From contig CAVUSJ010000010.1 of NCBI GenBank assembly GCA_963744105.1, positions 23,878 through 87,877 on the forward strand: DNA of 64,000 bases. Direction: 5' to 3'. Both the position numbers and the translations under genes were made by a program. Positions 1-64,000 of the stretch are shown one piece after another. The DNA is from an uncultured Solirubrobacterales bacterium. GTDB lineage: Bacteria; Actinomycetota; Thermoleophilia; Solirubrobacterales; 70-9. Position 1 is the first letter of the stretch; the number at the start of each line of letters is the position of its first letter. The notes under the pieces were generated by a model that ran no database searches, had not been told where the DNA came from, and was given only the letters and a program-made list of their open reading frames with translations.

Positions 1-58
1 GCGCACGCAGCCTCTGGCCAAACGGGGCGAGTAGTGGCAGCTTTCGACTCACTCGGAT

Positions 59-1237
59 GTGTCGGAGGTGAGCCGTCTGGGTCAGTTGGGAGGAACAACC
101 GGTCGAGCGGGGGCCGAAGCTCGATCCGTAGATGAGGCCGGAGAGGCAGTCGCCTCCCCCGAGTCGCGCCGTCGCGCAGCCAGCGCCCTGATCGAAACTC
201 ACGACGCCGTCTTCCGGCGGACAGCGCGGCGCTATTCGATCTGCGCCGACGACTCCGAGGACGCGTATCAGCGGGCCCTCGAGATTCTGCTGACGAAGGC
301 GCCGCCGATCGAGGGCGACGCGCTCGTCCGCTGGATGCAGACGGTCACCAAGCGCGAGGCCCTGGCGGTGCGTCGTCAGCGGGAGCGCCTCCTCGGCTCC
401 CCACGGCTCTCTCGCCCCGACGAGGACGACGAGCGGGACCCGCTCGACTCGATCGCCTCGGAGAGCCCAGGTCCAAACGACCGACTGGCCCGGCGCGAGC
501 GAGTGGTCCGCAGCGGAGAGGCACTCAACGCGCTGAAGCCGCAGGAGGTCCGGGCGCTGACTCTCAAGGCGCAGGGGTACTCGTACGCCGAGATAGGCGA
601 GATCACGGGCTGGTCGTATACGAAGATCAACCGGTGTATGGCCGAGGGCAGGAAGCGATTCCTGCAGGTCTTCGCGGAGATCGAGGACGGTCGCCGCTGC
701 GACCAGCTCGCGGAGGCGCTTTCGCAGATGGCCGATGGCGAGGGCGCCAACGGATCGGCGGACGCACTCGAGTTCCATTTGAGGGGCTGCGCGGCCTGCC
801 GCGCGAAGCTCCGCGCCTACCGGGCGATCCCGGACAAGGTCTTCGACCTGATGCCCGCCGGCCCGCTGCTCGACCAGTCGATGGGCGGGCATCCGCACGA
901 ATGGATCGCGGAACGGGCGGGAGCGATGGTGGAGAAGGTCCGCGAAGCCGGCTACTCACTCGTTTCACGTGGAGGCGGCGGAAGCGGTGACGCCGCGTCG
1001 GTGGCGGCGGCGGGCGGATCGCGTGGAGCGGGAATGGCTGCACTGGCGAAGGTGCTGGCGATCTGCGGCGCAACGGCGGCTGGCGGCGCTGCGTGCGTGG
1101 CCGGTGGAGTCGTGGACCCCGGATCGATCACGGAAAGTCACGACCGCGACCAGGCGGCGGTGGCGAGACCGGCGCCACCGACAGCGTCGACCGTTCCGGA
1201 GATCCCGGACGGCTCCGTCAGCGACCGCCACCGCTGA
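59..1237 (+). CDS. ECF-type sigma-70 factor fused in one polypeptide to a zf-HC2 (ZAS-like) anti-sigma motif and a membrane segment
   Basis: ORF track 59..1237 (GTG start). Region-2-like 'DSEDAYQRALEILL'. Region-4 HTH 'QGYSYAEIGEITGWSYTKINRCMAEGRKRF'. Then 'HLRGCAACRAKLRAY' (H-x3-C-x2-C), hydrophobic 'AALAKVLAICGATAAGGAACVAGGVV' and a Pro/Thr/Ser-rich tail. The frame may continue to 1445 after a frame change (see findings). Confidence 0.7.
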   Translation: MSEVSRLGQLGGTTGRAGAEARSVDEAGEAVASPESRRRAASALIETHDAVFRRTARRYSICADDSEDAYQRALEILLTKAPPIEGDALVRWMQTVTKREALAVRRQRERLLGSPRLSRPDEDDERDPLDSIASESPGPNDRLARRERVVRSGEALNALKPQEVRALTLKAQGYSYAEIGEITGWSYTKINRCMAEGRKRFLQVFAEIEDGRRCDQLAEALSQMADGEGANGSADALEFHLRGCAACRAKLRAYRAIPDKVFDLMPAGPLLDQSMGGHPHEWIAERAGAMVEKVREAGYSLVSRGGGGSGDAASVAAAGGSRGAGMAALAKVLAICGATAAGGAACVAGGVVDPGSITESHDRDQAAVARPAPPTASTVPEIPDGSVSDRHR

Positions 1238-1444
1238 GACGTCGACGACCAAGCCCGCGGAACCCGCGATTCCACCGCCTACGCCTACACAGCAGAAGAG
1301 TCGTCAGTTCGGGGTTGAGGCAGCGAGCTCCGGCTCCTCCTCGGGGAGCACGAGCAGCGGTGAGTTCGGCGGCCCGTCCAGTGGCGGCGGTTCTGGGGGC
1401 GGGGGTTCGGGCGGCGGCGGCTCCGGTGGATTTGGGATCGAGTG

Positions 1445-3045
1445 ATGAAGGCGGTGGAGAACTTTGGGCTCCCGGCTCTTAGGGAGTGGATGGGATCAGC
1501 GGACAGAGAGGAGATGAATGTGAACTCAGGCGGACGACGACTTGGAATGGTGGGACGCCTCTCCGTGGCGGCGGCGATTGTGTGCGCAGTCTTCGCGGCG
1601 TTCGCTTCCTCCGCGCATGCGAACTACAGCGTCCGCGAGTGCAACTCCGCGGTCGGGAACGTCGACGCAACCATGATTCGGCCATTCGGCGGGGCTACCA
1701 AGATCAGCCAGACGGACACCTGCGGGAGCTGGGGTCTCCGGATGGAGGCCAACGGTCAGAGCACAAGCAACACCTACGTGGTCTGGCAGTGGACCGCGCC
1801 ACCGAACACGATCTTCAAGACTGCGCAGACGACCCTCCACTACTACACCCATGGCGGGTATGGACCCATGACCAGCGGAAGCGGATCACCTGGGTACAGC
1901 GCGGTGGGCGTCGGTGGCGACCAATGGGTGGTGCCGGTCCAAAGCAACACGAGCTTCTACGCGATCTACGAGCAGTGCTTCGCGAGCCCATGCTCCAGCA
2001 CGTCGGCGTTCGCCTACATCATCAATTTCTACGCTGACGTCCAGGACCTGGCTCCGCCGTCAGTGACCGCTTCCGGCGAGCTTCTCGATGGAGGGGTGGT
2101 CAGCGGGGTCCAGACGGTCAATGCCACAGTCGTGGACTCAGGAGGTGGCGTTCGGTCGATTGGGGTCTACGTCAACGGGATTCGATCGGCTTGCGTTCAG
2201 GCATCTGTGGTCCGGATGTCGACGATGTCTCTTACTCCCATCTCAAGCCGTGTCCGGACTCGTCCGGTCCGCGCGCGATCCAGCTGGACACGGAGCATGG
2301 CGCCGGCTGGGTGAACGGCGCGAATGATGTTCGGATCTGCGGCTACGACGTGGGCGGCAACGAATCACCATGCGTGAGGCGGACGGTGACGGTCGACAAT
2401 TCCTGCGCGGCTTCAGGTGGAGCAGCTGCAACTTCGCTCGACTCAGGTGCCGACGTCGGCGGCCAGCTGCGACGGAGGGCGCAGCTGACATCCAACGACA
2501 GTCCCGTGATCCGAGGGACTCTCACGGACGCCGGCGGCAGCCCCGTCGCCGGGGCGGCCGTGTGCGTATACCAGACCACCGAGCTCCCGGATGCCGGCCG
2601 CGAGCTCGCGACCACCGTCACGACGCAGGCAAACGGGCGCTTCGCGACCAGACTCGACGCTGGACCTTCGCGCAGAGTTGACCTGGTCTACCGGTTCAAC
2701 ACGAAGAAGGTGACTGATCGGGTCGAGCTCGATTCGACCGTGGTGCCGACCCTGGCAATTCCTCGCAAGCACCTGACCAACGGACAAGCCGCGGCATTTT
2801 TTGGAGGGCTTCCTGGACCGAACGCGGAGGGCCGAGCGGTGGCCCTGCAGGCACGGGTCGGCCGCAAGTGGCGGACCTTCAAGCAGTTGCGAACCGGCGA
2901 AGAAGGGCATTTCCGCGGCAAGTACCGGTTCACCCAGACGATGGGCCGGGTGCGCTACGTCTTCCGGGCGCTCGTCAAGAGTCAGAGCGGATATCCGTAT
3001 GAGCCTGGCGCGTCGCGCGAGCGCAAGCTTGTCGTGCGCGGCTAG
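1445..3045 (+). pseudogene. secreted protein with CarboxypepD_reg-like beta-sandwich segment; reading frame broken near 2190-2215 (true frameshift or base-call error)
   Basis: ORFs 1442..2314 and 2191..3045 lie in different frames and overlap by 124 nt. The N-part has signal peptide 'LSVAAAIVCAVFAAFASSAHA'. After about 2200 the first frame becomes Arg/Ser-rich noise, while the second reads 'ICGPDVDDVSYSHLKPCPDSSG'. Later motif 'VIRGTLTDAGGSPVAGAAVCVYQTT...TTQANGRFATRL'. ATG 1445 overlaps the upstream stop (TGATG). Confidence 0.6.
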
Positions 3046-3485
3046 GGGGTTGGCTTCTCGGCTCGCTTCGAGAGACAGCGTGCGATCACGGTGATCGTGG
3101 CCTGGTTCGCCCCGTCGGCCTTTGCGCTCACCACCCAGCCCTCGCTGATCGGATTCGAGCCGATCAGGGCGGCGAAGTTGCTATCGACAAATCCCCCGCC
3201 AGAGATCACGCGAGTGCCGGAAGGACAGACCGCAGTCGCCGATGCCCTCGCGAACGTGCCGTCGGGTGGCCCCGGGTCGCTGAAGGTCGTTTGATTCCTG
3301 ACCTCAATCAGCCGCGACAGGTCGCGCGCGGTCACGTTGTACGGCCGAATGCTCTTGCTGGTCACGGAATTCTTCGGCGCAGTCGCCTTCATGGCGATTG
3401 CCGTTGTACCTCCAGCGACGGCGACCAGTAGGGCAAGTGTCGCCGTCACGTTCGCGTAACTCAGATGACGTCTGATCCGATCCAC
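3042..3485 (-). CDS. hypothetical membrane-anchored or secreted protein
   Basis: GTG start with AGGAGGGAGG about 9 nt upstream. N-terminal hydrophobic 'VTATLALLVAVAGGTTAIA'. No family recognised. Its stop shares a CTAG with the convergent gene. Confidence 0.6.
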   Translation of the reverse strand: MDRIRRHLSYANVTATLALLVAVAGGTTAIAMKATAPKNSVTSKSIRPYNVTARDLSRLIEVRNQTTFSDPGPPDGTFARASATAVCPSGTRVISGGGFVDSNFAALIGSNPISEGWVVSAKADGANQATITVIARCLSKRAEKPTP

Positions 3486-3581
3486 TGGGTCCTCCCTCCT
3501 GTGACTGCCTCTTCAACCCGACATGGGCGCGATCGACGCGCCGACCTTATAGCCGACGCCAGAAAATGAAAGTCTCCCGGC

Positions 3582-4641
3582 GTGACGTCAAGGGAGCGGC
3601 TCTTCCTCGGGGCAACCGCGGTGGTAACGGCGATCGCCGGGGTGATGCGGTACTCGGGCACCACAGCCGTTCTCGCCTTTGCCACGGCGACAGTCGCGCT
3701 GGCCGGACTGGCGTGGGTCGTCGCGCTCGCGACCGAGCAGGTTGGGCTCCGGTTCGGGCCGGCGGTAACCGGCTTCCTGCAATCGACCCTCGGCAACCTG
3801 CCCGAGTTCTTCATCGTGCTCTTCGCACTCGGCAACGGCGAGCTCGTCGTCGCGCAGACCTCGCTGATCGGCTCGATCTTCGCCAACGCACTGTTCGTGC
3901 TCGGGCTGGTGATCGTCGCCGGCACTGGTCCAGTCGAACGACGGCTGCATGCGATTCCGTCACCGGCTGCCGCAGGACACGGCGACGTTGCTGCTCGTCT
4001 CGCTCTTCGTGATCGTGATCGTCGGCCTCTCGATCGCCTCCTCGGACAAGGCGAGCCATCACATCGAGGGCCTCTCCAACGTCGGGGCGATCTGCCTGCT
4101 CGTCGTCTACGGGGCCTGGATCTGGGGGTACCTGCGCTCCGACCCGGAGCCGGGCGAGGCCGGCGAGGAAGAGACGAGGCCCCGGCTCTCGATGACCTTC
4201 GCGGTCGTGCTGCTCGCGATCGCGGGTGTCGGTGCGGCCTTCGTCTCTGACTGGTTCATCCACGCCCTCGATCCGGCGGTGGCCTCGCTCGGCATCTCGA
4301 AGGCATTCGCCGGTCTGGTGATCGTCGCCATCGCCGGCAACGCGGTGGAGAACTTCACCGGGATCTTCCTGGCCGCCAAGGGCAAGTCGGATCTGGCGAT
4401 CTCGGTGGTGAAGAACTCGGTCGCCCAGATCGCGGCCTTTCTCTTCCCGGCGCTGGTGCTCACCTCGCTGCTCTTCACGACGCACCTGACCTTCGCGCTG
4501 GCACCCGTCTACATCGGGGCGCTCTTCCTCACGGCGATCGCGATCTGGCAGATCACCGGCGACGGCGAGGCCCAGATGTTCGAGGGCATCGCGCTGATCG
4601 CGATCTACGTGGTGCTGGCGGCGTTCACGCTCTACGACTGA
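3582..4641 (+). pseudogene. Ca2+/H+ antiporter, CaCA (ChaA/CAX) family, reading frame interrupted near 3925-3955
   Basis: ORFs 3582..4250 and 3949..4641 are in different frames. The alpha-1 repeat 'GNLPEFF' is in the first and the alpha-2 repeat 'GNAVENF' in the second. The first frame turns into Arg/Gly-rich text after about 3950. Together they give a normal-length polytopic exchanger. Confidence 0.75.
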
Positions 4642-4654
4642 GCGCGATTTCGTT

Positions 4655-5986
4655 TCAACCGCGAACGGCCCGCAGCTGCGGGCCGTTCGTCTGCTCGGGC
4701 GCGACCTCGGCGAGGTCGTCGGCGAGCGCCTCGACGACCAGCGGGTCGAACCGCTTGCCCGCGTTGCGGCGCAGCTCGGCGAGGGCCTCGTCCTCGGTGA
4801 GCTGCCGCTGATCCGGGCGCTTCGCGGTGAGGACGACGTACTCGACGCAGACGGCGAGGATGCGAGAGCCGAGCGGGATCCGGTCGCCGGCCAGGCCGTC
4901 GGGATAGCCGCTGCCGTCGTAGTTCTCGTGGCCCGAGCGGACCAGCGTCGCGACCGGAGCGAGCGCGGGGGCGGAGGCAATGATCTCCGCCCCGGCGCCG
5001 GGGAGGTCGCGCAGGAGGATGGACTCGTCGGCCGGCAGGTGGCTCTGGCTCTCGAGGGCGGCGTCGGGGACGGAGAGCATGCCGACGTGCTGGAGGCGGG
5101 CGGCATAGACGAGGTCGTCGAGCTGCTCCCGGCTCAGGCCGAGCGAGCGACCGAGCGACTGAACGTGGAACGACACGGCGCGGAGATGCGGGCCCATCTC
5201 GGGATGCCGCTTGTTGAGGATGGCGAGAAGGGTGTCGTGGGCCTGGCTCTTCGCCGACTCGCGCTGGCGCCGGCGGTCGGCGGCCAGACGGCGGCCGGCG
5301 ATCTGGAGCGCCTTCTCCGCGTCGGTGGCGTCATCGGGGAGGGTGACGACGCCGTGGGCCCGGCCCAGCACGGCCTCCGCTCCGGCCCCATCGTCGTCGT
5401 CCGAAAGGAAGATGGCCATCGCGATCTCGCTCGGGTCGCGATCGTAGGCGGGGACGAGGGCGCAGAACTGGCCTCCGTCGACGCGGTAGGCGCGCCCCTC
5501 GAGGCCGCGGGCCACAGCGGTGAACCGGCGAGCGAAGGCGCGGAGCAGCTTGTCGCTCGCCCTGAAGCCGAGCCGGTCGCGATAGTCGGTGACGCCCTCG
5601 AGCTCGAGCAGAACCAGGACCTGCGACTCGTCGGAGTCCTTGAGGACCTGGGTCAGGTCGTGGCTGAGCTGGATCCGGTTCGCGATCCCGGTGACGGCGT
5701 CGATGCGGGCACGGCGATGGTTGTTCTGGACCAGCCAGGTGAAGACGGCGCCGAGGAGCGCAAGGCCGAGCCAGAAGACCAGATCGGTGACCTTGCGCTG
5801 GACGTGGTTGTAGATCAGGAGCGTCGCGGCGAGGCTGGCGAAGAGGGCGGGCCCGGCGACGGACCACTCACGCTCGAACGCGCGGATCTTCCTCCAGGCG
5901 CGGCGCATGCGGGACGGCCGCTGGGGAGAGGGCCGGTAGGCGCGCCGCGTCCGCGCCGAGGCTTTCCCAATCGTGTGGGCTTCCAT
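4655..5986 (-). CDS. membrane-anchored GGDEF-like plus HD-GYP-like signalling protein (both signature motifs degenerate)
   Basis: ORF 4655..6289. Start preferred at 'MEAHTIG' (5986). Two hydrophobic segments. GGDEF-domain text 'IDAVTGIANR...YRVDGGQFCALV' has GGQF in place of GGDEF. HD-GYP-domain text 'AARLQHVGML...GSGYPDGL' has QH in place of HD but retains GYP. Confidence 0.7.
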   Translation of the reverse strand: MEAHTIGKASARTRRAYRPSPQRPSRMRRAWRKIRAFEREWSVAGPALFASLAATLLIYNHVQRKVTDLVFWLGLALLGAVFTWLVQNNHRRARIDAVTGIANRIQLSHDLTQVLKDSDESQVLVLLELEGVTDYRDRLGFRASDKLLRAFARRFTAVARGLEGRAYRVDGGQFCALVPAYDRDPSEIAMAIFLSDDDDGAGAEAVLGRAHGVVTLPDDATDAEKALQIAGRRLAADRRRQRESAKSQAHDTLLAILNKRHPEMGPHLRAVSFHVQSLGRSLGLSREQLDDLVYAARLQHVGMLSVPDAALESQSHLPADESILLRDLPGAGAEIIASAPALAPVATLVRSGHENYDGSGYPDGLAGDRIPLGSRILAVCVEYVVLTAKRPDQRQLTEDEALAELRRNAGKRFDPLVVEALADDLAEVAPEQTNGPQLRAVRG

Positions 5987-6246
5987 TGGTCTAGTATCGG
6001 CCGGGCATTTGGCCAAGGCGGCCAATCTGGACGTTTGATCCATCGCCACGCCTGGCAGCACCTGGCTGCCCCTACCGCAATCCGCAGCCGGCGCTTCTCG
6101 CACACAGCGGGGATCGGCACTGTTCCCACGGCCCAGTTGCTTCCAAGGCTCACGCTGTTTGCGCTGTGGTCTTTGAAGCGGAGCGGTTGACGTGGTCGCA
6201 GCGGCAAGGGAGAATCGGGTCGCCAACAGCACGGAAGGAGACCGCT

Positions 6247-6849
6247 GTGTCCTGGAGCCTGAAGGGGAGCTACTTCGAGACCTGCTCATGTGACCTCATG
6301 TGCCCGTGCAACATGTCTTTCGACCACGGCGCGACCTACGACTACTGCCGGGTCACCCTCGTCTTCAACATCAAAGAGGGTGAGATCGAGGGCACGGACG
6401 TCAGCGGCCTCAGCGTTGCGGCGATCGCGGACACTCCGAAGGTCATGACCGAGGGCAATTGGCGCCTGGGCATGTTCATCGACGACCAGGCAAGCGACGA
6501 GCAAATGGAGAAGCTCACCGCCGTCTTCGGGGGCCAGAAAGGGGGTCCGATGGAGGCGATCACTCCCCTCGTTGGCGAGATCCTCGGCGCCGAGCGGGCG
6601 TCATTCGAGGTGGTCGAGGAGGGGCTGCGCCACAGCGTCAAGATCGGTGACGCGATCGACTTTGAGATCGAGGACATCGTTCCCTTCGGCGTCGAGACCG
6701 GGGAGCCCGTGCGGCTCGTCGGCGTGTTCCATCCGGCCTCGTCGGAGTTCAACGCCGCTGAAGCGAAGCGCTCGAAGATCAGCGCCTTCGGCATCGAGTA
6801 CGAGGGGAAGACCGGGATATCGGCGTCCGAGTTCGCCTGGGCCGCCTGA
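6247..6849 (+). CDS. DUF1326 family protein
   Basis: GTG 6247 preceded by GGAAGGAG. N-terminus 'VSWSLKGSYFETCSCDLMCPCN' is the family's characteristic C-x-C-x3-C-x-C cluster. Ends 3 nt from the convergent DUF2182 gene. Confidence 0.75.
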   Translation: MSWSLKGSYFETCSCDLMCPCNMSFDHGATYDYCRVTLVFNIKEGEIEGTDVSGLSVAAIADTPKVMTEGNWRLGMFIDDQASDEQMEKLTAVFGGQKGGPMEAITPLVGEILGAERASFEVVEEGLRHSVKIGDAIDFEIEDIVPFGVETGEPVRLVGVFHPASSEFNAAEAKRSKISAFGIEYEGKTGISASEFAWAA

Positions 6850-6852
6850 AGG

Positions 6853-7773
6853 CTAGGGCGCGGGCATCCCCTTCTCGTTCCCGTTCATCCCGCCCTGGGA
6901 TGGCATCTTCTGATCGCTCATTGATCCGCCGCTTGAGGAGTCGTGCATGTCCATCGAGTCCATCGCCCGCGCCGCCGCGGGTGAGTTCGGCAGGGTGAGT
7001 CCCGGCACCTTGTCGGGGGCAAAGGCCACCATCAAGCCGAGCACGGCTAACAGAATCGCGACGGAGCGATTGGCCACCGCCTTCCAGGGCAAGAGCTTCT
7101 CGAGTGCGATCAGGGCGGCGATCAGGACCATCCAGCCGATGCTCATCACGCCAAGGGCGAAGAGCGCCGCCATCAGGCCCCAGCAGCAGCCGACGCACCA
7201 GCCCCCGTGCTCCATGCCCATCCGAAGCGCGCCGATCCGGCCCGGGCGCCAATGCATGAGCACGAACGTCAGCGGGCTCCGGCAGTGCCGGAGGCAGACG
7301 TCCTTGAGCGGCGTGAGCTGGTAGACCGCGGCCGCAACGATGACGCCGCCGGCCACGTACGGGCCATCGCTGTCCCAGGCCATGAAGCCGAGGTCGAGCG
7401 ACCGCGCGATCTCGAAGATCGCGTAGGCGAACAGGCCCGCCGCCGCCCAGGTGAGCAGGTAGCCGCCGACGAATGTCGCGGTGGCGCCGGCCTGGGTCGG
7501 CTGGCCCTTCCGCCGCTTTCCCTCTTCGATGCGCGCGTACATGACCACCATCGGCGCGATCGAGGGAAACATCATCGCTGCCATCATCACGACCCAGGCA
7601 GTGAGCCAGAAGCCGAGACCGCCAAGATCCGTGCCCGGGCCGGCGTCCATGCCAGCCATTCGGTCGCCCGTCAGCGCCCAGGCGACGGCGGCGAGAAGCA
7701 GCAACCCGAAGATGAGGCCGAGCTGAACCGCGCTCGGGAGGGGTGGTGCTCGGCGGAGCGTCGTCGACTCCAT
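6853..7773 (-). CDS. DUF2182 family predicted metal-binding integral membrane protein with Met/His-rich C-terminal tail
   Basis: Motifs 'WVVMMAAMMFPSIAPMVVMY', 'LKDVCLRHCRSPL' and 'GMEHGGWCVGCCWGLM...ALEK' match my memory of DUF2182. Tail 'MDSMDMHDSSSGGSMSDQKMPSQGGMNGNEKGMP'. Confidence 0.8.
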   Translation of the reverse strand: MESTTLRRAPPLPSAVQLGLIFGLLLLAAVAWALTGDRMAGMDAGPGTDLGGLGFWLTAWVVMMAAMMFPSIAPMVVMYARIEEGKRRKGQPTQAGATATFVGGYLLTWAAAGLFAYAIFEIARSLDLGFMAWDSDGPYVAGGVIVAAAVYQLTPLKDVCLRHCRSPLTFVLMHWRPGRIGALRMGMEHGGWCVGCCWGLMAALFALGVMSIGWMVLIAALIALEKLLPWKAVANRSVAILLAVLGLMVAFAPDKVPGLTLPNSPAAARAMDSMDMHDSSSGGSMSDQKMPSQGGMNGNEKGMPAP

Positions 7774-7818
7774 CGGCCTCGACTCTAGTTGCCCAAGAAG
7801 TACGCTGGCGAATCAAGC

Positions 7819-8424
7819 ATGACGTGGGGAATCCGAGGCACCTACTTCGAATCGTGCAACTGCGAGGCGATTTGTCCCTGCCGGCGCATCGATGGTTTCG
7901 CTGGGGGTCGTTCGACACACGGTGTGTGCTTGGGGGTTCTGTCGTGGCGGATTGAGGAGGGCGCCGCCAACAGCACCGATCTTTCCGGGCTCTCGGTCGC
8001 GCTGGCCTCCCGCTACAGCGATGATGAGGAGGGCTCGCCTTGGACGTGGATCCTCTACCTCGACGCGCGGGGGTCCGTCGAGCAGCGTGCCGCGCTCGAG
8101 AGCATCTTCACCGGTCGTCTCGGGGGCGATGTGATGGACCATTTCCCATGGGCCTGGAAGGACAGCGAGCTTGTCGCGGTGCGACCTGTCGAGATCGAGG
8201 TCAACCACACACGGCGACGGCAGCGACTGCGAATCCGCGATCTCGTAAGCGTCCGCATCCGTGGCCGTTACGACGGCGACGAGACCGTCACCTGCGTCAT
8301 CCCGGGCCATCAGCGGGCCGGCGAAGAACTTGTCGCGAACGAGCTCGTGGTCGAGGACGACCCGCTCTCCTTCAGCTATCGCGGTGTGTGCGGGTACGGC
8401 TCAACCTTCGACTACGCGGGGTAA
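7819..8424 (+). CDS. DUF1326 family protein (second copy)
   Basis: 'MTWGIRGTYFESCNCEAICPCR' parallels the first copy. The ORF track starts at 7789 (TTG); ATG 7819 fits the family N-terminus. Divergent from the DUF2182 gene across 45 bp. Confidence 0.75.
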   Translation: MTWGIRGTYFESCNCEAICPCRRIDGFAGGRSTHGVCLGVLSWRIEEGAANSTDLSGLSVALASRYSDDEEGSPWTWILYLDARGSVEQRAALESIFTGRLGGDVMDHFPWAWKDSELVAVRPVEIEVNHTRRRQRLRIRDLVSVRIRGRYDGDETVTCVIPGHQRAGEELVANELVVEDDPLSFSYRGVCGYGSTFDYAG

Positions 8425-8445
8425 TCGCATTCATCGAGAGCCGGA

Positions 8446-8727
8446 TTACCTCCCCCGCGGTGGCCGCCCTTCCCGCAGGAGGAGAACGGAACCGCCCCCG
8501 TGCGCCAGGGCGCAGCGCCAGTGGCCGGGCACCTTGCCCTGGCCGTCGTAGGCCTTCGCCACCTCGATCGCCCGGGAGCAGGAGACGCGCCGCAGCGCGA
8601 ACACCCTGGCGAGCGGATAGATGGAGGTCGAGTCGAGGGTGCCGCAGTCGGTCGCCGTGTAGCGCGCCCGCTCAGTCCTGACCACCGCCGAGTGCTTGTC
8701 GGAGCCTCCTCCGAAGGAGGGGAACAT
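8446..8727 (-). CDS. small Cys/His-containing hypothetical protein downstream of csoR
   Basis: 93 codons. Hand-counted third-position GC is about 90%, as in genuine genes here. 3 Cys and 3 His. Starts 46 nt after the csoR stop on the same strand. No family recognised. Confidence 0.5.
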   Translation of the reverse strand: MFPSFGGGSDKHSAVVRTERARYTATDCGTLDSTSIYPLARVFALRRVSCSRAIEVAKAYDGQGKVPGHWRCALAHGGGSVLLLREGRPPRGR

Positions 8728-8773
8728 CGAGACAACCGCGAGGGCACCCGAGGGGAAGCGCCTAAACGCCGCG

Positions 8774-9058
8774 CTAGGAGCTGACCAGCCGGCCGACCGC
8801 GCCCATCAGCTCCTGCACCTGCTCCTCGGTCGCCCCCTCGCCGCCGCGCATGCAATGGCGGACGTGATCATCGACGAGGCCGAGCGCGATCTTGTTGAGA
8901 GCGGCCTGGGCCGCCTCGATCTGGGTGAGGACGTCGATGCAGTAGCGGTCCTCCTCGACCATCCGCTTGACGCCCCCGACCTGCCCCTCGACGCGGGCCA
9001 GCCGCTTGAGGATGTCGTCCTTCGATGCCTTGTAGCCGGGTGTCTTCTTTGCCGTCAT
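8774..9058 (-). CDS. csoR: CsoR family copper-sensing transcriptional repressor
   Basis: 'RLARVEGQVGGVKRMVEEDRYCIDVLTQIEAAQAALNKIALGLVDDHVRHC' has the C-x24-H-x3-C spacing of the CsoR Cu(I) ligands. The track start at 9070 would overlap the operator, so ATG 9058 is preferred. Confidence 0.85.
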   Translation of the reverse strand: MTAKKTPGYKASKDDILKRLARVEGQVGGVKRMVEEDRYCIDVLTQIEAAQAALNKIALGLVDDHVRHCMRGGEGATEEQVQELMGAVGRLVSS

Positions 9059-9068
9059 GTTGTGCAGC

Positions 9069-9086
9069 ATACCCCTACTGGGGTAT
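9069..9086. promoter_or_regulatory. CsoR-type operator, ATACCCC-TACT-GGGGTAT
   Basis: Perfect 7-bp inverted repeat with a 4-bp spacer. It sits in the short divergent region between csoR and the YHS-permease operon (ATG 9098). It resembles GC-rich CsoR boxes described in actinobacteria and Bacillus. Confidence 0.7.
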
Positions 9087-9097
9087 AGTCGTCAAAC

Positions 9098-10366
9098 ATG
9101 GCGGATGTGATCTCGACCATCGGCGAGGGCTTCAGGCAGTCCTTCCTGATGGCCTACGAGGTCTGGTGGGCCCTCGTCCTGGGCTTTGCGATCTCGGCGA
9201 TCGTCCAGTCCTGGGTCCCGCGGGAGAAGGTCGAGTCGGCTCTCTCGGGCAGCGGCTTCGGCCCACTGGCCAAGGCCACCGGCCTCGGCGCCGCCTCCTC
9301 ATCCTGTTCCTACGCGGCGATCGCGATCGCGAAGTCGCTCTTCCAGAAGGGCGCCTCCGCCGTGACCGCGCTCGCCTTCCAGTTTGCGTCCACCAACCTC
9401 GTATGGGAGCTGGGCCTGGTCATCTGGATCCTGCTCGGCTGGCAGTTCACCCTCGCCGAGTTCGTCGGCGGGATCGTGCTGATCGTCCTGATGGCGATCC
9501 TTCTCCGCCGCTTCGTCTCGCCCAAGCTCGAGGAGCGCGCCCGCGAGCACGCGCAGCAGGCCCAGGTTGACCACCAGCACCACGCGGTCGGCGAGCGGAT
9601 GAGTTGGCGCGAGAGGTTCACCTCGGCCCGGGCCTGGTCCGACGTCGCCCACAACTTCCGCGCCGACTGGCAGATGCTTTGGAAGGAGATCTCGATCGGC
9701 TTCCTGCTCGCCGGCTTCATCGGCCTGCTCGGCGACAACTTCTTCAACGCCCTCTTCATCGAGGACGCCCCGCCGGTCCTGAGGACGCTCGAGAACGTGA
9801 TCGTCGGGCCGATCATCGCGGTACTCAGCTTCGTCTGCTCGGTCGGCAACGCGCCACTCGCCGCCGTGCTCTGGTCCGGAGGGATCGGCTTCGCCGGCGT
9901 GATCGCGTTCATCTTCGCCGACCTGATCGTGCTGCCGATCGTCGCCGCCTACATCAAGTACTACGGGCGGGAGTTCGCGCTCCGGATCACGGCGCTGATG
10001 TTCGTAACCATCGTGCTGTCGGCGCTGCTGGTGGACCTCGTCTTCGGCGCAGTCGGCCTGATCCCCGACACCCGGCCGTCGCGATCGGACATCTTCGGCT
10101 CGATCCAGCTCGACTACAAGCTCGTGCTCAACGTCCTCGGGCTGATCATCTTCGCGGCGCTCTTCTACCTGACGGCCCGGCGCGGGGCGACCGATCCGAA
10201 CTGCGGGATGAAGGTCGATCGTTCCAAGGCGCTGCAGGCCGAACACGGCGGACGCACCTACTACTTCTGCTCCGAGCACTGCCGCTCGGAGTTCCTGGCT
10301 GACCCCGACTGCCGTGTGGGCAAGGCCCCGCCCGCGGACGAGCACGCGATGGGCCATGCGCACTGA
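9098..10366 (+). CDS. ArsP/UPF0718-type permease with C-terminal YHS metal-binding domain
   Basis: Polytopic. 'GLGAASSSCSYAAIAIAKSL' is permease-family-like. C-terminus 'DPNCGMKVDRSKALQAEHGGRTYYFCSEHCRSEFLADP' is a YHS/TRASH-type motif. Confidence 0.8.
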   Translation: MADVISTIGEGFRQSFLMAYEVWWALVLGFAISAIVQSWVPREKVESALSGSGFGPLAKATGLGAASSSCSYAAIAIAKSLFQKGASAVTALAFQFASTNLVWELGLVIWILLGWQFTLAEFVGGIVLIVLMAILLRRFVSPKLEERAREHAQQAQVDHQHHAVGERMSWRERFTSARAWSDVAHNFRADWQMLWKEISIGFLLAGFIGLLGDNFFNALFIEDAPPVLRTLENVIVGPIIAVLSFVCSVGNAPLAAVLWSGGIGFAGVIAFIFADLIVLPIVAAYIKYYGREFALRITALMFVTIVLSALLVDLVFGAVGLIPDTRPSRSDIFGSIQLDYKLVLNVLGLIIFAALFYLTARRGATDPNCGMKVDRSKALQAEHGGRTYYFCSEHCRSEFLADPDCRVGKAPPADEHAMGHAH

Positions 10367-10565
10367 TCGGGGCCACGACGCGACGCGGTTTCCCAAGCCC
10401 GATCACGGCTTCACGCCGCACGGGCAGTTCAGCGGTCGCTCACTCGAGGAGCTGGTCAAGGATCCGGAGGGCCGGGCGCAGCTCGCCGCGCACGTCCCGC
10501 AGCAGGGCAGGGGACGCCAGAAGCTCCGCTCGCCTGGCTCTCCTGGGCTCTTCAGGAAGAGGTGA
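10356..10565 (+). CDS. small hypothetical protein, translationally coupled on both sides
   Basis: 69 codons. ATG overlaps the permease end by 11 nt, and its stop overlaps the next GTG (GTGA). Hand-counted GC3 is about 84%. No family recognised. Confidence 0.4.
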   Translation: MRTDRGHDATRFPKPDHGFTPHGQFSGRSLEELVKDPEGRAQLAAHVPQQGRGRQKLRSPGSPGLFRKR

Positions 10566-11041
10566 CTCTCGACAACGTCAACGAGGTGGCGGCGCCGGAG
10601 CAGAACCTCAACGGGCTTGCGGTCGCCGCGACGACGCACTGCCTGACGGGATGCGCAATCGGCGAGGTGGCCGGGATGGCGATCGCGACCGCGCTCGGAT
10701 GGGGAAACGTGGCACAGATGGCTCTGGCGATCGGGCTCGCCTACTTCTTCGGCTTCGGCCTGACCGCGCTGCCCCTGATCCGCGCTCGGCTCGCCCCGCG
10801 CACGATCGTCTCGACGGCGCTCGCCGCCGACACGGTCTCGATCACGATCATGGAGGTGATCGACAACCTCACCGTCATCCTGATTCCCAGTGCGCTCGGC
10901 GCCGGTCTCGGTGACCCTCTCTTCTACGGCAGCATCGCCGCCGGCTTCGCGATCGCCTATCCCTTCGCCTTCCTGGCCAACCGCTACCTGATCGCGCGCG
11001 GCCGCGGTCACGCCGTCGTCCACCAGCACCATGCCCACTGA
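10562..11041 (+). CDS. DUF4396 family membrane protein
   Basis: 'THCLTGCAIGEVAGMAIATALGW' (H-C-x2-G-C-x2-G-E) followed by hydrophobic helices. His-rich end 'HAVVHQHHAH'. Confidence 0.75.
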   Translation: MTLDNVNEVAAPEQNLNGLAVAATTHCLTGCAIGEVAGMAIATALGWGNVAQMALAIGLAYFFGFGLTALPLIRARLAPRTIVSTALAADTVSITIMEVIDNLTVILIPSALGAGLGDPLFYGSIAAGFAIAYPFAFLANRYLIARGRGHAVVHQHHAH

Positions 11042-11684
11042 GCCGCGCGGATATCTGCCGGCGCTCCGTTTCCCGGCCCTCACGCGAATCTACGACCCGG
11101 TGGTCGGGCTGACCACCAGGGAGCGGAGGTTCAAGGAGCTGCTCGTCGAGCAGGCCGCACCGTCTCCCGGCCAGCGCATCCTCGACCTCGGCTGCGGCAC
11201 CGGCACTCTCGCGATCCAGGTCAAGCAGCGGGAGCCACGGGCTGAGGTGGTCGGCCTGGACGCCGACCCCGAGATGCTGGCTCAGGCCCGGGCCAAGGCG
11301 GAGCGAGCAGACGTCGAGCTCCGGCTCGCCGAGGGGATGTCCGACGAGCTTCCCTTCGAGGACGCGAGGTTCGACCGGGTGCTGTCGACCCTCTTCTTCC
11401 ACCACCTCGACCCGGAGCCGAAGCGCCGGACCGCTCGCGAGATCGCCCGCGTGCTGAAGAAGGGAGGCGAGCTGCACGTCGCAGACTGGGGCCGACCGGC
11501 CGACCCGGTGATGGCCGCGGCGTTTCTCTCGATCAGGCTGCTCGACGGGTTCGAGAACACCGCCGACAACGTCAACGGCGAGCTGCCGCGGATCTTCGAG
11601 GAGGCCGGGCTCGAGAACGCGGAGCAGACGGATCGGCTCCGCACCGTCCTCGGGACGATGGCGCTCTTCCGGGCCGACCGCTGA
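11031..11684 (+). CDS. class I SAM-dependent methyltransferase
   Basis: Motif I 'ILDLGCGTGTLA', 'VVGLDADPEML', 'FDRVLSTLFFHHL', 'LKKGGELHV'. 11-nt overlap with the upstream gene. Confidence 0.8.
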   Translation: MPTEPRGYLPALRFPALTRIYDPVVGLTTRERRFKELLVEQAAPSPGQRILDLGCGTGTLAIQVKQREPRAEVVGLDADPEMLAQARAKAERADVELRLAEGMSDELPFEDARFDRVLSTLFFHHLDPEPKRRTAREIARVLKKGGELHVADWGRPADPVMAAAFLSIRLLDGFENTADNVNGELPRIFEEAGLENAEQTDRLRTVLGTMALFRADR

Positions 11685-11736
11685 TTCGGTGCTGAGCACG
11701 GATGCCAGCGGGGACGCCTCGGCCTAGCGTCCGTCC

Positions 11737-12003
11737 ATGAACCTGGCTCTGCTGATTGCGGACACCTGGGGAATGCACGACAGCGACATCGGAACTGGAT
11801 GGTGGATTGTGATGATGCTCGGGATGGTTCTCTTCTGGGGCCTGGTCATTCTCGGAGTGATCTGGCTTGTTCGTGAGGTCGGCGGCCCGCGCCGTCACGG
11901 GGCCGCGCCGGACGATCCTCTGGCGATCCTCGACCGGCGCCTCGCCGAGGGCGACATCACGGTGAAGGAGTACCAGCAGCGGCGCAAGATCCTCACCGGT
12001 TGA
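11737..12003 (+). CDS. SHOCT domain-containing small membrane protein
   Basis: TM segment 'GWWIVMMLGMVLFWGLVILGVIWLV', then 'LAILDRRLAEGDITVKEYQQRRKIL' (SHOCT-like). Confidence 0.7.
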   Translation: MNLALLIADTWGMHDSDIGTGWWIVMMLGMVLFWGLVILGVIWLVREVGGPRRHGAAPDDPLAILDRRLAEGDITVKEYQQRRKILTG

Positions 12004-12848
12004 ACACGGCCGAGTCGAGCACCTTCGTCTTCGCCGACCTTGCCGGCTTCACGGCCCTGACCGAAGCGCACGGGGATCAGGAGGCGATCGACATCGCCGT
12101 CCGGTTCGCCGATCGCGTCAGGGAGCTGCTTCCGGACTACGGGGCCGAGGAGGTGAAGTCGATCGGCGACGAGCTGATGATTCGCGTCGAGGATCCCGTC
12201 GGTGCGGTCAACCTCGGCATTCGGATCGTCGACGAGCTGGCCTTTCACGGCTCACCACCGGTCAGGGTGGGCATGCACTCCGGGTCGGCCACCCGGCTGG
12301 GCGGCGATTGGTACGGCGGCACCGTCAACCTCGCATCGCGCGTCGTGGACGCTGCGCGGCCAGGAGAGGTGCTGATCACGGCGGAGACGCGGCGACAGGT
12401 GCAGGGTCGTGACGGGATCGAGATAGAGGAGCGGGGCACACGCCGTTTCAAGCACGTCGTCGAGCCGATCGCGGTCTATGAGGCGCTTGCCGCCGGCGGC
12501 CGGACCAGACGCCTCGAGATCGACCCCGTCTGCCGGATGGCCGTGGACCCGAGCCGCGCGGCCTCGAGCAGGCGCCGCCTCGGCCTCTCGTACTACTTCT
12601 GCTCCGCGGATTGCCGGGAGAAGTTCGATGCAGGCCCGAAGGGCTACATCGCCACGACTGCCGGGGCGCGGGCCGCGCGCATGGGCTTCCTGATCAACCT
12701 GTCCGCCTTCGTGATCGTCGGCGCCGTGCACCTGATCTCCTGGGCGGCTCGCGGCTTCACGGCGGATTCGCCGGGAATGTTCGCCCTCTTCTCCGTCTGG
12801 GCCGCGGCGCTGGTCTTCCACTACCGCACGGTCCGCAGGGTCCTCTGA
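12000..12848 (+). CDS. class III adenylate/guanylate cyclase catalytic domain fused to YHS domain and C-terminal 2TM domain
   Basis: TTG start overlapping the upstream stop (TTGA). 'FVFADLAGFT', 'VKSIGDELM', 'GDWYGGTVNLASRV' carry the metal-binding Asp pair plus Lys/Asp/Asn/Arg. Then 'IDPVCRMAVDPSR...LSYYFCSADCREKF' (YHS) and two hydrophobic helices. Confidence 0.8.
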   Translation: MNTAESSTFVFADLAGFTALTEAHGDQEAIDIAVRFADRVRELLPDYGAEEVKSIGDELMIRVEDPVGAVNLGIRIVDELAFHGSPPVRVGMHSGSATRLGGDWYGGTVNLASRVVDAARPGEVLITAETRRQVQGRDGIEIEERGTRRFKHVVEPIAVYEALAAGGRTRRLEIDPVCRMAVDPSRAASSRRRLGLSYYFCSADCREKFDAGPKGYIATTAGARAARMGFLINLSAFVIVGAVHLISWAARGFTADSPGMFALFSVWAAALVFHYRTVRRVL

Positions 12849-12872
12849 TCGAGAGGGTGCAGGTATGCAGAA

Positions 12873-12928
12873 CGGCGCCCCCGAGCGCCGAGCCCGAACC
12901 GGGACGGGCCCGGCGCTCCGAGGCGCCG
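12873..12928. terminator. GC-rich imperfect stem-loop between convergent genes
   Basis: CGGCGCC...GGCGCCG outer arms, with nested CCGGG-ACGGG-CCCGG and two GGCGC-n6-GCGCC hairpins. Lies between the stops at 12848 (+) and 12961 (-). No clear U-tract. Confidence 0.35.
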
Positions 12929-12960
12929 CGCTAAGCCATTACCCGCAGTGTGGATTCTTA

Positions 12961-13575
12961 CTACTCGAGTGAGAAGGGCGGGTACTTGTCGGTGACGAGG
13001 ATCGCCATGTAGGCGACCACCCGCAGGTACCAGCGCTGAATGCCCACGACGAAGTCGAAGGCCCCTCGTGGATAGCGGCCCGTGAACAGGATCGCGAACC
13101 AGGCGTAGATCACCGCGAAGAAGCCCGCGATCCCCAGGAAGAACAGCACTATGTAGTGGGGGATCGCCAGCAGCCACTTGATCAGCGGCATGCCGCGGGA
13201 CAACTCGGCCTCGACATCCGGGTACTCGATCTCCAGCTGGACCCACTGCTGCTCGTCGGTCGACGGATACTCGTCGTTCATCAGCACGAAATACGTATGG
13301 ACCCGCGCTCCGAAGCGCAGGAGCTCGCGGTTCCAGTCGAACCACCAGCGCGGGTACTTCTTGCGGAACAGGATCATCAGCAGTGGACCGCCGAACAGGA
13401 TCCCGCCGGCCGTGATGTAGAGCGTCTCGCCTCGGCCGCCCCAGGTGACATGCGCGACGGTGCCGAGAACGATCGCGATGGGAATCACCCAGAAGATTCG
13501 GAGTGCGCTCGACAGCCGGTCGAGATCGCGGTCCGGATAGTCCACCGAATAGGTCAGGGGATAGCTCTCATCCAT
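12961..13575 (-). CDS. DUF4389 family membrane protein
   Basis: 'LRIFWVIPIAIVLG', 'KKYPRWWFDWN', 'LLAIPHYIVLFFL...FAILFTGRYPRGAFDF' match my memory of DUF4389. Confidence 0.7.
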   Translation of the reverse strand: MDESYPLTYSVDYPDRDLDRLSSALRIFWVIPIAIVLGTVAHVTWGGRGETLYITAGGILFGGPLLMILFRKKYPRWWFDWNRELLRFGARVHTYFVLMNDEYPSTDEQQWVQLEIEYPDVEAELSRGMPLIKWLLAIPHYIVLFFLGIAGFFAVIYAWFAILFTGRYPRGAFDFVVGIQRWYLRVVAYMAILVTDKYPPFSLE

Positions 13576-13660
13576 GTCTCTCTCCCTCGTTGGTTTGCCG
13601 TCCCGCCGAAAACCGTACGCCGGGGGTCGGATCCCGTCGCAGGATCGCCATCATCTGGAC

Positions 13661-14515
13661 ATGGCCCATCGGATCACCTGGCTGGACGTCTTCGCCGAGC
13701 GCCCGCTCGCGGGGAACGGGCTGGCGGTGGTCGACGACGCGGACGGCGTCAGCGACGAGACCATGCTCGCCCTGGCGCAGGAGACCCGGCTCTCCGAGAC
13801 GGCTTTCGTTCAGTCCGCGACGGCGGACGGCGCCGACTACCGCAACCGGATCTGGGACCTGCACGAGGAGCTTCCCTTCGCGGGCCACCCGTCGCTTGGG
13901 ACCGCCGTGGCGGTCGCGCGCTGGCGCGGGATGGAGGAGGCGAGCTTCGTGCAGGAGACCGGCGCCGGGCTGCAGCCGATCGACGTCCGGAAGCCGAACG
14001 GGCGCTGGGAAGCGTCGATGCTGCAGAACGAGGCGGAGTTCGGCCAGGAGCTGGAGCGCGACGCCGTGATGGCGGCTGTCGGCCTGCGTGCCGAGGACGC
14101 CCACCCCGAGCTGCCTCCTCAGGTCGTCTCGACCGGGATGCCCCACGTGATGGCGCCCGTCGCCGAGCACCAGGCGCTCGCCCGCGCGCTGCCTGACTAC
14201 GCGACGATCTTCGAGCTCTCGGAGCCGCACGGCTCGATCGTGATCTACCTGGCCTGGCTCGATCCGGACGGGGAGACGGTGAGGGCCCGCTCCTTCACGC
14301 GCACCCCGGAGATGGGCGAGGACCCGGCGACGGGCTCAGCCGCCGGGCCGCTCGGCGCGTACCTCGATCAGCGCACCGGGCGCGAGCGGCTCCGGATCCG
14401 GCAGGGCGAGGAGATGGGGCGCCCGAGCGTGCTCGAGGTCGAGATGACAGACGGCCGGCCGCGGGTCTCCGGCAGCGTCATCCCGGTGATCGACGGCGAG
14501 GTCAGCCTGCCGTAG
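13661..14515 (+). CDS. PhzF family isomerase-like protein
   Basis: Start at 'MAHRITWLDVFAERPLAGNGLAVV'. 'ETAFVQ', 'PFAGHPSLGTA', 'EDPATGSAAGPLGAYL'. Confidence 0.8.
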   Translation: MAHRITWLDVFAERPLAGNGLAVVDDADGVSDETMLALAQETRLSETAFVQSATADGADYRNRIWDLHEELPFAGHPSLGTAVAVARWRGMEEASFVQETGAGLQPIDVRKPNGRWEASMLQNEAEFGQELERDAVMAAVGLRAEDAHPELPPQVVSTGMPHVMAPVAEHQALARALPDYATIFELSEPHGSIVIYLAWLDPDGETVRARSFTRTPEMGEDPATGSAAGPLGAYLDQRTGRERLRIRQGEEMGRPSVLEVEMTDGRPRVSGSVIPVIDGEVSLP

Positions 14516-14966
14516 CGCGGCTGCCGCGCTTGCGTCCCAGGGCGCGCAGCCTGTCTCGGACCCGCCGGCGCTTCGTCTCCAGCTCGCGGCGCAGCGCCTC
14601 GATTTCGTCACGGCGGTGCCGGACGAGCTCGAGCTGGCTCTCGATGTGCCCGAGCGACTGCTCCAGCACCTCGCGCTGGCGGACCGGGTCCTCGATTCCC
14701 TCGTGCCACTCGCGCCGCAGCGCGGCGCGCGCGGTCTCGGCGGCCGCCAGCTCGCCGAGCTCCTCGAGCGAGACACCGAGCAGCTCGCGAAGGCGCAGCA
14801 GCTCCTGGAGCCGCTCGAGGTCGTCCTCGCCGTAGGTGCGGTGCGCGCCCGGCTCGCGCGCATGCTCGGAGGGGAGGAGCCCGATCTCCTCGTAGTAGCG
14901 AATCGTCCTGGGCGTCGTGCCCGTGAGCTTCGCCATATCCCCGATGCGCAGTCGCCGCTCGGTCAT
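14502..14966 (-). CDS. MerR family transcriptional regulator
   Basis: 'LRIGDMAKLTGTTPRTIRYYEEIGLL' HTH, followed by a long charged coiled-coil-like C-terminus without Cys. 4-nt overlap with the upstream MFS gene. Confidence 0.85.
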   Translation of the reverse strand: MTERRLRIGDMAKLTGTTPRTIRYYEEIGLLPSEHAREPGAHRTYGEDDLERLQELLRLRELLGVSLEELGELAAAETARAALRREWHEGIEDPVRQREVLEQSLGHIESQLELVRHRRDEIEALRRELETKRRRVRDRLRALGRKRGSRATAG

Positions 14967-16477
14967 GCCGCGATCCGTTCGGAAGCCGGGAGAGCATCGG
15001 CGACCGGATGCCTGACGTGGCGCGGCCGCAGGAGCGACACGCCGGCGCCGATCAGCGAGGTGGCCGCCAGCACCCAGAGGGCGGTGTGCATATTCTGGAT
15101 GAAGGCCTCGAGCTGGACGGTCGGCAGACCGGAGGCGAGCCCGGAGAAGATCTTGAAGAGCACCTCCTTCGGCACACCGGAGGTCACCATCGCGATCACG
15201 AAGGCGATCGAGAGGACGGCGCCGGTGTTCTGAAGCATCATCCGGGCACCCGCCGCGATGCCACGGCGATGCGGCGGCACGGTCCCCATCATCGCCGCGG
15301 TGTTCGGCGAGTTGAACATCCCGGAGCCGATACCGACCAAGCCGAGCCAGAGCGCGGTCTCCCAATAGGGGCTGCTCTGCTCCAGGGTCGTCATCGCCGC
15401 CAGGGCGACCGCGGTGACCAGCATGCCGAGGGCCGCGAGAGTGCGGGAGCCGCGGCGATCGGCCCAGATCCCCGCCAGCGGCGATGCGATCAGCATCCCG
15501 ATCGCCATCGGGGAGAGCTTGATCCCGGCGGTGATCGGGTCGTCGCCCTGGACGCCCTGGAAGTAGAAGACGAAGATGAAGAGCAGGGCGAAGCGGGAGA
15601 GCCCGTTGATGAAGGCGGCGCCGGTGGCGGCGGCGAACATCCGGTTCTGGAAGATGGTCAGGTCGAGCATCGGAGCCGTCGCCCGCCGCTCGATCAACAC
15701 GAAGAGCGGGAGCAGCACCACGGCGACGGCCAGCGAGACGATCACGATCGGCTCGGTCCAGCCGGAGATGCCGCCCTTCGAGACGCCGTAGACGAGCCCG
15801 GTCAGCCCGACCAGGAAGGTGCTCGTGCCGAGCAGGTCGAGACCTCGCTGCGAGTCCGGCTTCGCGAGCTCGTGGAGGATCAGCCCGCCCCAGACAGCCC
15901 CGGCAACGCCCAGCGGGATGTTGAACCAGAAGACCCACTGCCATCCGATCGAGACCAGCGCGCCGCCGAGAACCGGGCCGATCACCAGCCCGATAGCGGC
16001 GACCATCGTGTTGGTGCCCATCGCGACGCCGAGCTGCTCCTTCGGGAACGCGTCCGTGACCAGCGCGGCGGCATTGGCGAACAGGAAGGCGGCGCCGACG
16101 CCCTGCACGATCCGCCAGAGGATCAACTCGGTGCCGTTGCCGGCGAAGCCCGCGCCGAACGACGCGAGCGTGAAGAGGACGAAGCCGCCGACGTAGGCCT
16201 TCTTGCGGCCGAAGAGGTCGGAGAGCCGCCCCGCCGTCAGCACCAGGACGGTCGAGGAGATCATGTACGCGAGGATCACCCAGACGAGCTGGAGCAGGCT
16301 GGTGCCTAGCGAGCGCTCCAGGTCGGGCAGGGCGATGATCAGCGTGCCCGAGTTGATCGTCGCGAGGAGCATCCCGAGGCTCGTGCAGCTGAGGGCCCAC
16401 CACTTGTAGTTGCGATGTCCGGCGTGAACTCCCGGCCTGAACCTGCTCCTCCGCTCGCCCTCAATTCTTACGTTCAC
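14963..16477 (-). CDS. MFS transporter, DHA2 (EmrB/QacA-like, 14-TMS) family
   Basis: 'GRLSDLFGRKKAY', 'RIVQGVGAAFLFANAAALVTDAFP', many TM segments. The only in-frame canonical start upstream of TM1 is GTG 16477; the rest of the track ORF up to 17035 is antisense noise. Confidence 0.75.
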   Translation of the reverse strand: MNVRIEGERRSRFRPGVHAGHRNYKWWALSCTSLGMLLATINSGTLIIALPDLERSLGTSLLQLVWVILAYMISSTVLVLTAGRLSDLFGRKKAYVGGFVLFTLASFGAGFAGNGTELILWRIVQGVGAAFLFANAAALVTDAFPKEQLGVAMGTNTMVAAIGLVIGPVLGGALVSIGWQWVFWFNIPLGVAGAVWGGLILHELAKPDSQRGLDLLGTSTFLVGLTGLVYGVSKGGISGWTEPIVIVSLAVAVVLLPLFVLIERRATAPMLDLTIFQNRMFAAATGAAFINGLSRFALLFIFVFYFQGVQGDDPITAGIKLSPMAIGMLIASPLAGIWADRRGSRTLAALGMLVTAVALAAMTTLEQSSPYWETALWLGLVGIGSGMFNSPNTAAMMGTVPPHRRGIAAGARMMLQNTGAVLSIAFVIAMVTSGVPKEVLFKIFSGLASGLPTVQLEAFIQNMHTALWVLAATSLIGAGVSLLRPRHVRHPVADALPASERIAA

Positions 16478-16482
16478 GTAAG
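16467..16482. promoter_or_regulatory. palindrome CTTACGT-TC-ACGTAAG in divergent promoter region (candidate MerR-family operator)
   Basis: Perfect 7-bp arms with a 2-bp spacer. Immediately followed by the AT-rich palindrome TAATATTA (16486-16493). That element can supply -10 hexamers 7 nt from GTG 16477 (minus) and from ATG 16499 (plus). Confidence 0.4.
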
Positions 16483-16498
16483 GATTAATATTAGCGCC

Positions 16499-16882
16499 AT
16501 GGATTCGACTCTCTGGCAGGCCGTCCTCTTCCTGCACCTGGTCGCGATGGCGTTCTTCCTCGGCGGCCAGCTGTTCCTCGCCGCGGCAGTCGTCCCGGCT
16601 CTGCGCGGGGAGGAGAGCCGTGAGCAGCTCCGCGCCGTGGCACGCCGCTTCGGCTGGGGGTCGCTGGTGGCGCTCGGCGTCCTGATCGCGACGGGTGCGG
16701 CGATGGCAAGCCATCTCGACCTCTGGAGCGACGGGACCCTGCACGTGAAGCTCACCCTGGTCGCGGTCGCCCTGGTCCTCGTCGGGGTGCATCTCCGCTA
16801 CTCGCGGGCCCATCTGCTGCAGGCGGCGATCTTCCTCGTCACCCTCGCGATCGTCTGGGAGGCCGTACGGTTGGCGTCCTAG
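16499..16882 (+). CDS. small integral membrane protein (four predicted helices; CopD/DUF4149-like, tentative)
   Basis: Start at 'MDSTLWQAVLFLHLVAMAFFLGGQLF'. Four hydrophobic stretches. Its stop directly abuts the next ATG. Confidence 0.55.
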   Translation: MDSTLWQAVLFLHLVAMAFFLGGQLFLAAAVVPALRGEESREQLRAVARRFGWGSLVALGVLIATGAAMASHLDLWSDGTLHVKLTLVAVALVLVGVHLRYSRAHLLQAAIFLVTLAIVWEAVRLAS

Positions 16883-18229
16883 ATGGACCGTGGCCGCCTC
16901 CCTTCCCTGATCCAGGCAGAGCGCGAGCGATTCGCGAGCGACCATCCGCGCTCCCAGGCCCTCTTCGAGGAAGCCAGCGGGAACCTGCTCGCGGGCGTCC
17001 CGATGAGCTGGATGACTAAGTGGCCGGGCGGCCACCCGATCTTCGCCGCCGAGGCCTCAGGCGCCCGGATCACAGATGTCGACGGGAACACCTACGTCGA
17101 CCTCTGCCTCGGCGACACGGGCGCGATGGCGGGCCATGCCCCCGAGGCGACCGCCGAGGCCGTCGCCGAGCGCTATCGGAAGGGCGCCACCCTGATGCTG
17201 CCCACCGAGGACACGCTCCGAGCCGCCGGGCTGCTCGAGACCCGCTTCGGCCTGCCGAAGTGGCAGTTCACCCTCTCGGCGACGGATGCGAACCGCTTCG
17301 CCATCCGGCTCGCCCGGGAGATCACGGGCAGGAGCCGGATTCTCGTGTTCAGCTACTGCTACCACGGCACCGTCGACGAGACGTTCATCGTCGTCGGCCC
17401 GGACGGGCCAGTGTCGCGCGACGGCAACGTCGGCCCGCCGGTCGACCCGACCGAGACGACTGCGGTGGTCGAGTTCAACGACACCGAGGCGCTCGAGCGC
17501 ATGCTCCGGGAGGAGGAGATCGCCTGCGTCCTCACCGAGCCGGCGCTGACGAACATCGGCATCGTCCTGCCGCAGCCCGGGTTTCACGACGCGCTGCGCG
17601 AGCTCACCCGCGAGACGGGGACCCTCCTCGCGATCGACGAGACGCACACCTTCAGCGCCGGGCCCGGCGGCTACACGGCGGCATACGGGCTGGAGCCGGA
17701 TCTGCTGACCATCGGGAAGGCGATCGCCGGAGGGGTCCCGGCGGGCGCCTTCGGCATGAGCCAGGAGGTCGCCGACCGGATTCTCGAGCAGGCCGGCGCC
17801 GACTACGAGGACACCGGTGGCGTCGGGGGCACCCTGGCGGGCAACGCGCTCTCGGCGGCCGCGATCTGCGCCACTCTCGACCAGGTGCTGACAGCAGATG
17901 CCTTCGAGCGGATGATCGAGCTGGCCGGACGGTTCACCGAAGGCGTCCAGCAAGTGATCGACGAACGCGAGCTTCCCTGGCACGTCGTCCAGCTCGGCGC
18001 CCGGGCGGAGTACGGCTTCCTCCCGGAGCCGCCGACCAGCGGCGGGCAGGCGGCGGCCGGCTCCGATCCGGAGCTGGAGGAGTACCTCCACCTCTTCCTC
18101 CTCAACCGTGGGGTGCTGATCACGCCGTTCCACAACATGGCGCTGATGTCGCCGGCCACCGAGCCCGAGGACGTCGATCGCCACACCGAGGCGTTCGACG
18201 AGGCCTGCGGGCTGCTCGCCGCGAGTTGA
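16883..18229 (+). CDS. class III (GSA-aminomutase-like) PLP-dependent aminotransferase
   Basis: 'DLCLGDTGAMAGH', 'AIDETHTFSAGPGG', PLP-lysine context 'LLTIGKAIAGGVPAGAFG'. Confidence 0.85.
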   Translation: MDRGRLPSLIQAERERFASDHPRSQALFEEASGNLLAGVPMSWMTKWPGGHPIFAAEASGARITDVDGNTYVDLCLGDTGAMAGHAPEATAEAVAERYRKGATLMLPTEDTLRAAGLLETRFGLPKWQFTLSATDANRFAIRLAREITGRSRILVFSYCYHGTVDETFIVVGPDGPVSRDGNVGPPVDPTETTAVVEFNDTEALERMLREEEIACVLTEPALTNIGIVLPQPGFHDALRELTRETGTLLAIDETHTFSAGPGGYTAAYGLEPDLLTIGKAIAGGVPAGAFGMSQEVADRILEQAGADYEDTGGVGGTLAGNALSAAAICATLDQVLTADAFERMIELAGRFTEGVQQVIDERELPWHVVQLGARAEYGFLPEPPTSGGQAAAGSDPELEEYLHLFLLNRGVLITPFHNMALMSPATEPEDVDRHTEAFDEACGLLAAS

Positions 18230-18247
18230 CGCGGGATACTCCTGGCG

Positions 18248-19648
18248 ATGCATGACTGCGACGTCGTTGTCGTTGGTGCGGGCCTCGCCGGCCTGACGGC
18301 GGCCCGCGAGCTCGCGGGGGCGGGGCTGGATGTCCGGGTGATCGAGGCGCGCGACCGGGTGGGCGGCCGCAATCTGAGCCAGTCGGTCGGCGACCATCCC
18401 GAGGACATCGTCGAGGTCGGCGGCCAGTGGGTGGGGCCGACGCAGCATGAGGTGCTGGCGCTCGCGAACGAGCTCGGCATCGGCACCTATCCGACCCACG
18501 CCACCGGCAAGAACCTCTTCGAGACCGACCGGGGCAAGCTGAAGCGCTACCGGGGCACGATCCCGATGCTCGGCCCGCTGGTGATGGTCGACTACGGCCG
18601 AGCGGACCTGAAGCTGAAGCGGCTGATCAAGCGGGTCTCCGCCGAGGCGCCTTGGGAGGCCGAGGACGCGGACAGGCTCGACGAGCAGAGCTTCGCGACC
18701 TGGATTCGAGGCGCCGCGCGGACCAGGACCGCGCGCGAGGCCCTCGCCACGGCCTGCCGGGCCGTCTTCTCGGTTGAGCCGGCGGACGTCTCCCTGCTGC
18801 ACGTCCTCTTCTACGCCGCGTCCGCCGGCGGCTGGGACGACCTTCTCGACACGGAGGGCGGCGCGCAGCAGGACCGGCTCGCCGGCGGCACCCAGCAGCT
18901 CTCGATCCGGATGGCGGAGGAGCTCGGCGACCGCGTCGAGCTCTCGGCTCCCGTCAGGGCGATCCGCGCCGAGGCCGACGGTGTCGTGACCGGCGAGGTG
19001 CGGGCCCGCCGGGCGATCGTCGCGGTGCCGCCGACCCTCGCCGGCCGGATCGAGTACGACCCGCCCCTTCCCGCGGCGAGAGATCAGCTCACCCAGCGGA
19101 TGCCGATGGGCTCGGTGATCAAGTGCATGGCCGTCTACGAGGAGCCGTTCTGGCGCGACGACGGCCTCAGCGGGCAGGCGGTCAGCCTTCCGGGCCCGGC
19201 GCAGGTGGTCTTCGACAACACGCCGCCGAACGGCAGCCCAGGGCTGATCGGCTTCCTCGAGGGCCGCGAGGCGCGCGAGCTCGGCGCCCTCCCGGAGACC
19301 GAGCGGCGCGACGCGGTGCTCAAGGGCTTCCAGCGCTTGTTCGGCCGACGCGCCGGCCACCCGAGGCTCTACGTGGAAAAGGACTGGAGCACCGAGCCGT
19401 ACTCGCGCGGCTGCTACGCCGGGGTCCTCGGGCCGGGAGCCTGGACCGCGTACGGCCGGGCACTGCGCGAGCCCGTCGGGCGCATCCACTGGGCCGGGAC
19501 CGAGACGGCGACGACATGGATGGGCTACATGGACGGCGCCATCCAGTCGGGCAAGCGGGCGGCGGCCGAAGTGATGCGCTCCGAGGGCTCTGCGCTGTCC
19601 ACGGCGGCCGGTGCTCGCGCCGCGCCGGCATCTCGCGCCGTCCCCTGA
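18248..19648 (+). CDS. FAD-dependent amine oxidase (flavin monoamine/polyamine oxidase family)
   Basis: 'DVVVVGAGLAGLTAARELAGAGLDVRVIEARDRVGGR' dinucleotide fold. C-terminal 'HWAGTETATTWMGYMDGAIQSG'. Confidence 0.85.
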   Translation: MHDCDVVVVGAGLAGLTAARELAGAGLDVRVIEARDRVGGRNLSQSVGDHPEDIVEVGGQWVGPTQHEVLALANELGIGTYPTHATGKNLFETDRGKLKRYRGTIPMLGPLVMVDYGRADLKLKRLIKRVSAEAPWEAEDADRLDEQSFATWIRGAARTRTAREALATACRAVFSVEPADVSLLHVLFYAASAGGWDDLLDTEGGAQQDRLAGGTQQLSIRMAEELGDRVELSAPVRAIRAEADGVVTGEVRARRAIVAVPPTLAGRIEYDPPLPAARDQLTQRMPMGSVIKCMAVYEEPFWRDDGLSGQAVSLPGPAQVVFDNTPPNGSPGLIGFLEGREARELGALPETERRDAVLKGFQRLFGRRAGHPRLYVEKDWSTEPYSRGCYAGVLGPGAWTAYGRALREPVGRIHWAGTETATTWMGYMDGAIQSGKRAAAEVMRSEGSALSTAAGARAAPASRAVP

Positions 19649-20481
19649 TGAACCTGATCGACGTCCGCCACCTCGGCCGCGAGCGGGTGATCGGCTGCTG
19701 GGAGCTCGACGGCGTGCTGATCGACCCCGGCCCGACCAGCTCGATGGAGACCCTGATCGAGGCGCTCGGCGGGGAGGAGCCGCGGGCGCTCCTGCTCACC
19801 CACATCCATCTCGACCATGCGGGGGCATCGGGCAACCTGGTGAGGCGCTGGCCGGAGCTCCCGGTCTACGTGCACGAGCGCGGCGCGCGTCACCTGGCCG
19901 ATCCCTCGAAGCTGCTGGCGAGCGCCGAGCGCCTCTACTGCGATCAGATGGAGCGGCTCTGGGGCGAGGTTGCTCCCGTGCCTGAGCTGAACCTCAATCC
20001 GCTGAGCGGCGGCGAGGAGGTCCTCGGCTTCAAGGTCGCCTACACGCCCGGCCACGCCTCCCACCACGTGAGCTACTTCCATCCGCCGAGCGGCCGCGCC
20101 TTCGTCGGGGACACTGCGGCCGTGCGCATTCCGCCCAGCGACTTCGTCATACCTCCGACGCCGCCGCCGGACATCGATCTCGAGCTCTGGGAGGACTCGA
20201 TCGAACGGATCCTCGACTGGGAGCCCGACAGCCTCGGCCTGACCCACTTCGACGCAATCGACGATCCCGAGGCCCACCTCGACCTGGTCCGCGAGCGCCT
20301 GCGGGAGCAGGGCAGCCTCGCCCGCGAGCTGTCGGCCGAGGAGTTCGAGGAGCGGGTCAGGGAGCAGGTGTCGGGCCATGCGGACGAGGAGACGGCCGAG
20401 GCCCTGCTCCAGGCCGTGCCGCCCGAGCAGCAATGGTGGGGACTCGACCGCTACTGGAGCAAGCGCGGCGCGAGGAGGTAG
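19648..20481 (+). CDS. MBL-fold metallo-hydrolase
   Basis: ATG overlaps the upstream stop (TGATG). 'LLLTHIHLDHAGASG' (HxHxDH), 'YTPGHASHH'. Confidence 0.8.
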   Translation: MNLIDVRHLGRERVIGCWELDGVLIDPGPTSSMETLIEALGGEEPRALLLTHIHLDHAGASGNLVRRWPELPVYVHERGARHLADPSKLLASAERLYCDQMERLWGEVAPVPELNLNPLSGGEEVLGFKVAYTPGHASHHVSYFHPPSGRAFVGDTAAVRIPPSDFVIPPTPPPDIDLELWEDSIERILDWEPDSLGLTHFDAIDDPEAHLDLVRERLREQGSLARELSAEEFEERVREQVSGHADEETAEALLQAVPPEQQWWGLDRYWSKRGARR

Positions 20482-20636
20482 GCCCTACGCCGGCTCGGGG
20501 TCCGGCTCGAGCTCCGGCGGGGGCGAAGCGCGGGGCGTGGATCACGATCGTCCGGTTTCGGCCGTTGCGCTTGGCCCTATATAGGGCGCGAGCGCCCGAG
20601 CCTGAGTATTGGGAAGATCCGGTACAGGAGCAGCCA

Positions 20637-21188
20637 ATGGCCGGCGATCGAACCCTTCTCATCATCGACATCCAGCGCGACTACTTCCCCGGTGGCGCCT
20701 ATCCGCTGGTGGAGCCGGAGGCGGCTGCCGATCATGCGCGCGAGGTGCTGGAAAGCTTCCGTCAGGCCGGCGATCCCGTGATCCACATGAGGCACGTCTG
20801 GGACGCACCAGACGCGGAATTCATGCGGCCGGGGACCGAGGGCATCGAGATCCACTCGGCGGTGGCGCCGGCGGAGGGTGAGCTCGTGCTCGAGAAGGAG
20901 AACCCGAACTCATTCCTGGATACGGGCCTCGAGCAGGAGCTGCGCGAGCGCGGCACCGAGCAGCTCGTGGTCGCCGGGATGATGAGCTCGATGTGCGTCG
21001 ACGCGACCGTCCGGGCGGCTGCCGACCTGGGCTTCTCACCAACGGTGGTTCACGACGCGTGCGCTGCCCCGAACCTCGAGTTCAACGGCGTCGAGGTCCC
21101 CGGGGCGTCTGTCCATGCGGCCTTCATGGCTGCGCTCGCCGACGGCTATGCCGAGCTGGCGAGCGCAGCCGAGGTGCTGAAGGCCTAG
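20637..21188 (+). CDS. isochorismatase-family cysteine hydrolase
   Basis: Start at 'MAGDRTLLIIDIQRDYF' with CAGGAG upstream. 'VVAGMMSSMCVDATVR' carries the catalytic Cys context. Confidence 0.85.
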   Translation: MAGDRTLLIIDIQRDYFPGGAYPLVEPEAAADHAREVLESFRQAGDPVIHMRHVWDAPDAEFMRPGTEGIEIHSAVAPAEGELVLEKENPNSFLDTGLEQELRERGTEQLVVAGMMSSMCVDATVRAAADLGFSPTVVHDACAAPNLEFNGVEVPGASVHAAFMAALADGYAELASAAEVLKA

Positions 21189-21742
21189 TAGCCGTAGCCG
21201 CCGCCGGACGAGCCGCTGCTCGATGAGCTGCTGCTCGTGGTGGTGGCCGAGCTGGACGGCGATCCGGAGGTGGACGCGGCGGTCCAGGTGAAGTTGGTGC
21301 CGCCGAAGCTGTCCATGAAGCCGTTGCCGGTCGCCTGGCCGGGGCTGTCCTGCACGAACGTGTACAGAGGCTTGCCGTCGAAGGTCACCTGCCCGTTCAT
21401 CACGCCGAGCTTCGCCTGAACGGCGGAGTCCGACGAGGTGGGCTGGCCCGAGGCCATCAGCGCCGGCCAGATGCTCTGGCACGCGGCGGTGCAGGCCTGC
21501 TTCGAGGCGGTGTCCTGGTTGTTCGTGTAGAGCACGTCGCCCTTCGAATCGACGAGCACGGTGCCGACCCCGCTCACGGACTTCGTCGAGACGGTGCCGG
21601 AGCCGGCGCTCGTCTGCGCCGGCGCGGTGCTTGCGGCGTTCGATGAGCTGCCGCCGGAATTGCTGCTCCCGCCGCACGCCGCCAGGCCGATGGCGAGCAC
21701 GGGCACGGCGAACAGAGCGAGAAAACCACGTCTGAATTTCAT
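21185..21742 (-). CDS. lipoprotein with secreted-repeat (COG4315-like) domain and Ser/Gly-rich tail
   Basis: 'MKFRRGFLALFAVPVLAIGLAACGG' lipobox. 'VLVDSKGDVLYTNNQD...DGKPLYTFVQD' repeats. Start taken at the second Met. Confidence 0.7.
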   Translation of the reverse strand: MKFRRGFLALFAVPVLAIGLAACGGSSNSGGSSSNAASTAPAQTSAGSGTVSTKSVSGVGTVLVDSKGDVLYTNNQDTASKQACTAACQSIWPALMASGQPTSSDSAVQAKLGVMNGQVTFDGKPLYTFVQDSPGQATGNGFMDSFGGTNFTWTAASTSGSPSSSATTTSSSSSSSGSSGGGYGY

Positions 21743-21837
21743 TCTCGTTGCCTTCTTTCGTTCGTCCCCCATTGCTCCCGGTCTGTATTACGCGGGGGAC
21801 CTACCGAGGGATTTCGAGAGTGGCGCCCGTCACACAA

Positions 21838-21863
21838 GAACGGCCGGCTTTCGCCGGCCGTTC
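21838..21863 (-). terminator. perfect 11-bp stem / 4-nt loop hairpin downstream of nrdJ
   Basis: GAACGGCCGGC-TTTC-GCCGGCCGTTC, 24 nt after the nrdJ stop. On the minus strand it is followed by TTGTGTG (weak U-tract). Confidence 0.55.
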
Positions 21864-21886
21864 GACGTTGTGCGGCCTGGTGGCCG

Positions 21887-24694
21887 CTAGCCGCAGCCGG
21901 TGTTGTTGCCGCAGCTCGGGCAGGTGTAGCAGGAGCCCGTCCGCTGCATCATGCCTCCGCACTGGTCGCAGGCCGGGCCCAGCTCGAGGTCCGCTCCGAT
22001 CTTCGCCGGGATCACCGGCGGGGTGTCGGTGAGCGCGGCGGTGGCGGGCTTCGCCTCGCCGTTCGACTTGGACTCGCCGTTCGAGGAGCCGTTGCCGTTG
22101 CCGCCGTTCGACGGCGCGGCAGTGTCCTCGATCGGGAAGGCCTGCTGGGCCTCCTTCTTGGCGCGGACCTCGTCGGTCATGATCCCGAGCTGCTCGAGGT
22201 AGCCGGTGTCCTCGATGAAGCGGCTGGCGAGCCAGCGCATGATGTAGTCGGGCATCGACTTGGCGAACGGGATCTCGGGATTGGTCGTGATCCCCTCGGG
22301 CTCGAACCGCATGTAGCTGAACTTCCTGACGAAGTCCTCGAGCGGCACGCCGTACTGCAGGCCGATCGAGATCGCGGTCGCGAACGCGTTCATCAGGCCC
22401 TTGATCGTCGAGCCCTCCTTGCCGATGTCGGTGAGGAAGATCTCGCCGACCGACCCGTCCTGGTACTTGCCGGCCGTGATGTAGCCCTCCTGCATCCCGA
22501 TCCGGAACTTGTGGGTGATCGACTCCCGCTCGCGCGGCATCTTCCGCCGCTCCGGCTGGGCCGTCACGGCCTCCGCCGGGTCGGACTTCTTCTCGCCGGC
22601 GTCGGTCTTCAGCGCCTGCGCGGTCTTCGAGCCGTCGCGGTAGATCGCGAGAGCCTTGAGGCCCTTCCTCCAACCGTCGCTGTACGCGTCGGCGATGTCG
22701 GAGATCGTCGCCGACTCGGGCAGGTTGACCGTCTTCGAGATCGCTCCCGAGAGGAACGGCTGGGCCGCGGCCATCATGTCGATGTGGCCGGTGTGCGAGA
22801 TCGAGCGCTCGCCGACCGCCACGTCGAAGATCTCGAGGTGCTCGTCCTTCAGTCCGGGCGCGCCGATGATCGTGTTGTGCTCGTTGATGTGGGCGTCGAT
22901 CTGCTCGATCTCCGGCTCGGAGTAGCCGAGCGTCTCGAGCGCCAGGTTGACCGAGCGGTTGACGATCTTCATCTGGCCGCCGCCGACCAGCTCCTTGAAC
23001 TTGACCAGCGAGAAGTCCGGCTCGATGCCGGTCGTGTCGCAGTCCATCAGGAAGCTGATCGTCCCCGTCGGAGCGAGGACGGTCGCCTGGGCGTTGCGGT
23101 AGCCGTGCTGCTCGCCCAGCGCCACGGCCTCGTCCCATGACTCGCGGGCGGCGTGGAGCAGGGGCTCCTCGACCTGCTCGTCCTCGATCTCGTAGGCCGC
23201 GGACTGGTGTATCCGCATCACCTGATTGTGCGGCTCGCGGTTCACCTCGTAGCCGTCGTACGGCCCCATGCTGCCCGCGATCTCCGCGGACATCTTGTAG
23301 CCGCGGCCCGTCATCAGCGCGGTGATCGAGCCGGCGAGGGCGCGGCCCTCGTCCGAGTCGTAGGCCAGGCCGTTGGCCATCAGCAGCGCGCCGAGGTTGG
23401 CGTAGCCGAGTCCGAGCTGGCGGAACGCGCGCGCGTTCTCCGTGATCTGCTCGGTCGGGTAGCTGGAGAAGCCGACCAGGATCTCCTGCGCGAGGAAGAC
23501 GATGTCCACCGCGTGGGTGAAGTCGTCGACGTTGAAGGTCCCGTCCTCGTTGCGGAACTTCATCAGGTTGAGCGAGGCCAGGTTGCAGGCCGAGTCGTCG
23601 ATCGACATGTACTCGGAGCACGGGTTCGACGCGGTGATCGGGCCCGTGTTCGGGTCCGTGTGCCACTTGTTGATCGTCGTGTCGTACTGGATGCCCGGAT
23701 CCGCGCACTGCCAGGCGGCGTCCGCGATCTGGTTCATCAGCTCCCGCGCCTTGATCGTCTTGATCGGCTTGCCGTCGACGCGGCCGATCAGGTCCCAGTC
23801 CTCGTCGTTCTCGACCGCCTGCATGAACTCGTCGGTGACCCGCACCGAGTTGTTGGCGTTCTGGAACTGGACCGAGGCGAAGGCGTCGGAGTCGAGGCGC
23901 ATGTCGAAGTCGGCCGCCTTCAGCGCGGCGGCCTTCTTCTCCTCGTCGGCCTTGCACCAAATGAACTTCTCGATGTCCGGGTGGTCGACGTCGAGCACGA
24001 CCATCTTGGCCGCGCGCCGGGTGCCGCCGCCGGACTTGATCGCGCCGGCCCAGGAGTCGGCGCCGCGCATGAAGCTGACCGGGCCCGAGGCGATCCCGCC
24101 CTTGGAGAGGTGCTCCATCGAGCCGCGGATCTTCGAGAGGTTGATGCCGGAGCCCGAGCCGCCCTTGAAGATGATCCCCTCCTTCGTGTTCCAGGAGAGA
24201 ATCGAGTCCATGTCGTCCTGGACGGAGAGGATGAAGCAGGCCGACGCCTGCTCCTGGCCGGGGTCCTTCCAGCCGACGTTGAACCAGACCGGGCTGTTGA
24301 AGGCGGCCTTCTGGTTGACCAGGATCGAGGTCAGCTCGGCGTCGAAGGCGTCGGCGTCCTCGTCGGTGGCGAAGTAGCCCTGCTCGCGGCCGACCTCTGT
24401 GATCCGGTCGGCGACCCTGCTCACCATCTGCTTCACGGAAGTCTCTCGCTCGGGGGAGCCCGGCTGGCCGCGGAAGTACTTCTGGGCGACGATGTTCGTC
24501 GCGTTCTGCGACCAGGTCTTCGGGAACTCGACCCCGTGCTGCTCGAAGGCGGGTTTCTCCGGATCGCCGATGATCGCGTCGCGCGTCTCCCAGTCGAGCT
24601 CGTCGTAGGGGTGCGTACCGGCGGAGGTGAACCGGCGTTCGATGACGAGGCCCTTCTCGGTAGTGATCGGCGCCCTGGAAGTGGCCCTCGGCAT
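21887..24694 (-). CDS. nrdJ: adenosylcobalamin-dependent (class II) ribonucleotide reductase
   Basis: 'ERRFTSAGTHPYDELDWETRDAII...VEFPKTWSQNATNIVAQKYFRG', 'NPCSEY', C-terminal 'CDQCGGMMQRTGSCYTCPSCG'. 935 aa. Confidence 0.92.
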   Translation of the reverse strand: MPRATSRAPITTEKGLVIERRFTSAGTHPYDELDWETRDAIIGDPEKPAFEQHGVEFPKTWSQNATNIVAQKYFRGQPGSPERETSVKQMVSRVADRITEVGREQGYFATDEDADAFDAELTSILVNQKAAFNSPVWFNVGWKDPGQEQASACFILSVQDDMDSILSWNTKEGIIFKGGSGSGINLSKIRGSMEHLSKGGIASGPVSFMRGADSWAGAIKSGGGTRRAAKMVVLDVDHPDIEKFIWCKADEEKKAAALKAADFDMRLDSDAFASVQFQNANNSVRVTDEFMQAVENDEDWDLIGRVDGKPIKTIKARELMNQIADAAWQCADPGIQYDTTINKWHTDPNTGPITASNPCSEYMSIDDSACNLASLNLMKFRNEDGTFNVDDFTHAVDIVFLAQEILVGFSSYPTEQITENARAFRQLGLGYANLGALLMANGLAYDSDEGRALAGSITALMTGRGYKMSAEIAGSMGPYDGYEVNREPHNQVMRIHQSAAYEIEDEQVEEPLLHAARESWDEAVALGEQHGYRNAQATVLAPTGTISFLMDCDTTGIEPDFSLVKFKELVGGGQMKIVNRSVNLALETLGYSEPEIEQIDAHINEHNTIIGAPGLKDEHLEIFDVAVGERSISHTGHIDMMAAAQPFLSGAISKTVNLPESATISDIADAYSDGWRKGLKALAIYRDGSKTAQALKTDAGEKKSDPAEAVTAQPERRKMPRERESITHKFRIGMQEGYITAGKYQDGSVGEIFLTDIGKEGSTIKGLMNAFATAISIGLQYGVPLEDFVRKFSYMRFEPEGITTNPEIPFAKSMPDYIMRWLASRFIEDTGYLEQLGIMTDEVRAKKEAQQAFPIEDTAAPSNGGNGNGSSNGESKSNGEAKPATAALTDTPPVIPAKIGADLELGPACDQCGGMMQRTGSCYTCPSCGNNTGCG

Positions 24695-24794
24695 CAGTTT
24701 TCTCCTCTCGCTCGGCTATTGGGGTGAGCACCGCAGCATCCTCCGCCGATCGGACGGAACCGAGTCGCCGCTAATTCGTTATTTGCGGGGATTT

Positions 24795-25208
24795 TCACGA
24801 CATGCTCCGGGCGGCGTCCGGCAGAGTTCCCGCAAACTGCAGATAGGCGCCACGGTCGATCTTCTCCAGGCCGTCGAGGCAGAGCTCGCCGATCCGCTCG
24901 GCGCTCAGCCTCCCGCCGGCGTCCCGCGCCTCGCGCTCGATCCGGTCGGCGATCTGATCGAGCCGCCGAGGGTCGACGTCGCGCTTGTGCGATGCACGGA
25001 TCAGGGCGCCGAGGAGCTTGTCGCGATCGAAGGGCTGGACGTGGCCGTCGCGCTTCACCACCTCGAGCACCTCGGGCACCGCCCGCTCGTAGGTGGTGAA
25101 GCGATGGCCGCAGGACGAGCACTCGCGCCGGCGCCGAAGCGCGGCGCCGCCCTCGGCCTTGCGGGTCTCGAGGATGGAGGTCGGGAACTCGCATCGGGGG
25201 CAGTTCAC
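24795..25208 (-). CDS. nrdR: NrdR transcriptional repressor
   Basis: 'VNCPRCEFP...CSSCGHRFTTYE' zinc ribbon plus an ATP-cone. GTG 25208 gives the canonical N-terminus. The track start at 25241 (TTG) would run into the NrdR box. Confidence 0.9.
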   Translation of the reverse strand: MNCPRCEFPTSILETRKAEGGAALRRRRECSSCGHRFTTYERAVPEVLEVVKRDGHVQPFDRDKLLGALIRASHKRDVDPRRLDQIADRIEREARDAGGRLSAERIGELCLDGLEKIDRGAYLQFAGTLPDAARSMS

Positions 25209-25218
25209 TACGGGGAGT

Positions 25219-25234
25219 CTAACGAATCTAGTGT
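25219..25234. promoter_or_regulatory. possible second NrdR box (only right half CTAGTGT conserved)
   Basis: CTAACGAATCTAGTGT. Its centre is 42 bp (about four helical turns) from the stronger box. Confidence 0.3.
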
Positions 25235-25260
25235 TCGACAACCGCCAATGAATGTAGGAG

Positions 25261-25276
25261 ACACTAGATCTAGTAG
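25261..25276. promoter_or_regulatory. NrdR box (ACACTAGATCTAGTAG)
   Basis: About 12 of 16 positions match the remembered consensus acaCwAtATaTwGtgt. Contains the perfect palindrome ACTAGATCTAGT. Lies upstream of nrdR-nrdJ. Confidence 0.55.
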
Positions 25277-25448
25277 GACGGCTCCCTTTTTTTCAGGTGG
25301 TCGAGATCCTCGGGGCGGTGGTCGCCACGCAGCGGCGTCGGTGCCGCGCACGGATGTACATCCGCCTGCCCCGGTCTACGTTCGCCGGTGGATGGCGACC
25401 CGACAACTTCCCGAGCTGCGCCCGCGCGCTTCGGGGCAGCGCGGGGCC

Positions 25449-26972
25449 ATGCCGCCGGTGGAGGCGGCGGATCGCCGCCGCTGGGCGATTCTGGCCGTCC
25501 TCTGCGTCGCCGTCCTCGTGGTCAACATCGACGGCACGATCCTCAACGTGGCGCTCCCGACGCTGGTCCGGGAGCTGCATGCGAGCTCGAGCGAGCTCCA
25601 GTGGATCGTCGACATGTACGCGATGGTGTTCGCGGGCCTGCTGCTCGTGGGTGGCAGCCTGGCCGACCGCTTCGGGCGCAAGCGCCTCTTCATGCTCGGC
25701 TTCCTCACCTTCGGCCTCGGTTCCCTGGGCGCGGCGTTCTCCGGCTCGGTCGACGTCCTGATCGCCTGGCGCGGAGTGATGGGCGCGGGCGCCGCGCTGA
25801 CGATCCCGGCGGGGCTCTCGACGCTCGACAACGTGTTCCGCGATCCCGACGAGCGGGCCCGCGCCGTCGGCATCTGGGGTGGGGCGATGGGCGTCGGTCT
25901 CGCGCTCGGCCCCCTCGCCGGCGGGCTGCTGCTCGCCAGCTTCTGGTGGGGCTCGGTCTTCTTCGTCAACGTGCCGGTGCTGATCGCAGGCGGCATCGCC
26001 GCGCTTCGCCTGCTGCCCGAGTCGAGGAACGTGGATGCGCCGAGGCCCGACCCGGTCGGCTCGCTGCTCTCGATCCTGGGCCTCGGGCTGCTGCTCTGGG
26101 CGATCATCGAGGCGCCGACCAAGGGCTGGACCTCGGACGCGGTGGTCGCGGTCGGTGCGGCGGGCCTTGCCGTCCTCGCGGCATTCATCTACTGGGAGGC
26201 GCGCAGCAGCCATCCGATGCTGAAGCTCTCCTTCTTCCGCTCCCGGCGGTTCTCCGGCGCGGTCTCGGCCGTCGCCCTCGGCCTGTTCGCCCTGTTCGGG
26301 GCGGTCTTCATCCTCACCCAGTTCCTGCAGTTCGACCTGGGCTTCACCCCGCTTCAGGCCGGCGTCCGGATCCTGCCGACGGCCGCGCTGCTCGCCGCGA
26401 CGGCGCCACTCTCGACGCTGATCGTCCGGCGGGTCGGCAGCAAGCTGACCGCGTTCGCCGGGCTGGTCGCGATCGCGGGCGGCCTCTGGCAGATCTCGGC
26501 GGCCTCGACCGCCGGGGCGACCTACGGCGACGTCCTCCCGGGAATGCTTCTCCTCGGGTTCGGCTCGGGGTTGCTGATGCCAACCGCGGCGGACGCGGTG
26601 CTGGGGTCGGTGCCGCGTAGGGACGCCGGCGTCGGCTCGGCCACCTACGTCGTTGCGATCCAGGTGGGCGGTGCGCTCGGCGTGGCGGTCATCGGCAGCA
26701 TGCTCTCCACGCGCTACCGGCATCGGCTCACGGACGTCCTCGCCTCCCACCACGTCCCGCCAGACATCCTGCACACGATCACCGGCTCGCTCGGAGGGGC
26801 GCTCGGAGTCGCCTCGGCCGTCGGTGGGAGCACCGGCTCGCGTCTCGCCGAAGCCGCGCGCTCCGCCTTCATGAGTGGCACTCACGTCTCGTTCGCCGCG
26901 GGAGCGGTTGTCGCCGCTGTGGCCGCCCTCCTGGTCCTGCTGGCGCTGCCCTCCAGGGCGCCGAAGGACTGA
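25449..26972 (+). CDS. MFS transporter, DHA2 (EmrB/QacA-like) family
   Basis: Start at 'MPPVEAADRRRWAILAVLCVAVLVVNIDGTILNVALP'. 'GSLADRFGRKRLF'. 14 hydrophobic segments. The in-frame stretch upstream has only background third-position GC. Confidence 0.8.
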   Translation: MPPVEAADRRRWAILAVLCVAVLVVNIDGTILNVALPTLVRELHASSSELQWIVDMYAMVFAGLLLVGGSLADRFGRKRLFMLGFLTFGLGSLGAAFSGSVDVLIAWRGVMGAGAALTIPAGLSTLDNVFRDPDERARAVGIWGGAMGVGLALGPLAGGLLLASFWWGSVFFVNVPVLIAGGIAALRLLPESRNVDAPRPDPVGSLLSILGLGLLLWAIIEAPTKGWTSDAVVAVGAAGLAVLAAFIYWEARSSHPMLKLSFFRSRRFSGAVSAVALGLFALFGAVFILTQFLQFDLGFTPLQAGVRILPTAALLAATAPLSTLIVRRVGSKLTAFAGLVAIAGGLWQISAASTAGATYGDVLPGMLLLGFGSGLLMPTAADAVLGSVPRRDAGVGSATYVVAIQVGGALGVAVIGSMLSTRYRHRLTDVLASHHVPPDILHTITGSLGGALGVASAVGGSTGSRLAEAARSAFMSGTHVSFAAGAVVAAVAALLVLLALPSRAPKD

Positions 26973-26978
26973 CCGGAT

Positions 26979-27350
26979 CTAGCGCAGGTGATCTGCGACG
27001 GTGCCCTCGGCGAGGGCATCCTCGCCGAGGCGGGTGGCCTTGAGGAGGGAGGCGGCGCCTCCCCGGGTCCTCCCGACGATCAGGCCCGCATTCTCGAGAT
27101 CCTGCAGTCCCTCCATGATCGGCTCCCGGAGGTCCTTCAGGTACTTGGTCCCGCGCGGAAAGGACGACATCAGCCAGCTCGCCACCTGCAGCTGGTTGAG
27201 GTAGCTGCCGGGCTTGGGGCCGTCGGGGCCGAAGGCGGGCATGAGCACCTCGGCGAGCTCCACGGCCGACATCGACTGCAGCCGCTCGGCCTCTGCCTTC
27301 GCCGCCTGCTCCTCGGCGGCCTTCTCCTCCTTGTTCCCAAAGAGCGCCAC
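26979..27350 (-). CDS. hypothetical protein
   Basis: 123-aa ORF with protein-like composition and a charged N-terminus 'KEEKAAEEQAAKAEAERL'. No family recognised. Confidence 0.5.
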   Translation of the reverse strand: MALFGNKEEKAAEEQAAKAEAERLQSMSAVELAEVLMPAFGPDGPKPGSYLNQLQVASWLMSSFPRGTKYLKDLREPIMEGLQDLENAGLIVGRTRGGAASLLKATRLGEDALAEGTVADHLR

Positions 27351-27392
27351 GCGCGCGGCAGACTAGCGACTGGAATCCTGGAGGCGTCTATC

Positions 27393-28238
27393 GTGCATGG
27401 GGTGACGGCGGGCAAGGAAACGCAGTCCGGCCCCAATCCACTCGGCGCCGCACGCGATGCAGCCGGTGCCGCCGGCGAGAAGCTCGGCAGCGCCAGGGCC
27501 GAAGCCGGTGAGCGGCTCGGCGCGGCTCGCGACGCCGCGAGCAAGCAGGTCGCTGCGGCTCGTGAGACGGCCGCGCTGGCCGCCCACGCGGCCGCTCACA
27601 AGCTCTCCCAGAAGCCGCGGCTGCGCGGCGTCTCTCACCAGTGGGCCTTCTTCGCCTCCCTGGGCGCCGGCGTGGCCCTCATCTTGGCCGCCAGCGGCAC
27701 GACCGCGGTGATCGCGATGTCGATCTATGCCTTCTCGCTCTCGGCGATGCTCGGCACGAGCGCCCTCTATCACCGGGTCACCTGGACGCCGGAGGTGAGG
27801 CAGTGGATGCGCCGCCTCGACCACACGATGATCTTCGTCTTCATCGCCGGCACCTACACGCCCTTTGCGCTGCTGGTCATGCACGGGACTCTCGCCAACG
27901 TGGTCCTGATCGTGGTCTGGGCGACCGCGCTGGGCGGCGTGATTCTCAACCTGGTCTGGATCGACGCTCCCTACTGGGTCACCGCCGTGATCTATCTGAG
28001 CACCGGCTGGGTGGCGATCGTCAGCCTGCCCCAGCTCTGGAACGAGATCGGCCCGGTCGGCGTCGGTCTGATCGCCCTCGGCGGGATCCTCTACTCGGCC
28101 GGCGCCGTGGTCTACGCGCGGCGCAAGCCCGATCCCCGGCCGGAGGTCTTCGGCTACCACGAGATCTTCCACGTGCTGGTGATCGCCGCCGCGGCCGTCC
28201 AGTACGTGGCGGTCGCGGTCTACGCGCTGCCGAGCTGA
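27393..28238 (+). CDS. hemolysin III / PAQR family membrane protein
   Basis: GTG 27393 follows GGAGG. 'SALYHRV', 'LDHTMIFVFIAGTYTPF', 'GYHEIFHVLV'. Seven hydrophobic segments. Confidence 0.8.
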   Translation: MHGVTAGKETQSGPNPLGAARDAAGAAGEKLGSARAEAGERLGAARDAASKQVAAARETAALAAHAAAHKLSQKPRLRGVSHQWAFFASLGAGVALILAASGTTAVIAMSIYAFSLSAMLGTSALYHRVTWTPEVRQWMRRLDHTMIFVFIAGTYTPFALLVMHGTLANVVLIVVWATALGGVILNLVWIDAPYWVTAVIYLSTGWVAIVSLPQLWNEIGPVGVGLIALGGILYSAGAVVYARRKPDPRPEVFGYHEIFHVLVIAAAAVQYVAVAVYALPS

Positions 28239-28307
28239 GCGACGCACGACAAGTAACGCCGTCGGCGTTTGTGAGACGGTTCGGCGAACCGACCGAGGGG
28301 AGTGGTG

Positions 28308-29119
28308 ATGGCTGAACTAACCGAGGCGCAGGAGCAGGCGCGAAAGCTGTGGTCGTCCGGCGACTACGCGTCCGCGATGCACGTGATCCAGACGGTGGGG
28401 CCGCGGGCGGTCGAGGCCGCCGGGGTGAGCGGGGACGACGTCGTCCTCGACGTGGCCTGCGGCAACGGGAACGCAACCCTGCCGGCCGCAAGGACCGGGG
28501 CGAAGGTCACCGGGATCGACATCACCTCTTCGCTGCTCGAGGCGGGGAAGGCCGCGGCGGCCGAGTCCGGGCTCGAGATCGACTGGATCGAGGGCGACGC
28601 CCAGAAGCTCCCCTCGACGACGACAGCTTCGACGCCGTCGTCTCGGTTTTCGGCTGCATGTTCGTGCCGGACCAGCGCGCGGAGGCGCAGGAGATCGCGC
28701 GCGTGCTGAAGCCGGGCGGCCGGATGGCGATCGCCGCCTGGACCCCGGAGGGGAACGTCGGGAAGATGTTCATCACCACCGCGAAGCACCGGCCGCCACC
28801 GCCCGAGGGCTTCCAACCGCCGATCCTCTGGGGCAGCGAGGACCACGTCCGCGGGCTGTTCGAGGGGACCGGGGTCGAGCTCGACATCGACCGGACTTCG
28901 GTTGAGTTCAAGTTCGACTCGCTCGACGAGATGTTCGCCGAGATGGAGCGCGACCTGCCGCCGATCGTCGCCTCCAAGGCGCTGCTCGAGCCGGAGGGCA
29001 AGTGGGGCGCCCTGAAGGACGACCTGATGACCCTCTACACGGAGACCAACACAGCCGACGACGGCTCGTGGAGCTCGAGGAACGAGTACCTGCTGATCAA
29101 AGGGACGAAGGCCGGCTAG
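28308..29119 (+). pseudogene. class I SAM-dependent methyltransferase, frame broken at about 28610 in a C-run
   Basis: ORFs 28302..28709 and 28349..29119 are in different frames. 'VLDVACGNGNAT' (motif I) and 'IEGDAQKLP' are in the first; 'LDDDSFDAVVSVFGCMF...LKPGGRMAIAAW' is in the second. One extra C in 'CTCCCCTCGAC' would restore 'KLPLDDDSFD'. Confidence 0.7.
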
Positions 29120-29676
29120 GAGCGCGGCGTGGTGCAGAGGGGCCGGGCCGCGAGCTCGGCGCCGGTGCAGACCAGCGGGACCTGCCTCGCGGTCCACTGG
29201 ACGGCGGCGTTGGCGAACGTGCCGGTGCTGCAGTAGCCGGCGGAGCCCTTCGTGCCCTGCGCGACGGCGAACAGGCCGTGCGCCTTGCCATTGCGGAGCA
29301 CTCCGGAGACGGTGATGTCCCAGCCCCCTGCCCTGGCGAACCCATCGAAGTTCTGCCTCTTGCTCAGCCTCAGGGTGCCGAGAGCCGAGACAGGCACGTT
29401 GTTGTACTCGGTGCTCGAGATCTGGTTCCCGGCCGCGTCGAAACAGTGGATGTCGGCTGTGGCCGTGAAGCTGTTCACCTTCTTCGCGACGACCTTCCCC
29501 TTGACGACCTTCTTGCCGAAGGCTCCGAACGAGAAGGGAAGCCCGGCGGTGTCTCCGGTGACGGTCCCCACGACGCTGGTCTGTCTGGCCAGCGCCGTCC
29601 CCGGCAGCACCAGGAGCGCCGCGGCGATCAGGATGGACGCACCCCTCCGCACAGCGAGCAGAGTACCGCCCGTCAC
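29116..29676 (-). CDS. secreted hypothetical protein
   Basis: GTG 29676 overlaps the upstream stop (GTGA). Signal peptide 'ASILIAAALLVLPGTALA'. Four Cys. No family recognised. Confidence 0.55.
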   Translation of the reverse strand: MTGGTLLAVRRGASILIAAALLVLPGTALARQTSVVGTVTGDTAGLPFSFGAFGKKVVKGKVVAKKVNSFTATADIHCFDAAGNQISSTEYNNVPVSALGTLRLSKRQNFDGFARAGGWDITVSGVLRNGKAHGLFAVAQGTKGSAGYCSTGTFANAAVQWTARQVPLVCTGAELAARPLCTTPRS

Positions 29677-30524
29677 AGGCGTTTCTTGAGCTTCACCTTC
29701 ACCGGTAAGGAGGCAGCCGTGCCTCCGGTCGGAGTGAAGCTGAGAGTGACTCGCAGCTTGACCTTGCCGGCCCGGTTGAGCGTCTTCCCCTGTTTGCCGG
29801 TCGCCTTGATGACCAGCGGCACTGGTCCTGGAGCGGTCACGGACTTGCTGGCTCGCGCGATGCTTGAGACCTTCGCGCCCTTGCCGCTGGCGCTGAGCTC
29901 GCCCGGGTTCGGGACGACGATGGTGAGCGTCGCCTTGCCCCGTGTCTTGTCGCGGGCGATCGCTCCAAGCGTGAAGGTGTTGCTGGGAGCGATGTCGGCG
30001 TTGAAGGTGAGCTCGTTGCCGCTGAAGTCGGTGCCCGGCATGCTGCCGGTTCCATCCTGCAACGGGGGCTGCCACTGGATGAAGTGAGCCGCGGGGTCGC
30101 TGGTTGCGACGTGAAGGCCGGAGGATTCGGTGCGGAGGCCGATGTAGTCACCGATCTTGATCGGCATCGCCAATGCGTAGGTGCTGACCATGTTTCCCGG
30201 GACGACGAATTCGGGCGTGCTACCGGCTCCCGTGAAGAGGCCTCCACCCAGCGGATGGACGACCTGGAAGCCGGCTGTTCCGCTCGAAGTCGAAAGGAGC
30301 CGCCAGAGAGTGACGGTGCCGTTCACCGGAGACGTCAGCCCGCCGGGCGCCTGGTAGCTCCCGGGCATCCCCGAATTGATCAGCGTGTTGCTTCCTGCGA
30401 ACCCCAGGGCCGGGACCCGATTGAGATTGCTTCCGATCGTCACGGACCCCATCGCTCCGGATGGAAGGATGAGTGCCGCGACGAGCGCCGCGGCGGCCGC
30501 CCCCTTGACGGCTCGCGCAGCCAC
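29673..30524 (-). CDS. secreted hypothetical protein
   Basis: Signal peptide 'AAAAALVAALILPSGAMG'. Ser/Thr/Gly-rich, beta-rich-looking. C-terminal Lys-rich 'VKVKLKKRL'. Confidence 0.6.
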   Translation of the reverse strand: MAARAVKGAAAAALVAALILPSGAMGSVTIGSNLNRVPALGFAGSNTLINSGMPGSYQAPGGLTSPVNGTVTLWRLLSTSSGTAGFQVVHPLGGGLFTGAGSTPEFVVPGNMVSTYALAMPIKIGDYIGLRTESSGLHVATSDPAAHFIQWQPPLQDGTGSMPGTDFSGNELTFNADIAPSNTFTLGAIARDKTRGKATLTIVVPNPGELSASGKGAKVSSIARASKSVTAPGPVPLVIKATGKQGKTLNRAGKVKLRVTLSFTPTGGTAASLPVKVKLKKRL

Positions 30525-30560
30525 CGGGCGACATTACTGCGGTTCGGTGGCCTAGTCCAG

Positions 30561-31313
30561 CTACGCAGAAGCGCCGAGGGTCGAGGCGAATCGCTCCTTG
30601 GCCGCCTCGATCAGGCTCTGGACCTCGTCCTCGCGGCCCTGCTTGATCAGCTCGATCGGGTCGGGGTCGCCGTTGACGATCCCCTCGAAGAACTCCTTGC
30701 GGTCCTGGTAGGTGGGGAGGGTGCCCTTGGCCCAGCCGCGGTGGTCGTTGAGGATCACGGCCAGGCGGGCGTACGGCTCGCCGTAGGAGGCGGCGATCTC
30801 CCGCTTCATCCGCTTGGCGAGGGCGGGGGAGGCCCCGGCGGTCGAGATCGCGATCGCCAGCGGGCCCGAGCGCTCGATCGCGGGCAGGATGAAGTTGCAG
30901 AGCGGCGGCACGTCGACGACGTTGACCAGCATCGCCCGGCGCTCCGCGCCCTCCGAGATCCCGATGTTCACGTCGGTGTCGTTGGTCGCCGCGATCGCGA
31001 GGAACGCCCCGTCGAGGTCGCCGTCGACGAAGGTCCTCTTGTCCCAGGTGATGGAGCCCTCGGCGGCGTATTCGGCGAGCTCGGGGAGGATCTCGGGAGC
31101 CACCACGTGGACATCGCCGTCGCAGAGCAGGAGGCCGTCGACCTTCTCCAGCGCGACGTCACCTCCTCCGACCACCAGGCAGCGGCGGCCCTTGAGCTTC
31201 AGGCACGCCATGTAGAACGGCGTCTCGAGCATGTCCCGCACGCAGGTCTGGTCGCAGATCCCGCGCTTGAACTGGCAGACGCACTCCTTGCCCTGGAAGG
31301 CCGCTGCAGGCAT
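30561..31313 (-). CDS. precorrin-2 dehydrogenase / sirohydrochlorin ferrochelatase (siroheme synthase N-terminal-domain type)
   Basis: '[14 protein letters not shown]', '[12 protein letters not shown]', '[16 protein letters not shown]', '[22 protein letters not shown]'. The 27-codon Cys-rich extension from ATG 31313 keeps high GC3. Alternative start at 31232. Confidence 0.75.
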
Positions 31314-31335
31314 GGGGCAAGGGTAAAGGTCCGGC

Positions 31336-33702
31336 CTAGTTGCCCCTGTGCTTGTGACGGTGCTTGTGCGCGGCGGGGACCTTGAACGGCTGAGTCCCGC
31401 AGCGGAAGAAGTAGGGCAGCGCGCCGAGCGGGGCTGGGACCGTGGCGATGCCAGGGCCGGCGAACCGCTGCCCGGTGGGCTCGTGCACCCAGCAGCCGCG
31501 CGGGAGCGCCACCGAGCGCGACGTATCGCCCTTGGTGACCACCGGCGCAACCAGCACGTTGGCGCCGAGCATCCACTCCTGGTCACGGCCGGAGGCGGGC
31601 GCCTCCGGAGCGCTGAGCCAGAGGGGACGGGTGACCGGCATACCCGTGCGGCGCCCCTTGATCCACAGCCTTCGTATCAGTGGCAGCGCCCGCTCGTGCA
31701 GGTCCGCCATCGCCTTCCAGCGCGCGAGCGTGGCGTCGCCGTAGGCCCAGGGCATCCGGACGCCGCTCGAGGACGAGTTGTGGACTCGGAAGTACGGTGT
31801 GAGCGCTGCCCATTCGCTCCAGCGGTCGTACAGCTCCTCGCTGGGCGGCCCGGTCAGGGTGTCGATATAGCCGCCGATGTCGGTCGTGTAGCCGAAGGCG
31901 CCGCCGACCGCCCGGTTGAGCATGTCGGGGGCCAGCGATCGCAGCCCGGAAGCGGCCCCCCAGTCGACGGTCTCGTCGCCCGGGAAGTTGCCCATCTCGG
32001 AGGCCGCGCTGCCGGGCCGGCCGCTGTAGCCCGCACGGGTGAAGAACCAGATCGGATCGTGTCTCGGGTGCTTCGCACCCCAGCGGTCGAGGATGCGGCG
32101 CGAGACCCGGTGGTAGAGGACCGGGTAGCGGTTGTGCATGGTCACCCCGGTGCTGCCGTCGGAGAAGTGCATGCCGTCCTGGACCTGCTCGCCGAAGTCC
32201 TGCATGAACCCGTCGGCCCCGAGCCCGATCAGCAGGTTGAGTCGCCGCCGCCACCAGGCCACGGTGGCCGGCTTGGTGAAGTCGAGCAGCGTCGATGGGG
32301 AGCCGCCGTTGCCGCTGAACTCGTAGGGCGCACCGCTCGCGGTCGTCGCGACCAGCCCGAGCCGCTTGGTCTCCTCGAAGTCACCGGGCGGCTGGGTGGC
32401 GAGCGCGTCATCGGAGACGTAGGCGCGGACATAGAGAATCGCGCGGATCCCCATCGAGTGCAGGCGCGCGATCACCGAGCGGACATACCCGAGGTCGAGC
32501 ATCCCCCAGCCCTCGAACCCATAGGCGGAGATGTGCAGGTCGTAGCGGCGAATGTCGGCCAGGTCCTGCTCGATCTTCGCCCGGTAGGAGTCGGGATTCT
32601 CGGCCGGCGGAGCCCCCGGGAGGGCCGGGGACTTAACCGCGCGCGAGAGCGTCGGCCCCTCGGCCCAGCTCGGAGGCAGGCGGTGGCGGCCGGTCACCGA
32701 GGTCAGCTCCCGGATTGCGCCGCGTCGGCTCCGCGCCGGGAACACCGTGTAGTCGAGACGACGGGCGCTCGCCTGCACCTGCCAGGCGTCGGGGCGGTCG
32801 TTCGCCATCCGCCAGCGCGAGCGCTCGCTCTGATTGAGGAGGAAGCCGTAGCCGCGTGATGAGACGAACTCGGCCTGCGGGTAGTAGGCGGCGTTCATGC
32901 CGTTCGGGAAGAGGTAGCGCTCGAAGCCTCCGGGCAACTCGGTGGGGCTTGGGATCCCGCCCAGGTCGGCGATGCTGTACGAGGTGCCGGAGCTGACCAG
33001 CTGGGGGAACAGCGCCAGCCCCGGCAGTAGCGTCTCCTGCCCGCCGAGGTTCTCCTGGACCACGTCGCCGTAGAGCTTCTCGCCGCGCTTGTCCGTGGTC
33101 CCGTGCGTGCCGCCGAAGCCATGGAAGCCCTCGCTGGGCGCCGCGGCGAAGGAATCGCCGAGTGTGATCACCCCGGCCGGGGAGCTCGGCCGCACACGGA
33201 CGCGGATGCCGCCCGCGCGGTCGGGCTCGATCCTGGCGATCAGCCGCCGCCCGGCCTCGTCGGTGGAGAGGGTCAGGCGAACGCCCTTGCCGCGCTGCTT
33301 CGCGGAGATCACCCGCCGGGCCGCGTAAACCGTCCCGGAGCGGCGATCGAAGAGGGTGTTCCCGTTCCACAGCCCGGATTCCCACTGCGTGTGCGCCTCC
33401 GTTCCCACCTCGTAGGTGAGAGGGGCATAGACGGCGTTGTCGGGGTGGCGCTCGAGCGTGAAGGGCTCAGGATCGTCCGTGCTCGGAAGCGCCGCCGGGG
33501 TCGTCGATGCCGGCGCGCGCAGCTCGCGGAGGAGGGTGTGGCCGCGCGAGCGAAAGACGAGCCGGAAGTGCGCCCTGTCGATCAGGGCGCGAGCGGCGCC
33601 GTTGGTGACCACGATTCGCTTCCCGGTCAGCTTGACTGCCGCCCCGGCGGTCGCCGGGGCGGCGACCGCGGCGATCGCAAGTAGCGACGCCGCCGAAGCC
33701 AC
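31336..33702 (-). CDS. secreted glycoside hydrolase family 31 protein
   Basis: Signal peptide '[18 protein letters not shown]'. Catalytic-region text '[11 protein letters not shown]', 'FTRAGYSG', 'WGAASGL'. 788 aa. Confidence 0.8.
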
Positions 33703-33744
33703 CCCTGTGCCGGTGCGTCCGGTTCGCCTTGCGATAGGCGAATC

Positions 33745-34689
33745 CTAGGCGGGGTCCGCCGCGAGCGTCTCGGCGAGCCCGTCAGCGATCGTGCGCCGCG
33801 CGCTCCAGTCCAGCCGGTCGGTGGCGAGCTTCGTGTCGAGCACGGTTCGCTCGACCTCACCGGCGCGGGCGGTCGCCATCTCCGGCTCGAAGTCGTCTCT
33901 CCCGGAGAGCTCGCCGATCCGCGCCGCGAGCTCGAGCACAGTCGTCTCGACGCCGGTCCCCGCGTTGAGCGGTCCGCTCTCCCCGCTCTTCTCCATGGCG
34001 AGCAGCGCATCGACGACGTCGGCCACGTGGATGTAGTCGCGGGTCTGCTCTCCCGTGCCGAAGACGGTGGGCCGGCCGCCGTCGCGGGCGAGGGCGCAGA
34101 AGATCGCGACCACCCCCGCCTCGGTGGCCGGGTCCTGCCGAGGCCCGTAGACGTTGCCCAGGCGGAGCGTTCCCGCCGAGAGCTCGCGCGCGCGCGAGTA
34201 GAGGCCGAGATAGCCCTCTGCGGCAAGCTTGCTCTGCCCGTAGACCGAGAACGGCTCGCAGGACGCCGTCTCCGCGAAGGGAAGCTCCTGCGGGCGCTCG
34301 GCTCCCTCTCCGTATATGGCGCCTCCGGTGGAAGTGAAGACCAGGCGCGAGGACCCGGCGCGGGTCGCCGCCTCCAGCACGTTCACCGTGCCCACCACGT
34401 TGAGGCGGGCGTCGAAGCCGGGGTCGGCCATCGAGCGGCGCACGTCGATCTGCGCGGCCAGGTGAAAGACGCTGTCGGGCCCGAAGCCCTCGATCGCCCC
34501 GAAGACCGCCCGGGCGTCTGCGACGTCGAGCTCCGTGAGGCTCACGCCCGCCTCGAGCGCGCCCGCCAGGTTCTCGCGCTTGCCGCTGGAGAGGTCATCG
34601 AGCACGAGGACCTCGTCCCCTCGAGCCGCCAGAGCGTCCACCAGGTGCGAGCCGATGAACCCCGCCCCGCCTGTCACCACCGATTTCAC
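33745..34689 (-). CDS. NAD-dependent epimerase/dehydratase (GalE-like)
   Basis: 'VVTGGAGFIGSHLVDAL', 'YGQSKLAAE' (YxxxK), 'RLGNVYGPRQ'. Confidence 0.8.
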   Translation of the reverse strand: MKSVVTGGAGFIGSHLVDALAARGDEVLVLDDLSSGKRENLAGALEAGVSLTELDVADARAVFGAIEGFGPDSVFHLAAQIDVRRSMADPGFDARLNVVGTVNVLEAATRAGSSRLVFTSTGGAIYGEGAERPQELPFAETASCEPFSVYGQSKLAAEGYLGLYSRARELSAGTLRLGNVYGPRQDPATEAGVVAIFCALARDGGRPTVFGTGEQTRDYIHVADVVDALLAMEKSGESGPLNAGTGVETTVLELAARIGELSGRDDFEPEMATARAGEVERTVLDTKLATDRLDWSARRTIADGLAETLAADPA

Positions 34690-34817
34690 GGAGGAGAGCC
34701 TACGGGCGCAAGGTATCGGGCAGGTGAGATACCCCTGCTACTCTCGCCGACCGCATCGGCCGCCGCCGCTCTATATGTAGGGGCATCCAGGGTCGCGGCT
34801 ACCGTGTGAGAGCCGAA

Positions 34818-37235
34818 ATGCGACTGATAGTCACCGAGAAGAACAACAGCGCGAAGAAGATCGCGGAGATCCTGAGCGGCGGAACCGCCAAGGAGGGCGC
34901 CTCCTACAAGACGCCCTACTACGAGTGGTCCGACGAAAACGGCGACGCCCAGATGACGATCGGCCTCAAGGGCCACGTCCTCAATCCCGCCTTCCCGGAG
35001 TCGTACAACAACTGGCAGCAGACGAATCCTCGCGATCTGATCGACGCCGACCTGATCAAGGAGCCCACCGACAAGAACGTCGTGCGGGCCCTGAAGAAGG
35101 TCGCCGCCGACGCCGACGACCTCGTGATCGCGACCGACTACGACCGCGAGGGCGAGCTGATCGGACTCGAGGCGCTGCAGGAGATCGTCGAGGCGAACCC
35201 CGAGCTGGCGACTGCCGAGGGCGTCCACGAGGACGGCACTCCGGTGAAGCGCGCCCGCTACTCGGCGCTCACCAAGGACGAGATCGAGCGCGCCTTCAAC
35301 GAACTCGATGAGCTCTCGATGCCGCTGGCCAACGCCGGCGCCGCCCGCCAGGACATGGACCTGATCTGGGGCGCGACCCTCACCCGCTCGGTCTCCATGG
35401 CCACCAGGCGCTTCGGCTCGAACTTCCTCTCCGTCGGCCGCGTGCAGAGCCCGACCCTCGGGCTGATCGTGCAGCGGGAGCTCGAGCGGCGCGCGCACGA
35501 GCCCGTCCCCTTCTGGGAGGTGACGGCGACCTTCGCGCACGCCGACGGCAACTTCGTCGCCGAGCACACGACGGACAAGTTCTGGGAGGAGAAGGAGGCC
35601 AAGGCCGCGGTCGCCAACTCGAAGACCCCGGGCACGGTCAAGGAGATCACGGCGCGGAAGAACACCCGCAAGCCGCCGACTCCCCTCAACACCACCGCCT
35701 TCACCACCGACGCCTCCAGCCGGCTCGGCATCACGCCCTCCCGGGCGATGCGGATCGCCGAGGACCTCTACATGGACGGCTACATCTCCTATCCACGCAC
35801 CGACAACACCGTCTACCCGACCTCGCTCGACACGAAGGAGCTGGTCAAGCAGCTGGTCGCGGTGGACGACTTCAAGGCCGCGGAGTTCCTGCTCGACGGG
35901 CGTGCGCTCGAGGCCACCCGGGGCAAGAAGGAGACCACCGACCATCCGCCGATCTATCCGACCCAGGCCGTCAACCCGGTGCGCCTCGAGGCGCGCTCGG
36001 AGGCCCATCGCAGGGTCTACGAGCTGGTCGCCCGCCGCTTCCTCGCGACCTTCTCGCCGCCGATGATCAGCGAGGGGACGCGCGCCAACATCGAGACCGC
36101 GAAGGGGAGCGACTCGGCCGAGTCGGGCGAGACCTACTTCGTCCGCGGCTCCGTCGTCGTGGATCCGGGCTTCGCGGCCATCTACACCTACGCCCGCTCC
36201 GCCGACACGGAGATCCCGAAGCTCGAGGAGGGGCAGGAGCTCACCATCGAGAGCGTCGACCTGGAGGGCAAGGAGACCCCGCCGCCGCCCCGGATCAGCC
36301 AGGGCAAGCTGATCGAGATGATGGAGGAGGCCGGGCTCGGCACGAAGGCGACGCGCGCGGACATCATCCAGAAGCTCTACGACCGCGGCTACGTCTTCAA
36401 CAACCCGCCGGAGCCCTCGGAGACCGGCATCGCGATGTCGAAGGCATTCGAGAACTACGTGCCGCGGATGGCGACGCCGGACATGACCGCCGAGATGGAG
36501 GCGGAGATGGACCAGATCGCCGCCGGCGAGATGACCAAGGACGAGGTCCTGAAGGACTCGCGCGACATGCTGCGCTCGGCCTTCGACGAGATGGGCGACG
36601 ACGTCAAGACCGAGGACGAGGACGCGAAGTGGCGCAAGTTCGCCCGCGAGGTCTGGGCCGGCATGGACCAGGACCGGATCCTCGGGCCCTGCATCGTCTG
36701 TGAGGAGGCCGGCCGCAAGCAGGAGGACGGCTCGCCCAACATGCTGCGGATCATCAAGGCGCGCAAGTCGGGCAAGCGCTTCGTCGGCTGCGCCGGCTGG
36801 GACGGCGACAACCCCGACTCGCCCGACTCCTGCGACCAGACCTTCCCGCTGCCGCAGAGGGTGCGCGGCCTCTACAAGATCGAGGAGGTCTGCTCGGTCT
36901 GCGGCCGCACGCCGCGGCTGCAGGTCGTGCCCTGGCGCGGCCGCCCGTGGAAGCTCTGCCTGAACGACGAGTGCCCCTCGATGGCCGAGATGAAGCGTCG
37001 CCGCGCGGAGCGCGAGGCCGCCAAGGCCGCGAAGGAGGCCGCCGAAGCCGCCGCAAAGGACGGCGAGGACGCGACGAAGGCCGAGGAGGCCGTCAAGGAG
37101 GCCGAGAAGATCGCGGGCCAGGCGTCCGCGACGAAGGTCAAGCGGGCGAAGAACGGCGCCAAGGCCAAGAACGACTCGCGCTCAGGCGCGAAGTCGGGCA
37201 ACGGCTCGAAGGCCAAGCCCCGCGCGAAGAGCTAG
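34818..37235 (+). CDS. topA: DNA topoisomerase I (type IA) with Zn-ribbon repeats and Lys/Ala-rich tail
   Basis: Toprim 'MRLIVTEKNNSAKKIA', 'ATDYDREGELIG'. Active-site 'ISYPRTDN'. C-terminal CxxC pairs and 'KAAKEAAEAAAK...AKAKNDSRSGAKSGNGSKAKPRAKS'. Confidence 0.9.
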   Translation: MRLIVTEKNNSAKKIAEILSGGTAKEGASYKTPYYEWSDENGDAQMTIGLKGHVLNPAFPESYNNWQQTNPRDLIDADLIKEPTDKNVVRALKKVAADADDLVIATDYDREGELIGLEALQEIVEANPELATAEGVHEDGTPVKRARYSALTKDEIERAFNELDELSMPLANAGAARQDMDLIWGATLTRSVSMATRRFGSNFLSVGRVQSPTLGLIVQRELERRAHEPVPFWEVTATFAHADGNFVAEHTTDKFWEEKEAKAAVANSKTPGTVKEITARKNTRKPPTPLNTTAFTTDASSRLGITPSRAMRIAEDLYMDGYISYPRTDNTVYPTSLDTKELVKQLVAVDDFKAAEFLLDGRALEATRGKKETTDHPPIYPTQAVNPVRLEARSEAHRRVYELVARRFLATFSPPMISEGTRANIETAKGSDSAESGETYFVRGSVVVDPGFAAIYTYARSADTEIPKLEEGQELTIESVDLEGKETPPPPRISQGKLIEMMEEAGLGTKATRADIIQKLYDRGYVFNNPPEPSETGIAMSKAFENYVPRMATPDMTAEMEAEMDQIAAGEMTKDEVLKDSRDMLRSAFDEMGDDVKTEDEDAKWRKFAREVWAGMDQDRILGPCIVCEEAGRKQEDGSPNMLRIIKARKSGKRFVGCAGWDGDNPDSPDSCDQTFPLPQRVRGLYKIEEVCSVCGRTPRLQVVPWRGRPWKLCLNDECPSMAEMKRRRAEREAAKAAKEAAEAAAKDGEDATKAEEAVKEAEKIAGQASATKVKRAKNGAKAKNDSRSGAKSGNGSKAKPRAKS

Positions 37236-37384
37236 CGGCGGCGGGCTGCTAACCGGCTGCCTGGATCGACCGGCCGCCGGTTGACGTGCAGGTGGCGATG
37301 ACCGTTCCGCTCGGGTTGGTCTTGCAGGTCCAGTCGCCGATCGTCGTGCCGCCGCCCTGGAGGGCCGGGGGTTAGCCTGGGGCG

Positions 37385-37981
37385 GTGTTCATCTCGCTCG
37401 AGGGGATCGACGGTTCCGGCAAGACCACGCAGGCCAAGCTGCTGGCGAAGGCGCTCGGCGACAAGGTCGTCCTGGTCAGGGAGCCGGGCGGGACCGAGAC
37501 CGGAGAGCGGATTCGCGGCCTGCTCAAGGACCCGTCGCTGGAGCTCGACCCGCTGGCCGAGCTCCTCCTCTTCTGCGCCGCTCGCGCGGAGCTGGTCGCC
37601 CAGGTCGTCGCGCCCGCGCGCGATGCCGGCCGCGACGTGGTCTGCGACCGTTTCAGCGATTCGAGCGTCGCCTACCAGGGCGTGGCCAGGGGGCTCGGCG
37701 CCGAGCGGGTCGAGGAGATCTGCGACCTGGCAACCGGCGGGGTCTGGCCCGACCTGACCATCCTGCTGCGCATGGATCCGGACCGCGCCGCGAAGCGGAT
37801 CGGCCGGCGGAAGGCGGATCGTTTCGAGGAGGAGGGGATCGAGCTCCAGCGGTCGGTCGCAGAGGGCTACGACGAGGTGGCGAGGCGCCATCCCGAGCGG
37901 GTCCGGGTCGTGGATGCGGACGGCAACCGCGATGCGGTGCACGCCGCCGTCCTCGCGGAAGTCCAAGGTGTCACCGCGTGA
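37385..37981 (+). CDS. tmk: thymidylate kinase
   Basis: 'FISLEGIDGSGKTTQ' P-loop, 'REPGGT', 'DRFSDSSVAYQG'. Confidence 0.9.
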   Translation: MFISLEGIDGSGKTTQAKLLAKALGDKVVLVREPGGTETGERIRGLLKDPSLELDPLAELLLFCAARAELVAQVVAPARDAGRDVVCDRFSDSSVAYQGVARGLGAERVEEICDLATGGVWPDLTILLRMDPDRAAKRIGRRKADRFEEEGIELQRSVAEGYDEVARRHPERVRVVDADGNRDAVHAAVLAEVQGVTA

Positions 37982-39120
37982 TGGAAGCCGCGCGGGCGAC
38001 GCCCCCGATCCCCGAGGCGCTGGCGGAGGCGACCAGGCACCAGCCGCGGGCGCGTGCGGCGCTGGTGGCAGCCCTCGCCTCGCCCGGCCATGCCTACATC
38101 TTCCGCGGGCCCCGCGGGGCCGGCAAGGCGGCGGCCGCCCGCGCCTTCGCGGCGGAGCTGCTGGCCGAGGGCGCCTCCGATCCCGGCGACGCCCGCCGCC
38201 GCGCGCTGCTCGATCCCTCGCCCCACCCGGACCTCGCCTGGCTGCGCCCGCCCGGCGCTCAGCACCTGGTCGAGGACGTCCGGGAGTCGGTGATCCGCGC
38301 CTCGAGTCTCAGCCCGGCCGAGGGCCGGCGCCGCGTCTTCGTGATCGAGGAGGCGGAGGACCTCCGCGACGAGAGCCAGAACGCGCTGCTCAAGACGCTC
38401 GAGGAGCCCGCGCCGTTCGCCCATCTGATCCTGATCTGCTCCGAGCCCGAGCAGCTCGCCGAGACGATCCTCTCGCGCTGCGCGCCGGTCGAGTTCGGTC
38501 CGCTCTCGCCGGACGCGGTGCTCGAGGCGCTGGGGGTCGGCGCCGAGGGGGAGGCGGCGGCTCGCCTGAGCGGCGGGGACGTCGAGCTCGCTCGCCTCCT
38601 GGTCAGCGAGCCGGGGAAGGCGCTCCGCGCGACAGCAGAGGCCGCCGCCCGCGCAGCGCGCTCGCCGCAGCCCCCGCCCGAGCCCTGGCGCGGGTTGCTC
38701 GACGCGGCGAGCCAGGCGGGAGAGGAGGCCGGCGCGGCTGAGGAGAAGCGCCTGTTGGAGGAGGCAGAGGCGATGGCCAAGCGCGGGCGCAAGAGCAAGC
38801 TCACCCGCGAGGCGACCGAGCAGGTGAGGCGGACCGAGAGGCGGGCCCGCACCCAGGCACTCGACCTCGGTCTCGCGATCTGCTGCGCCTGGTACCGGGA
38901 CCTGACCGCCGTCGCCTCCGGGGCCGACGAGGTGGTGCTGAACGCCGACCGCCGGGCGGAGCTGGCCGAGGACGCGGACGGGCTCGATCCGGCGCGGGCG
39001 CGGGAGGCGGTCGAGTGGGTGCTCGACACGCGCCGACGCCTGCGGGTGAACGTCTCGGAGGAGCTCGCCCTCGAGGCGCTCTGGCTCCGCCTCGCCGCGG
39101 CACTTTCACCACGAGTGTGA
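37978..39120 (+). CDS. holB: DNA polymerase III subunit delta'
   Basis: 'HAYIFRGPRGAGKAAAARAFA', 'ALLKTLEEP', 'ILSRCAPVEF'. Start overlaps the tmk stop. Conserved topA-tmk-holB order. Confidence 0.8.
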   Translation: MMEAARATPPIPEALAEATRHQPRARAALVAALASPGHAYIFRGPRGAGKAAAARAFAAELLAEGASDPGDARRRALLDPSPHPDLAWLRPPGAQHLVEDVRESVIRASSLSPAEGRRRVFVIEEAEDLRDESQNALLKTLEEPAPFAHLILICSEPEQLAETILSRCAPVEFGPLSPDAVLEALGVGAEGEAAARLSGGDVELARLLVSEPGKALRATAEAAARAARSPQPPPEPWRGLLDAASQAGEEAGAAEEKRLLEEAEAMAKRGRKSKLTREATEQVRRTERRARTQALDLGLAICCAWYRDLTAVASGADEVVLNADRRAELAEDADGLDPARAREAVEWVLDTRRRLRVNVSEELALEALWLRLAAALSPRV

Positions 39121-39144
39121 GCGACCGGTAACAATCTGCTGACC

Positions 39145-40877
39145 ATGGCTGCTGCCACCCCTAGGGGCACGAGGGGCGGGGAGAAGGGCCGCCGGATACC
39201 GATGCGACTCTGGCTCGGCGCCGCCTTCGCACTCGTCACGCTGATCACCGCCGCGTCGGTGTACGTCTTCGTGGACGACTCCTCGGGCCGGACCCTCCAA
39301 AGCCAGTCCGCCGACCTCGCCGTCGGGCGGACGGCGAGCCTGGCCGACGACCTCGGCAAGGTCGACAAGCTGCACGCCGCCGCACTGCTCGCCCAGGCCA
39401 ACACCGGGAACTTCGAAGCCTGGGCGATCAACCGCCACGGCAACGCGCTCGCGGCCGGCCAGGACCTGGCGGCGCTCGCCGTCGTGTCGCAGAAGGGCGA
39501 GGCGGTCCGCGTGGCCCTCGGCAACCGGCGCTACAAGGCGAGCCTGCCCGGCAACGTGACCGTGGCGGCCGCTCCGATCTTCGGGACGAGCAAGGTGAGG
39601 GGCGCGCTGGTGGTTCGCGCGGATCCGCCTCCCGCGCTGACCCGGGCCTTCGACCAGCTGCGTGGCGACCGGCTTCGGGCCCTGCTGATCGCGATCGCGA
39701 TCGGAGTCCTGGTCGGCTTCCTCGTCTCCTCCCTGATCGCGATCCGGGTGAGGCGGCTGGCGGACGCCGCCGAGGCGATGGCCGCCGGCAACTTCGACGT
39801 GTCGCTTCGCCCGGGCGGCAGCGACGAGATCGGTGACCTGACGCGGTCCCTGGACTCGATGCGCGCCGAGTTGCGCGAGACCTTCAACCTGCTCAACACC
39901 GAGCGCGACCGGCTCTCGGCGATCTTCGACGGTCTCATGGAAGCCGTGATCGTGGTCGGCGAGGACGGCGGGGTGCGCTTCGCCAACTCCGCCGCCGACC
40001 GTCTGGTCCGCGACGGTCAGCCCGCCGCCGCGTTGATCCCGTCGCTCCGGCGCGCGGCGGATCGCGGCTCGGCCGAGATCCCGGTCCTCTCCATCGACGG
40101 GCGCGTCTACGGGGTGCAGGCGCGCCGGGTCGCGGCGGAGCACGCGGTGCTGCTCGTCGTCCGCGACCGGACCGACGAGCTCAAGCGCGAAGAGGCCGAG
40201 CGCGAGTTCGTCTCGAACGCCGCGCACGAGCTGCGCAATCCGCTGGCGGGGATCTCCAGCGGGATCGAGGTGCTGCGGGGCGGGGCCAAGGACGATCCCG
40301 ATGCCCGCGATCGCTTCCTGGCCAGGGTGGCGGCGGACGCGGAGCGCATGACCCGCCTCACGCAGTCGCTCCTCACCCTCGCCCGGGTAGAGGCCGCGGG
40401 CGAGCGCGACGAGGCTCAGGTCGTCGACGTCTCCCTCGCGGCCGAGGAGGCCGCCGCGGCCGTCACGGCGCCCGACGGCGTCGAGCTCGGCACCGACATC
40501 GAGCCGGATCTCGTGGCGAAGGGCGATCCGGTGCTCCTGCGGCAGGTGATGATCGGCCTCCTCACCAACGCCTGTGCCCACACCCCTCCGCCCGGCACGG
40601 TTACCCTTCGCGCCTCACGGGGGGAGGAGAAGACCGTGACTATCGAAGTCCAGGACACCGGGAAGGGAATTCCGCCCGAAGAGCAGGACCGCGTCTTCGA
40701 GCGGTTCTATCGGGGCTCAGCCACCCACGAGACCGAGGGCTTCGGCCTCGGCCTCTCGATCGCGAAGCGGATGGTGGACGTCATGAACGGTGAGATCGGC
40801 CTCCGCTCGGTGCCCGGCGAGGGCAGCACCTTCTGGGTGCGCCTGCGCGCCGCCAAGCCGACCCCCACTCCGGTGGC

Positions 40878-40881
<4 letters not shown>
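39145..40881 (+). CDS. sensor histidine kinase (TM-HAMP-PAS-HisKA-HATPase)
   Basis: H-box 'FVSNAAHELRNPL', 'EVQDTGKGIPPEEQDRVFERFYRG', 'GFGLGLSIAKRMV'. The start may instead be Met-20 (39202). Confidence 0.85.
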
Positions 40882-41594
<713 letters not shown>

Positions 41595-41774
41595 CTAGAC
41601 GGTGAGGTGGTACCCGCCGCGGTACTGAGCGGGGCCGCCGACGATCTGGTTCGGGGGTGCGTAGACCTGGATCGCTGAGGGCGTGAGGCTGATGCCGGTG
41701 CCACCGGGGCGCTCCTGGGTGCTCGGCGTCGACGAGAGCCTGGCGTTCAGATTCTGAGTCGAGTTCGGTGGCAT
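41595..41774 (-). CDS. orphan small hypothetical protein (59 aa)
   Basis: ATG preceded by GGAG 7 nt upstream. Hand-counted GC3 is about 88%. 'MPPNSTQNLNARLSSTPSTQERPGGTGISLTPSAIQVYAPPNQIVGGPAQYRGGYHLTV'. No Cys, no TM, no family recognised. Confidence 0.45.
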   Translation of the reverse strand: MPPNSTQNLNARLSSTPSTQERPGGTGISLTPSAIQVYAPPNQIVGGPAQYRGGYHLTV

Positions 41775-41876
41775 TTCCAATCTCCTCTTCGCCGTCTTGC
41801 ATCGGCCACCTTCTTCGAATCCTTGAACCCCTGCCATGGGGCAAACCCCTCGACGTGCGTCGGTAATTGACCCGGA

Positions 41877-42293
41877 CTAGAGGTTGGCGAGCTTGCAGCC
41901 CACCGGCACCGAGCCGCTCGCCGGGCCGACGGGAGCGCCGGAGGTCCAGGTGTAGCGGAGCTTCGTGAAGAGGCGCTGGCCGTTGGAGCAGGTCCGCGGC
42001 TTTGTGAGCAGCAGCTGCATGGGCGCGTTCTTGGTTGTGCCGTGCACGCAGTCGGGGGTGCAGTCGTTGACCTGGCCGGTCCCGGTGCCGAGCGCGGACT
42101 TGCGCGTCCAGCTCGACCAGGTCATCTCCCGCGCGCCCAGGCTGGCGTCGCCGCAGGCGATGATCACGTTGATCGGCTTGAACTTCGCCTTCGCGCAGTT
42201 GCTGATCAGCAGCGGCCGTTTACCGCCCGCATCCGCCGTCGTGACGCCGACCGCGAGGATCGCCAGCAGCGCGAGAGTGAGCATCCTCTTCAC
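41877..42293 (-). CDS. secreted Cys-rich hypothetical protein
   Basis: Signal peptide 'MKRMLTLALLAILAVGVTTADA'. Seven Cys in the mature part. No family recognised. Confidence 0.6.
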   Translation of the reverse strand: MKRMLTLALLAILAVGVTTADAGGKRPLLISNCAKAKFKPINVIIACGDASLGAREMTWSSWTRKSALGTGTGQVNDCTPDCVHGTTKNAPMQLLLTKPRTCSNGQRLFTKLRYTWTSGAPVGPASGSVPVGCKLANL

Positions 42294-42314
42294 GGCGCAA
42301 ACCTTACCCGCGGG

Positions 42315-43082
42315 TCAGCGGCCCTTCCAGTCGGGGTCGCGCTTCTCGGCGAAGGCGGTGGCGCCCTCGATCGCGTCCTCGGAGCTGAACACCGGCGTGA
42401 CGATCTCGCCCTGCTTGGCCCAGAAGGTCTCGTCGTCCCAGGAGCCCTGCTGGTTGAGGATCGTCTTCGAGGCCGCGGTGGCGAGAGGGGCATTCGCCGC
42501 GACCTCCTCGGCGAGCTCGAGCGCGACGTCGAGCGCCTTGCCGGGATCCGCCAGGCGGTTGACGAGGCCGAGCTCCGCGCCGCGCTCCGCGGTGATCGTG
42601 TCGCCCGTGAGGGCGAGCTCCATCGCGATCGCCGCCGGCACGCGGCGCGGCAGCTGGCGAAGGGCGCCGCCCGCTGCGACCAGGCCGCGCTTCGCCTCAG
42701 GGATGCCCAGCTTCGCCCCCTTGGCCGCGACGATCAGGTCGCAGGCCAGGGCTATCTCGAGGCCGCCCGCGACGGCGAAGCCCTCGATGGCCGCGATCAG
42801 CGGCTTGGCGGCGGGCTTCTGCACGATGCCCGCGAAGCCACGGTCGCCCGCCCAGGGCCGCTCCCCGGTGGCGAACGCCTTCAGGTCCATCCCAGAGCTG
42901 AAGCCCTTGCCCTCGCCGGCGATCACACCGACGCTGAGCTCATCGGCCGCGTCGAGCTCGTCGAGCGCGGCCGCCATGCCTTCTGCCATGGCCAGGTTGA
43001 CGGCGTTGCGGGCGTCGGGCCGGTTCAGGGTGATCAGCAGGACCCGGTCGCGGCGCTCGGTGAGCAGCGGCTGATCGTTCAC
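42315..43082 (-). CDS. enoyl-CoA hydratase/isomerase (crotonase) family protein
   Basis: GTG 43082 ('VNDQPLLTERRDRVLLITLNRPDARNA'). 'GFSSGMDLK', 'AAIEGFAVAGGLEIALACDL'. The track ORF extension to 43145 is antisense to the tRNA. Confidence 0.85.
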   Translation of the reverse strand: MNDQPLLTERRDRVLLITLNRPDARNAVNLAMAEGMAAALDELDAADELSVGVIAGEGKGFSSGMDLKAFATGERPWAGDRGFAGIVQKPAAKPLIAAIEGFAVAGGLEIALACDLIVAAKGAKLGIPEAKRGLVAAGGALRQLPRRVPAAIAMELALTGDTITAERGAELGLVNRLADPGKALDVALELAEEVAANAPLATAASKTILNQQGSWDDETFWAKQGEIVTPVFSSEDAIEGATAFAEKRDPDWKGR

Positions 43083-43118
43083 GGGACGGGACCCTACAAT
43101 CGCGCGTGCGTTGAGCGC

Positions 43119-43191
43119 GCCCAGGTAGCTCAGTTGGTAGAGCACATCTCTCGTAAAGATGAGGTCGCCGGTTCGAGCCCGGCCCTGGGCT
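43119..43191 (+). tRNA. tRNA-Thr (anticodon CGU)
   Basis: Hand-folded cloverleaf. Acceptor GCCCAGG/CCTGGGC, D-arm GCTC-AGTTGGTA-GAGC, anticodon arm CATCT-CTCGTAA-AGATG, T-arm GCCGG-TTCGAGC-CCGGC, discriminator T. No encoded CCA. Confidence 0.9.
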
Positions 43192-43256
43192 TCACCTCTT
43201 GCTTTAGTGACGCCCCGGGCGCGGCGGCATTTGAAGCGGCACCGCCCGTCGTCGGT

Positions 43257-43682
43257 CTAAGCGGCGCGCCTTCCGAAGGTGCGCTCGCGGTGACAGTTGG
43301 CGCAAACGAGTTCGCAGTTCTCCAATTCGGCCAGGATCCGCTTCTTGGAGTGCGCCGCGCGCCGGGTGTCCGCCAAGACCAGCGTTTTTACGGCCCCAGG
43401 CAAGTGATCCCACTCCATGACGTAAGGCGGATAGGTCCGGCCGCAGTCCGCACAAGGCTTTCCCTCTTTCAATGAGTCAAGCCAGGCGACGTGCGTCTTA
43501 CGGTCGGCCCGAACCTTCGCCTGCCGCCTCGCCTTGTTGGCGCGGTACCAGGCAGCGTCGTACTCCTTCTGGCATGCACGGCAGTACGACTGGTGGCCAT
43601 TGCCACATCGGGCGAACTCGGAGATAGGAAGGTCTTGGCGGCATCGGCCACATCGCCGTGTTTCTTCGTCTGACCTGTCCAT
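43257..43682 (-). CDS. HNH endonuclease with N-terminal Cys4 zinc-finger-like region
   Basis: Only the last 141 codons of track ORF 43257..46091 are credible. 'CGRC...CGNGHQSYCRAC', then 'CADCG...MEWDHLPG...ELENCELVCANCH' (HNH core). Hand-counted GC3 is about 74% versus about 90% in neighbours. Confidence 0.75.
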   Translation of the reverse strand: MDRSDEETRRCGRCRQDLPISEFARCGNGHQSYCRACQKEYDAAWYRANKARRQAKVRADRKTHVAWLDSLKEGKPCADCGRTYPPYVMEWDHLPGAVKTLVLADTRRAAHSKKRILAELENCELVCANCHRERTFGRRAA

Positions 43683-43778
43683 GTCTCGGGCCTTCGCTTG
43701 TCTAAGAACCGAAGCTAGGCGGTTAGGCGGACGTTTGCCACATCCGGTTGTAGGGTGCTGTGAGAGGAGAGGCACGAT

Positions 43779-46220
43779 TTGAGAGGGAGCTCGAAGCTGG
43801 CAGCGGTGTTCGTCGCGGTGATCTGCCTCGGCGGGCTCGCCTTTGCGTTGCCCGGCGGCGCCGGAGCGGCGAAGGGGAAGGGGAAGGACGTCGTTCCCCT
43901 CGGCACCAGCCAGACGAAGCTCCTGAAGCACGGGCTGCGGGTTCGCCTTCCCGCGAAGCACCCGAAGGGAATGAAGGTCAGGGCGACGTCGAGCACCTTC
44001 GACGACCCCACCCCCGTGCCGCTGACGAAGGTCGGCCGCGCGCGCAAGCACAAGCGGATCGTGCGGCTCCGGCTCACGAAGGCCGGCAAGGCCGCCGTGG
44101 CGAGCTGTGAGGCGCGGACCATCCAGGTCCGAGCGGGCAAGCGGACTGGGAGTGCGGCGCTGGTGCGGAACACGCCTGCCTGCAGCCCAAAGCCGATCGA
44201 CCTGAGCCGCGCGAGCGACTGCGACTTCATCGGCCAGCAGCAGGGCTCGCTCTGTCTGCTGCCTTTTCCCGACGACTACTACACGGTCGCCGACCCCTCG
44301 ACCGCGACCGGCCGCCGGATCGACCTCCACGCGGGCGGGATGCCGAAGAACGCCTCGAGCGTTCCGATCGACCCCTCGTCCTACAACCTGAACGACGGAT
44401 TCAGCCCTGGGGCGGGGATGGTCGTCCGGGTTCCCGGCCTGGACAACCCGGCCGCCTTGGCGCAGACGAACGCCGTCCCGATCAATCACCTCGGCCGCTT
44501 CTCCGAGCCCGATCAGCCCGTCGTGGTCATCGACGCGACGACCGGCCAGCGCTGGCCGATCTGGGTGGAGATTGACTCCAACGCGAGCGGGCCCTCCAGC
44601 ACCGCGCTCGAGATCCACCCGGCGGTGAACTTCGCATCCGGCCATCGCTACGTCGTGGCGATGCGCAACCTGAAGGACTCCGCGGGACAGACGATCCCGG
44701 CCCCGGAGGGCTTCCGCTACTACCGCGATCAGCTCTCCTCGAGCCAGGGCCCGATCAACGCTCAGAGGGCACGGTTCGAGTCGATCTTCAACACCCTCCG
44801 CGGAGCGGGGATCAGGCGATCGAACCTCTACCTGGCCTGGGACTTCACCGTCGCGACCGACGAGAACATCGCGGCCCGGGAGCTCCACATCCGCGATAAC
44901 GCCCTCGCGACGCTCGGCGACACCACCCCGGGCAACGGCACGATGGACGGAAGCGCGCCGTCTTTCACGGTCGGCCCGGTCGATACGAACCCGTCGACCG
45001 ACATCGCCCGCCGGGTGCGCGGCACCTACACCGTCCCCTGTTACCTGTTCCCGAGCTGTGCGGCCGGCGGCTCCTTCAACCTCGGTCCGGACGGGCTGCC
45101 GATCCGCAACGGCGACTGGACCGCGAACTTCGACTGCATCATTCCCCACAGCGCCGTGGACGTCAGCCCGGCGCCGGGTCGGCCGGCCATCTACGGGCAC
45201 GGCCTCTTCGGCAGCGCCTCGGAGGTGTTCAACGCGGACATCCAGCAGCAGCTCGCCAACACCTACGACTTCGTCCTCTGCGCGACTGACGAGATCGGCA
45301 TGTCCAACGGCGACCTGGGCAACACGGCGGGGATCCTCACCGACCTGTCCAAGTTCCCGCAGCTGGCCGACCGCCTCCAGCAGGGGCTGCTCGACGAGAT
45401 CTTCCTCGGCCGGCTGATGGGGATGCCCACCGGCTTCAACAGCGACGTCGCGTTCCACGTCGACGGGAGCACGCTGGGCAGCAACCCGGTGATCGACACC
45501 TCGAACCTCTACTACCAGGGGTCGAGCCAGGGCGGGATCATGGGCGGCGCTCTGACGGCGGTGGACCCCGACTTCACTCGCTCGGTCCTCAACGTCCCGG
45601 CGATGAACTACTCGGTGCTCCTGCCGCGCTCGGTCGACTACGACTCCTTCGCGTTGCTCTTGAACGGCGCCTACACCGATCCGCTCGAGCGGCCCCTGCT
45701 GCTCTCGCTGATCCAGATGCTCTGGGACCGTGGCGAGCCCGACGGCTACGCCCACCGGATGACGAGCAACCCGTTCCCCGGCAACCCGGCGCACAAGGTG
45801 CTGATGAACATCGCGCTCGGCGACCACCAGGTGACCAACTTCCAGTCCGACGTGGAGGCCCGGACGATCGGAGCCTCGACGCACACGCCGATCCTCGACC
45901 CCGGGCGCTGGCCCGACAACGACATCCTCTGGAACGTCCCTGCGATCACGTCCTATCCGTTCGACGGCTCCGCCGCCATCTACGGCGACATCGGACCGAT
46001 CCGCCCGAACCCGAGCCCACCGCCGACCGAGATCGGGGTGTCCCCGCCGCCGTTCACGAACACCCCTAATCGCGCCGGTGAGGACCCGCATGGAGCGCCG
46101 CGCGGCGCGCCGCTGGCGCTGCAGCTGATCTCCGACTTCCTCAAGCCCACGGGCGCGATCACGAACGTCTGCGGCGCGAGCCCCTGCTACGCGGGCGGCT
46201 ACACCGGCCCCGGTCCCTAG
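43779..46220 (+). CDS. large secreted protein with alpha/beta-hydrolase-like C-terminal half
   Basis: TTG start after GAGGAGAGG. Signal peptide 'LAAVFVAVICLGGLAFALPGGAGA'. Nucleophile-elbow-like 'YYQGSSQGGIMGG'. 'ALGDHQVTN' may hold the catalytic His. Function not established. Confidence 0.6.
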   Translation: MRGSSKLAAVFVAVICLGGLAFALPGGAGAAKGKGKDVVPLGTSQTKLLKHGLRVRLPAKHPKGMKVRATSSTFDDPTPVPLTKVGRARKHKRIVRLRLTKAGKAAVASCEARTIQVRAGKRTGSAALVRNTPACSPKPIDLSRASDCDFIGQQQGSLCLLPFPDDYYTVADPSTATGRRIDLHAGGMPKNASSVPIDPSSYNLNDGFSPGAGMVVRVPGLDNPAALAQTNAVPINHLGRFSEPDQPVVVIDATTGQRWPIWVEIDSNASGPSSTALEIHPAVNFASGHRYVVAMRNLKDSAGQTIPAPEGFRYYRDQLSSSQGPINAQRARFESIFNTLRGAGIRRSNLYLAWDFTVATDENIAARELHIRDNALATLGDTTPGNGTMDGSAPSFTVGPVDTNPSTDIARRVRGTYTVPCYLFPSCAAGGSFNLGPDGLPIRNGDWTANFDCIIPHSAVDVSPAPGRPAIYGHGLFGSASEVFNADIQQQLANTYDFVLCATDEIGMSNGDLGNTAGILTDLSKFPQLADRLQQGLLDEIFLGRLMGMPTGFNSDVAFHVDGSTLGSNPVIDTSNLYYQGSSQGGIMGGALTAVDPDFTRSVLNVPAMNYSVLLPRSVDYDSFALLLNGAYTDPLERPLLLSLIQMLWDRGEPDGYAHRMTSNPFPGNPAHKVLMNIALGDHQVTNFQSDVEARTIGASTHTPILDPGRWPDNDILWNVPAITSYPFDGSAAIYGDIGPIRPNPSPPPTEIGVSPPPFTNTPNRAGEDPHGAPRGAPLALQLISDFLKPTGAITNVCGASPCYAGGYTGPGP

Positions 46221-47041
46221 CCGATCGCCCTCTCGATGAATCCGAGGCGGTCAGCGACTCGGGCGTAGATGCTGGCGCCGCCCAGGCCGCACGGGAAGAC
46301 GCCGGCGCTCACGGCCCCGATCAGGCGCGGGCCGTTCGGCGTGTCGGCGACCAGCGGCCCGCCGCTGTCGCCCTCGCAGGATGTGGTCCGGTAGGGGAGC
46401 CGGCTTCGGGTCCGACGGATCCGCTTGCCAAGCGCGCAGATCATCGAGGCCTGTTGGAAGCCCCGCGACTTGCCGTACTCGCGGTCGCATTTGCGCGCCG
46501 GGTAGACGCGCTCCTTGGTGGTCTTGAGCCGGCGGGCGACGTTGAAGCCCCAGGCGCTGCGGGTGCCCCAGCCGGCGGAGCGGACGATGCTGCCCGGCCT
46601 CATCGCCGCCCTGGACTCCGCCTTGGTGGCGAGGACGATCGGCTGGGCGTCGGGCACGCTCGCCAGCGTCAGCACGGAGAAGTCCTGTGAGTCCTTGCGC
46701 CCGTTGTAGGCGGGGTCCACCGCGACCGCGGTCACCTTGATCCGGGGCCTGCGCTGCTTCGGCGTGATCCAGGGGCTGCCCGCGAGGACCGAGAGCTGCT
46801 TGCGCTTGCCGCCCTTCACGCAGTGGGCCGCCGTCAGCACCTTGTCGGGGGCAATCAGCGATCCGCTGCAGATGAAGCGCCGCTTCTGGGTGAGCGCGAC
46901 GGCGAACTGCCAGCCGGCCGCATTGGCCTTGCCGCCGCCGACGATCCGCGGCGAGGTTCCCGCTGCTGCGCCGCCCGCCGTCGCCAGGACGGCGGCGGCG
47001 ATCGCCAGAGCGACGCCCCCTAGACGCCAACGCCGGCTCAC
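46217..47041 (-). CDS. secreted trypsin-like (S1 family) serine protease
   Basis: 'PRIVGGG', 'LTAAHC', 'DFSVLTL', 'CEGDSGGPL' form the catalytic triad contexts. N-terminal signal peptide. Confidence 0.85.
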   Translation of the reverse strand: MSRRWRLGGVALAIAAAVLATAGGAAAGTSPRIVGGGKANAAGWQFAVALTQKRRFICSGSLIAPDKVLTAAHCVKGGKRKQLSVLAGSPWITPKQRRPRIKVTAVAVDPAYNGRKDSQDFSVLTLASVPDAQPIVLATKAESRAAMRPGSIVRSAGWGTRSAWGFNVARRLKTTKERVYPARKCDREYGKSRGFQQASMICALGKRIRRTRSRLPYRTTSCEGDSGGPLVADTPNGPRLIGAVSAGVFPCGLGGASIYARVADRLGFIERAIG

Positions 47042-47047
47042 CGCGAG

Positions 47048-47917
47048 TTACGCCTCCTGGAGCGCCCGATATCGCTCGCGCATGAAGTCGAGGGCGGCCT
47101 TGCGGTGGTCCTCCGCCGCGAGCAGCTCCGAGTAGGTCAGCTCGGCCCCCGTGAAGCCCGTTGCGTTCCAGAGCTCCCCGGAGACGTCGGCCGTCCAGGG
47201 CCCGACGTAGAGGTAGGGCTCCTTGTGGTCGTCGTCGCCGGGCGAGGCGCCGAAGTTCGCGCGTGTCCCGCCCGCCTCGGAGCCCAGCTCGATGGCGAGG
47301 TCGAAGTGCTCGGGCCAGAGCTGGACCAGCGAGGGATCCCCATCCGTCTCGTCGGCCCGGAGCTGCTCGAGCACCGAGCAGGCCAGGCCGTAGAACTCCC
47401 CGAGCGCCGTCGCGGCGGCGCGGTCCACGTCCGGGAGCGGCTCGCGGGTCTCCTCCTTGCCCCGCTGGCGCACGAGCTCGCCGTGCTCGACCCGGACCTG
47501 GCAGTCGGCGCCGCCCTGCTCGAAGAAGGGGGTGCCGAACCCGCCCCGCGTGTAGCGCAGGGCGATCTCGTTCGAGGGCATGCGAGCCGGCGCGACGACC
47601 GCCTCGGCGACCTTGTGAAGCGCGATTCGCGTCTCGGCGAACGAAGCCGGGAGCGGCTCGAGGCGCTTCCAGGCGCCCAGCCAGCGATCGGCGATCCAGG
47701 GAGCGAGCTCCGGCTCCTCTCGAGCGATGTCGTCCCAGGTGAGATCTCCCCGGTTGTGGACCGGTGAGACCAGGTCACGCCCCTCCGGCACCTCCCCCGG
47801 CTCGACCGGGTCGTCGGCGAAGGGAGGCTCGGTGACGGCGGGCGGCGACGGCTCCAGCACGCGAGCCTCGTAGTCGCCGCCGAGCTTGTCCTCGGCCTCT
47901 GCTCTCGGATGAGCCAC
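47048..47917 (-). CDS. hypothetical protein
   Basis: Protein-like text begins at GTG 47917 ('VAHPRAEAEDKLGG'); upstream, the track ORF is Arg/Gly noise. Acidic and probably cytoplasmic. No family recognised. Confidence 0.5.
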   Translation of the reverse strand: MAHPRAEAEDKLGGDYEARVLEPSPPAVTEPPFADDPVEPGEVPEGRDLVSPVHNRGDLTWDDIAREEPELAPWIADRWLGAWKRLEPLPASFAETRIALHKVAEAVVAPARMPSNEIALRYTRGGFGTPFFEQGGADCQVRVEHGELVRQRGKEETREPLPDVDRAAATALGEFYGLACSVLEQLRADETDGDPSLVQLWPEHFDLAIELGSEAGGTRANFGASPGDDDHKEPYLYVGPWTADVSGELWNATGFTGAELTYSELLAAEDHRKAALDFMRERYRALQEA

Positions 47918-47956
47918 CGGTTGCAACCCTAGTCCGTGCCTGCGTACGCTGCGGAT

Positions 47957-48961
47957 ATGGCTCGATGGAGCGTGCGGCTGTCCGCCTTCCTCGCACTGCT
48001 GCTTGCATCCTGCGGAGCCGACGCCGCCCCCGCCGAGCAGGTCTCCTGGGCCTCGTTTCAGCCGGCGCCCGGCGTGATCGACATCGCGGGGCCGCGCAGC
48101 GACGGGCGGCTCGTCGTCGCGATGGGCGGCGGGCTCCAGCTGTTCGGCGGCGCCGGGCTCACGCCGTTCACGGCGCAGACCGGAGCGGGGGCATACGTCC
48201 CGGCCGTAGGCGAGTCCTACATCGCGCTGACGCCGAGAGTCCGGCTGCGAAAGGCGGGTTGCTCGTTCCACCGGGACGACGTCTTCGCGATCGCCAATCC
48301 CGGGGCCATCGTCCGGATCAGCCGGTCGGGCTCCGCCTCGAGCTTCGCGAAGACCCCGAGCCAGTTCCTCTCCGCGATCGCCTTCGACCGGGTCGGCGCC
48401 TTCGGCCACCGCCTGCTCGCGGTCGCCACGGCCAACGGCCAGAGCACCCTCTACGCCATCGACTGCCGGGGCCGGGTCCGCACCCTCGCCGATCACGGGC
48501 CGCTGGTCGAGGGCGGGATCGAGGTGGCGCCCCGGAGCTTTGGGCGCTTCGCCGGCCGCCTGATCGGCGCCGACGAGACCCACGGCCCGATCTACGCCTT
48601 CAAGCCGAACGGCACAGCGTCGGTCGTCGCGACCCCTGCCCTGGCGACGGGCGGCGACATCGGCGTCGAGTCAGTGGGGTTCGTCCCCCGCCTGCGGACG
48701 AACGGCGCCGCCTTCCTCGCGGACCGAGGCGGCCAGGCCGCGCCGCATCAGGGCACGGACTCGATCCTGCGCCTGACGGCGGCACAGCTCCGGTCAGCGG
48801 GCGTAGCCGCGGGAGACTTGCTGGTCGCCACCGAGGGCGGGGCCGAGACGGTGGCCGTCCGCTGCCGCAAGGGCAAGGGCTGCGCTGACCTGCCGGTCGG
48901 CCCCGGCCCGTCGATCGCCCACGCCGAGGGACACATCGCGTTCCTCGGGATTCGCCACTAG
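47957..48961 (+). CDS. putative lipoprotein
   Basis: 'MARWSVRLSAFLALLLASCG' lipobox. Gly/Ala-rich, beta-rich-looking body. No family recognised. Confidence 0.6.
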   Translation: MARWSVRLSAFLALLLASCGADAAPAEQVSWASFQPAPGVIDIAGPRSDGRLVVAMGGGLQLFGGAGLTPFTAQTGAGAYVPAVGESYIALTPRVRLRKAGCSFHRDDVFAIANPGAIVRISRSGSASSFAKTPSQFLSAIAFDRVGAFGHRLLAVATANGQSTLYAIDCRGRVRTLADHGPLVEGGIEVAPRSFGRFAGRLIGADETHGPIYAFKPNGTASVVATPALATGGDIGVESVGFVPRLRTNGAAFLADRGGQAAPHQGTDSILRLTAAQLRSAGVAAGDLLVATEGGAETVAVRCRKGKGCADLPVGPGPSIAHAEGHIAFLGIRH

Positions 48962-50209
48962 CTAGAGCCGGACGAGGTTCGCCGCCTCGATCCCGCGGGT
49001 CACTCCGCGGAAGTCGAGGACCAGCGCTGACTCATCGACCAGGCGCTGGTAGTCGATCGACGGGTGCGCGGTGACGATGCAGACCAGGTCCGCGGCCGCC
49101 AGCGACTCGTCGAGGTCCGCCGAGGCGAGCTCCAGGTCAGGCAGCTCGGCGACGTGGGGGTCGTGGTAGCTGACGTCCGCGCCGAGATCCCGCAGCAGGC
49201 GAATGATCTTGAGCGCCGGCGACTCGCGGATGTCGCCGACCCCGGCCTTGTAGGAGACGCCGAGGAGGACGATCTTCGCGTCCTTGGTGGCCTTGCCGAC
49301 GTCGTTGAGGGCGCGCTCGATCCGGCGGACGCACCAGAGCGGCTGGTTCTGGTTGATCTTCCCCGCCAGCTCGATGAACTCGGTGTAGAAGTCGTGCTCG
49401 CGGGCCTTGTAGGAGAGGTAGAAGGGGTCCACCGGCAGGCAGTGGCCGCCCATGCCGGGGCCCGGGTCGAAGCGCATGAAGCCAAAGGGCTTCGATGCGG
49501 CGGCGTCGATGACCTCCCAGACGTCGATCCCGAGGCGCTCGCAGAGCATCGCCATCTCGTTGACGAGCGCGATGTTGACCGACCGGAAGATGTTCTCGAG
49601 GAGCTTGGTGAGCTCGGCCGCGTCCGGATTGCTCACCTCGATCACCTCGTCGCAGACCAGCGAGTAGAGCTCGACGGCGCGCTTCGTCGACTCCTCGTTG
49701 ACTCCGCCAACCACCTTCGGCGTGGTCCGGATCGTGTAGTCGGTCCGGCCCGGGTCGATCCGCTCCGGCGAGAAGGCGAGGTGGAAGTCCTTGCCGGCGG
49801 AGAGCCCCGACTCCTCGAGGATCGGGCGCAGCCGCTCGCGGGTCGTGCCCGGGTAGGTCGTCGACTCGAGCACGATCAGCTGGCCCTTCCGCAGGATGGC
49901 GGCGAGCGAGGTCGCGGCGTCCACCATGTAGCTCAGGTCCGGCTCGCGGGAGTTGGTGAGCGGAGTCGGGACGCAGATGATCACCGCGTCGCAGGCGCTC
50001 AGGTCCGGGTAGCGGCTGGTGGCGGTGAGGCGCTCGCCGAGGGCGGCGAGGGTCTCGGACGGCACGTCCTCGATGTAGCTGCGGCCCTCCGACAGGGCGT
50101 CGACCTTGCGCGGGTCGGCGTCCAGGCCCACCACATCGTGGCCCTCCTCGGCGAAGGCCACGGCGAGCGGAAGCCCGACATATCCGAGTCCGACGACTCC
50201 GATCTTCAT
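48962..50209 (-). CDS. nucleotide-sugar dehydrogenase (UDP-glucose/GDP-mannose/UDP-ManNAc dehydrogenase family)
   Basis: 'MKIGVVGLGYVGLPLAVAFA', 'GPGMGGHCLPVDP' (catalytic Cys), 'VLLGVSYKAGVGDIRESPA'. Confidence 0.88.
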   Translation of the reverse strand: MKIGVVGLGYVGLPLAVAFAEEGHDVVGLDADPRKVDALSEGRSYIEDVPSETLAALGERLTATSRYPDLSACDAVIICVPTPLTNSREPDLSYMVDAATSLAAILRKGQLIVLESTTYPGTTRERLRPILEESGLSAGKDFHLAFSPERIDPGRTDYTIRTTPKVVGGVNEESTKRAVELYSLVCDEVIEVSNPDAAELTKLLENIFRSVNIALVNEMAMLCERLGIDVWEVIDAAASKPFGFMRFDPGPGMGGHCLPVDPFYLSYKAREHDFYTEFIELAGKINQNQPLWCVRRIERALNDVGKATKDAKIVLLGVSYKAGVGDIRESPALKIIRLLRDLGADVSYHDPHVAELPDLELASADLDESLAAADLVCIVTAHPSIDYQRLVDESALVLDFRGVTRGIEAANLVRL

Positions 50210-50231
50210 GCGGGCAATGGTAGGGAGCCGG

Positions 50232-52685
50232 CTACTTGCCGCTGGATGCCTTCTTGCCCTGCGACTTGGGCTGGCCGTGCTGGGACTCGGCCTGGGTCTG
50301 CTGCTTGGTCTGGGTGAGCTGGTTGACGCCGATCAGGTGGTCGACGAAGAGCTTGCACGCCTTGGCCGTCGGCACGAGCTTGAAGCCGTTGGGGTTCACC
50401 GCCGTCAGGTTGCCGATCACGGCGGGAGCGTCGACGCCGATCAGCGACTGGAACCAGTTGACGTTGTCCGCCGTCACGCTGACGGTGACCGGGCCGCCCT
50501 GGCTGGTCACGTCGCCCACCGGCCAGTAGGGGCCCTGGTCGGGGCGATAGGGGATGGCGGCATCGACGCCCGCGGGCAGGTGGACGTCGAGCCCCGGCGC
50601 CCTGACGGTCACGCCGGTCACCGGGCTGACGTACTGCAGCGAGAGCTCCCACCTGCCGGGCGGCAGGGTGATCGTCTGGCTGGCGGTCTGGCCGGGCGAG
50701 AGCTGGTTGTCGATCGGGGCGCTCTTCGCGGCCGCCACGCCTCCCTCGCCCAGGGAACCGGCGTGACCGCCCGCCTTCCAGTAGAGCCGCTTGGCGATCA
50801 CGCTGCGCGGCTGCCAGGTCAGCGCCTCGCCGCCCGCCCGCGCGAACGGCGCGAGCTTCGGCCGGTTGCAGCGGAGGACGCGGCCGGGCCGGGCCTCCTC
50901 GTAGAGGTTCGCGATCGGCGGGGTGGTCCCGGCCCGCTTCCAGAGCCTGTACGACTTGGTCGAGTCGACCAGCGTCCAGCCGGGCGGGGCCTGGCTCTGG
51001 TAGATCGCGCTGGTGGTGACGGCGTAGGGGAAGTCGTTGAGGACCTTGGTGGGCACCGAGTCGAAGTCGATCGGCAGGCGCTGGCTCTTCGTCACGGCCG
51101 ACGGAGTCCGGAGCTCCGCGTTGAAGGCGGGACTCCAGACCTGGGCGGTCCGCAGCCCGTAGTCGGTGAAGCGGTCGCTTGTCAGCGCCAGGACCTTCTG
51201 GCCGTTGACCTCGCCCTGGAACGCGCTCAGCTCCTGGAGGCGGTCGTGTGGCGCCACGACGGTGTCGCGCAGGGCGAGGAAGGTGGAGTAGCCGGCCAGC
51301 GCGACGAAAACGACCGCGAAGATCCGCTTGGGCCAGCCGCCGCCCTTGGAGAAAAGGGCGGTGACGACGAGCAGCATCACCACCGAGGCCGGGACCACCA
51401 CGGCCTTGGCGAGGATGTAGAGGCCGCCGTTCTCGACGTATTTGGTCCCCAGGTAGATGATGAGACCGGAGGCCACCGCAGCGGGGACCGCATAGTCGCG
51501 CTTGGCCATCCACCAGACGAGGCCGACGCTCACGGCGGCGATCCCGATCAGCCCGAAGATCCAGAAATGGGTTACGTCGTGGGTGCCGAGGAGCCAGCTG
51601 CCGCTCGGCCAGACACCCAGGGTCTCCAGCGGCGAGACGACGTAGCGCAGCTTGCTGTTCGTGTCGACGACGTTGCCGATCGACCCGGAGTGGATGAAGT
51701 CGAGCACCTTGGGGAGCTGGGTGAGCGCGACGAGCACGAGTACGATCGCCGCGGGAATCAGGATGTGCAGGGAATCGCGCACAGCCGCGCGGACCTTCTC
51801 CACGCCGCCCCGCCGGTCGATCACAGCCAGCTGCGCGAGGATCCAGATGCCCGCGGTGACGGCGAGCCAGGCCACGCCGGGCAGGCTGTAGACGGGGATC
51901 ATCGCCGCGGTGATCAGCGCCAGCCCGATCAGGATCGCGATGCGGCCCTCGGATTCCTGCTCGACCTCGCGTAAGCCGAGGGCGAAGGCGATCAGGAACA
52001 TCCCGGCGATCAGCTCCTTGAAGCCGGCGATGCCGAGGACCGAGGCGGAGAGGTAGGCGAACGCGACGAGCAGGGCGGCGAGCAGGCGCCGGCCGCCGGG
52101 CATCTCCCGCAGGACGCCCAGCGTGGTGATGGCGGTCAGAACCGGCACCGCGACCAGCAGCCCGAGCCAGCCCCAGAGCGGCTGCGTCCCGAGCACGCTG
52201 ACGACGGTCGCGACCAGGCTGTGCGGGCCGAGCGGGTAGCCGTTGATCACGCTCTGCGGCGTCGCCCGGCTCTGGTCGACGAGGTAGTCGACGTCGACCA
52301 GGTGCATGGCCATGTCGTTGTTGAGGCCGACGCCGGGGATGCCGATGTGCCCGCTCGCGATGAAGGGGAACGAGGCGAGCAGCAGGGAGACCAGCGCGAC
52401 CGGGATCGCGAGGCCGACGGCAGGCCCCAGCATCGACTCCGAGCGCACCAGCAGGAAGACGATCGAGGCGACGACCAGGATCGCGCAGCAGGCGATTGAG
52501 GTCGCCTGGTCGCCAGGCAAGCGGATCGCGACGCTGCAGACCAGGATCACGGTGGCAAAGCCGACCGCGCCCTCCAGGAAGGATGCGTGCCTGCGGCCCA
52601 GCGCGAGCATGATCGCCCGGCCGACCAGCAGGGATGCGAGCAGGATGATCCCCGCAGAGACGTAGGTTCCAGCGAAGGCGCCCAC
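50232..52685 (-). CDS. 817-aa polytopic membrane protein with large C-terminal extracytoplasmic domain (GT-C-like glycosyltransferase/polymerase candidate)
   Basis: More than 12 hydrophobic segments across the first ~470 aa, then a ~340-aa soluble region and a Gln/Lys-rich tail. Lies 22 nt from both flanking genes on the same strand. Family not recognised; function inferred from context only. Confidence 0.55.
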   Translation of the reverse strand: MGAFAGTYVSAGIILLASLLVGRAIMLALGRRHASFLEGAVGFATVILVCSVAIRLPGDQATSIACCAILVVASIVFLLVRSESMLGPAVGLAIPVALVSLLLASFPFIASGHIGIPGVGLNNDMAMHLVDVDYLVDQSRATPQSVINGYPLGPHSLVATVVSVLGTQPLWGWLGLLVAVPVLTAITTLGVLREMPGGRRLLAALLVAFAYLSASVLGIAGFKELIAGMFLIAFALGLREVEQESEGRIAILIGLALITAAMIPVYSLPGVAWLAVTAGIWILAQLAVIDRRGGVEKVRAAVRDSLHILIPAAIVLVLVALTQLPKVLDFIHSGSIGNVVDTNSKLRYVVSPLETLGVWPSGSWLLGTHDVTHFWIFGLIGIAAVSVGLVWWMAKRDYAVPAAVASGLIIYLGTKYVENGGLYILAKAVVVPASVVMLLVVTALFSKGGGWPKRIFAVVFVALAGYSTFLALRDTVVAPHDRLQELSAFQGEVNGQKVLALTSDRFTDYGLRTAQVWSPAFNAELRTPSAVTKSQRLPIDFDSVPTKVLNDFPYAVTTSAIYQSQAPPGWTLVDSTKSYRLWKRAGTTPPIANLYEEARPGRVLRCNRPKLAPFARAGGEALTWQPRSVIAKRLYWKAGGHAGSLGEGGVAAAKSAPIDNQLSPGQTASQTITLPPGRWELSLQYVSPVTGVTVRAPGLDVHLPAGVDAAIPYRPDQGPYWPVGDVTSQGGPVTVSVTADNVNWFQSLIGVDAPAVIGNLTAVNPNGFKLVPTAKACKLFVDHLIGVNQLTQTKQQTQAESQHGQPKSQGKKASSGK

Positions 52686-52706
52686 GAGAGGCGAAAAGGG
52701 TACTGG

Positions 52707-53720
52707 TCAGGCCCCGATGCGGTCCCTGGTCGACTCCCCGCTCTCGCGCCCGAGCGTCAGGAACTGGTCGAGCGGATAGCCCCAGCGCAGACCGTGCAGG
52801 AGCTCCCGGTCGGACCGCCGCCGGACCGAGTCGACCCGCTCGCGGCGGGCGCGGATCTGCGCCCGGTTCGCGCGCACCCAGCCGTAGCTCCGGCACTTGG
52901 CTCGCAGGAACTTCGGCCCGCGCAGCAGGCAGTAGCCCCACATCATCAGCTCGCTCAGCAGGAGCAGCGGCGAGATCGCCAGGCGGGTGCCGAGCCGGAG
53001 GTCCGAGAGCAGCATCTTCCAGCGGTTGCGCTCGAGCAGGAACAGCTTGTGGGGGAACATCGAGAGGTGGTAGTCGTGCTTCACGGTCGAGCCCGGCACG
53101 CACCAGATCTCGCGTCCGGCGATCCGCAGCAGCCAGGAGAGCTCGACGTCCTCGAAGTAGAGGAACCCGCTCTCATCCCAGCCTCCGATCTGCTCGAGAA
53201 GCTCCCGGCGGATCACGAACGCGGCGCCGTGCAGCCCCGTGACCTGGAAGGGCTCCTCACCGGCGATCTCCCGAGGCTTGTCGAGCCAGCGGTTGAAGCC
53301 GAGCCCGGTCTTGTTCAGGTTCTGGCCCGCGGCCATGATGCGCGAGTCATCCGACTCGAGCACGATCAGGGGACACGCCACCCCGGCCTCCGGCCTGGCC
53401 TCCAGCAGCGAGACGAGCGGATCGAGCCAGCCAGGGCTCACGGTGACGTCCATGTTCAGCACCGCAAGGTGGTCGCCGTGCGCCTCGGGAAGCGCGACGT
53501 TGACCGCTCCCGCGTAGCCGCGATTGGTGGGCGAGCGGATCAGCCGCACGCGACCGTCCTCGGCGGCCAGCCGCTCCGCGACCTCGGCGCTGTCGTCGGA
53601 GGAGGCGTTGTCCACCACGACGATCTCCGTCTCCGTGCCGCCCGTGTCCTCCAGCAGCGCCCGCAGGCAGTCCTCGAGGACCCCGGCGCCGTTGTAGTTG
53701 ACGACTACGACCGAGACCAG
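52707..53720 (-). CDS. family 2 glycosyltransferase (start codon unresolved)
   Basis: The track ORF starts at GTG 53618, but the same frame continues upstream as 'LVSVVVVNYNGAGVLEDCLRALLEDTGGTETEIVVVDNASSD' (canonical GT2 N-terminus) with no ATG/GTG/TTG. CTG at 53720 is the only start-like codon. 'YFEDVELSWR-like' DxD/ED region present. Confidence 0.65.
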   Translation of the reverse strand: MVSVVVVNYNGAGVLEDCLRALLEDTGGTETEIVVVDNASSDDSAEVAERLAAEDGRVRLIRSPTNRGYAGAVNVALPEAHGDHLAVLNMDVTVSPGWLDPLVSLLEARPEAGVACPLIVLESDDSRIMAAGQNLNKTGLGFNRWLDKPREIAGEEPFQVTGLHGAAFVIRRELLEQIGGWDESGFLYFEDVELSWLLRIAGREIWCVPGSTVKHDYHLSMFPHKLFLLERNRWKMLLSDLRLGTRLAISPLLLLSELMMWGYCLLRGPKFLRAKCRSYGWVRANRAQIRARRERVDSVRRRSDRELLHGLRWGYPLDQFLTLGRESGESTRDRIGA

Positions 53721-54910
53721 TGGGCCGAGCCCTCCTCGGCGAGTCGGCTGATCCGGCCGCTGAAGATCGAGATGAAGAGCGCGGCGGAGAGCATCTGCAG
53801 GCCGAGGACCAGGAAGCTGGTGGAGAGCACCAGCGCCCGCGTGTCAGTGAAGACGTTGTTGCCGGCCCACTGGATCGTCAGCTGGACCAGCTTGGCGAAC
53901 GAGCCGACCATGAGCAGCGCGCCGAGCGCTGCGACCCCGAGCCGGAACCGCACGGAGATGATCCGCAGCAGCCACCTGGGCGGAGGCTTCCCGGCCTCGA
54001 CGCCGTACAGGGCGGCCGCCACTCCGAAGATCGTCAGCTGGAAGGCGGCGAGGACGCCGAGCGCGGCGACGATGAAGCTGTGGATGTTGAGCCCGAGGTA
54101 GGAGGTGGTGATCGGGCCGCTGGAGAGCAGGATCGCGCCGGTGATCGAGACGGCCATCAGCGTCAGGCCCGGCACGATGAAGGTGACCGTCGGGTTGTAG
54201 ATCAGCAGCAGCACGATCACCCGGCCGAGGATCCGCAGGCCGTCCTTCCAGGGGCTGAGCTTCTTCTCGCCGACGCGCGGCAGGTAGGAGATCGGGATCT
54301 CCGCCTCGCGCAGGCCGCGGGCCTTCGCCTTGATCCCGATCTCGGTCTCGATGTCGAAGCCGCGGGCCTCGGTGCCGAGCCGCTCCGCCTCCGAGCGGCG
54401 GATCGCGTAGAGACCGGTGAGCTGGTCCGCGCCCTCGAGGCCGTGGCTGATCGCCAGCAGCTTGTTGAAGAGCCAATTCCCGAACCGGTTGACGAGCGGC
54501 ATCGACTCCGGCTCGGACTCGCGGATGCCGCGGACCAGGTCGTTCTCGTCGAGGAGGTCGACCATCTCCTTGATGGCCGGGACGGGGTAGGTCGCGTCGG
54601 CGTCCATGATCACGACGTTCTCGCCCCGGGCCTCGGAGATGCCGGTGCGGATCGCGACGCCCTTGCCGCTGTTGGACTTGTGCTTGATCAGGCGGACCGG
54701 GTAGCGCTCCGCGACATCGGCTGTGTCGTCCGTGGAGCCGTCGTCCACCACGAGGACCTCATAGGAGCTGTCCAGGTACTCCCTGAGCTCGTCGAGGACG
54801 TGCGGGAGTGCCGCGCCCTCGTTGTACGCGGGAAGGACCACGGTCGTGCGGATGACGTCGGCGCTCGGCGCGCCCTCGTCGCCCGGCTTCTTCGAAGCGG
54901 TTACCGCCAT
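53705..54910 (-). CDS. polyprenyl-phosphate glycosyltransferase (GT2, Dpm1/GtrB/ArnC-like) with C-terminal TM helices
   Basis: 'TVVLPAYNEGAAL', 'VLVVDDGSTDDT', 'SGKGVAIRTG', 'VVIMDADATY', then four hydrophobic helices. Confidence 0.85.
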   Translation of the reverse strand: MAVTASKKPGDEGAPSADVIRTTVVLPAYNEGAALPHVLDELREYLDSSYEVLVVDDGSTDDTADVAERYPVRLIKHKSNSGKGVAIRTGISEARGENVVIMDADATYPVPAIKEMVDLLDENDLVRGIRESEPESMPLVNRFGNWLFNKLLAISHGLEGADQLTGLYAIRRSEAERLGTEARGFDIETEIGIKAKARGLREAEIPISYLPRVGEKKLSPWKDGLRILGRVIVLLLIYNPTVTFIVPGLTLMAVSITGAILLSSGPITTSYLGLNIHSFIVAALGVLAAFQLTIFGVAAALYGVEAGKPPPRWLLRIISVRFRLGVAALGALLMVGSFAKLVQLTIQWAGNNVFTDTRALVLSTSFLVLGLQMLSAALFISIFSGRISRLAEEGSAHWSRS

Positions 54911-54954
54911 GGGGGTGGGAAGGATAGGAGCGTTCGGGCCCTGTGGCGGGCGGG

Positions 54955-55569
54955 TCAGCCCGACTCTTCGGGCGCCTCGCCGCGTGCCGCGAGGATCTCC
55001 TCACGCTCGGCGAGGCGGTTGCGCCTGCGCGTCTCGGCCTCACGCTGGCGCCGCTCCTCGACCGGCGTCTCGGTCTCGAGCGGTGGCACGGGCATGGGCT
55101 TCCCCTCCGTATCCACCGCGACCATCGTCAGGTAGGCGGTGCTGGTCGCCCGGATCTCCCCGGTGACGGCGTTTTCGGCCTCGACGCGCACTCCGACCTC
55201 CATCGAGGTCCGCCAGACCGCGTTGACGCTCGCGACACAGCGCAGGAGTTCGCCCACGTAGACGGGGTGGAGGAACGTCATCCGGTCCATCCCGGCGGTC
55301 ACCACGCGGCTGCCCGCGTGGCGGATCGCCGCGATGCCCGCCGCCTCGTCGCACATCCGCATGACCACGCCTCCGTGCACGAACCCGGCCGAGTTCGCGT
55401 CCTGGATGCTCATCCAGCGGATCAGCTCGGAGCGCGAGCCCGCGACGGTGCGCGGGCCGGTCCGCTTGTCCTCGGCCTCCGCGATGGGGCCGATCCTAGT
55501 CGGGCTACTCTCCGGCCGACCATGCCCCGCCACGGCGACATCACGGTCGTCATCCCCTGCTTCAACCAC
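54955..55569 (-). CDS. hotdog-fold acyl-CoA thioesterase (YciA/BFIT-like); start uncertain
   Basis: 'QDANSAGFVHGGVVMRMCDEAAGIAA', 'VTAGMDRMTFLHPVYVGELL', 'VAVDTEGKPMPVP'. ATG 55569 overlaps the divergent GT2 start by 48 nt. The next canonical start is 55413. Confidence 0.7.
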   Translation of the reverse strand: MVEAGDDDRDVAVAGHGRPESSPTRIGPIAEAEDKRTGPRTVAGSRSELIRWMSIQDANSAGFVHGGVVMRMCDEAAGIAAIRHAGSRVVTAGMDRMTFLHPVYVGELLRCVASVNAVWRTSMEVGVRVEAENAVTGEIRATSTAYLTMVAVDTEGKPMPVPPLETETPVEERRQREAETRRRNRLAEREEILAARGEAPEESG

Positions 55570-56355
55570 GGGCGGTTCCTGCTCGAGTCGGTCGAGCGCG
55601 CCCTGGGCCAGAACGGCGGCCCGCCGCAGGTGATCGTCGTAGACGACGGCTCGACGGACGCCGAGACCGAGGAGGCGCTCGACTCGCTCCCCGACGGCGT
55701 ACGCCTGATCCGTCAGCAGAACTCAGGCGTCGCGGTCGCGCGCAACGCCGGGTTCGAGAACTCGGACTCCGATCTGCTCCTGATGGTCGACGCCGACGAC
55801 CGGCTCACCCTCGACGCCCTCGACGTGCTTCGTCCGCCGCTCGAGGCAAATCCGGACGTCGGGTATTGCTACGGCCTGATGAAGCTGATCGGCGCCTGGT
55901 CCGGCGTCCTGCGCTTCCCCGACTTCGACCCCTACATCCTCCTGCACCGCTCGATCGCCGGCGCGCAGCTCGGTCTGGTGCGGCGCAGGTGCTGGGAGGA
56001 CGCGGGCGGCTTCGACCCCGCGATCGACGGCTACGAGGACTGGGACTTCTGCCTGAGCGCTCTCGAGAAGGGCTGGCGCGGACTCCAGATCGACCGGGTC
56101 ACCCACGAGTACCGCAAGCACGAGCGCTCGGGGAACGAGGAGCACCGTCGCCGCTACCGCCACGTCTACCGGCAGCTCCGCGCCAAGCACGCCGATCTGT
56201 TCGCCCGCCGCCCCGAGTTCGCGAAGCAGACTCCGCTCAACCCGCTGCAGCGCTTCACCTACCGCACCTACTTCGCCTGGCGCCCAATCCCGGCGCGGGT
56301 GGAGAAGGCGCTCTACTCGAAGGTCCTCTTCAGGGAGCGCGCAGGGGCGGACTGA
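55522..56355 (+). CDS. family 2 glycosyltransferase
   Basis: 'ITVVIPCFNHGRFL', 'VIVVDDGSTD', 'LLLMVDADD', 'GYEDWDFCL'. Confidence 0.8.
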   Translation: MPRHGDITVVIPCFNHGRFLLESVERALGQNGGPPQVIVVDDGSTDAETEEALDSLPDGVRLIRQQNSGVAVARNAGFENSDSDLLLMVDADDRLTLDALDVLRPPLEANPDVGYCYGLMKLIGAWSGVLRFPDFDPYILLHRSIAGAQLGLVRRRCWEDAGGFDPAIDGYEDWDFCLSALEKGWRGLQIDRVTHEYRKHERSGNEEHRRRYRHVYRQLRAKHADLFARRPEFAKQTPLNPLQRFTYRTYFAWRPIPARVEKALYSKVLFRERAGAD

Positions 56356-56412
56356 CCGTCACAACTGGCGTCTCCGCTTCGTCCTCTCTGTGAGACGAAG
56401 AAAGGAGCCGTC

Positions 56413-56718
56413 ATGAACGCCGAACCGAGGTCACCGACCACAACCGAGGTCATCGATGAGGTCTCGAAATGGGGTGTGGGAGCCGGGATCCTGGTGGTGG
56501 CGGTCGCTCCGCTGGCGATCCCGATCCTGGTCCTCACCCTTGCGACGGTGGTGCTGCTCGCCGTGCCGGCGATCCCGCTCGCCCTGATCGCGGGCCTGAT
56601 CTATCTCCCGGTCAGGATCGCGCGCGGCATCCGCGGCCGGCGCCGGCCGCTACGCCGCGGGGGCGCGGCAGAGGAAGAGGTGCTCGTCGGGGTCGAGCTC
56701 GGACCGGCCCACCACTGA
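56413..56718 (+). CDS. small two-helix membrane protein
   Basis: Strong RBS AAAGGAG 6 nt before the ATG. '[43 protein letters not shown]'. The Arg-rich tail overlaps the convergent gene by 69 nt. Confidence 0.5.
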
Positions 56719-57473
56719 CTCATCGAACAGATCGGCCGGTGTCCGGTCGGAGACCTCGAAGCCGGCCTCGCGGAGCCGATCGGCGAGGTCCGCGCCATAG
56801 ATCCGGACGTGGTCCTGCTGGCCGAAGGCGACCATGCGATCGAGGGGCGCGGTGATTTGGGGGTCCTCGTAGGTGGACACGTCTGACCGATAGGGCGTCA
56901 GGACGAGGGCCAGGCCACCCGGCGCCAGCACCCGGCGCAGCTCGGACATCGCCGCCAGGTCGTCGGGGACGTGCTCGAGCACGTGGCTGCAGAGGATCAG
57001 GTCGAACGAGCCGTCCAGCAGGTCCATCCGCGTGATGTCGAGCTGAAGGTCCGCGGGCGCGTAGAGGTCGGCGGTGGTTCGCTCGATCTCGGGCAGCCGG
57101 GCGAAGACCGGATCGAAGAGGGCTCGGGGGCGAAGTGAAGGAGCCGGCGCCCGGGCAGGTCGCCGCGCGCGAGCAGCAGGGCGATCGCGCGGTGGCGGGG
57201 ATGGGAGCGGCAGCGCGGGCAGATGCCGCCGAATCCCGCGACCCGGCGCCGGGACATCCGCTTGAAGTGGCCGCCGCAGCAGGGGCACTCCCGGCCCTCG
57301 CCGCGCAGCAGCCTCGCGCTGATGCGTCCGTTGAACTCGGCGGCGGCGTAGAGCAGGCGGGCCAGCCGGTGGTGGCGTAGGACCCACTCGATCCCCTCGG
57401 CCAGCCAGACCGCGACCCGCAGCCGCATCGATGGGGCCTCGAAGACCGGGCCGCCCCGCGGAAGGTCAGCCAC
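56650..57473 (-). pseudogene. Zn-ribbon plus class I SAM-dependent methyltransferase, frame broken near 57115-57135
   Basis: ORF 56997..57473 gives 'CPCCGGHF...[11 protein letters not shown]...[10 protein letters not shown]'. ORF 56650..57387 continues '[21 protein letters not shown]...[16 protein letters not shown]...[12 protein letters not shown]'. The junction lies in GCCCCCGAGCCC (C-runs on the coding strand). Confidence 0.7.
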
Positions 57474-58266
57474 GCGCGCCGATCTTCCGCAGCAGCTTCA
57501 CGACGCCGCGAGGCTCCGGGTGAGGCCAGGAGGAGATCCGCGGCAGGATCGCGCGGCGGGCGCCCTCGTAGCCGCGCATGATCCCGCGCTGCAGCGGGTT
57601 CCGGGCCCACCTAAGGCGAATCGCCTTCGCCTCGTTGAGCTGGACCCAGACGTCCGTGGTCGTCTTGCTGGTCGGGTGGTAGCGGAAGTTGAGCACCGGC
57701 TCCTCGACCAGCTCGACTCGGGCCCCGCGCAGCAGCCGCAGGTAGAAGTCGTAGTCGGCCGCGTCGACGTAGGCCTCGTTCAGGGACGGCGCCTGCACGA
57801 GGAGCTCGCGGCGCCAGATGATCGTCGGGGTGGTGACGAACTGGCCGAGGTAGAGGTAGCGGCGCCAGCTGAACTTCGGTGGCACCAGCGTGCGGAAGAT
57901 CTCGCCGTGCTCGTCGACGTAGTTGACGCCGCCGAAGATCGCGCCCAGGTTCGGGTCGCGGTCGAAGCGCTCGAGCGCCCGGTCGACCGCCTCGGGGATG
58001 TAGGCGTCGTCGGCGTTGACCCAGGCGAGCAGGTCGCCTCGCGCCATCCGCAGCCCCTTGTTGACCGCCTCGGTCTGCCCGCTGTCCGGCTCGGAGATCC
58101 AGGTGAGGTGCGGATCCTCGCGTCCCTCCAGCAGCTCGACCGTGCCGTCGTCCGAGTTGCCATCGACGACGATGTGCTCGTGCGGCGTCCGCAGGGCGGC
58201 GACGCTGTCGAGCGTGTCCGGCAGGTAGCGCGCCATGTTGTAGGCAGGGGTGATTACGGAGAGCAC
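57466..58266 (-). CDS. family 2 glycosyltransferase
   Basis: 'LSVITPAYNMARYL', 'HIVVDGNSDDGT', 'LAWVNADDAY'. Confidence 0.8.
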   Translation of the reverse strand: MLSVITPAYNMARYLPDTLDSVAALRTPHEHIVVDGNSDDGTVELLEGREDPHLTWISEPDSGQTEAVNKGLRMARGDLLAWVNADDAYIPEAVDRALERFDRDPNLGAIFGGVNYVDEHGEIFRTLVPPKFSWRRYLYLGQFVTTPTIIWRRELLVQAPSLNEAYVDAADYDFYLRLLRGARVELVEEPVLNFRYHPTSKTTTDVWVQLNEAKAIRLRWARNPLQRGIMRGYEGARRAILPRISSWPHPEPRGVVKLLRKIGARG

Positions 58267-58298
58267 GGCCGGCGCAGGTTAGGCATCATTGCCGCCCA

Positions 58299-58850
58299 GT
58301 GGAGGTGCTGCCTACCCAACTCGAGGGCCCGATCCTGCTGCAACCGGAGGTCTTTCGCGACGAGCGCGGCTTCTTTCACGAGACCTATCGCCGCAACGTC
58401 TTCGACGAGCTCGGCATCTCAGACGAGTGGGTCCAGGACAACCACTCGCGCTCGAGCCGCGGCGTCGTTCGCGGGATGCACTTCCAGCCCGGAATGGCCA
58501 AGCACGTCCGCTGCGCCCGCGGCGAGATCGTCGACGCCCTCGTCGATTTGCGGCGGGGCTCGCCGACGTTCGGCGAGTGGGAGGCCTTCACGCTCAACGA
58601 CGAGAACCTCCACCAGCTCTACTGCCCGGACGGCTTCGCCCACGGCTTCTGCGTCACCAGCGAGATCGCGGACGTGATCTACATGTGCTCGGCCTACTAC
58701 GACCCGGAGGCCGAGAGCGGGATCTCCTACAGGGACCCCGACATCGGCATCGAGTGGCCGGACATCGAGCTGACCCCATCGGAGAGGGACGCGGCCGCGC
58801 CGCTCCTCAAGGATGTTGAGAGTCAGCTCCCCTTCGTCTACGAGGGCTAG
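58299..58850 (+). CDS. rfbC: dTDP-4-dehydrorhamnose 3,5-epimerase
   Basis: 'FRDERGFFHETY', 'NHSRSSRGVVRGMHFQ', 'FAHGFCVTS', 'YYDPEAESGISY'. Confidence 0.88.
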   Translation: MEVLPTQLEGPILLQPEVFRDERGFFHETYRRNVFDELGISDEWVQDNHSRSSRGVVRGMHFQPGMAKHVRCARGEIVDALVDLRRGSPTFGEWEAFTLNDENLHQLYCPDGFAHGFCVTSEIADVIYMCSAYYDPEAESGISYRDPDIGIEWPDIELTPSERDAAAPLLKDVESQLPFVYEG

Positions 58851-59661
58851 GGCTCTCCGACGTCTCGCCGCGTGAGCGCAGCCCCGGCCGGAGGCGAACG
58901 GCGCGCGGCGTCGACTCCGGGTCGGTTCCCGGGCGCATGTAGTCGCCTCGGCTCATGTAGCGCTCGAGCAACACGTAGAGGACGATGAAGAGGTAGCGGC
59001 TGCCCATCTCGCGCAGGTCGAGCTTGGAGGTGCCCTGGCTGCGGCCGTGCCAGGAGATCGGGACCACGCCGTAGCTGTGGCCGCGGACGATCGCCTTCAA
59101 CGGCATCTCCACCGTCAGGTTGAAATGGTTCGCCAGGAGCGGCTGGATCGTCTCGATCACCTCGCGCCGGTAGGCCTTGAAGGCGTTGGTGGTGTCGTCG
59201 TAGCCGTGACGGAAGAGCGCCCGGATCCCCCAGTTGAAGAGCCGGTTGAGGATCAGCTTGAAGCGCGGGTAGTCGCTCACCCGGCCGCTGCCGCCGATGA
59301 AGCGCGAGCCGAAGGCGCAGTCGAAGCCGTCCTCCAGGACCTGGTGGTAGCGGACGAGGTCCGCCGGGTCATCGGAGCCGTCGGCCATCATGATCGCGAC
59401 GGCGTCGCCCTTGTAGAGGTCGAGGCCCGCCCGCACCGTGAGCCCGAACCCGCGGCTGTAGTGGGAGCGGTAGGAGTGGACCCGCTCGTTCGACTCACCG
59501 ATCTGGTCCACGACGGCGCTGGTCCCGTCGACGCTGGCGTCGTCGATGACCAGGATCTCGTGGTCGATCCCCGCCTCCGAGAGGGCGTCGGTGGTGTTCC
59601 GCACGCAGGCCGCGATCGAGCCGGCCTCGTTGCGAGCGGGGATCACGACGGAGAGCTTCAT
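58807..59661 (-). CDS. family 2 glycosyltransferase (Dpm1-like soluble type)
   Basis: ATG 59661 overlaps the upstream stop (ATGA). 'LSVVIPARNEAGSI', 'ILVIDDASVDGT', 'AIMMADGSDDP'. The last 44 nt overlap the convergent rfbC. Confidence 0.8.
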   Translation of the reverse strand: MKLSVVIPARNEAGSIAACVRNTTDALSEAGIDHEILVIDDASVDGTSAVVDQIGESNERVHSYRSHYSRGFGLTVRAGLDLYKGDAVAIMMADGSDDPADLVRYHQVLEDGFDCAFGSRFIGGSGRVSDYPRFKLILNRLFNWGIRALFRHGYDDTTNAFKAYRREVIETIQPLLANHFNLTVEMPLKAIVRGHSYGVVPISWHGRSQGTSKLDLREMGSRYLFIVLYVLLERYMSRGDYMRPGTDPESTPRAVRLRPGLRSRGETSESPSPRRRRGADSQHP

Positions 59662-60731
59662 ACGGGTGCGCTCGCCCAACGCTCGGCGTTGATGTCGTGG
59701 ATCTGCTGGAGGATCGATTCGATCCCCTGCGTCAGATTCCAGCCGGGGTAGTCGCGCTGGAACTCCCCGAGGTCGCTGATCCACCAGCGGTGGTCGCCGA
59801 TGCGTGCGTCGGGGCTGAGCTCCCAGTCGAGCTCCCGGCCGGCGATCCGCTGGCACGCCTCGATCGCCTCGAGCATCGAGCAGTTCGACTCTCGGCCGCC
59901 GCCCATGTTGTAGACCGCGGCCGCCCGCGGAGATCGGTGGAACTCGAGAAAGGCCTCGACCAGATCGGAGCCCGCGATGTTGTCCCTCACCTGCTTGCCC
60001 TCGTAGCCGAAGACCGTATAGCGGGTCCCGGTGACCACGCACTTCATCAGGTAGGCGAGGAAGCCATGGAGCCGCGCCCCGGCGTGGGAGGGCCCGGTGA
60101 TGCAGCCGCAGCGCAGGCAGACCGTCGGCATGTCGAAGTAGCGGCCGTACTCCTGGACGAGCAGGTCGGCCGCGGCCTTGGAGACGCCGAAGAGCGAGTG
60201 CGTGGAGCGGTCGATCGACATCGTCGTGTCGATCCCGCCGAAGTAGGGGTGGTCCTCGGGAAGCTCCAGGCGGGTCTCTTGGTCCTCCAGCGGGAGGAAG
60301 TTGGGTGTGTCGCCGTAGACCTTGTTCGTCGACATGAAGACGAAGGTCGCCTCCGGCTTGACCTCACGAGCAGCCTCCAGCAGGTTGAGCGTGCCGGTCG
60401 CGTTCACGCCGAAGTCGGTGTGGGGCTCGCGCGCCGCCCAGTCGTGGGACGGCTGCGCGGCGGCGTGGATGACCAGCTCGAGATCGGAGGCGTTCTCCCG
60501 GAAGACCCGCATCACCGCGTCGCGGTCCCGGATGTCGGTGTCGATTCCTTTGAACTCCGGATAGGCCCGGACGAGCTCGTCGGTGACGTGCGCGGTGGAA
60601 GCCTCCGGACCGAAGAACCGCGCCCGCATGTCGTTCTCGAGCCCGATCACCTCCCAGCCGCTCTCGACGAGGCGGCGGACCGAGTCCGATCCGACCAGGC
60701 CGCCGGAGCCCGTGACGATCGCCAGCGCCAT
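59658..60731 (-). CDS. NAD-dependent epimerase/dehydratase (CDP-paratose 2-epimerase-like)
   Basis: 'AIVTGSGGLVGSDSV', 'MSTNKVYGD', 'FGVSKAAADLL' (YxxxK-type with S/K), 'GKQVRDNI'. Confidence 0.8.
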   Translation of the reverse strand: MALAIVTGSGGLVGSDSVRRLVESGWEVIGLENDMRARFFGPEASTAHVTDELVRAYPEFKGIDTDIRDRDAVMRVFRENASDLELVIHAAAQPSHDWAAREPHTDFGVNATGTLNLLEAAREVKPEATFVFMSTNKVYGDTPNFLPLEDQETRLELPEDHPYFGGIDTTMSIDRSTHSLFGVSKAAADLLVQEYGRYFDMPTVCLRCGCITGPSHAGARLHGFLAYLMKCVVTGTRYTVFGYEGKQVRDNIAGSDLVEAFLEFHRSPRAAAVYNMGGGRESNCSMLEAIEACQRIAGRELDWELSPDARIGDHRWWISDLGEFQRDYPGWNLTQGIESILQQIHDINAERWASAPV

Positions 60732-61816
60732 CAGCTCACGCCCGTCGCGGGGTCCAGGCCCAGGGCCTGCGCGAGGCTCGACTCGTTCTCGACCGTCCAG
60801 CGGTGGATGTCGGTCAGCACCCGGCGGGGATCGCGGCTCGGGCGCCAGCCGGTTCGCTCGAACAGCCGCCCGCAGTCGGCGAGGAAGATCGGGACGTCAC
60901 CGGGCCGGGTCTCCGGCTCGCTTCCGATCGGGACCTCGCTGCCAGTCAGCTCCCGGCAGATCTCGGTGGTCTCGACCAGCGAGAGGCTGTGCTCGCGGCC
61001 GCCGCCGACGTTCCCGACGAAGCCGGCCCAGCCGTCGGGGTCCGAGAGCTGCTCGTCGATCAGCTCGACGAGGTCCTCGACGTGCAGGAGGTCGCGGACC
61101 TGCTTGCCCGTCCCGCCGAAGCCGATGTAGCTGAGCGGCAGCCCGAAGTGGTGGTGGAAGAGCCAGAAGGCGAAGACGCCCTGATCGACCTTGCCCATCT
61201 GCCAGGGGCCGGCGATCACGCCGCAGCGGTTCACGACCGCTTGGAGGCCGAACCCCTCCGCGTACTCGGCGATCAGAAGCTCGGCGGCGAGCTTCGTCGC
61301 GCCGTACAGGGTCCGCGTGCCCTCGAGCGGGAAGTCCTCGGAGATCCCGGCGGCCGAGGCGCCGGGCACCTTCTGCTCGCCGGAGAGCTCGAACCGCGCC
61401 GGGCCCTCCTCGTAGGCGAGGTCGCGCTGGGCCTGAACGGGGTAGACGCGGCTGGTCGAGAGGAAGACGAGCTGGGCGTGGTCGCGGCGCGCGAGCTCGA
61501 GGCAGTTGTAGGCGCCGGTGAGGTTGGTGTGCACGGTGTACGCGGTCTCGCCATCGGCGCCGGCCAGGGCAGAGGGCTCGGCCGAGCACTCGATCAGGGC
61601 ACCGACCGGCTCCAACCGCATCAGCGCCTCAGGCTCGCGCACGTCGCCCTTCACGAAGCGGATTCCGGCCCCCTCCAGGCGCGGCACGTTGAGCTCGGAT
61701 CCGCGCCTGTGCAGGTTGTCGTAGGCGACGATCTCCCAGTCGGGATGGCGGGCACGCAGCGATACGCCGAGGCTGGCGCCGACGAATCCCGCACCGCCTG
61801 TGATCAGGACCCGCAT
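60731..61816 (-). CDS. NAD-dependent epimerase/dehydratase (CDP-paratose 2-epimerase-like), paralog of the downstream gene
   Basis: Start at 'MRVLITGGAGFVGASL'. 'YDNLHRRGSELN', 'YGATKLAAE', 'GKQVRDLLHVEDL'. 1-nt stop/start overlap with the next gene. Confidence 0.8.
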   Translation of the reverse strand: MRVLITGGAGFVGASLGVSLRARHPDWEIVAYDNLHRRGSELNVPRLEGAGIRFVKGDVREPEALMRLEPVGALIECSAEPSALAGADGETAYTVHTNLTGAYNCLELARRDHAQLVFLSTSRVYPVQAQRDLAYEEGPARFELSGEQKVPGASAAGISEDFPLEGTRTLYGATKLAAELLIAEYAEGFGLQAVVNRCGVIAGPWQMGKVDQGVFAFWLFHHHFGLPLSYIGFGGTGKQVRDLLHVEDLVELIDEQLSDPDGWAGFVGNVGGGREHSLSLVETTEICRELTGSEVPIGSEPETRPGDVPIFLADCGRLFERTGWRPSRDPRRVLTDIHRWTVENESSLAQALGLDPATGVS

Positions 61817-61889
61817 CTCGAGGGCGAGGTTAACCACTGCCCTCATGGGGAGGTGAACGGCCGTCTTCTGCGACCATTCCGCGCCGGAC

Positions 61890-62924
61890 ATGAATCCCTC
61901 GAACGGCAAGCGAGCCCTGATCACGGGCATCTCCGGCCAGGACGGCTCCTACCTGGCCGAACTGCTGCTCGAGAAGGGATACGAGGTCCACGGGATCGTC
62001 CGGCGCTCCTCGAGCTTCAACACCCACCGGATCGACCACCTCTACCACGACCCCCACGAGCAGGGGGTCAGGCTGTTCACGCACTACGGCGACCTGACCG
62101 ACGCCGTCGCCCTGGTCAAGCTGCTCTACCAGCTCCAGCCCGACGAGATCTACCACCTGGGCGCGCAGAGCCACGTCCGCGTGTCGTTCGACATCCCGGA
62201 GTACACCTTCGACGTCACGGGTGCGGGCACCATCCGGCTGCTCGAGGCGGTCCGCGAGGCGGGCGTCGATTCGCGCTTCTACCAGGCGTCCTCCTCCGAG
62301 ATGTTCGGTGCGGCGCCGCCTCCGCAGGACGAGCAGACGCCGTTCCACCCCCGCAGCCCCTACGGCGTCGCGAAGGTCGCGTCCTACTGGGCGACGGTCA
62401 ATTACCGCGAGGCGTACGACATGTTCGCCGTCAACGGAATCCTCTTCAACCACGAGTCCCCCCGCCGCGGCGAGACCTTCGTCACCCGCAAGATCACCCG
62501 CGCCGTCGCCCGGATAAAGGCCGGCCTGCAGGACAAGCTCTTCCTCGGCAACCTCGATGCGCAGCGCGACTGGGGCTACGCGAAGGAATACGTCGAGGCG
62601 ATGTGGCTGATGCTGCAGGCCGACGATCCCGACGACTTCGTGATCGCCACAGGCGAGACCCACAGCGTGCGCGAGGCGGTGGAGATCGCCTTCGCCCGCG
62701 CCGGTCTGAGCGCCGACCACCACGTCGAGATCGACCCGAAGTACTACCGGCCGTCCGAGGTGGACGTGCTCCTGGGCGACGCCTCCAAGGCGAAGGAGAC
62801 CCTCGGCTGGGAGCCGAAGGTCCGCTTCAAGGAGCTGGTCGAGCTGATGGTCGACGCCGACGTCGCCGAGCTCGAGGACCAGATGGCGGGCAAGGTGACC
62901 CGCTACTCGCACGAGGGCGCCTAG
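61890..62924 (+). CDS. gmd: GDP-mannose 4,6-dehydratase
   Basis: '[27 protein letters not shown]', 'SSSEMFG', 'SPYGVAKV', '[17 protein letters not shown]'. Confidence 0.92.
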
Positions 62925-62942
62925 CTTCGGCGAATCGCCGCC

Positions 62943-63272
62943 CTATCCGAGCACCCAGAACTCCCTGAACGGCTTCGTCAGGTGCCACCTCGTGCTGGCA
63001 CCCTTGGGGATTGAGAAGAGGTCGCCCTCCTTGACCTCAAGGGTCGGGCCTCCCTCGATCTCGATCGTGGCCGCACCCTCGAGAACCAGGGCCGTCTCAC
63101 GCTCCTCGAGAGTCCATTCGACAACCTCGTCGCCTGCGTCGGTGAAGCGCGTGAGCCCGGCCCAAACCCCTTCGTGGTGCAGTTCATGCATCTCGCCGCC
63201 TACCTCAGGATCGGGCTCCCACCCGTCAGGAGTCGTGAGGCTGGAAACGAAGACGCCGGGCGCGATCTCCAT
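62943..63272 (-). CDS. small cupin-fold protein
   Basis: Start at 'MEIAPGVF'. 'VLEGAATIEIEGGPTLEVKEGDLFSIPKGASTRW' is a cupin-like beta-barrel motif. Confidence 0.6.
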   Translation of the reverse strand: MEIAPGVFVSSLTTPDGWEPDPEVGGEMHELHHEGVWAGLTRFTDAGDEVVEWTLEERETALVLEGAATIEIEGGPTLEVKEGDLFSIPKGASTRWHLTKPFREFWVLG

Positions 63273-63313
63273 GGAATCGACCCTAGCCGAGGGTCGATTC
63301 GAACGCAAAACGC

Positions 63314-63610
63314 GTGATACTGGCCGGTATCGCTCAGCCAGACCACGACATCGTCAAGCGAGTCATCGAGACGTTCAACGAGGATGGCGTTGAGGCGGCT
63401 CTCGTCGGCTCGAACAGCTGGCCTACGAGGGGCATGACGGGATCCGAGAGGTGGCCGCGATGTGGAACGGGACCTTCGAGAACCTTCGCCTCGACCCACA
63501 GGAGTTCATCGACTGCGGTGCGGACGTTGTCTCTTCGCTCCGACAAGGGCTTACGCGTGCAGGTCTTCTCATGGGCGGAGGCTCGCGAAGACGCAGGGTT
63601 GACGAAGTAG
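63314..63610 (+). pseudogene. NTF2/SnoaL-like protein remnant with frame changes and an internal deletion
   Basis: Frame A reads 'DIVKRVIETFNEDGVEAAL'. Frame +1 reads 'YEGHDGIREVAAMWNGTFENLRLDPQEFIDCGADVVS'. Frame A again reads 'RVQVFSWAEAREDAGLTK*'. The usual ~30 residues between the last two pieces are missing. Confidence 0.5.
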
Positions 63611-63616
63611 CCCCTC

Positions 63617-64000
63617 ATGATCGAGGTCGATCGGCTGGCGGCCGGTGCCGAGGGGGAGTGGGACGAGTTCCTTCGCGGGCGGCTGGACGGGGTCCTCGGC
63701 CACTCGATCGCCTATCGCGACCTGCTGGCCTCGGCTCTCGCCTGCGAGCCGGAGTATCTGGTCGCCCGCGAGGGCGGCGAGATCCGCGGCGTCCTGCCGG
63801 TCATGTGGTCGGCGGACGCCGGCGGCCGGATCTGCAACTCGTTGCCGTACTACGGCAGCCCGGGCGGGCCGGTGAGCGCCGATTCGAGGGCCGCCCGAGC
63901 CCTGATCGACGCCTGGGACGAGCGCGCGTCGGATCCCGGGACGCTCGCCGCGACGATGATCGAGAACCCCTTCTCCGCCGGGGACTGGCCGGAGCCGCTG
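63617..64000 (+). CDS. FemAB/GNAT-like acyltransferase family protein, 5' part only (runs off the window)
   Basis: Hand-translated open frame from ATG 63617: 'MIEVDRLAAGAEGEWDEFL...GEIRGVLPVMWSADAGGRICNSLPYYGSPGG'. Uniformly high GC3. Not in the ORF track because it has no stop in the window. Confidence 0.5.
   Translation, partial: MIEVDRLAAGAEGEWDEFLRGRLDGVLGHSIAYRDLLASALACEPEYLVAREGGEIRGVLPVMWSADAGGRICNSLPYYGSPGGPVSADSRAARALIDAWDERASDPGTLAATMIENPFSAGDWPEPL

Follow-up and report, generated by a model that had tools for sequence, protein, structure and literature searches.

The closest described relatives of the locus reported here are copper-responsive regulons controlled by repressors of the CsoR family. 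In the csoR-copZA/cso operons of Bacillus subtilis, Mycobacterium tuberculosis and Streptomyces lividans, the repressor is associated with a P1B-ATPase and an HMA chaperone. In M. tuberculosis, the autoregulating CsoR paralogue RicR controls scattered loci (ricR, lpqS, mymT, socAB, Rv2963, mmcO) that encode a putative permease, a metallothionein, a multicopper oxidase and small ORFs rather than copZA, and the primers of that study contain a ricR promoter box that fits the palindrome TACCC-N5-GGGTA (PMC3944814). Consequently, the view in a preliminary description of the present locus, that CsoR regulons normally consist of copZA, was too narrow. Related parts have been described separately. The YHS-domain cyclase of Mycobacterium phlei (MpAC) was purified and is turned on by 1-10 µM Cu2+ with Mg2+, but is unresponsive to Zn, Fe, Cr, Co and Ni (Linder 2015, PMC4626032); the paper reports no genomic context and leaves the physiological role open. 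Relatives in the ArsP family have metal-stress fitness phenotypes (bioRxiv 10.1101/072470; 10.1101/2022.07.06.499078), among them an ArsP/DUF318-related gene that Shewanella fitness data under zinc stress singled out for heavy-metal efflux (10.1101/072470), and one NCBIfam name in this group is SO_0444 Cu/Zn efflux.

Here we analyse a 64-kb stretch of DNA (the window) from an uncultured Solirubrobacterales bacterium. In our view it is likely that this soil bacterium responds to copper stress through the locus, under the control of a CsoR that senses Cu(I). We interpret the locus as a CsoR regulon whose output would include cAMP; what is new is that a YHS cyclase and its companion families are linked to CsoR boxes. 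A copper-sensor cyclase previously known from test-tube work alone is thereby placed in a genomic context for the first time. No description of the assembled system was found in the literature searched; the earlier statement that no described system matches thus applies to the assembly, but not to its parts, since YHS cyclases, the RicR-regulon permease and ArsP-family efflux are known. To call the module almost entirely uncharacterised was likewise too strong, given the purified, Cu2+-activated cyclase type and, for the permease, the ArsP-family phenotypes and the SO_0444 name.

Materials and Methods

ORF products were searched against Pfam profiles, and NCBIfam equivalog cutoffs were used for orthology. 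Eighty genomic YHS-cyclase loci were surveyed, with the copper-gene neighbourhood defined as within 5 kb.

Results

The locus comprises the following features:

8774..9058, minus strand: csoR, 94-aa Cu(I)-type CsoR-family repressor (Pfam PF02583)
9066..9095, minus strand: predicted csoR promoter, -35 TTGACG at 9095-9090, 18-nt spacer, -10 TATGCT at 9071-9066
9069..9086, strandless: CsoR-type operator, ATACCCC and GGGGTAT around TACT, roughly mid divergent region
9084..9089, plus strand: predicted operon -10 hexamer TATAGT, read from sequence
9098..10366, plus strand: ArsP_1-family permease (Pfam), 422 aa, C-terminal cytosolic YHS domain at nt 10190-10309
10356..10565, plus strand: DUF4396 N-terminal extension, frameshifted (second ORF of the preliminary description, here ORF2)
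10562..11041, plus strand: DUF4396 core, 159 aa (Pfam PF14342)
11031..11684, plus strand: class I SAM-dependent methyltransferase, 217 aa (Methyltransf_25)
11737..12003, plus strand: single-pass membrane protein, 88 aa, C-terminal SHOCT domain just sub-threshold
12000..12848, plus strand: class III (IIIc-like) adenylate cyclase with YHS domain, 282 aa (Pfam Guanylate_cyc, YHS)

Profile searches of each product confirmed the CsoR, ArsP_1, YHS, DUF4396, methyltransferase and Guanylate_cyc assignments proposed earlier, including both YHS products (permease 45.7 bits, cyclase 36.2 bits). The genes from 9098 to 12848 lie on one strand, divergent from csoR. As read from the sequence, the permease overlaps ORF2 by 11 nt (10356-10366), ORF2 overlaps the DUF4396 core by GTGA (10562-10565), DUF4396 overlaps the methyltransferase by 11 nt (11031-11041), a 52-nt gap follows, and SHOCT overlaps the cyclase by TTGA (12000-12003). 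The four overlaps agree with the preliminary description, whereas its gap of 53 nt does not; they fit a single, tightly packed transcription and translation unit downstream of a CsoR-type box, as it had proposed. Gene callers place the csoR start at the ATG at 9058 on near-identical contigs and give 94 aa on L001, L002 and L086; the divergent intergenic region is therefore 39 nt (9059-9097). A second, upstream ATG is present at 9070 within the csoR ORF.

The perfect inverted repeat that had been noted in this very short region is ATACCCCTACTGGGGTAT (9069-9086). Its two 7-nt arms show 100% complementarity and stand 4 nt apart, and no other match occurs in the 64-kb window even with 3 mismatches tolerated. 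The predicted operon -10 overlaps the right arm of the repeat and ends 8 nt 5' of the permease ATG, which suggests a leaderless operon mRNA, and the string GGGGTATAGTCGTCAA at this -10 region is kept in close relatives. The left arm is overlapped by the predicted csoR -10, which ends 7 nt upstream of the start codon at 9058; the promoter to which it belongs is the only sigma-70-like site in 8300-13100 (0.2 expected). At the equivalent position eight relatives (L001, L002, L004, L005, L006, L013, L015, L020) carry ATACCCCTATGGGGTAT. The window operator is one base longer, with an extra C at 9078, and displays N6 spacing versus the canonical TACCC-N5-GGGTA, which, if real, could weaken repression.

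A second single-base difference concerns DUF4396. ORF2 has no match in Pfam or NCBIfam, and we rejected it as a separate gene: in L002 one extra base fuses it in frame with DUF4396 into a protein of 228 aa, a base that the window lacks between 10526 and 10527. Many relatives have such a long form (221-240 aa), and ORF2 can be aligned with its conserved N-terminus. The six ORFs first counted are thus five genes. It is quite possible, if somewhat short of an even chance, that both differences represent either real decay and deregulation or long-read assembly errors that hide the canonical sequence. The N5 box of the eight relatives and the intact long form in L002 point in this direction, as do the few differences between the window and L001 across 9059-12848 (three substitutions and the C at 9078) and the abundance of indels (17 gap openings versus 75 mismatches over 16.8 kb). 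However, the frameshift is common to the independent assembly L001, the operator arms are intact, and the remaining 159-aa core matches a naturally occurring short form (156-159 aa), so that loss of function need not follow.

Four membrane helices are predicted in this core (107 bits); they contain conserved acidic and polar residues, the first bears H-C-L-T-G-C, and the C-terminus is His-rich. The H-C-x2-G-C motif noted earlier is conserved among homologues and, together with E35, D89, E97, D100, N101 and the GHAVVH tail, is kept down to a 55%-identical paralogue. The AlphaFold model is poor (pLDDT 52), yet shows four long helices, and a structure search found no solved relative. We predict that DUF4396 binds or passes Cu(I) via the in-membrane motif and the His-rich tail.

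Gene order is conserved in related genomes: neighbourhood comparison revealed the full set in L004, L005, L006 and L020, and in many others a smaller set or a different arrangement of it. A permease-DUF4396-(SHOCT)-cyclase order divergent from csoR occurs in L007, L012 and L015, and permease-DUF4396-methyltransferase without the cyclase in L084-L088. Permease, DUF4396 and methyltransferase are the conserved core; SHOCT and cyclase are an add-on. YHS cyclases and CsoR also occur together in at least six further arrangements, such as a csoR-cyclase operon with 14-60 nt between the genes and, in some, a divergent permease (L052/53, L027, L060, L069, L024, L054), csoR divergent from permease-copA-cyclase (L068), and a cyclase divergent from csoR, copA and a cupredoxin gene (L089/90). 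Among the 80 surveyed loci, 29 contain 37 exact TACCC-N5-GGGTA boxes, where 0.03 were expected. A copper gene lies within 5 kb of the cyclase in 49 of the 80, while ~40% have no recognisable copper gene within that distance; the neighbours include CsoR (17), the permease (18), SHOCT (16), CopA (12), DUF4396 (9), CopY/BlaI (8) and multicopper oxidase (7). Each of the five gene families elsewhere adjoins a CsoR box of its own, for instance before DUF4396 (L012, L017), the methyltransferase (L079), SHOCT (L032, L019) and the cyclase (L017, L079, L014).

The SHOCT protein has an N-terminal D-x-W-x-M-H-x-x-D motif (alignment of 18 homologues) and scores 26.3 bits against a Pfam gathering score of 27; a homologue in L009 reaches 31.7 bits, and the assignment made earlier holds, just below threshold for the window protein itself. 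Its gene lies directly 5' of a YHS cyclase in L004, L005, L008, L011, L012, L015, L023, L051 and L064. The pair is missing at the syntenic site in L084-L088 and lacks a nearby csoR in L008, L011, L023, L051 and L064, and the 52-nt gap could house a promoter; still, we find it unlikely that SHOCT and cyclase are a separate unit that landed downstream, outside CsoR control. A search of the gap turned up neither a promoter-like nor a terminator-like site, and the boxes that SHOCT and cyclase each carry elsewhere make CsoR control the rule for these families, however they are transcribed here.

The cyclase (Guanylate_cyc 53.5 bits) consists of a catalytic domain (nt 12009-12488), the YHS domain (12519-12650) and a C-terminal two-helix membrane hairpin (12660-12842). 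Across 20 homologues the six catalytic residues D13, K53, D57, D103, N110 and R114 never vary, and in Rv1264 the aligned positions are D222, K261, D265, D312, N319 and R323; D175, C178, C201 and C205 of the YHS domain are invariant among homologues. The AlphaFold model (pLDDT 89.5) gave Ma1120, Rv1264 and Rv1900c as top Foldseek matches (TM-score to target up to 0.94). The "2TM" model reaches no more than 12.8 bits with this protein, but two long C-terminal helices are present in the AlphaFold model.

The permease (ArsP_1, 203 bits) has Cys70 (SSSCSY) and Cys247 (FVCSVGN), invariant among 15 homologues. Like SO_0444 and SaoE of the ArsP/DUF318 superfamily, it is an ArsP_1 multi-pass permease with intramembrane Cys and a metal-stress link. 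Unlike them, it has single cysteines in place of a C-S-C signature, adds a C-terminal YHS domain, and scores only ~54 bits against the two NCBIfam models, far under their cutoffs of 300-325. Since these cutoffs are missed and the C-S-C motif is absent, its role as a predicted Cu(I) exporter rests on analogy. A PpoB2 "copper chaperone" family gene lies between two DUF1326 genes just upstream (6166-8424). That permease and DUF4396 instead import or route copper for cuproenzyme assembly with this module appears improbable: the M. tuberculosis Rv2963 permease mutant is, if anything, slightly more copper-resistant (PMC3944814), but derepression of CsoR at Cu(I) excess suits export rather than uptake; the PpoB2 module, an insertion, is confined, among the loci compared, to the window, L001 and L002; and in relatives copA and CDF efflux genes belong to the same clusters.

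The methyltransferase (Methyltransf_25, 93 bits) is kept after DUF4396 in L004-6, L020 and L084-L088. CpaM is its top NCBIfam match (104.6 bits versus a cutoff of 180), its PDB relatives are generic small-molecule methyltransferases, and its single Cys lies within a GCGTG motif; the multi-Cys As(III) site of ArsM is therefore absent.

The regulator (Trns_repr_metal, 99.3 bits) has as nearest solved relatives S. lividans CsoR 4adz (5e-21) and Geobacillus CsoR 4m1p, to whose Cu(I) site Cys40, His65, Cys69 and Tyr39 align, which supports Cu(I) as the likely signal, as had been suggested. RicR orthology was rejected (95.7 versus a cutoff of 175), and FrmR and RcnR are weaker NCBIfam matches. We consider it very improbable that the locus answers another thiophilic signal (for example Ag, Cd, Zn or Hg, an organo-metalloid, or, as for CstR, reactive sulfur), with ArsP/ArsM-like methylation and export. 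In favour of this reading, the permease falls in a Pfam family that takes its name from ArsP, an exporter of organoarsenicals, its conserved core partner is a methyltransferase with weak matches to ArsM models, and CsoR-family members elsewhere respond to Ni/Co, formaldehyde or persulfide. Against it, the regulator shares its Cys-His-Cys ligands with Cu(I) CsoRs, the ArsM score is 54.7 versus a cutoff of 263, the neighbouring genes across the loci encode HMA-domain CopA, multicopper oxidases and cupredoxins, and the characterised YHS cyclase answered copper and none of Zn, Fe, Cr, Co and Ni.

Discussion

With copper as the preferred signal, we propose that CsoR would bind a single GC-rich palindrome overlapping the two predicted -10 elements from which csoR and the operon would be transcribed divergently, probably as leaderless mRNAs, and that Cu(I) at Cys40/His65/Cys69 would release it. 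The derepressed core would then comprise the permease, with one invariant Cys per half and a cytosolic YHS tail, exporting Cu(I); the four-helix DUF4396 protein, binding or passing Cu(I); and, as third member, the SAM methyltransferase. The add-on pair would supply the small SHOCT membrane protein and an adenylate cyclase anchored in the membrane, with a YHS domain of the kind through which micromolar copper switches an enzyme on in vitro. Copper could thus be read twice, by CsoR for whether the cyclase is made and by the YHS domain for whether it is active, and cAMP might report a sustained cytosolic copper excess. No cAMP receptor was found within the 64-kb window.

Several features tie the cyclase to MpAC (PMC4626032): a catalytic domain, short linker and YHS domain with an Asp and three Cys (the proposed metal ligands), the full set of canonical class III catalytic residues, and mycobacterial IIIc-type cyclases as closest solved folds. 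However, MpAC has 233 aa and no membrane hairpin. Its response was measured in vitro and with Cu2+, whereas the window cyclase is known from sequence and predicted structure and the cytosol is expected to hold Cu(I). The window gene, moreover, belongs to a family found in CsoR-controlled clusters.

The locus shares with the RicR regulon an autoregulating CsoR-family repressor of non-copZA genes, a putative permease among the targets and TACCC-N5-GGGTA palindromes. It differs in that the targets form one operon, metallothionein, lpqS and socAB are absent, and the regulator falls outside the RicR orthologues. The csoR-copZA operons, too, match the locus in repressor family, metal ligands and type of operator, but a secondary permease comes first in the window operon, and neither P1B-ATPase nor HMA chaperone is present: no large ORF in the 64-kb window is an E1-E2 ATPase, and DKTGT and M-x-C-x-x-C (HMA) are absent from its six-frame translation. 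The reported lack of copA and copZ therefore stands for the window, but not beyond it: copA occurs in the same cluster in L068, L089/L090, L024 and L053, and L068 and L089 combine permease and ATPase.

Gene content of the operon

The transcription unit that faces csoR comprises five plus-strand genes (9098-12848; third-position G+C 0.80-0.94 in all), which encode an ArsP_1+YHS permease, a DUF4396 protein, a methyltransferase, a SHOCT protein and a YHS cyclase. The preliminary description had counted six ORFs. Although 10356-10565 can be read as an ORF, it matches no protein family. One extra base in the near-identical contig L002 (98% identical) fuses it in frame with DUF4396 into a protein of 228 aa, and long forms of 221-240 aa with a conserved N-terminal extension are encoded in many relatives. 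Compared with L002, one base is missing between 10526 and 10527 in both the window and the independent assembly L001, a deletion that splits the long-form gene. We therefore regard 10356-10565 as a frameshifted DUF4396 extension and the operon as five genes; the remaining 159-aa DUF4396 protein has the size of the natural short form. The junctions were as first described (two 11-nt overlaps, a GTGA and a TTGA overlap), except that the gap before SHOCT measures 52 nt and not 53. The two 11-nt overlaps, 10356-10366 and 11031-11041, are identical in sequence, ATGC[G/C]CACTGA.

Pfam profiles supported the proposed assignments of CsoR, ArsP_1+YHS, DUF4396, the SAM methyltransferase and Guanylate_cyc+YHS; SHOCT, at 26.3 bits, fell just below its gathering score of 27. 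The claim that CopA and CopZ are absent also held within the window, which displayed neither a P-type ATPase nor an HMA-type motif: there was no E1-E2_ATPase among its large ORFs, and DKTGT and MxCxxC were absent from all six frames of the 64 kb. Without a P1B-type Cu ATPase or HMA chaperone in the window, a classical csoR-copZA operon can be dismissed. A search of 8000-13600 against Rfam returned no RNA family.

CsoR and its putative operator

The regulator and its promoter region, with -10 and -35 elements read from sequence, are as follows.

8774-9058, minus strand: csoR
9069-9086: putative operator, ATACCCC-TACT-GGGGTAT
9071-9066, minus strand: predicted csoR -10, TATGCT, ending 7 nt before the csoR ATG
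Minus strand: predicted csoR -35, TTGACG, paired with TATGCT
9084-9089, plus strand: predicted operon -10, TATAGT, ending 8 nt before the permease ATG

The window CsoR (94 aa) scored 99.3 bits against Pfam Trns_repr_metal (gathering score 22.8), a family with an all-helical, four-helix bundle fold. Its best solved relatives are the Cu(I) CsoRs of Streptomyces lividans (4adz) and Geobacillus (4m1p), and its Y39-C40 and H65-x3-C69 align with the YC and H-x3-C of both. The aligned Cys-His-Cys (x-C-H-C), with a Tyr before its first Cys, is the established Cu(I) ligand set of these structures. Orthology to RicR, the CsoR paralogue of M. tuberculosis, was rejected, as the NCBIfam equivalog NF052430 reached only 95.7 bits against a cutoff of 175. 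An upstream ATG at 9070 was not chosen as the csoR start by gene callers on near-identical contigs.

The perfect CsoR-type inverted repeat reported between csoR and the gene run was recovered as an exact, single occurrence within the window (G+C 69%), and no second CsoR box was found in the 64 kb. The outer TAT of both operator arms supplies the first bases of a predicted -10 hexamer, and a single bound CsoR would be expected to shut both divergent promoters. The mRNAs from both promoters are probably leaderless.

Conservation of the locus

The nearest public relatives of the window are Solirubrobacterales metagenome-assembled genomes. When genomes were scanned with the cyclase as seed, 80 loci emerged, nearly all in MAGs of Thermoleophilia and other actinobacteria, and the gene order proposed as one unit proved to be conserved, as listed here by locus handle.

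Gene arrangements at related loci
L004, L005, L006, L020: full cluster
L007, L012, L015: cluster without methyltransferase and/or SHOCT
L084-L088 (syntenic site): csoR divergent from permease-DUF4396-methyltransferase, with neither SHOCT nor cyclase
L052/53, L027, L060, L069, L024, L054: csoR-cyclase operon, permease divergent in some
L068: csoR divergent from permease-copA-cyclase
L089/90: cupredoxin, copA and csoR on one strand, divergent from the cyclase

That the trio stands alone in L084-L088 indicates that permease, DUF4396 and methyltransferase form the core, and that SHOCT and cyclase are an add-on. The 80 loci contained 37 exact TACCC-N5-GGGTA boxes, distributed over 29 of them, compared to 0.03 expected from dinucleotide shuffles. 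Every gene family of the window operon also has a box of its own at other loci: DUF4396 in L012 and L017, the methyltransferase in L079, SHOCT in L032 and L019, and the cyclase in L017, L079 and L014. At least one copper gene lies within 5 kb of the cyclase in 49 of the 80 loci. In seven loci, including L065 (8045-9901), a multicopper oxidase with two HMBD (heavy-metal-binding) zinc-ribbon inserts immediately precedes a short-form YHS cyclase.

The operator of the window is itself unusual. In eight close relatives the site reads ATACCCCTATGGGGTAT (TACCC-N5-GGGTA), and the M. tuberculosis ricR promoter is spaced in the same way; the window has one extra C at 9078 and reads TACCC-N6-GGGTA. With this base the half-sites stand N6 instead of N5 apart, and the spacer of the predicted csoR promoter grows from 17 to 18 nt. 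The window spacing was recognised as the odd one since a box scan that used it (N4 between the arms) missed nearly all relatives. Across the operon, window and L001 differ solely in this C and three substitutions, and their wider alignment is rich in indels (17 gap openings vs 75 mismatches). Given this near-identity and the indel-rich alignment, a long-read assembly error at 9078 is as likely as a real regulatory allele.

The YHS cyclase

Class III cyclases depend on two metal-binding Asp, an adenine-specifying Lys and Asp, and a transition-state Asn and Arg. In the window cyclase D13, D57, K53, D103, N110 and R114 align to Rv1264 and are invariant in 20 homologues. The YHS domain scored 36.2 bits against a Pfam threshold of 30.3, with D175, C178, C201 and C205 invariant. 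In the AlphaFold model (pLDDT 89.5) the catalytic domain is accompanied by a small YHS module and a pair of long helices at the C-terminus, and Foldseek groups the catalytic domain with the mycobacterial cyclases Ma1120, Rv1264 and Rv1900c (TM-score to Ma1120 0.92-0.94). About 60 residues extend beyond YHS, with helices predicted at 221-250 and 258-281; assignment of this tail to Pfam '2TM' is unsupported (12.8 bits), although a helical hairpin is predicted. Cyclases of a short form, without the hairpin, occur in more distant loci, and a protein search seeded with that of Haloechinothrix returned metagenome proteins only.

Two features make this enzyme resemble MpAC, the YHS-domain adenylyl cyclase of Mycobacterium phlei: the class III catalytic domain followed after a short linker by YHS, and the conserved Asp and three Cys of the latter. 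However, MpAC is soluble and ends at YHS, whereas the window cyclase has the predicted C-terminal hairpin. In the presence of Mg2+, 1-10 uM Cu2+ switched purified MpAC on, an effect that required the YHS domain and was not produced by Zn, Fe, Cr, Co or Ni (Linder 2015, PMC4626032). That paper does not discuss the gene neighbourhood, and it calls the physiological role of the enzyme "open to speculation". To describe the operon as built almost entirely from uncharacterised families was thus an overstatement as regards the cyclase, whose type had already been purified and found to be Cu2+-activated. With an approximate E. coli CRP sequence as query, tblastn detected no cAMP receptor within the window and yielded just two matches across the 80 cyclase loci.

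Permease, methyltransferase, SHOCT and DUF4396 proteins

The permease scored 203 bits against Pfam ArsP_1 (gathering score 32.3) and ends in a YHS domain; it has one invariant Cys per half, one of them in an SSSCSY motif. It is not an SO_0444 or SaoE equivalog (53.7 vs 300 and 54.3 vs 325) and lacks the C-S-C motif of both families (10.1101/2022.07.06.499078). Fitness data link ArsP/DUF318 relatives to the efflux of metals (10.1101/072470). By sequence the methyltransferase is of generic class I SAM type, with one Cys in the whole protein and therefore no multi-Cys As(III) site, and it is not ArsM (54.7 bits vs 263). On Cys count and scores we reject an ArsP/ArsM analogy for the pair. Class I SAM methyltransferases were also observed within about 400 nt of the YHS cyclase in roughly 16 of the 80 loci (among them L010, L013, L019, L021, L028, L036-L038, L042, L049, L074, L079 and L083), far above expectation for such a common enzyme class; they are diverse, at most 69% identical to that of the window and many below 40%.

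The SHOCT homologue of L009 scored 31.7 bits (PF09851). The C-terminal motif is kept in 18 sequences, and an N-terminal D-W-M-H-D motif is followed by a Met-rich helix.

DUF4396 scored 107.2 bits against PF14342 (gathering score 27). Its H-C-L-T-G-C motif, several in-membrane acidic residues and the GHAVVH tail are kept down to 55% identity. AlphaFold modelled the long form with a pLDDT of 52, from a shallow alignment of 15 sequences with identities of 78% or more, and the model was of too low a quality to support a fold search. Sequence searches of the PDB with DUF4396 and with the permease gave no match, and the sole DUF4396 paper found in our literature search mentions it within a metal-resistance island. 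L012 encodes two paralogues, 2035-2502 and 4945-5406 (55% and 80% identical to that of the window), and a separate near-consensus CsoR box belongs to the stand-alone copy.

Interpretation

Our comparative results lend good support to the copper reading of the locus, while the novelty first claimed for its parts was overstated. The regulatory logic in the window is that of CsoR/RicR: in the RicR regulon, a CsoR-type repressor likewise governs genes other than copZA, a putative permease among them (PMC3944814). What is new is the assembled system, most notably the predicted control of a copper-sensor cyclase by CsoR, the parts being partly known. In the searchable literature we found no paper that connects CsoR with a YHS cyclase and none that describes the permease-DUF4396-methyltransferase core.

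The cyclase recurs in CsoR-controlled clusters in at least seven gene arrangements, often with its own CsoR box, and this recurrence leads to a testable model in which cytosolic copper excess is turned into a cAMP signal. An enzyme that has been an in-vitro curiosity since 2015 thereby acquires a genomic context. Three unstudied families, namely DUF4396, the small membrane proteins with SHOCT and one clade of methyltransferases, gain a defined regulatory context, and may represent new steps in the way bacteria handle copper. Past domain identity and box association, the functional steps are ones that we infer. We consider it possible, albeit doubtful, that Thermoleophilia and related actinobacteria possess a CsoR-run copper-to-cAMP branch, with a two-key cyclase (CsoR-gated and copper-activated) and a SHOCT partner, and beside it a CopA-independent detoxification route formed by the trio, in which the methyltransferase would have a chemical role new to copper homeostasis. 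The analysis also indicates that CsoR regulons of soil actinobacteria extend far beyond copZA.

Neighbouring genes

The genes that flank the operon and csoR are listed below.

4655-6295, minus strand: GGDEF + HD_5 gene (c-di-GMP turnover)
6166-8424: module of DUF1326 (plus), PpoB2 'copper chaperone' family PF09948 (6853-7773, minus) and DUF1326 (plus)
8446-8727, minus strand: 93-aa ORF downstream of csoR, coding-like (third-position G+C 0.90)
14502-17056, minus strand: MerR-family regulator and MFS transporter

The MerR and MFS genes are conserved in all syntenic relatives, where they stand downstream of DUF4389 and PhzF genes, and are probably unrelated to the copper operon. The 93-aa ORF has no Pfam or NCBIfam match; it is present in L001 and absent in L002 and more distant relatives, and we do not count it among the parts of the system, although the interval first described includes it. 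The DUF1326/PpoB2 module just beyond csoR was found only in the window, L001 and L002. Its absence from L086-L088 suggests that a further copper-linked module was recently inserted at this locus. In these three loci csoR is immediately followed on its own strand, at about 170 nt, by the GGDEF + HD_5 gene (2905-4233 in L086); among relatives, this adjacency may connect CsoR to a second nucleotide messenger.
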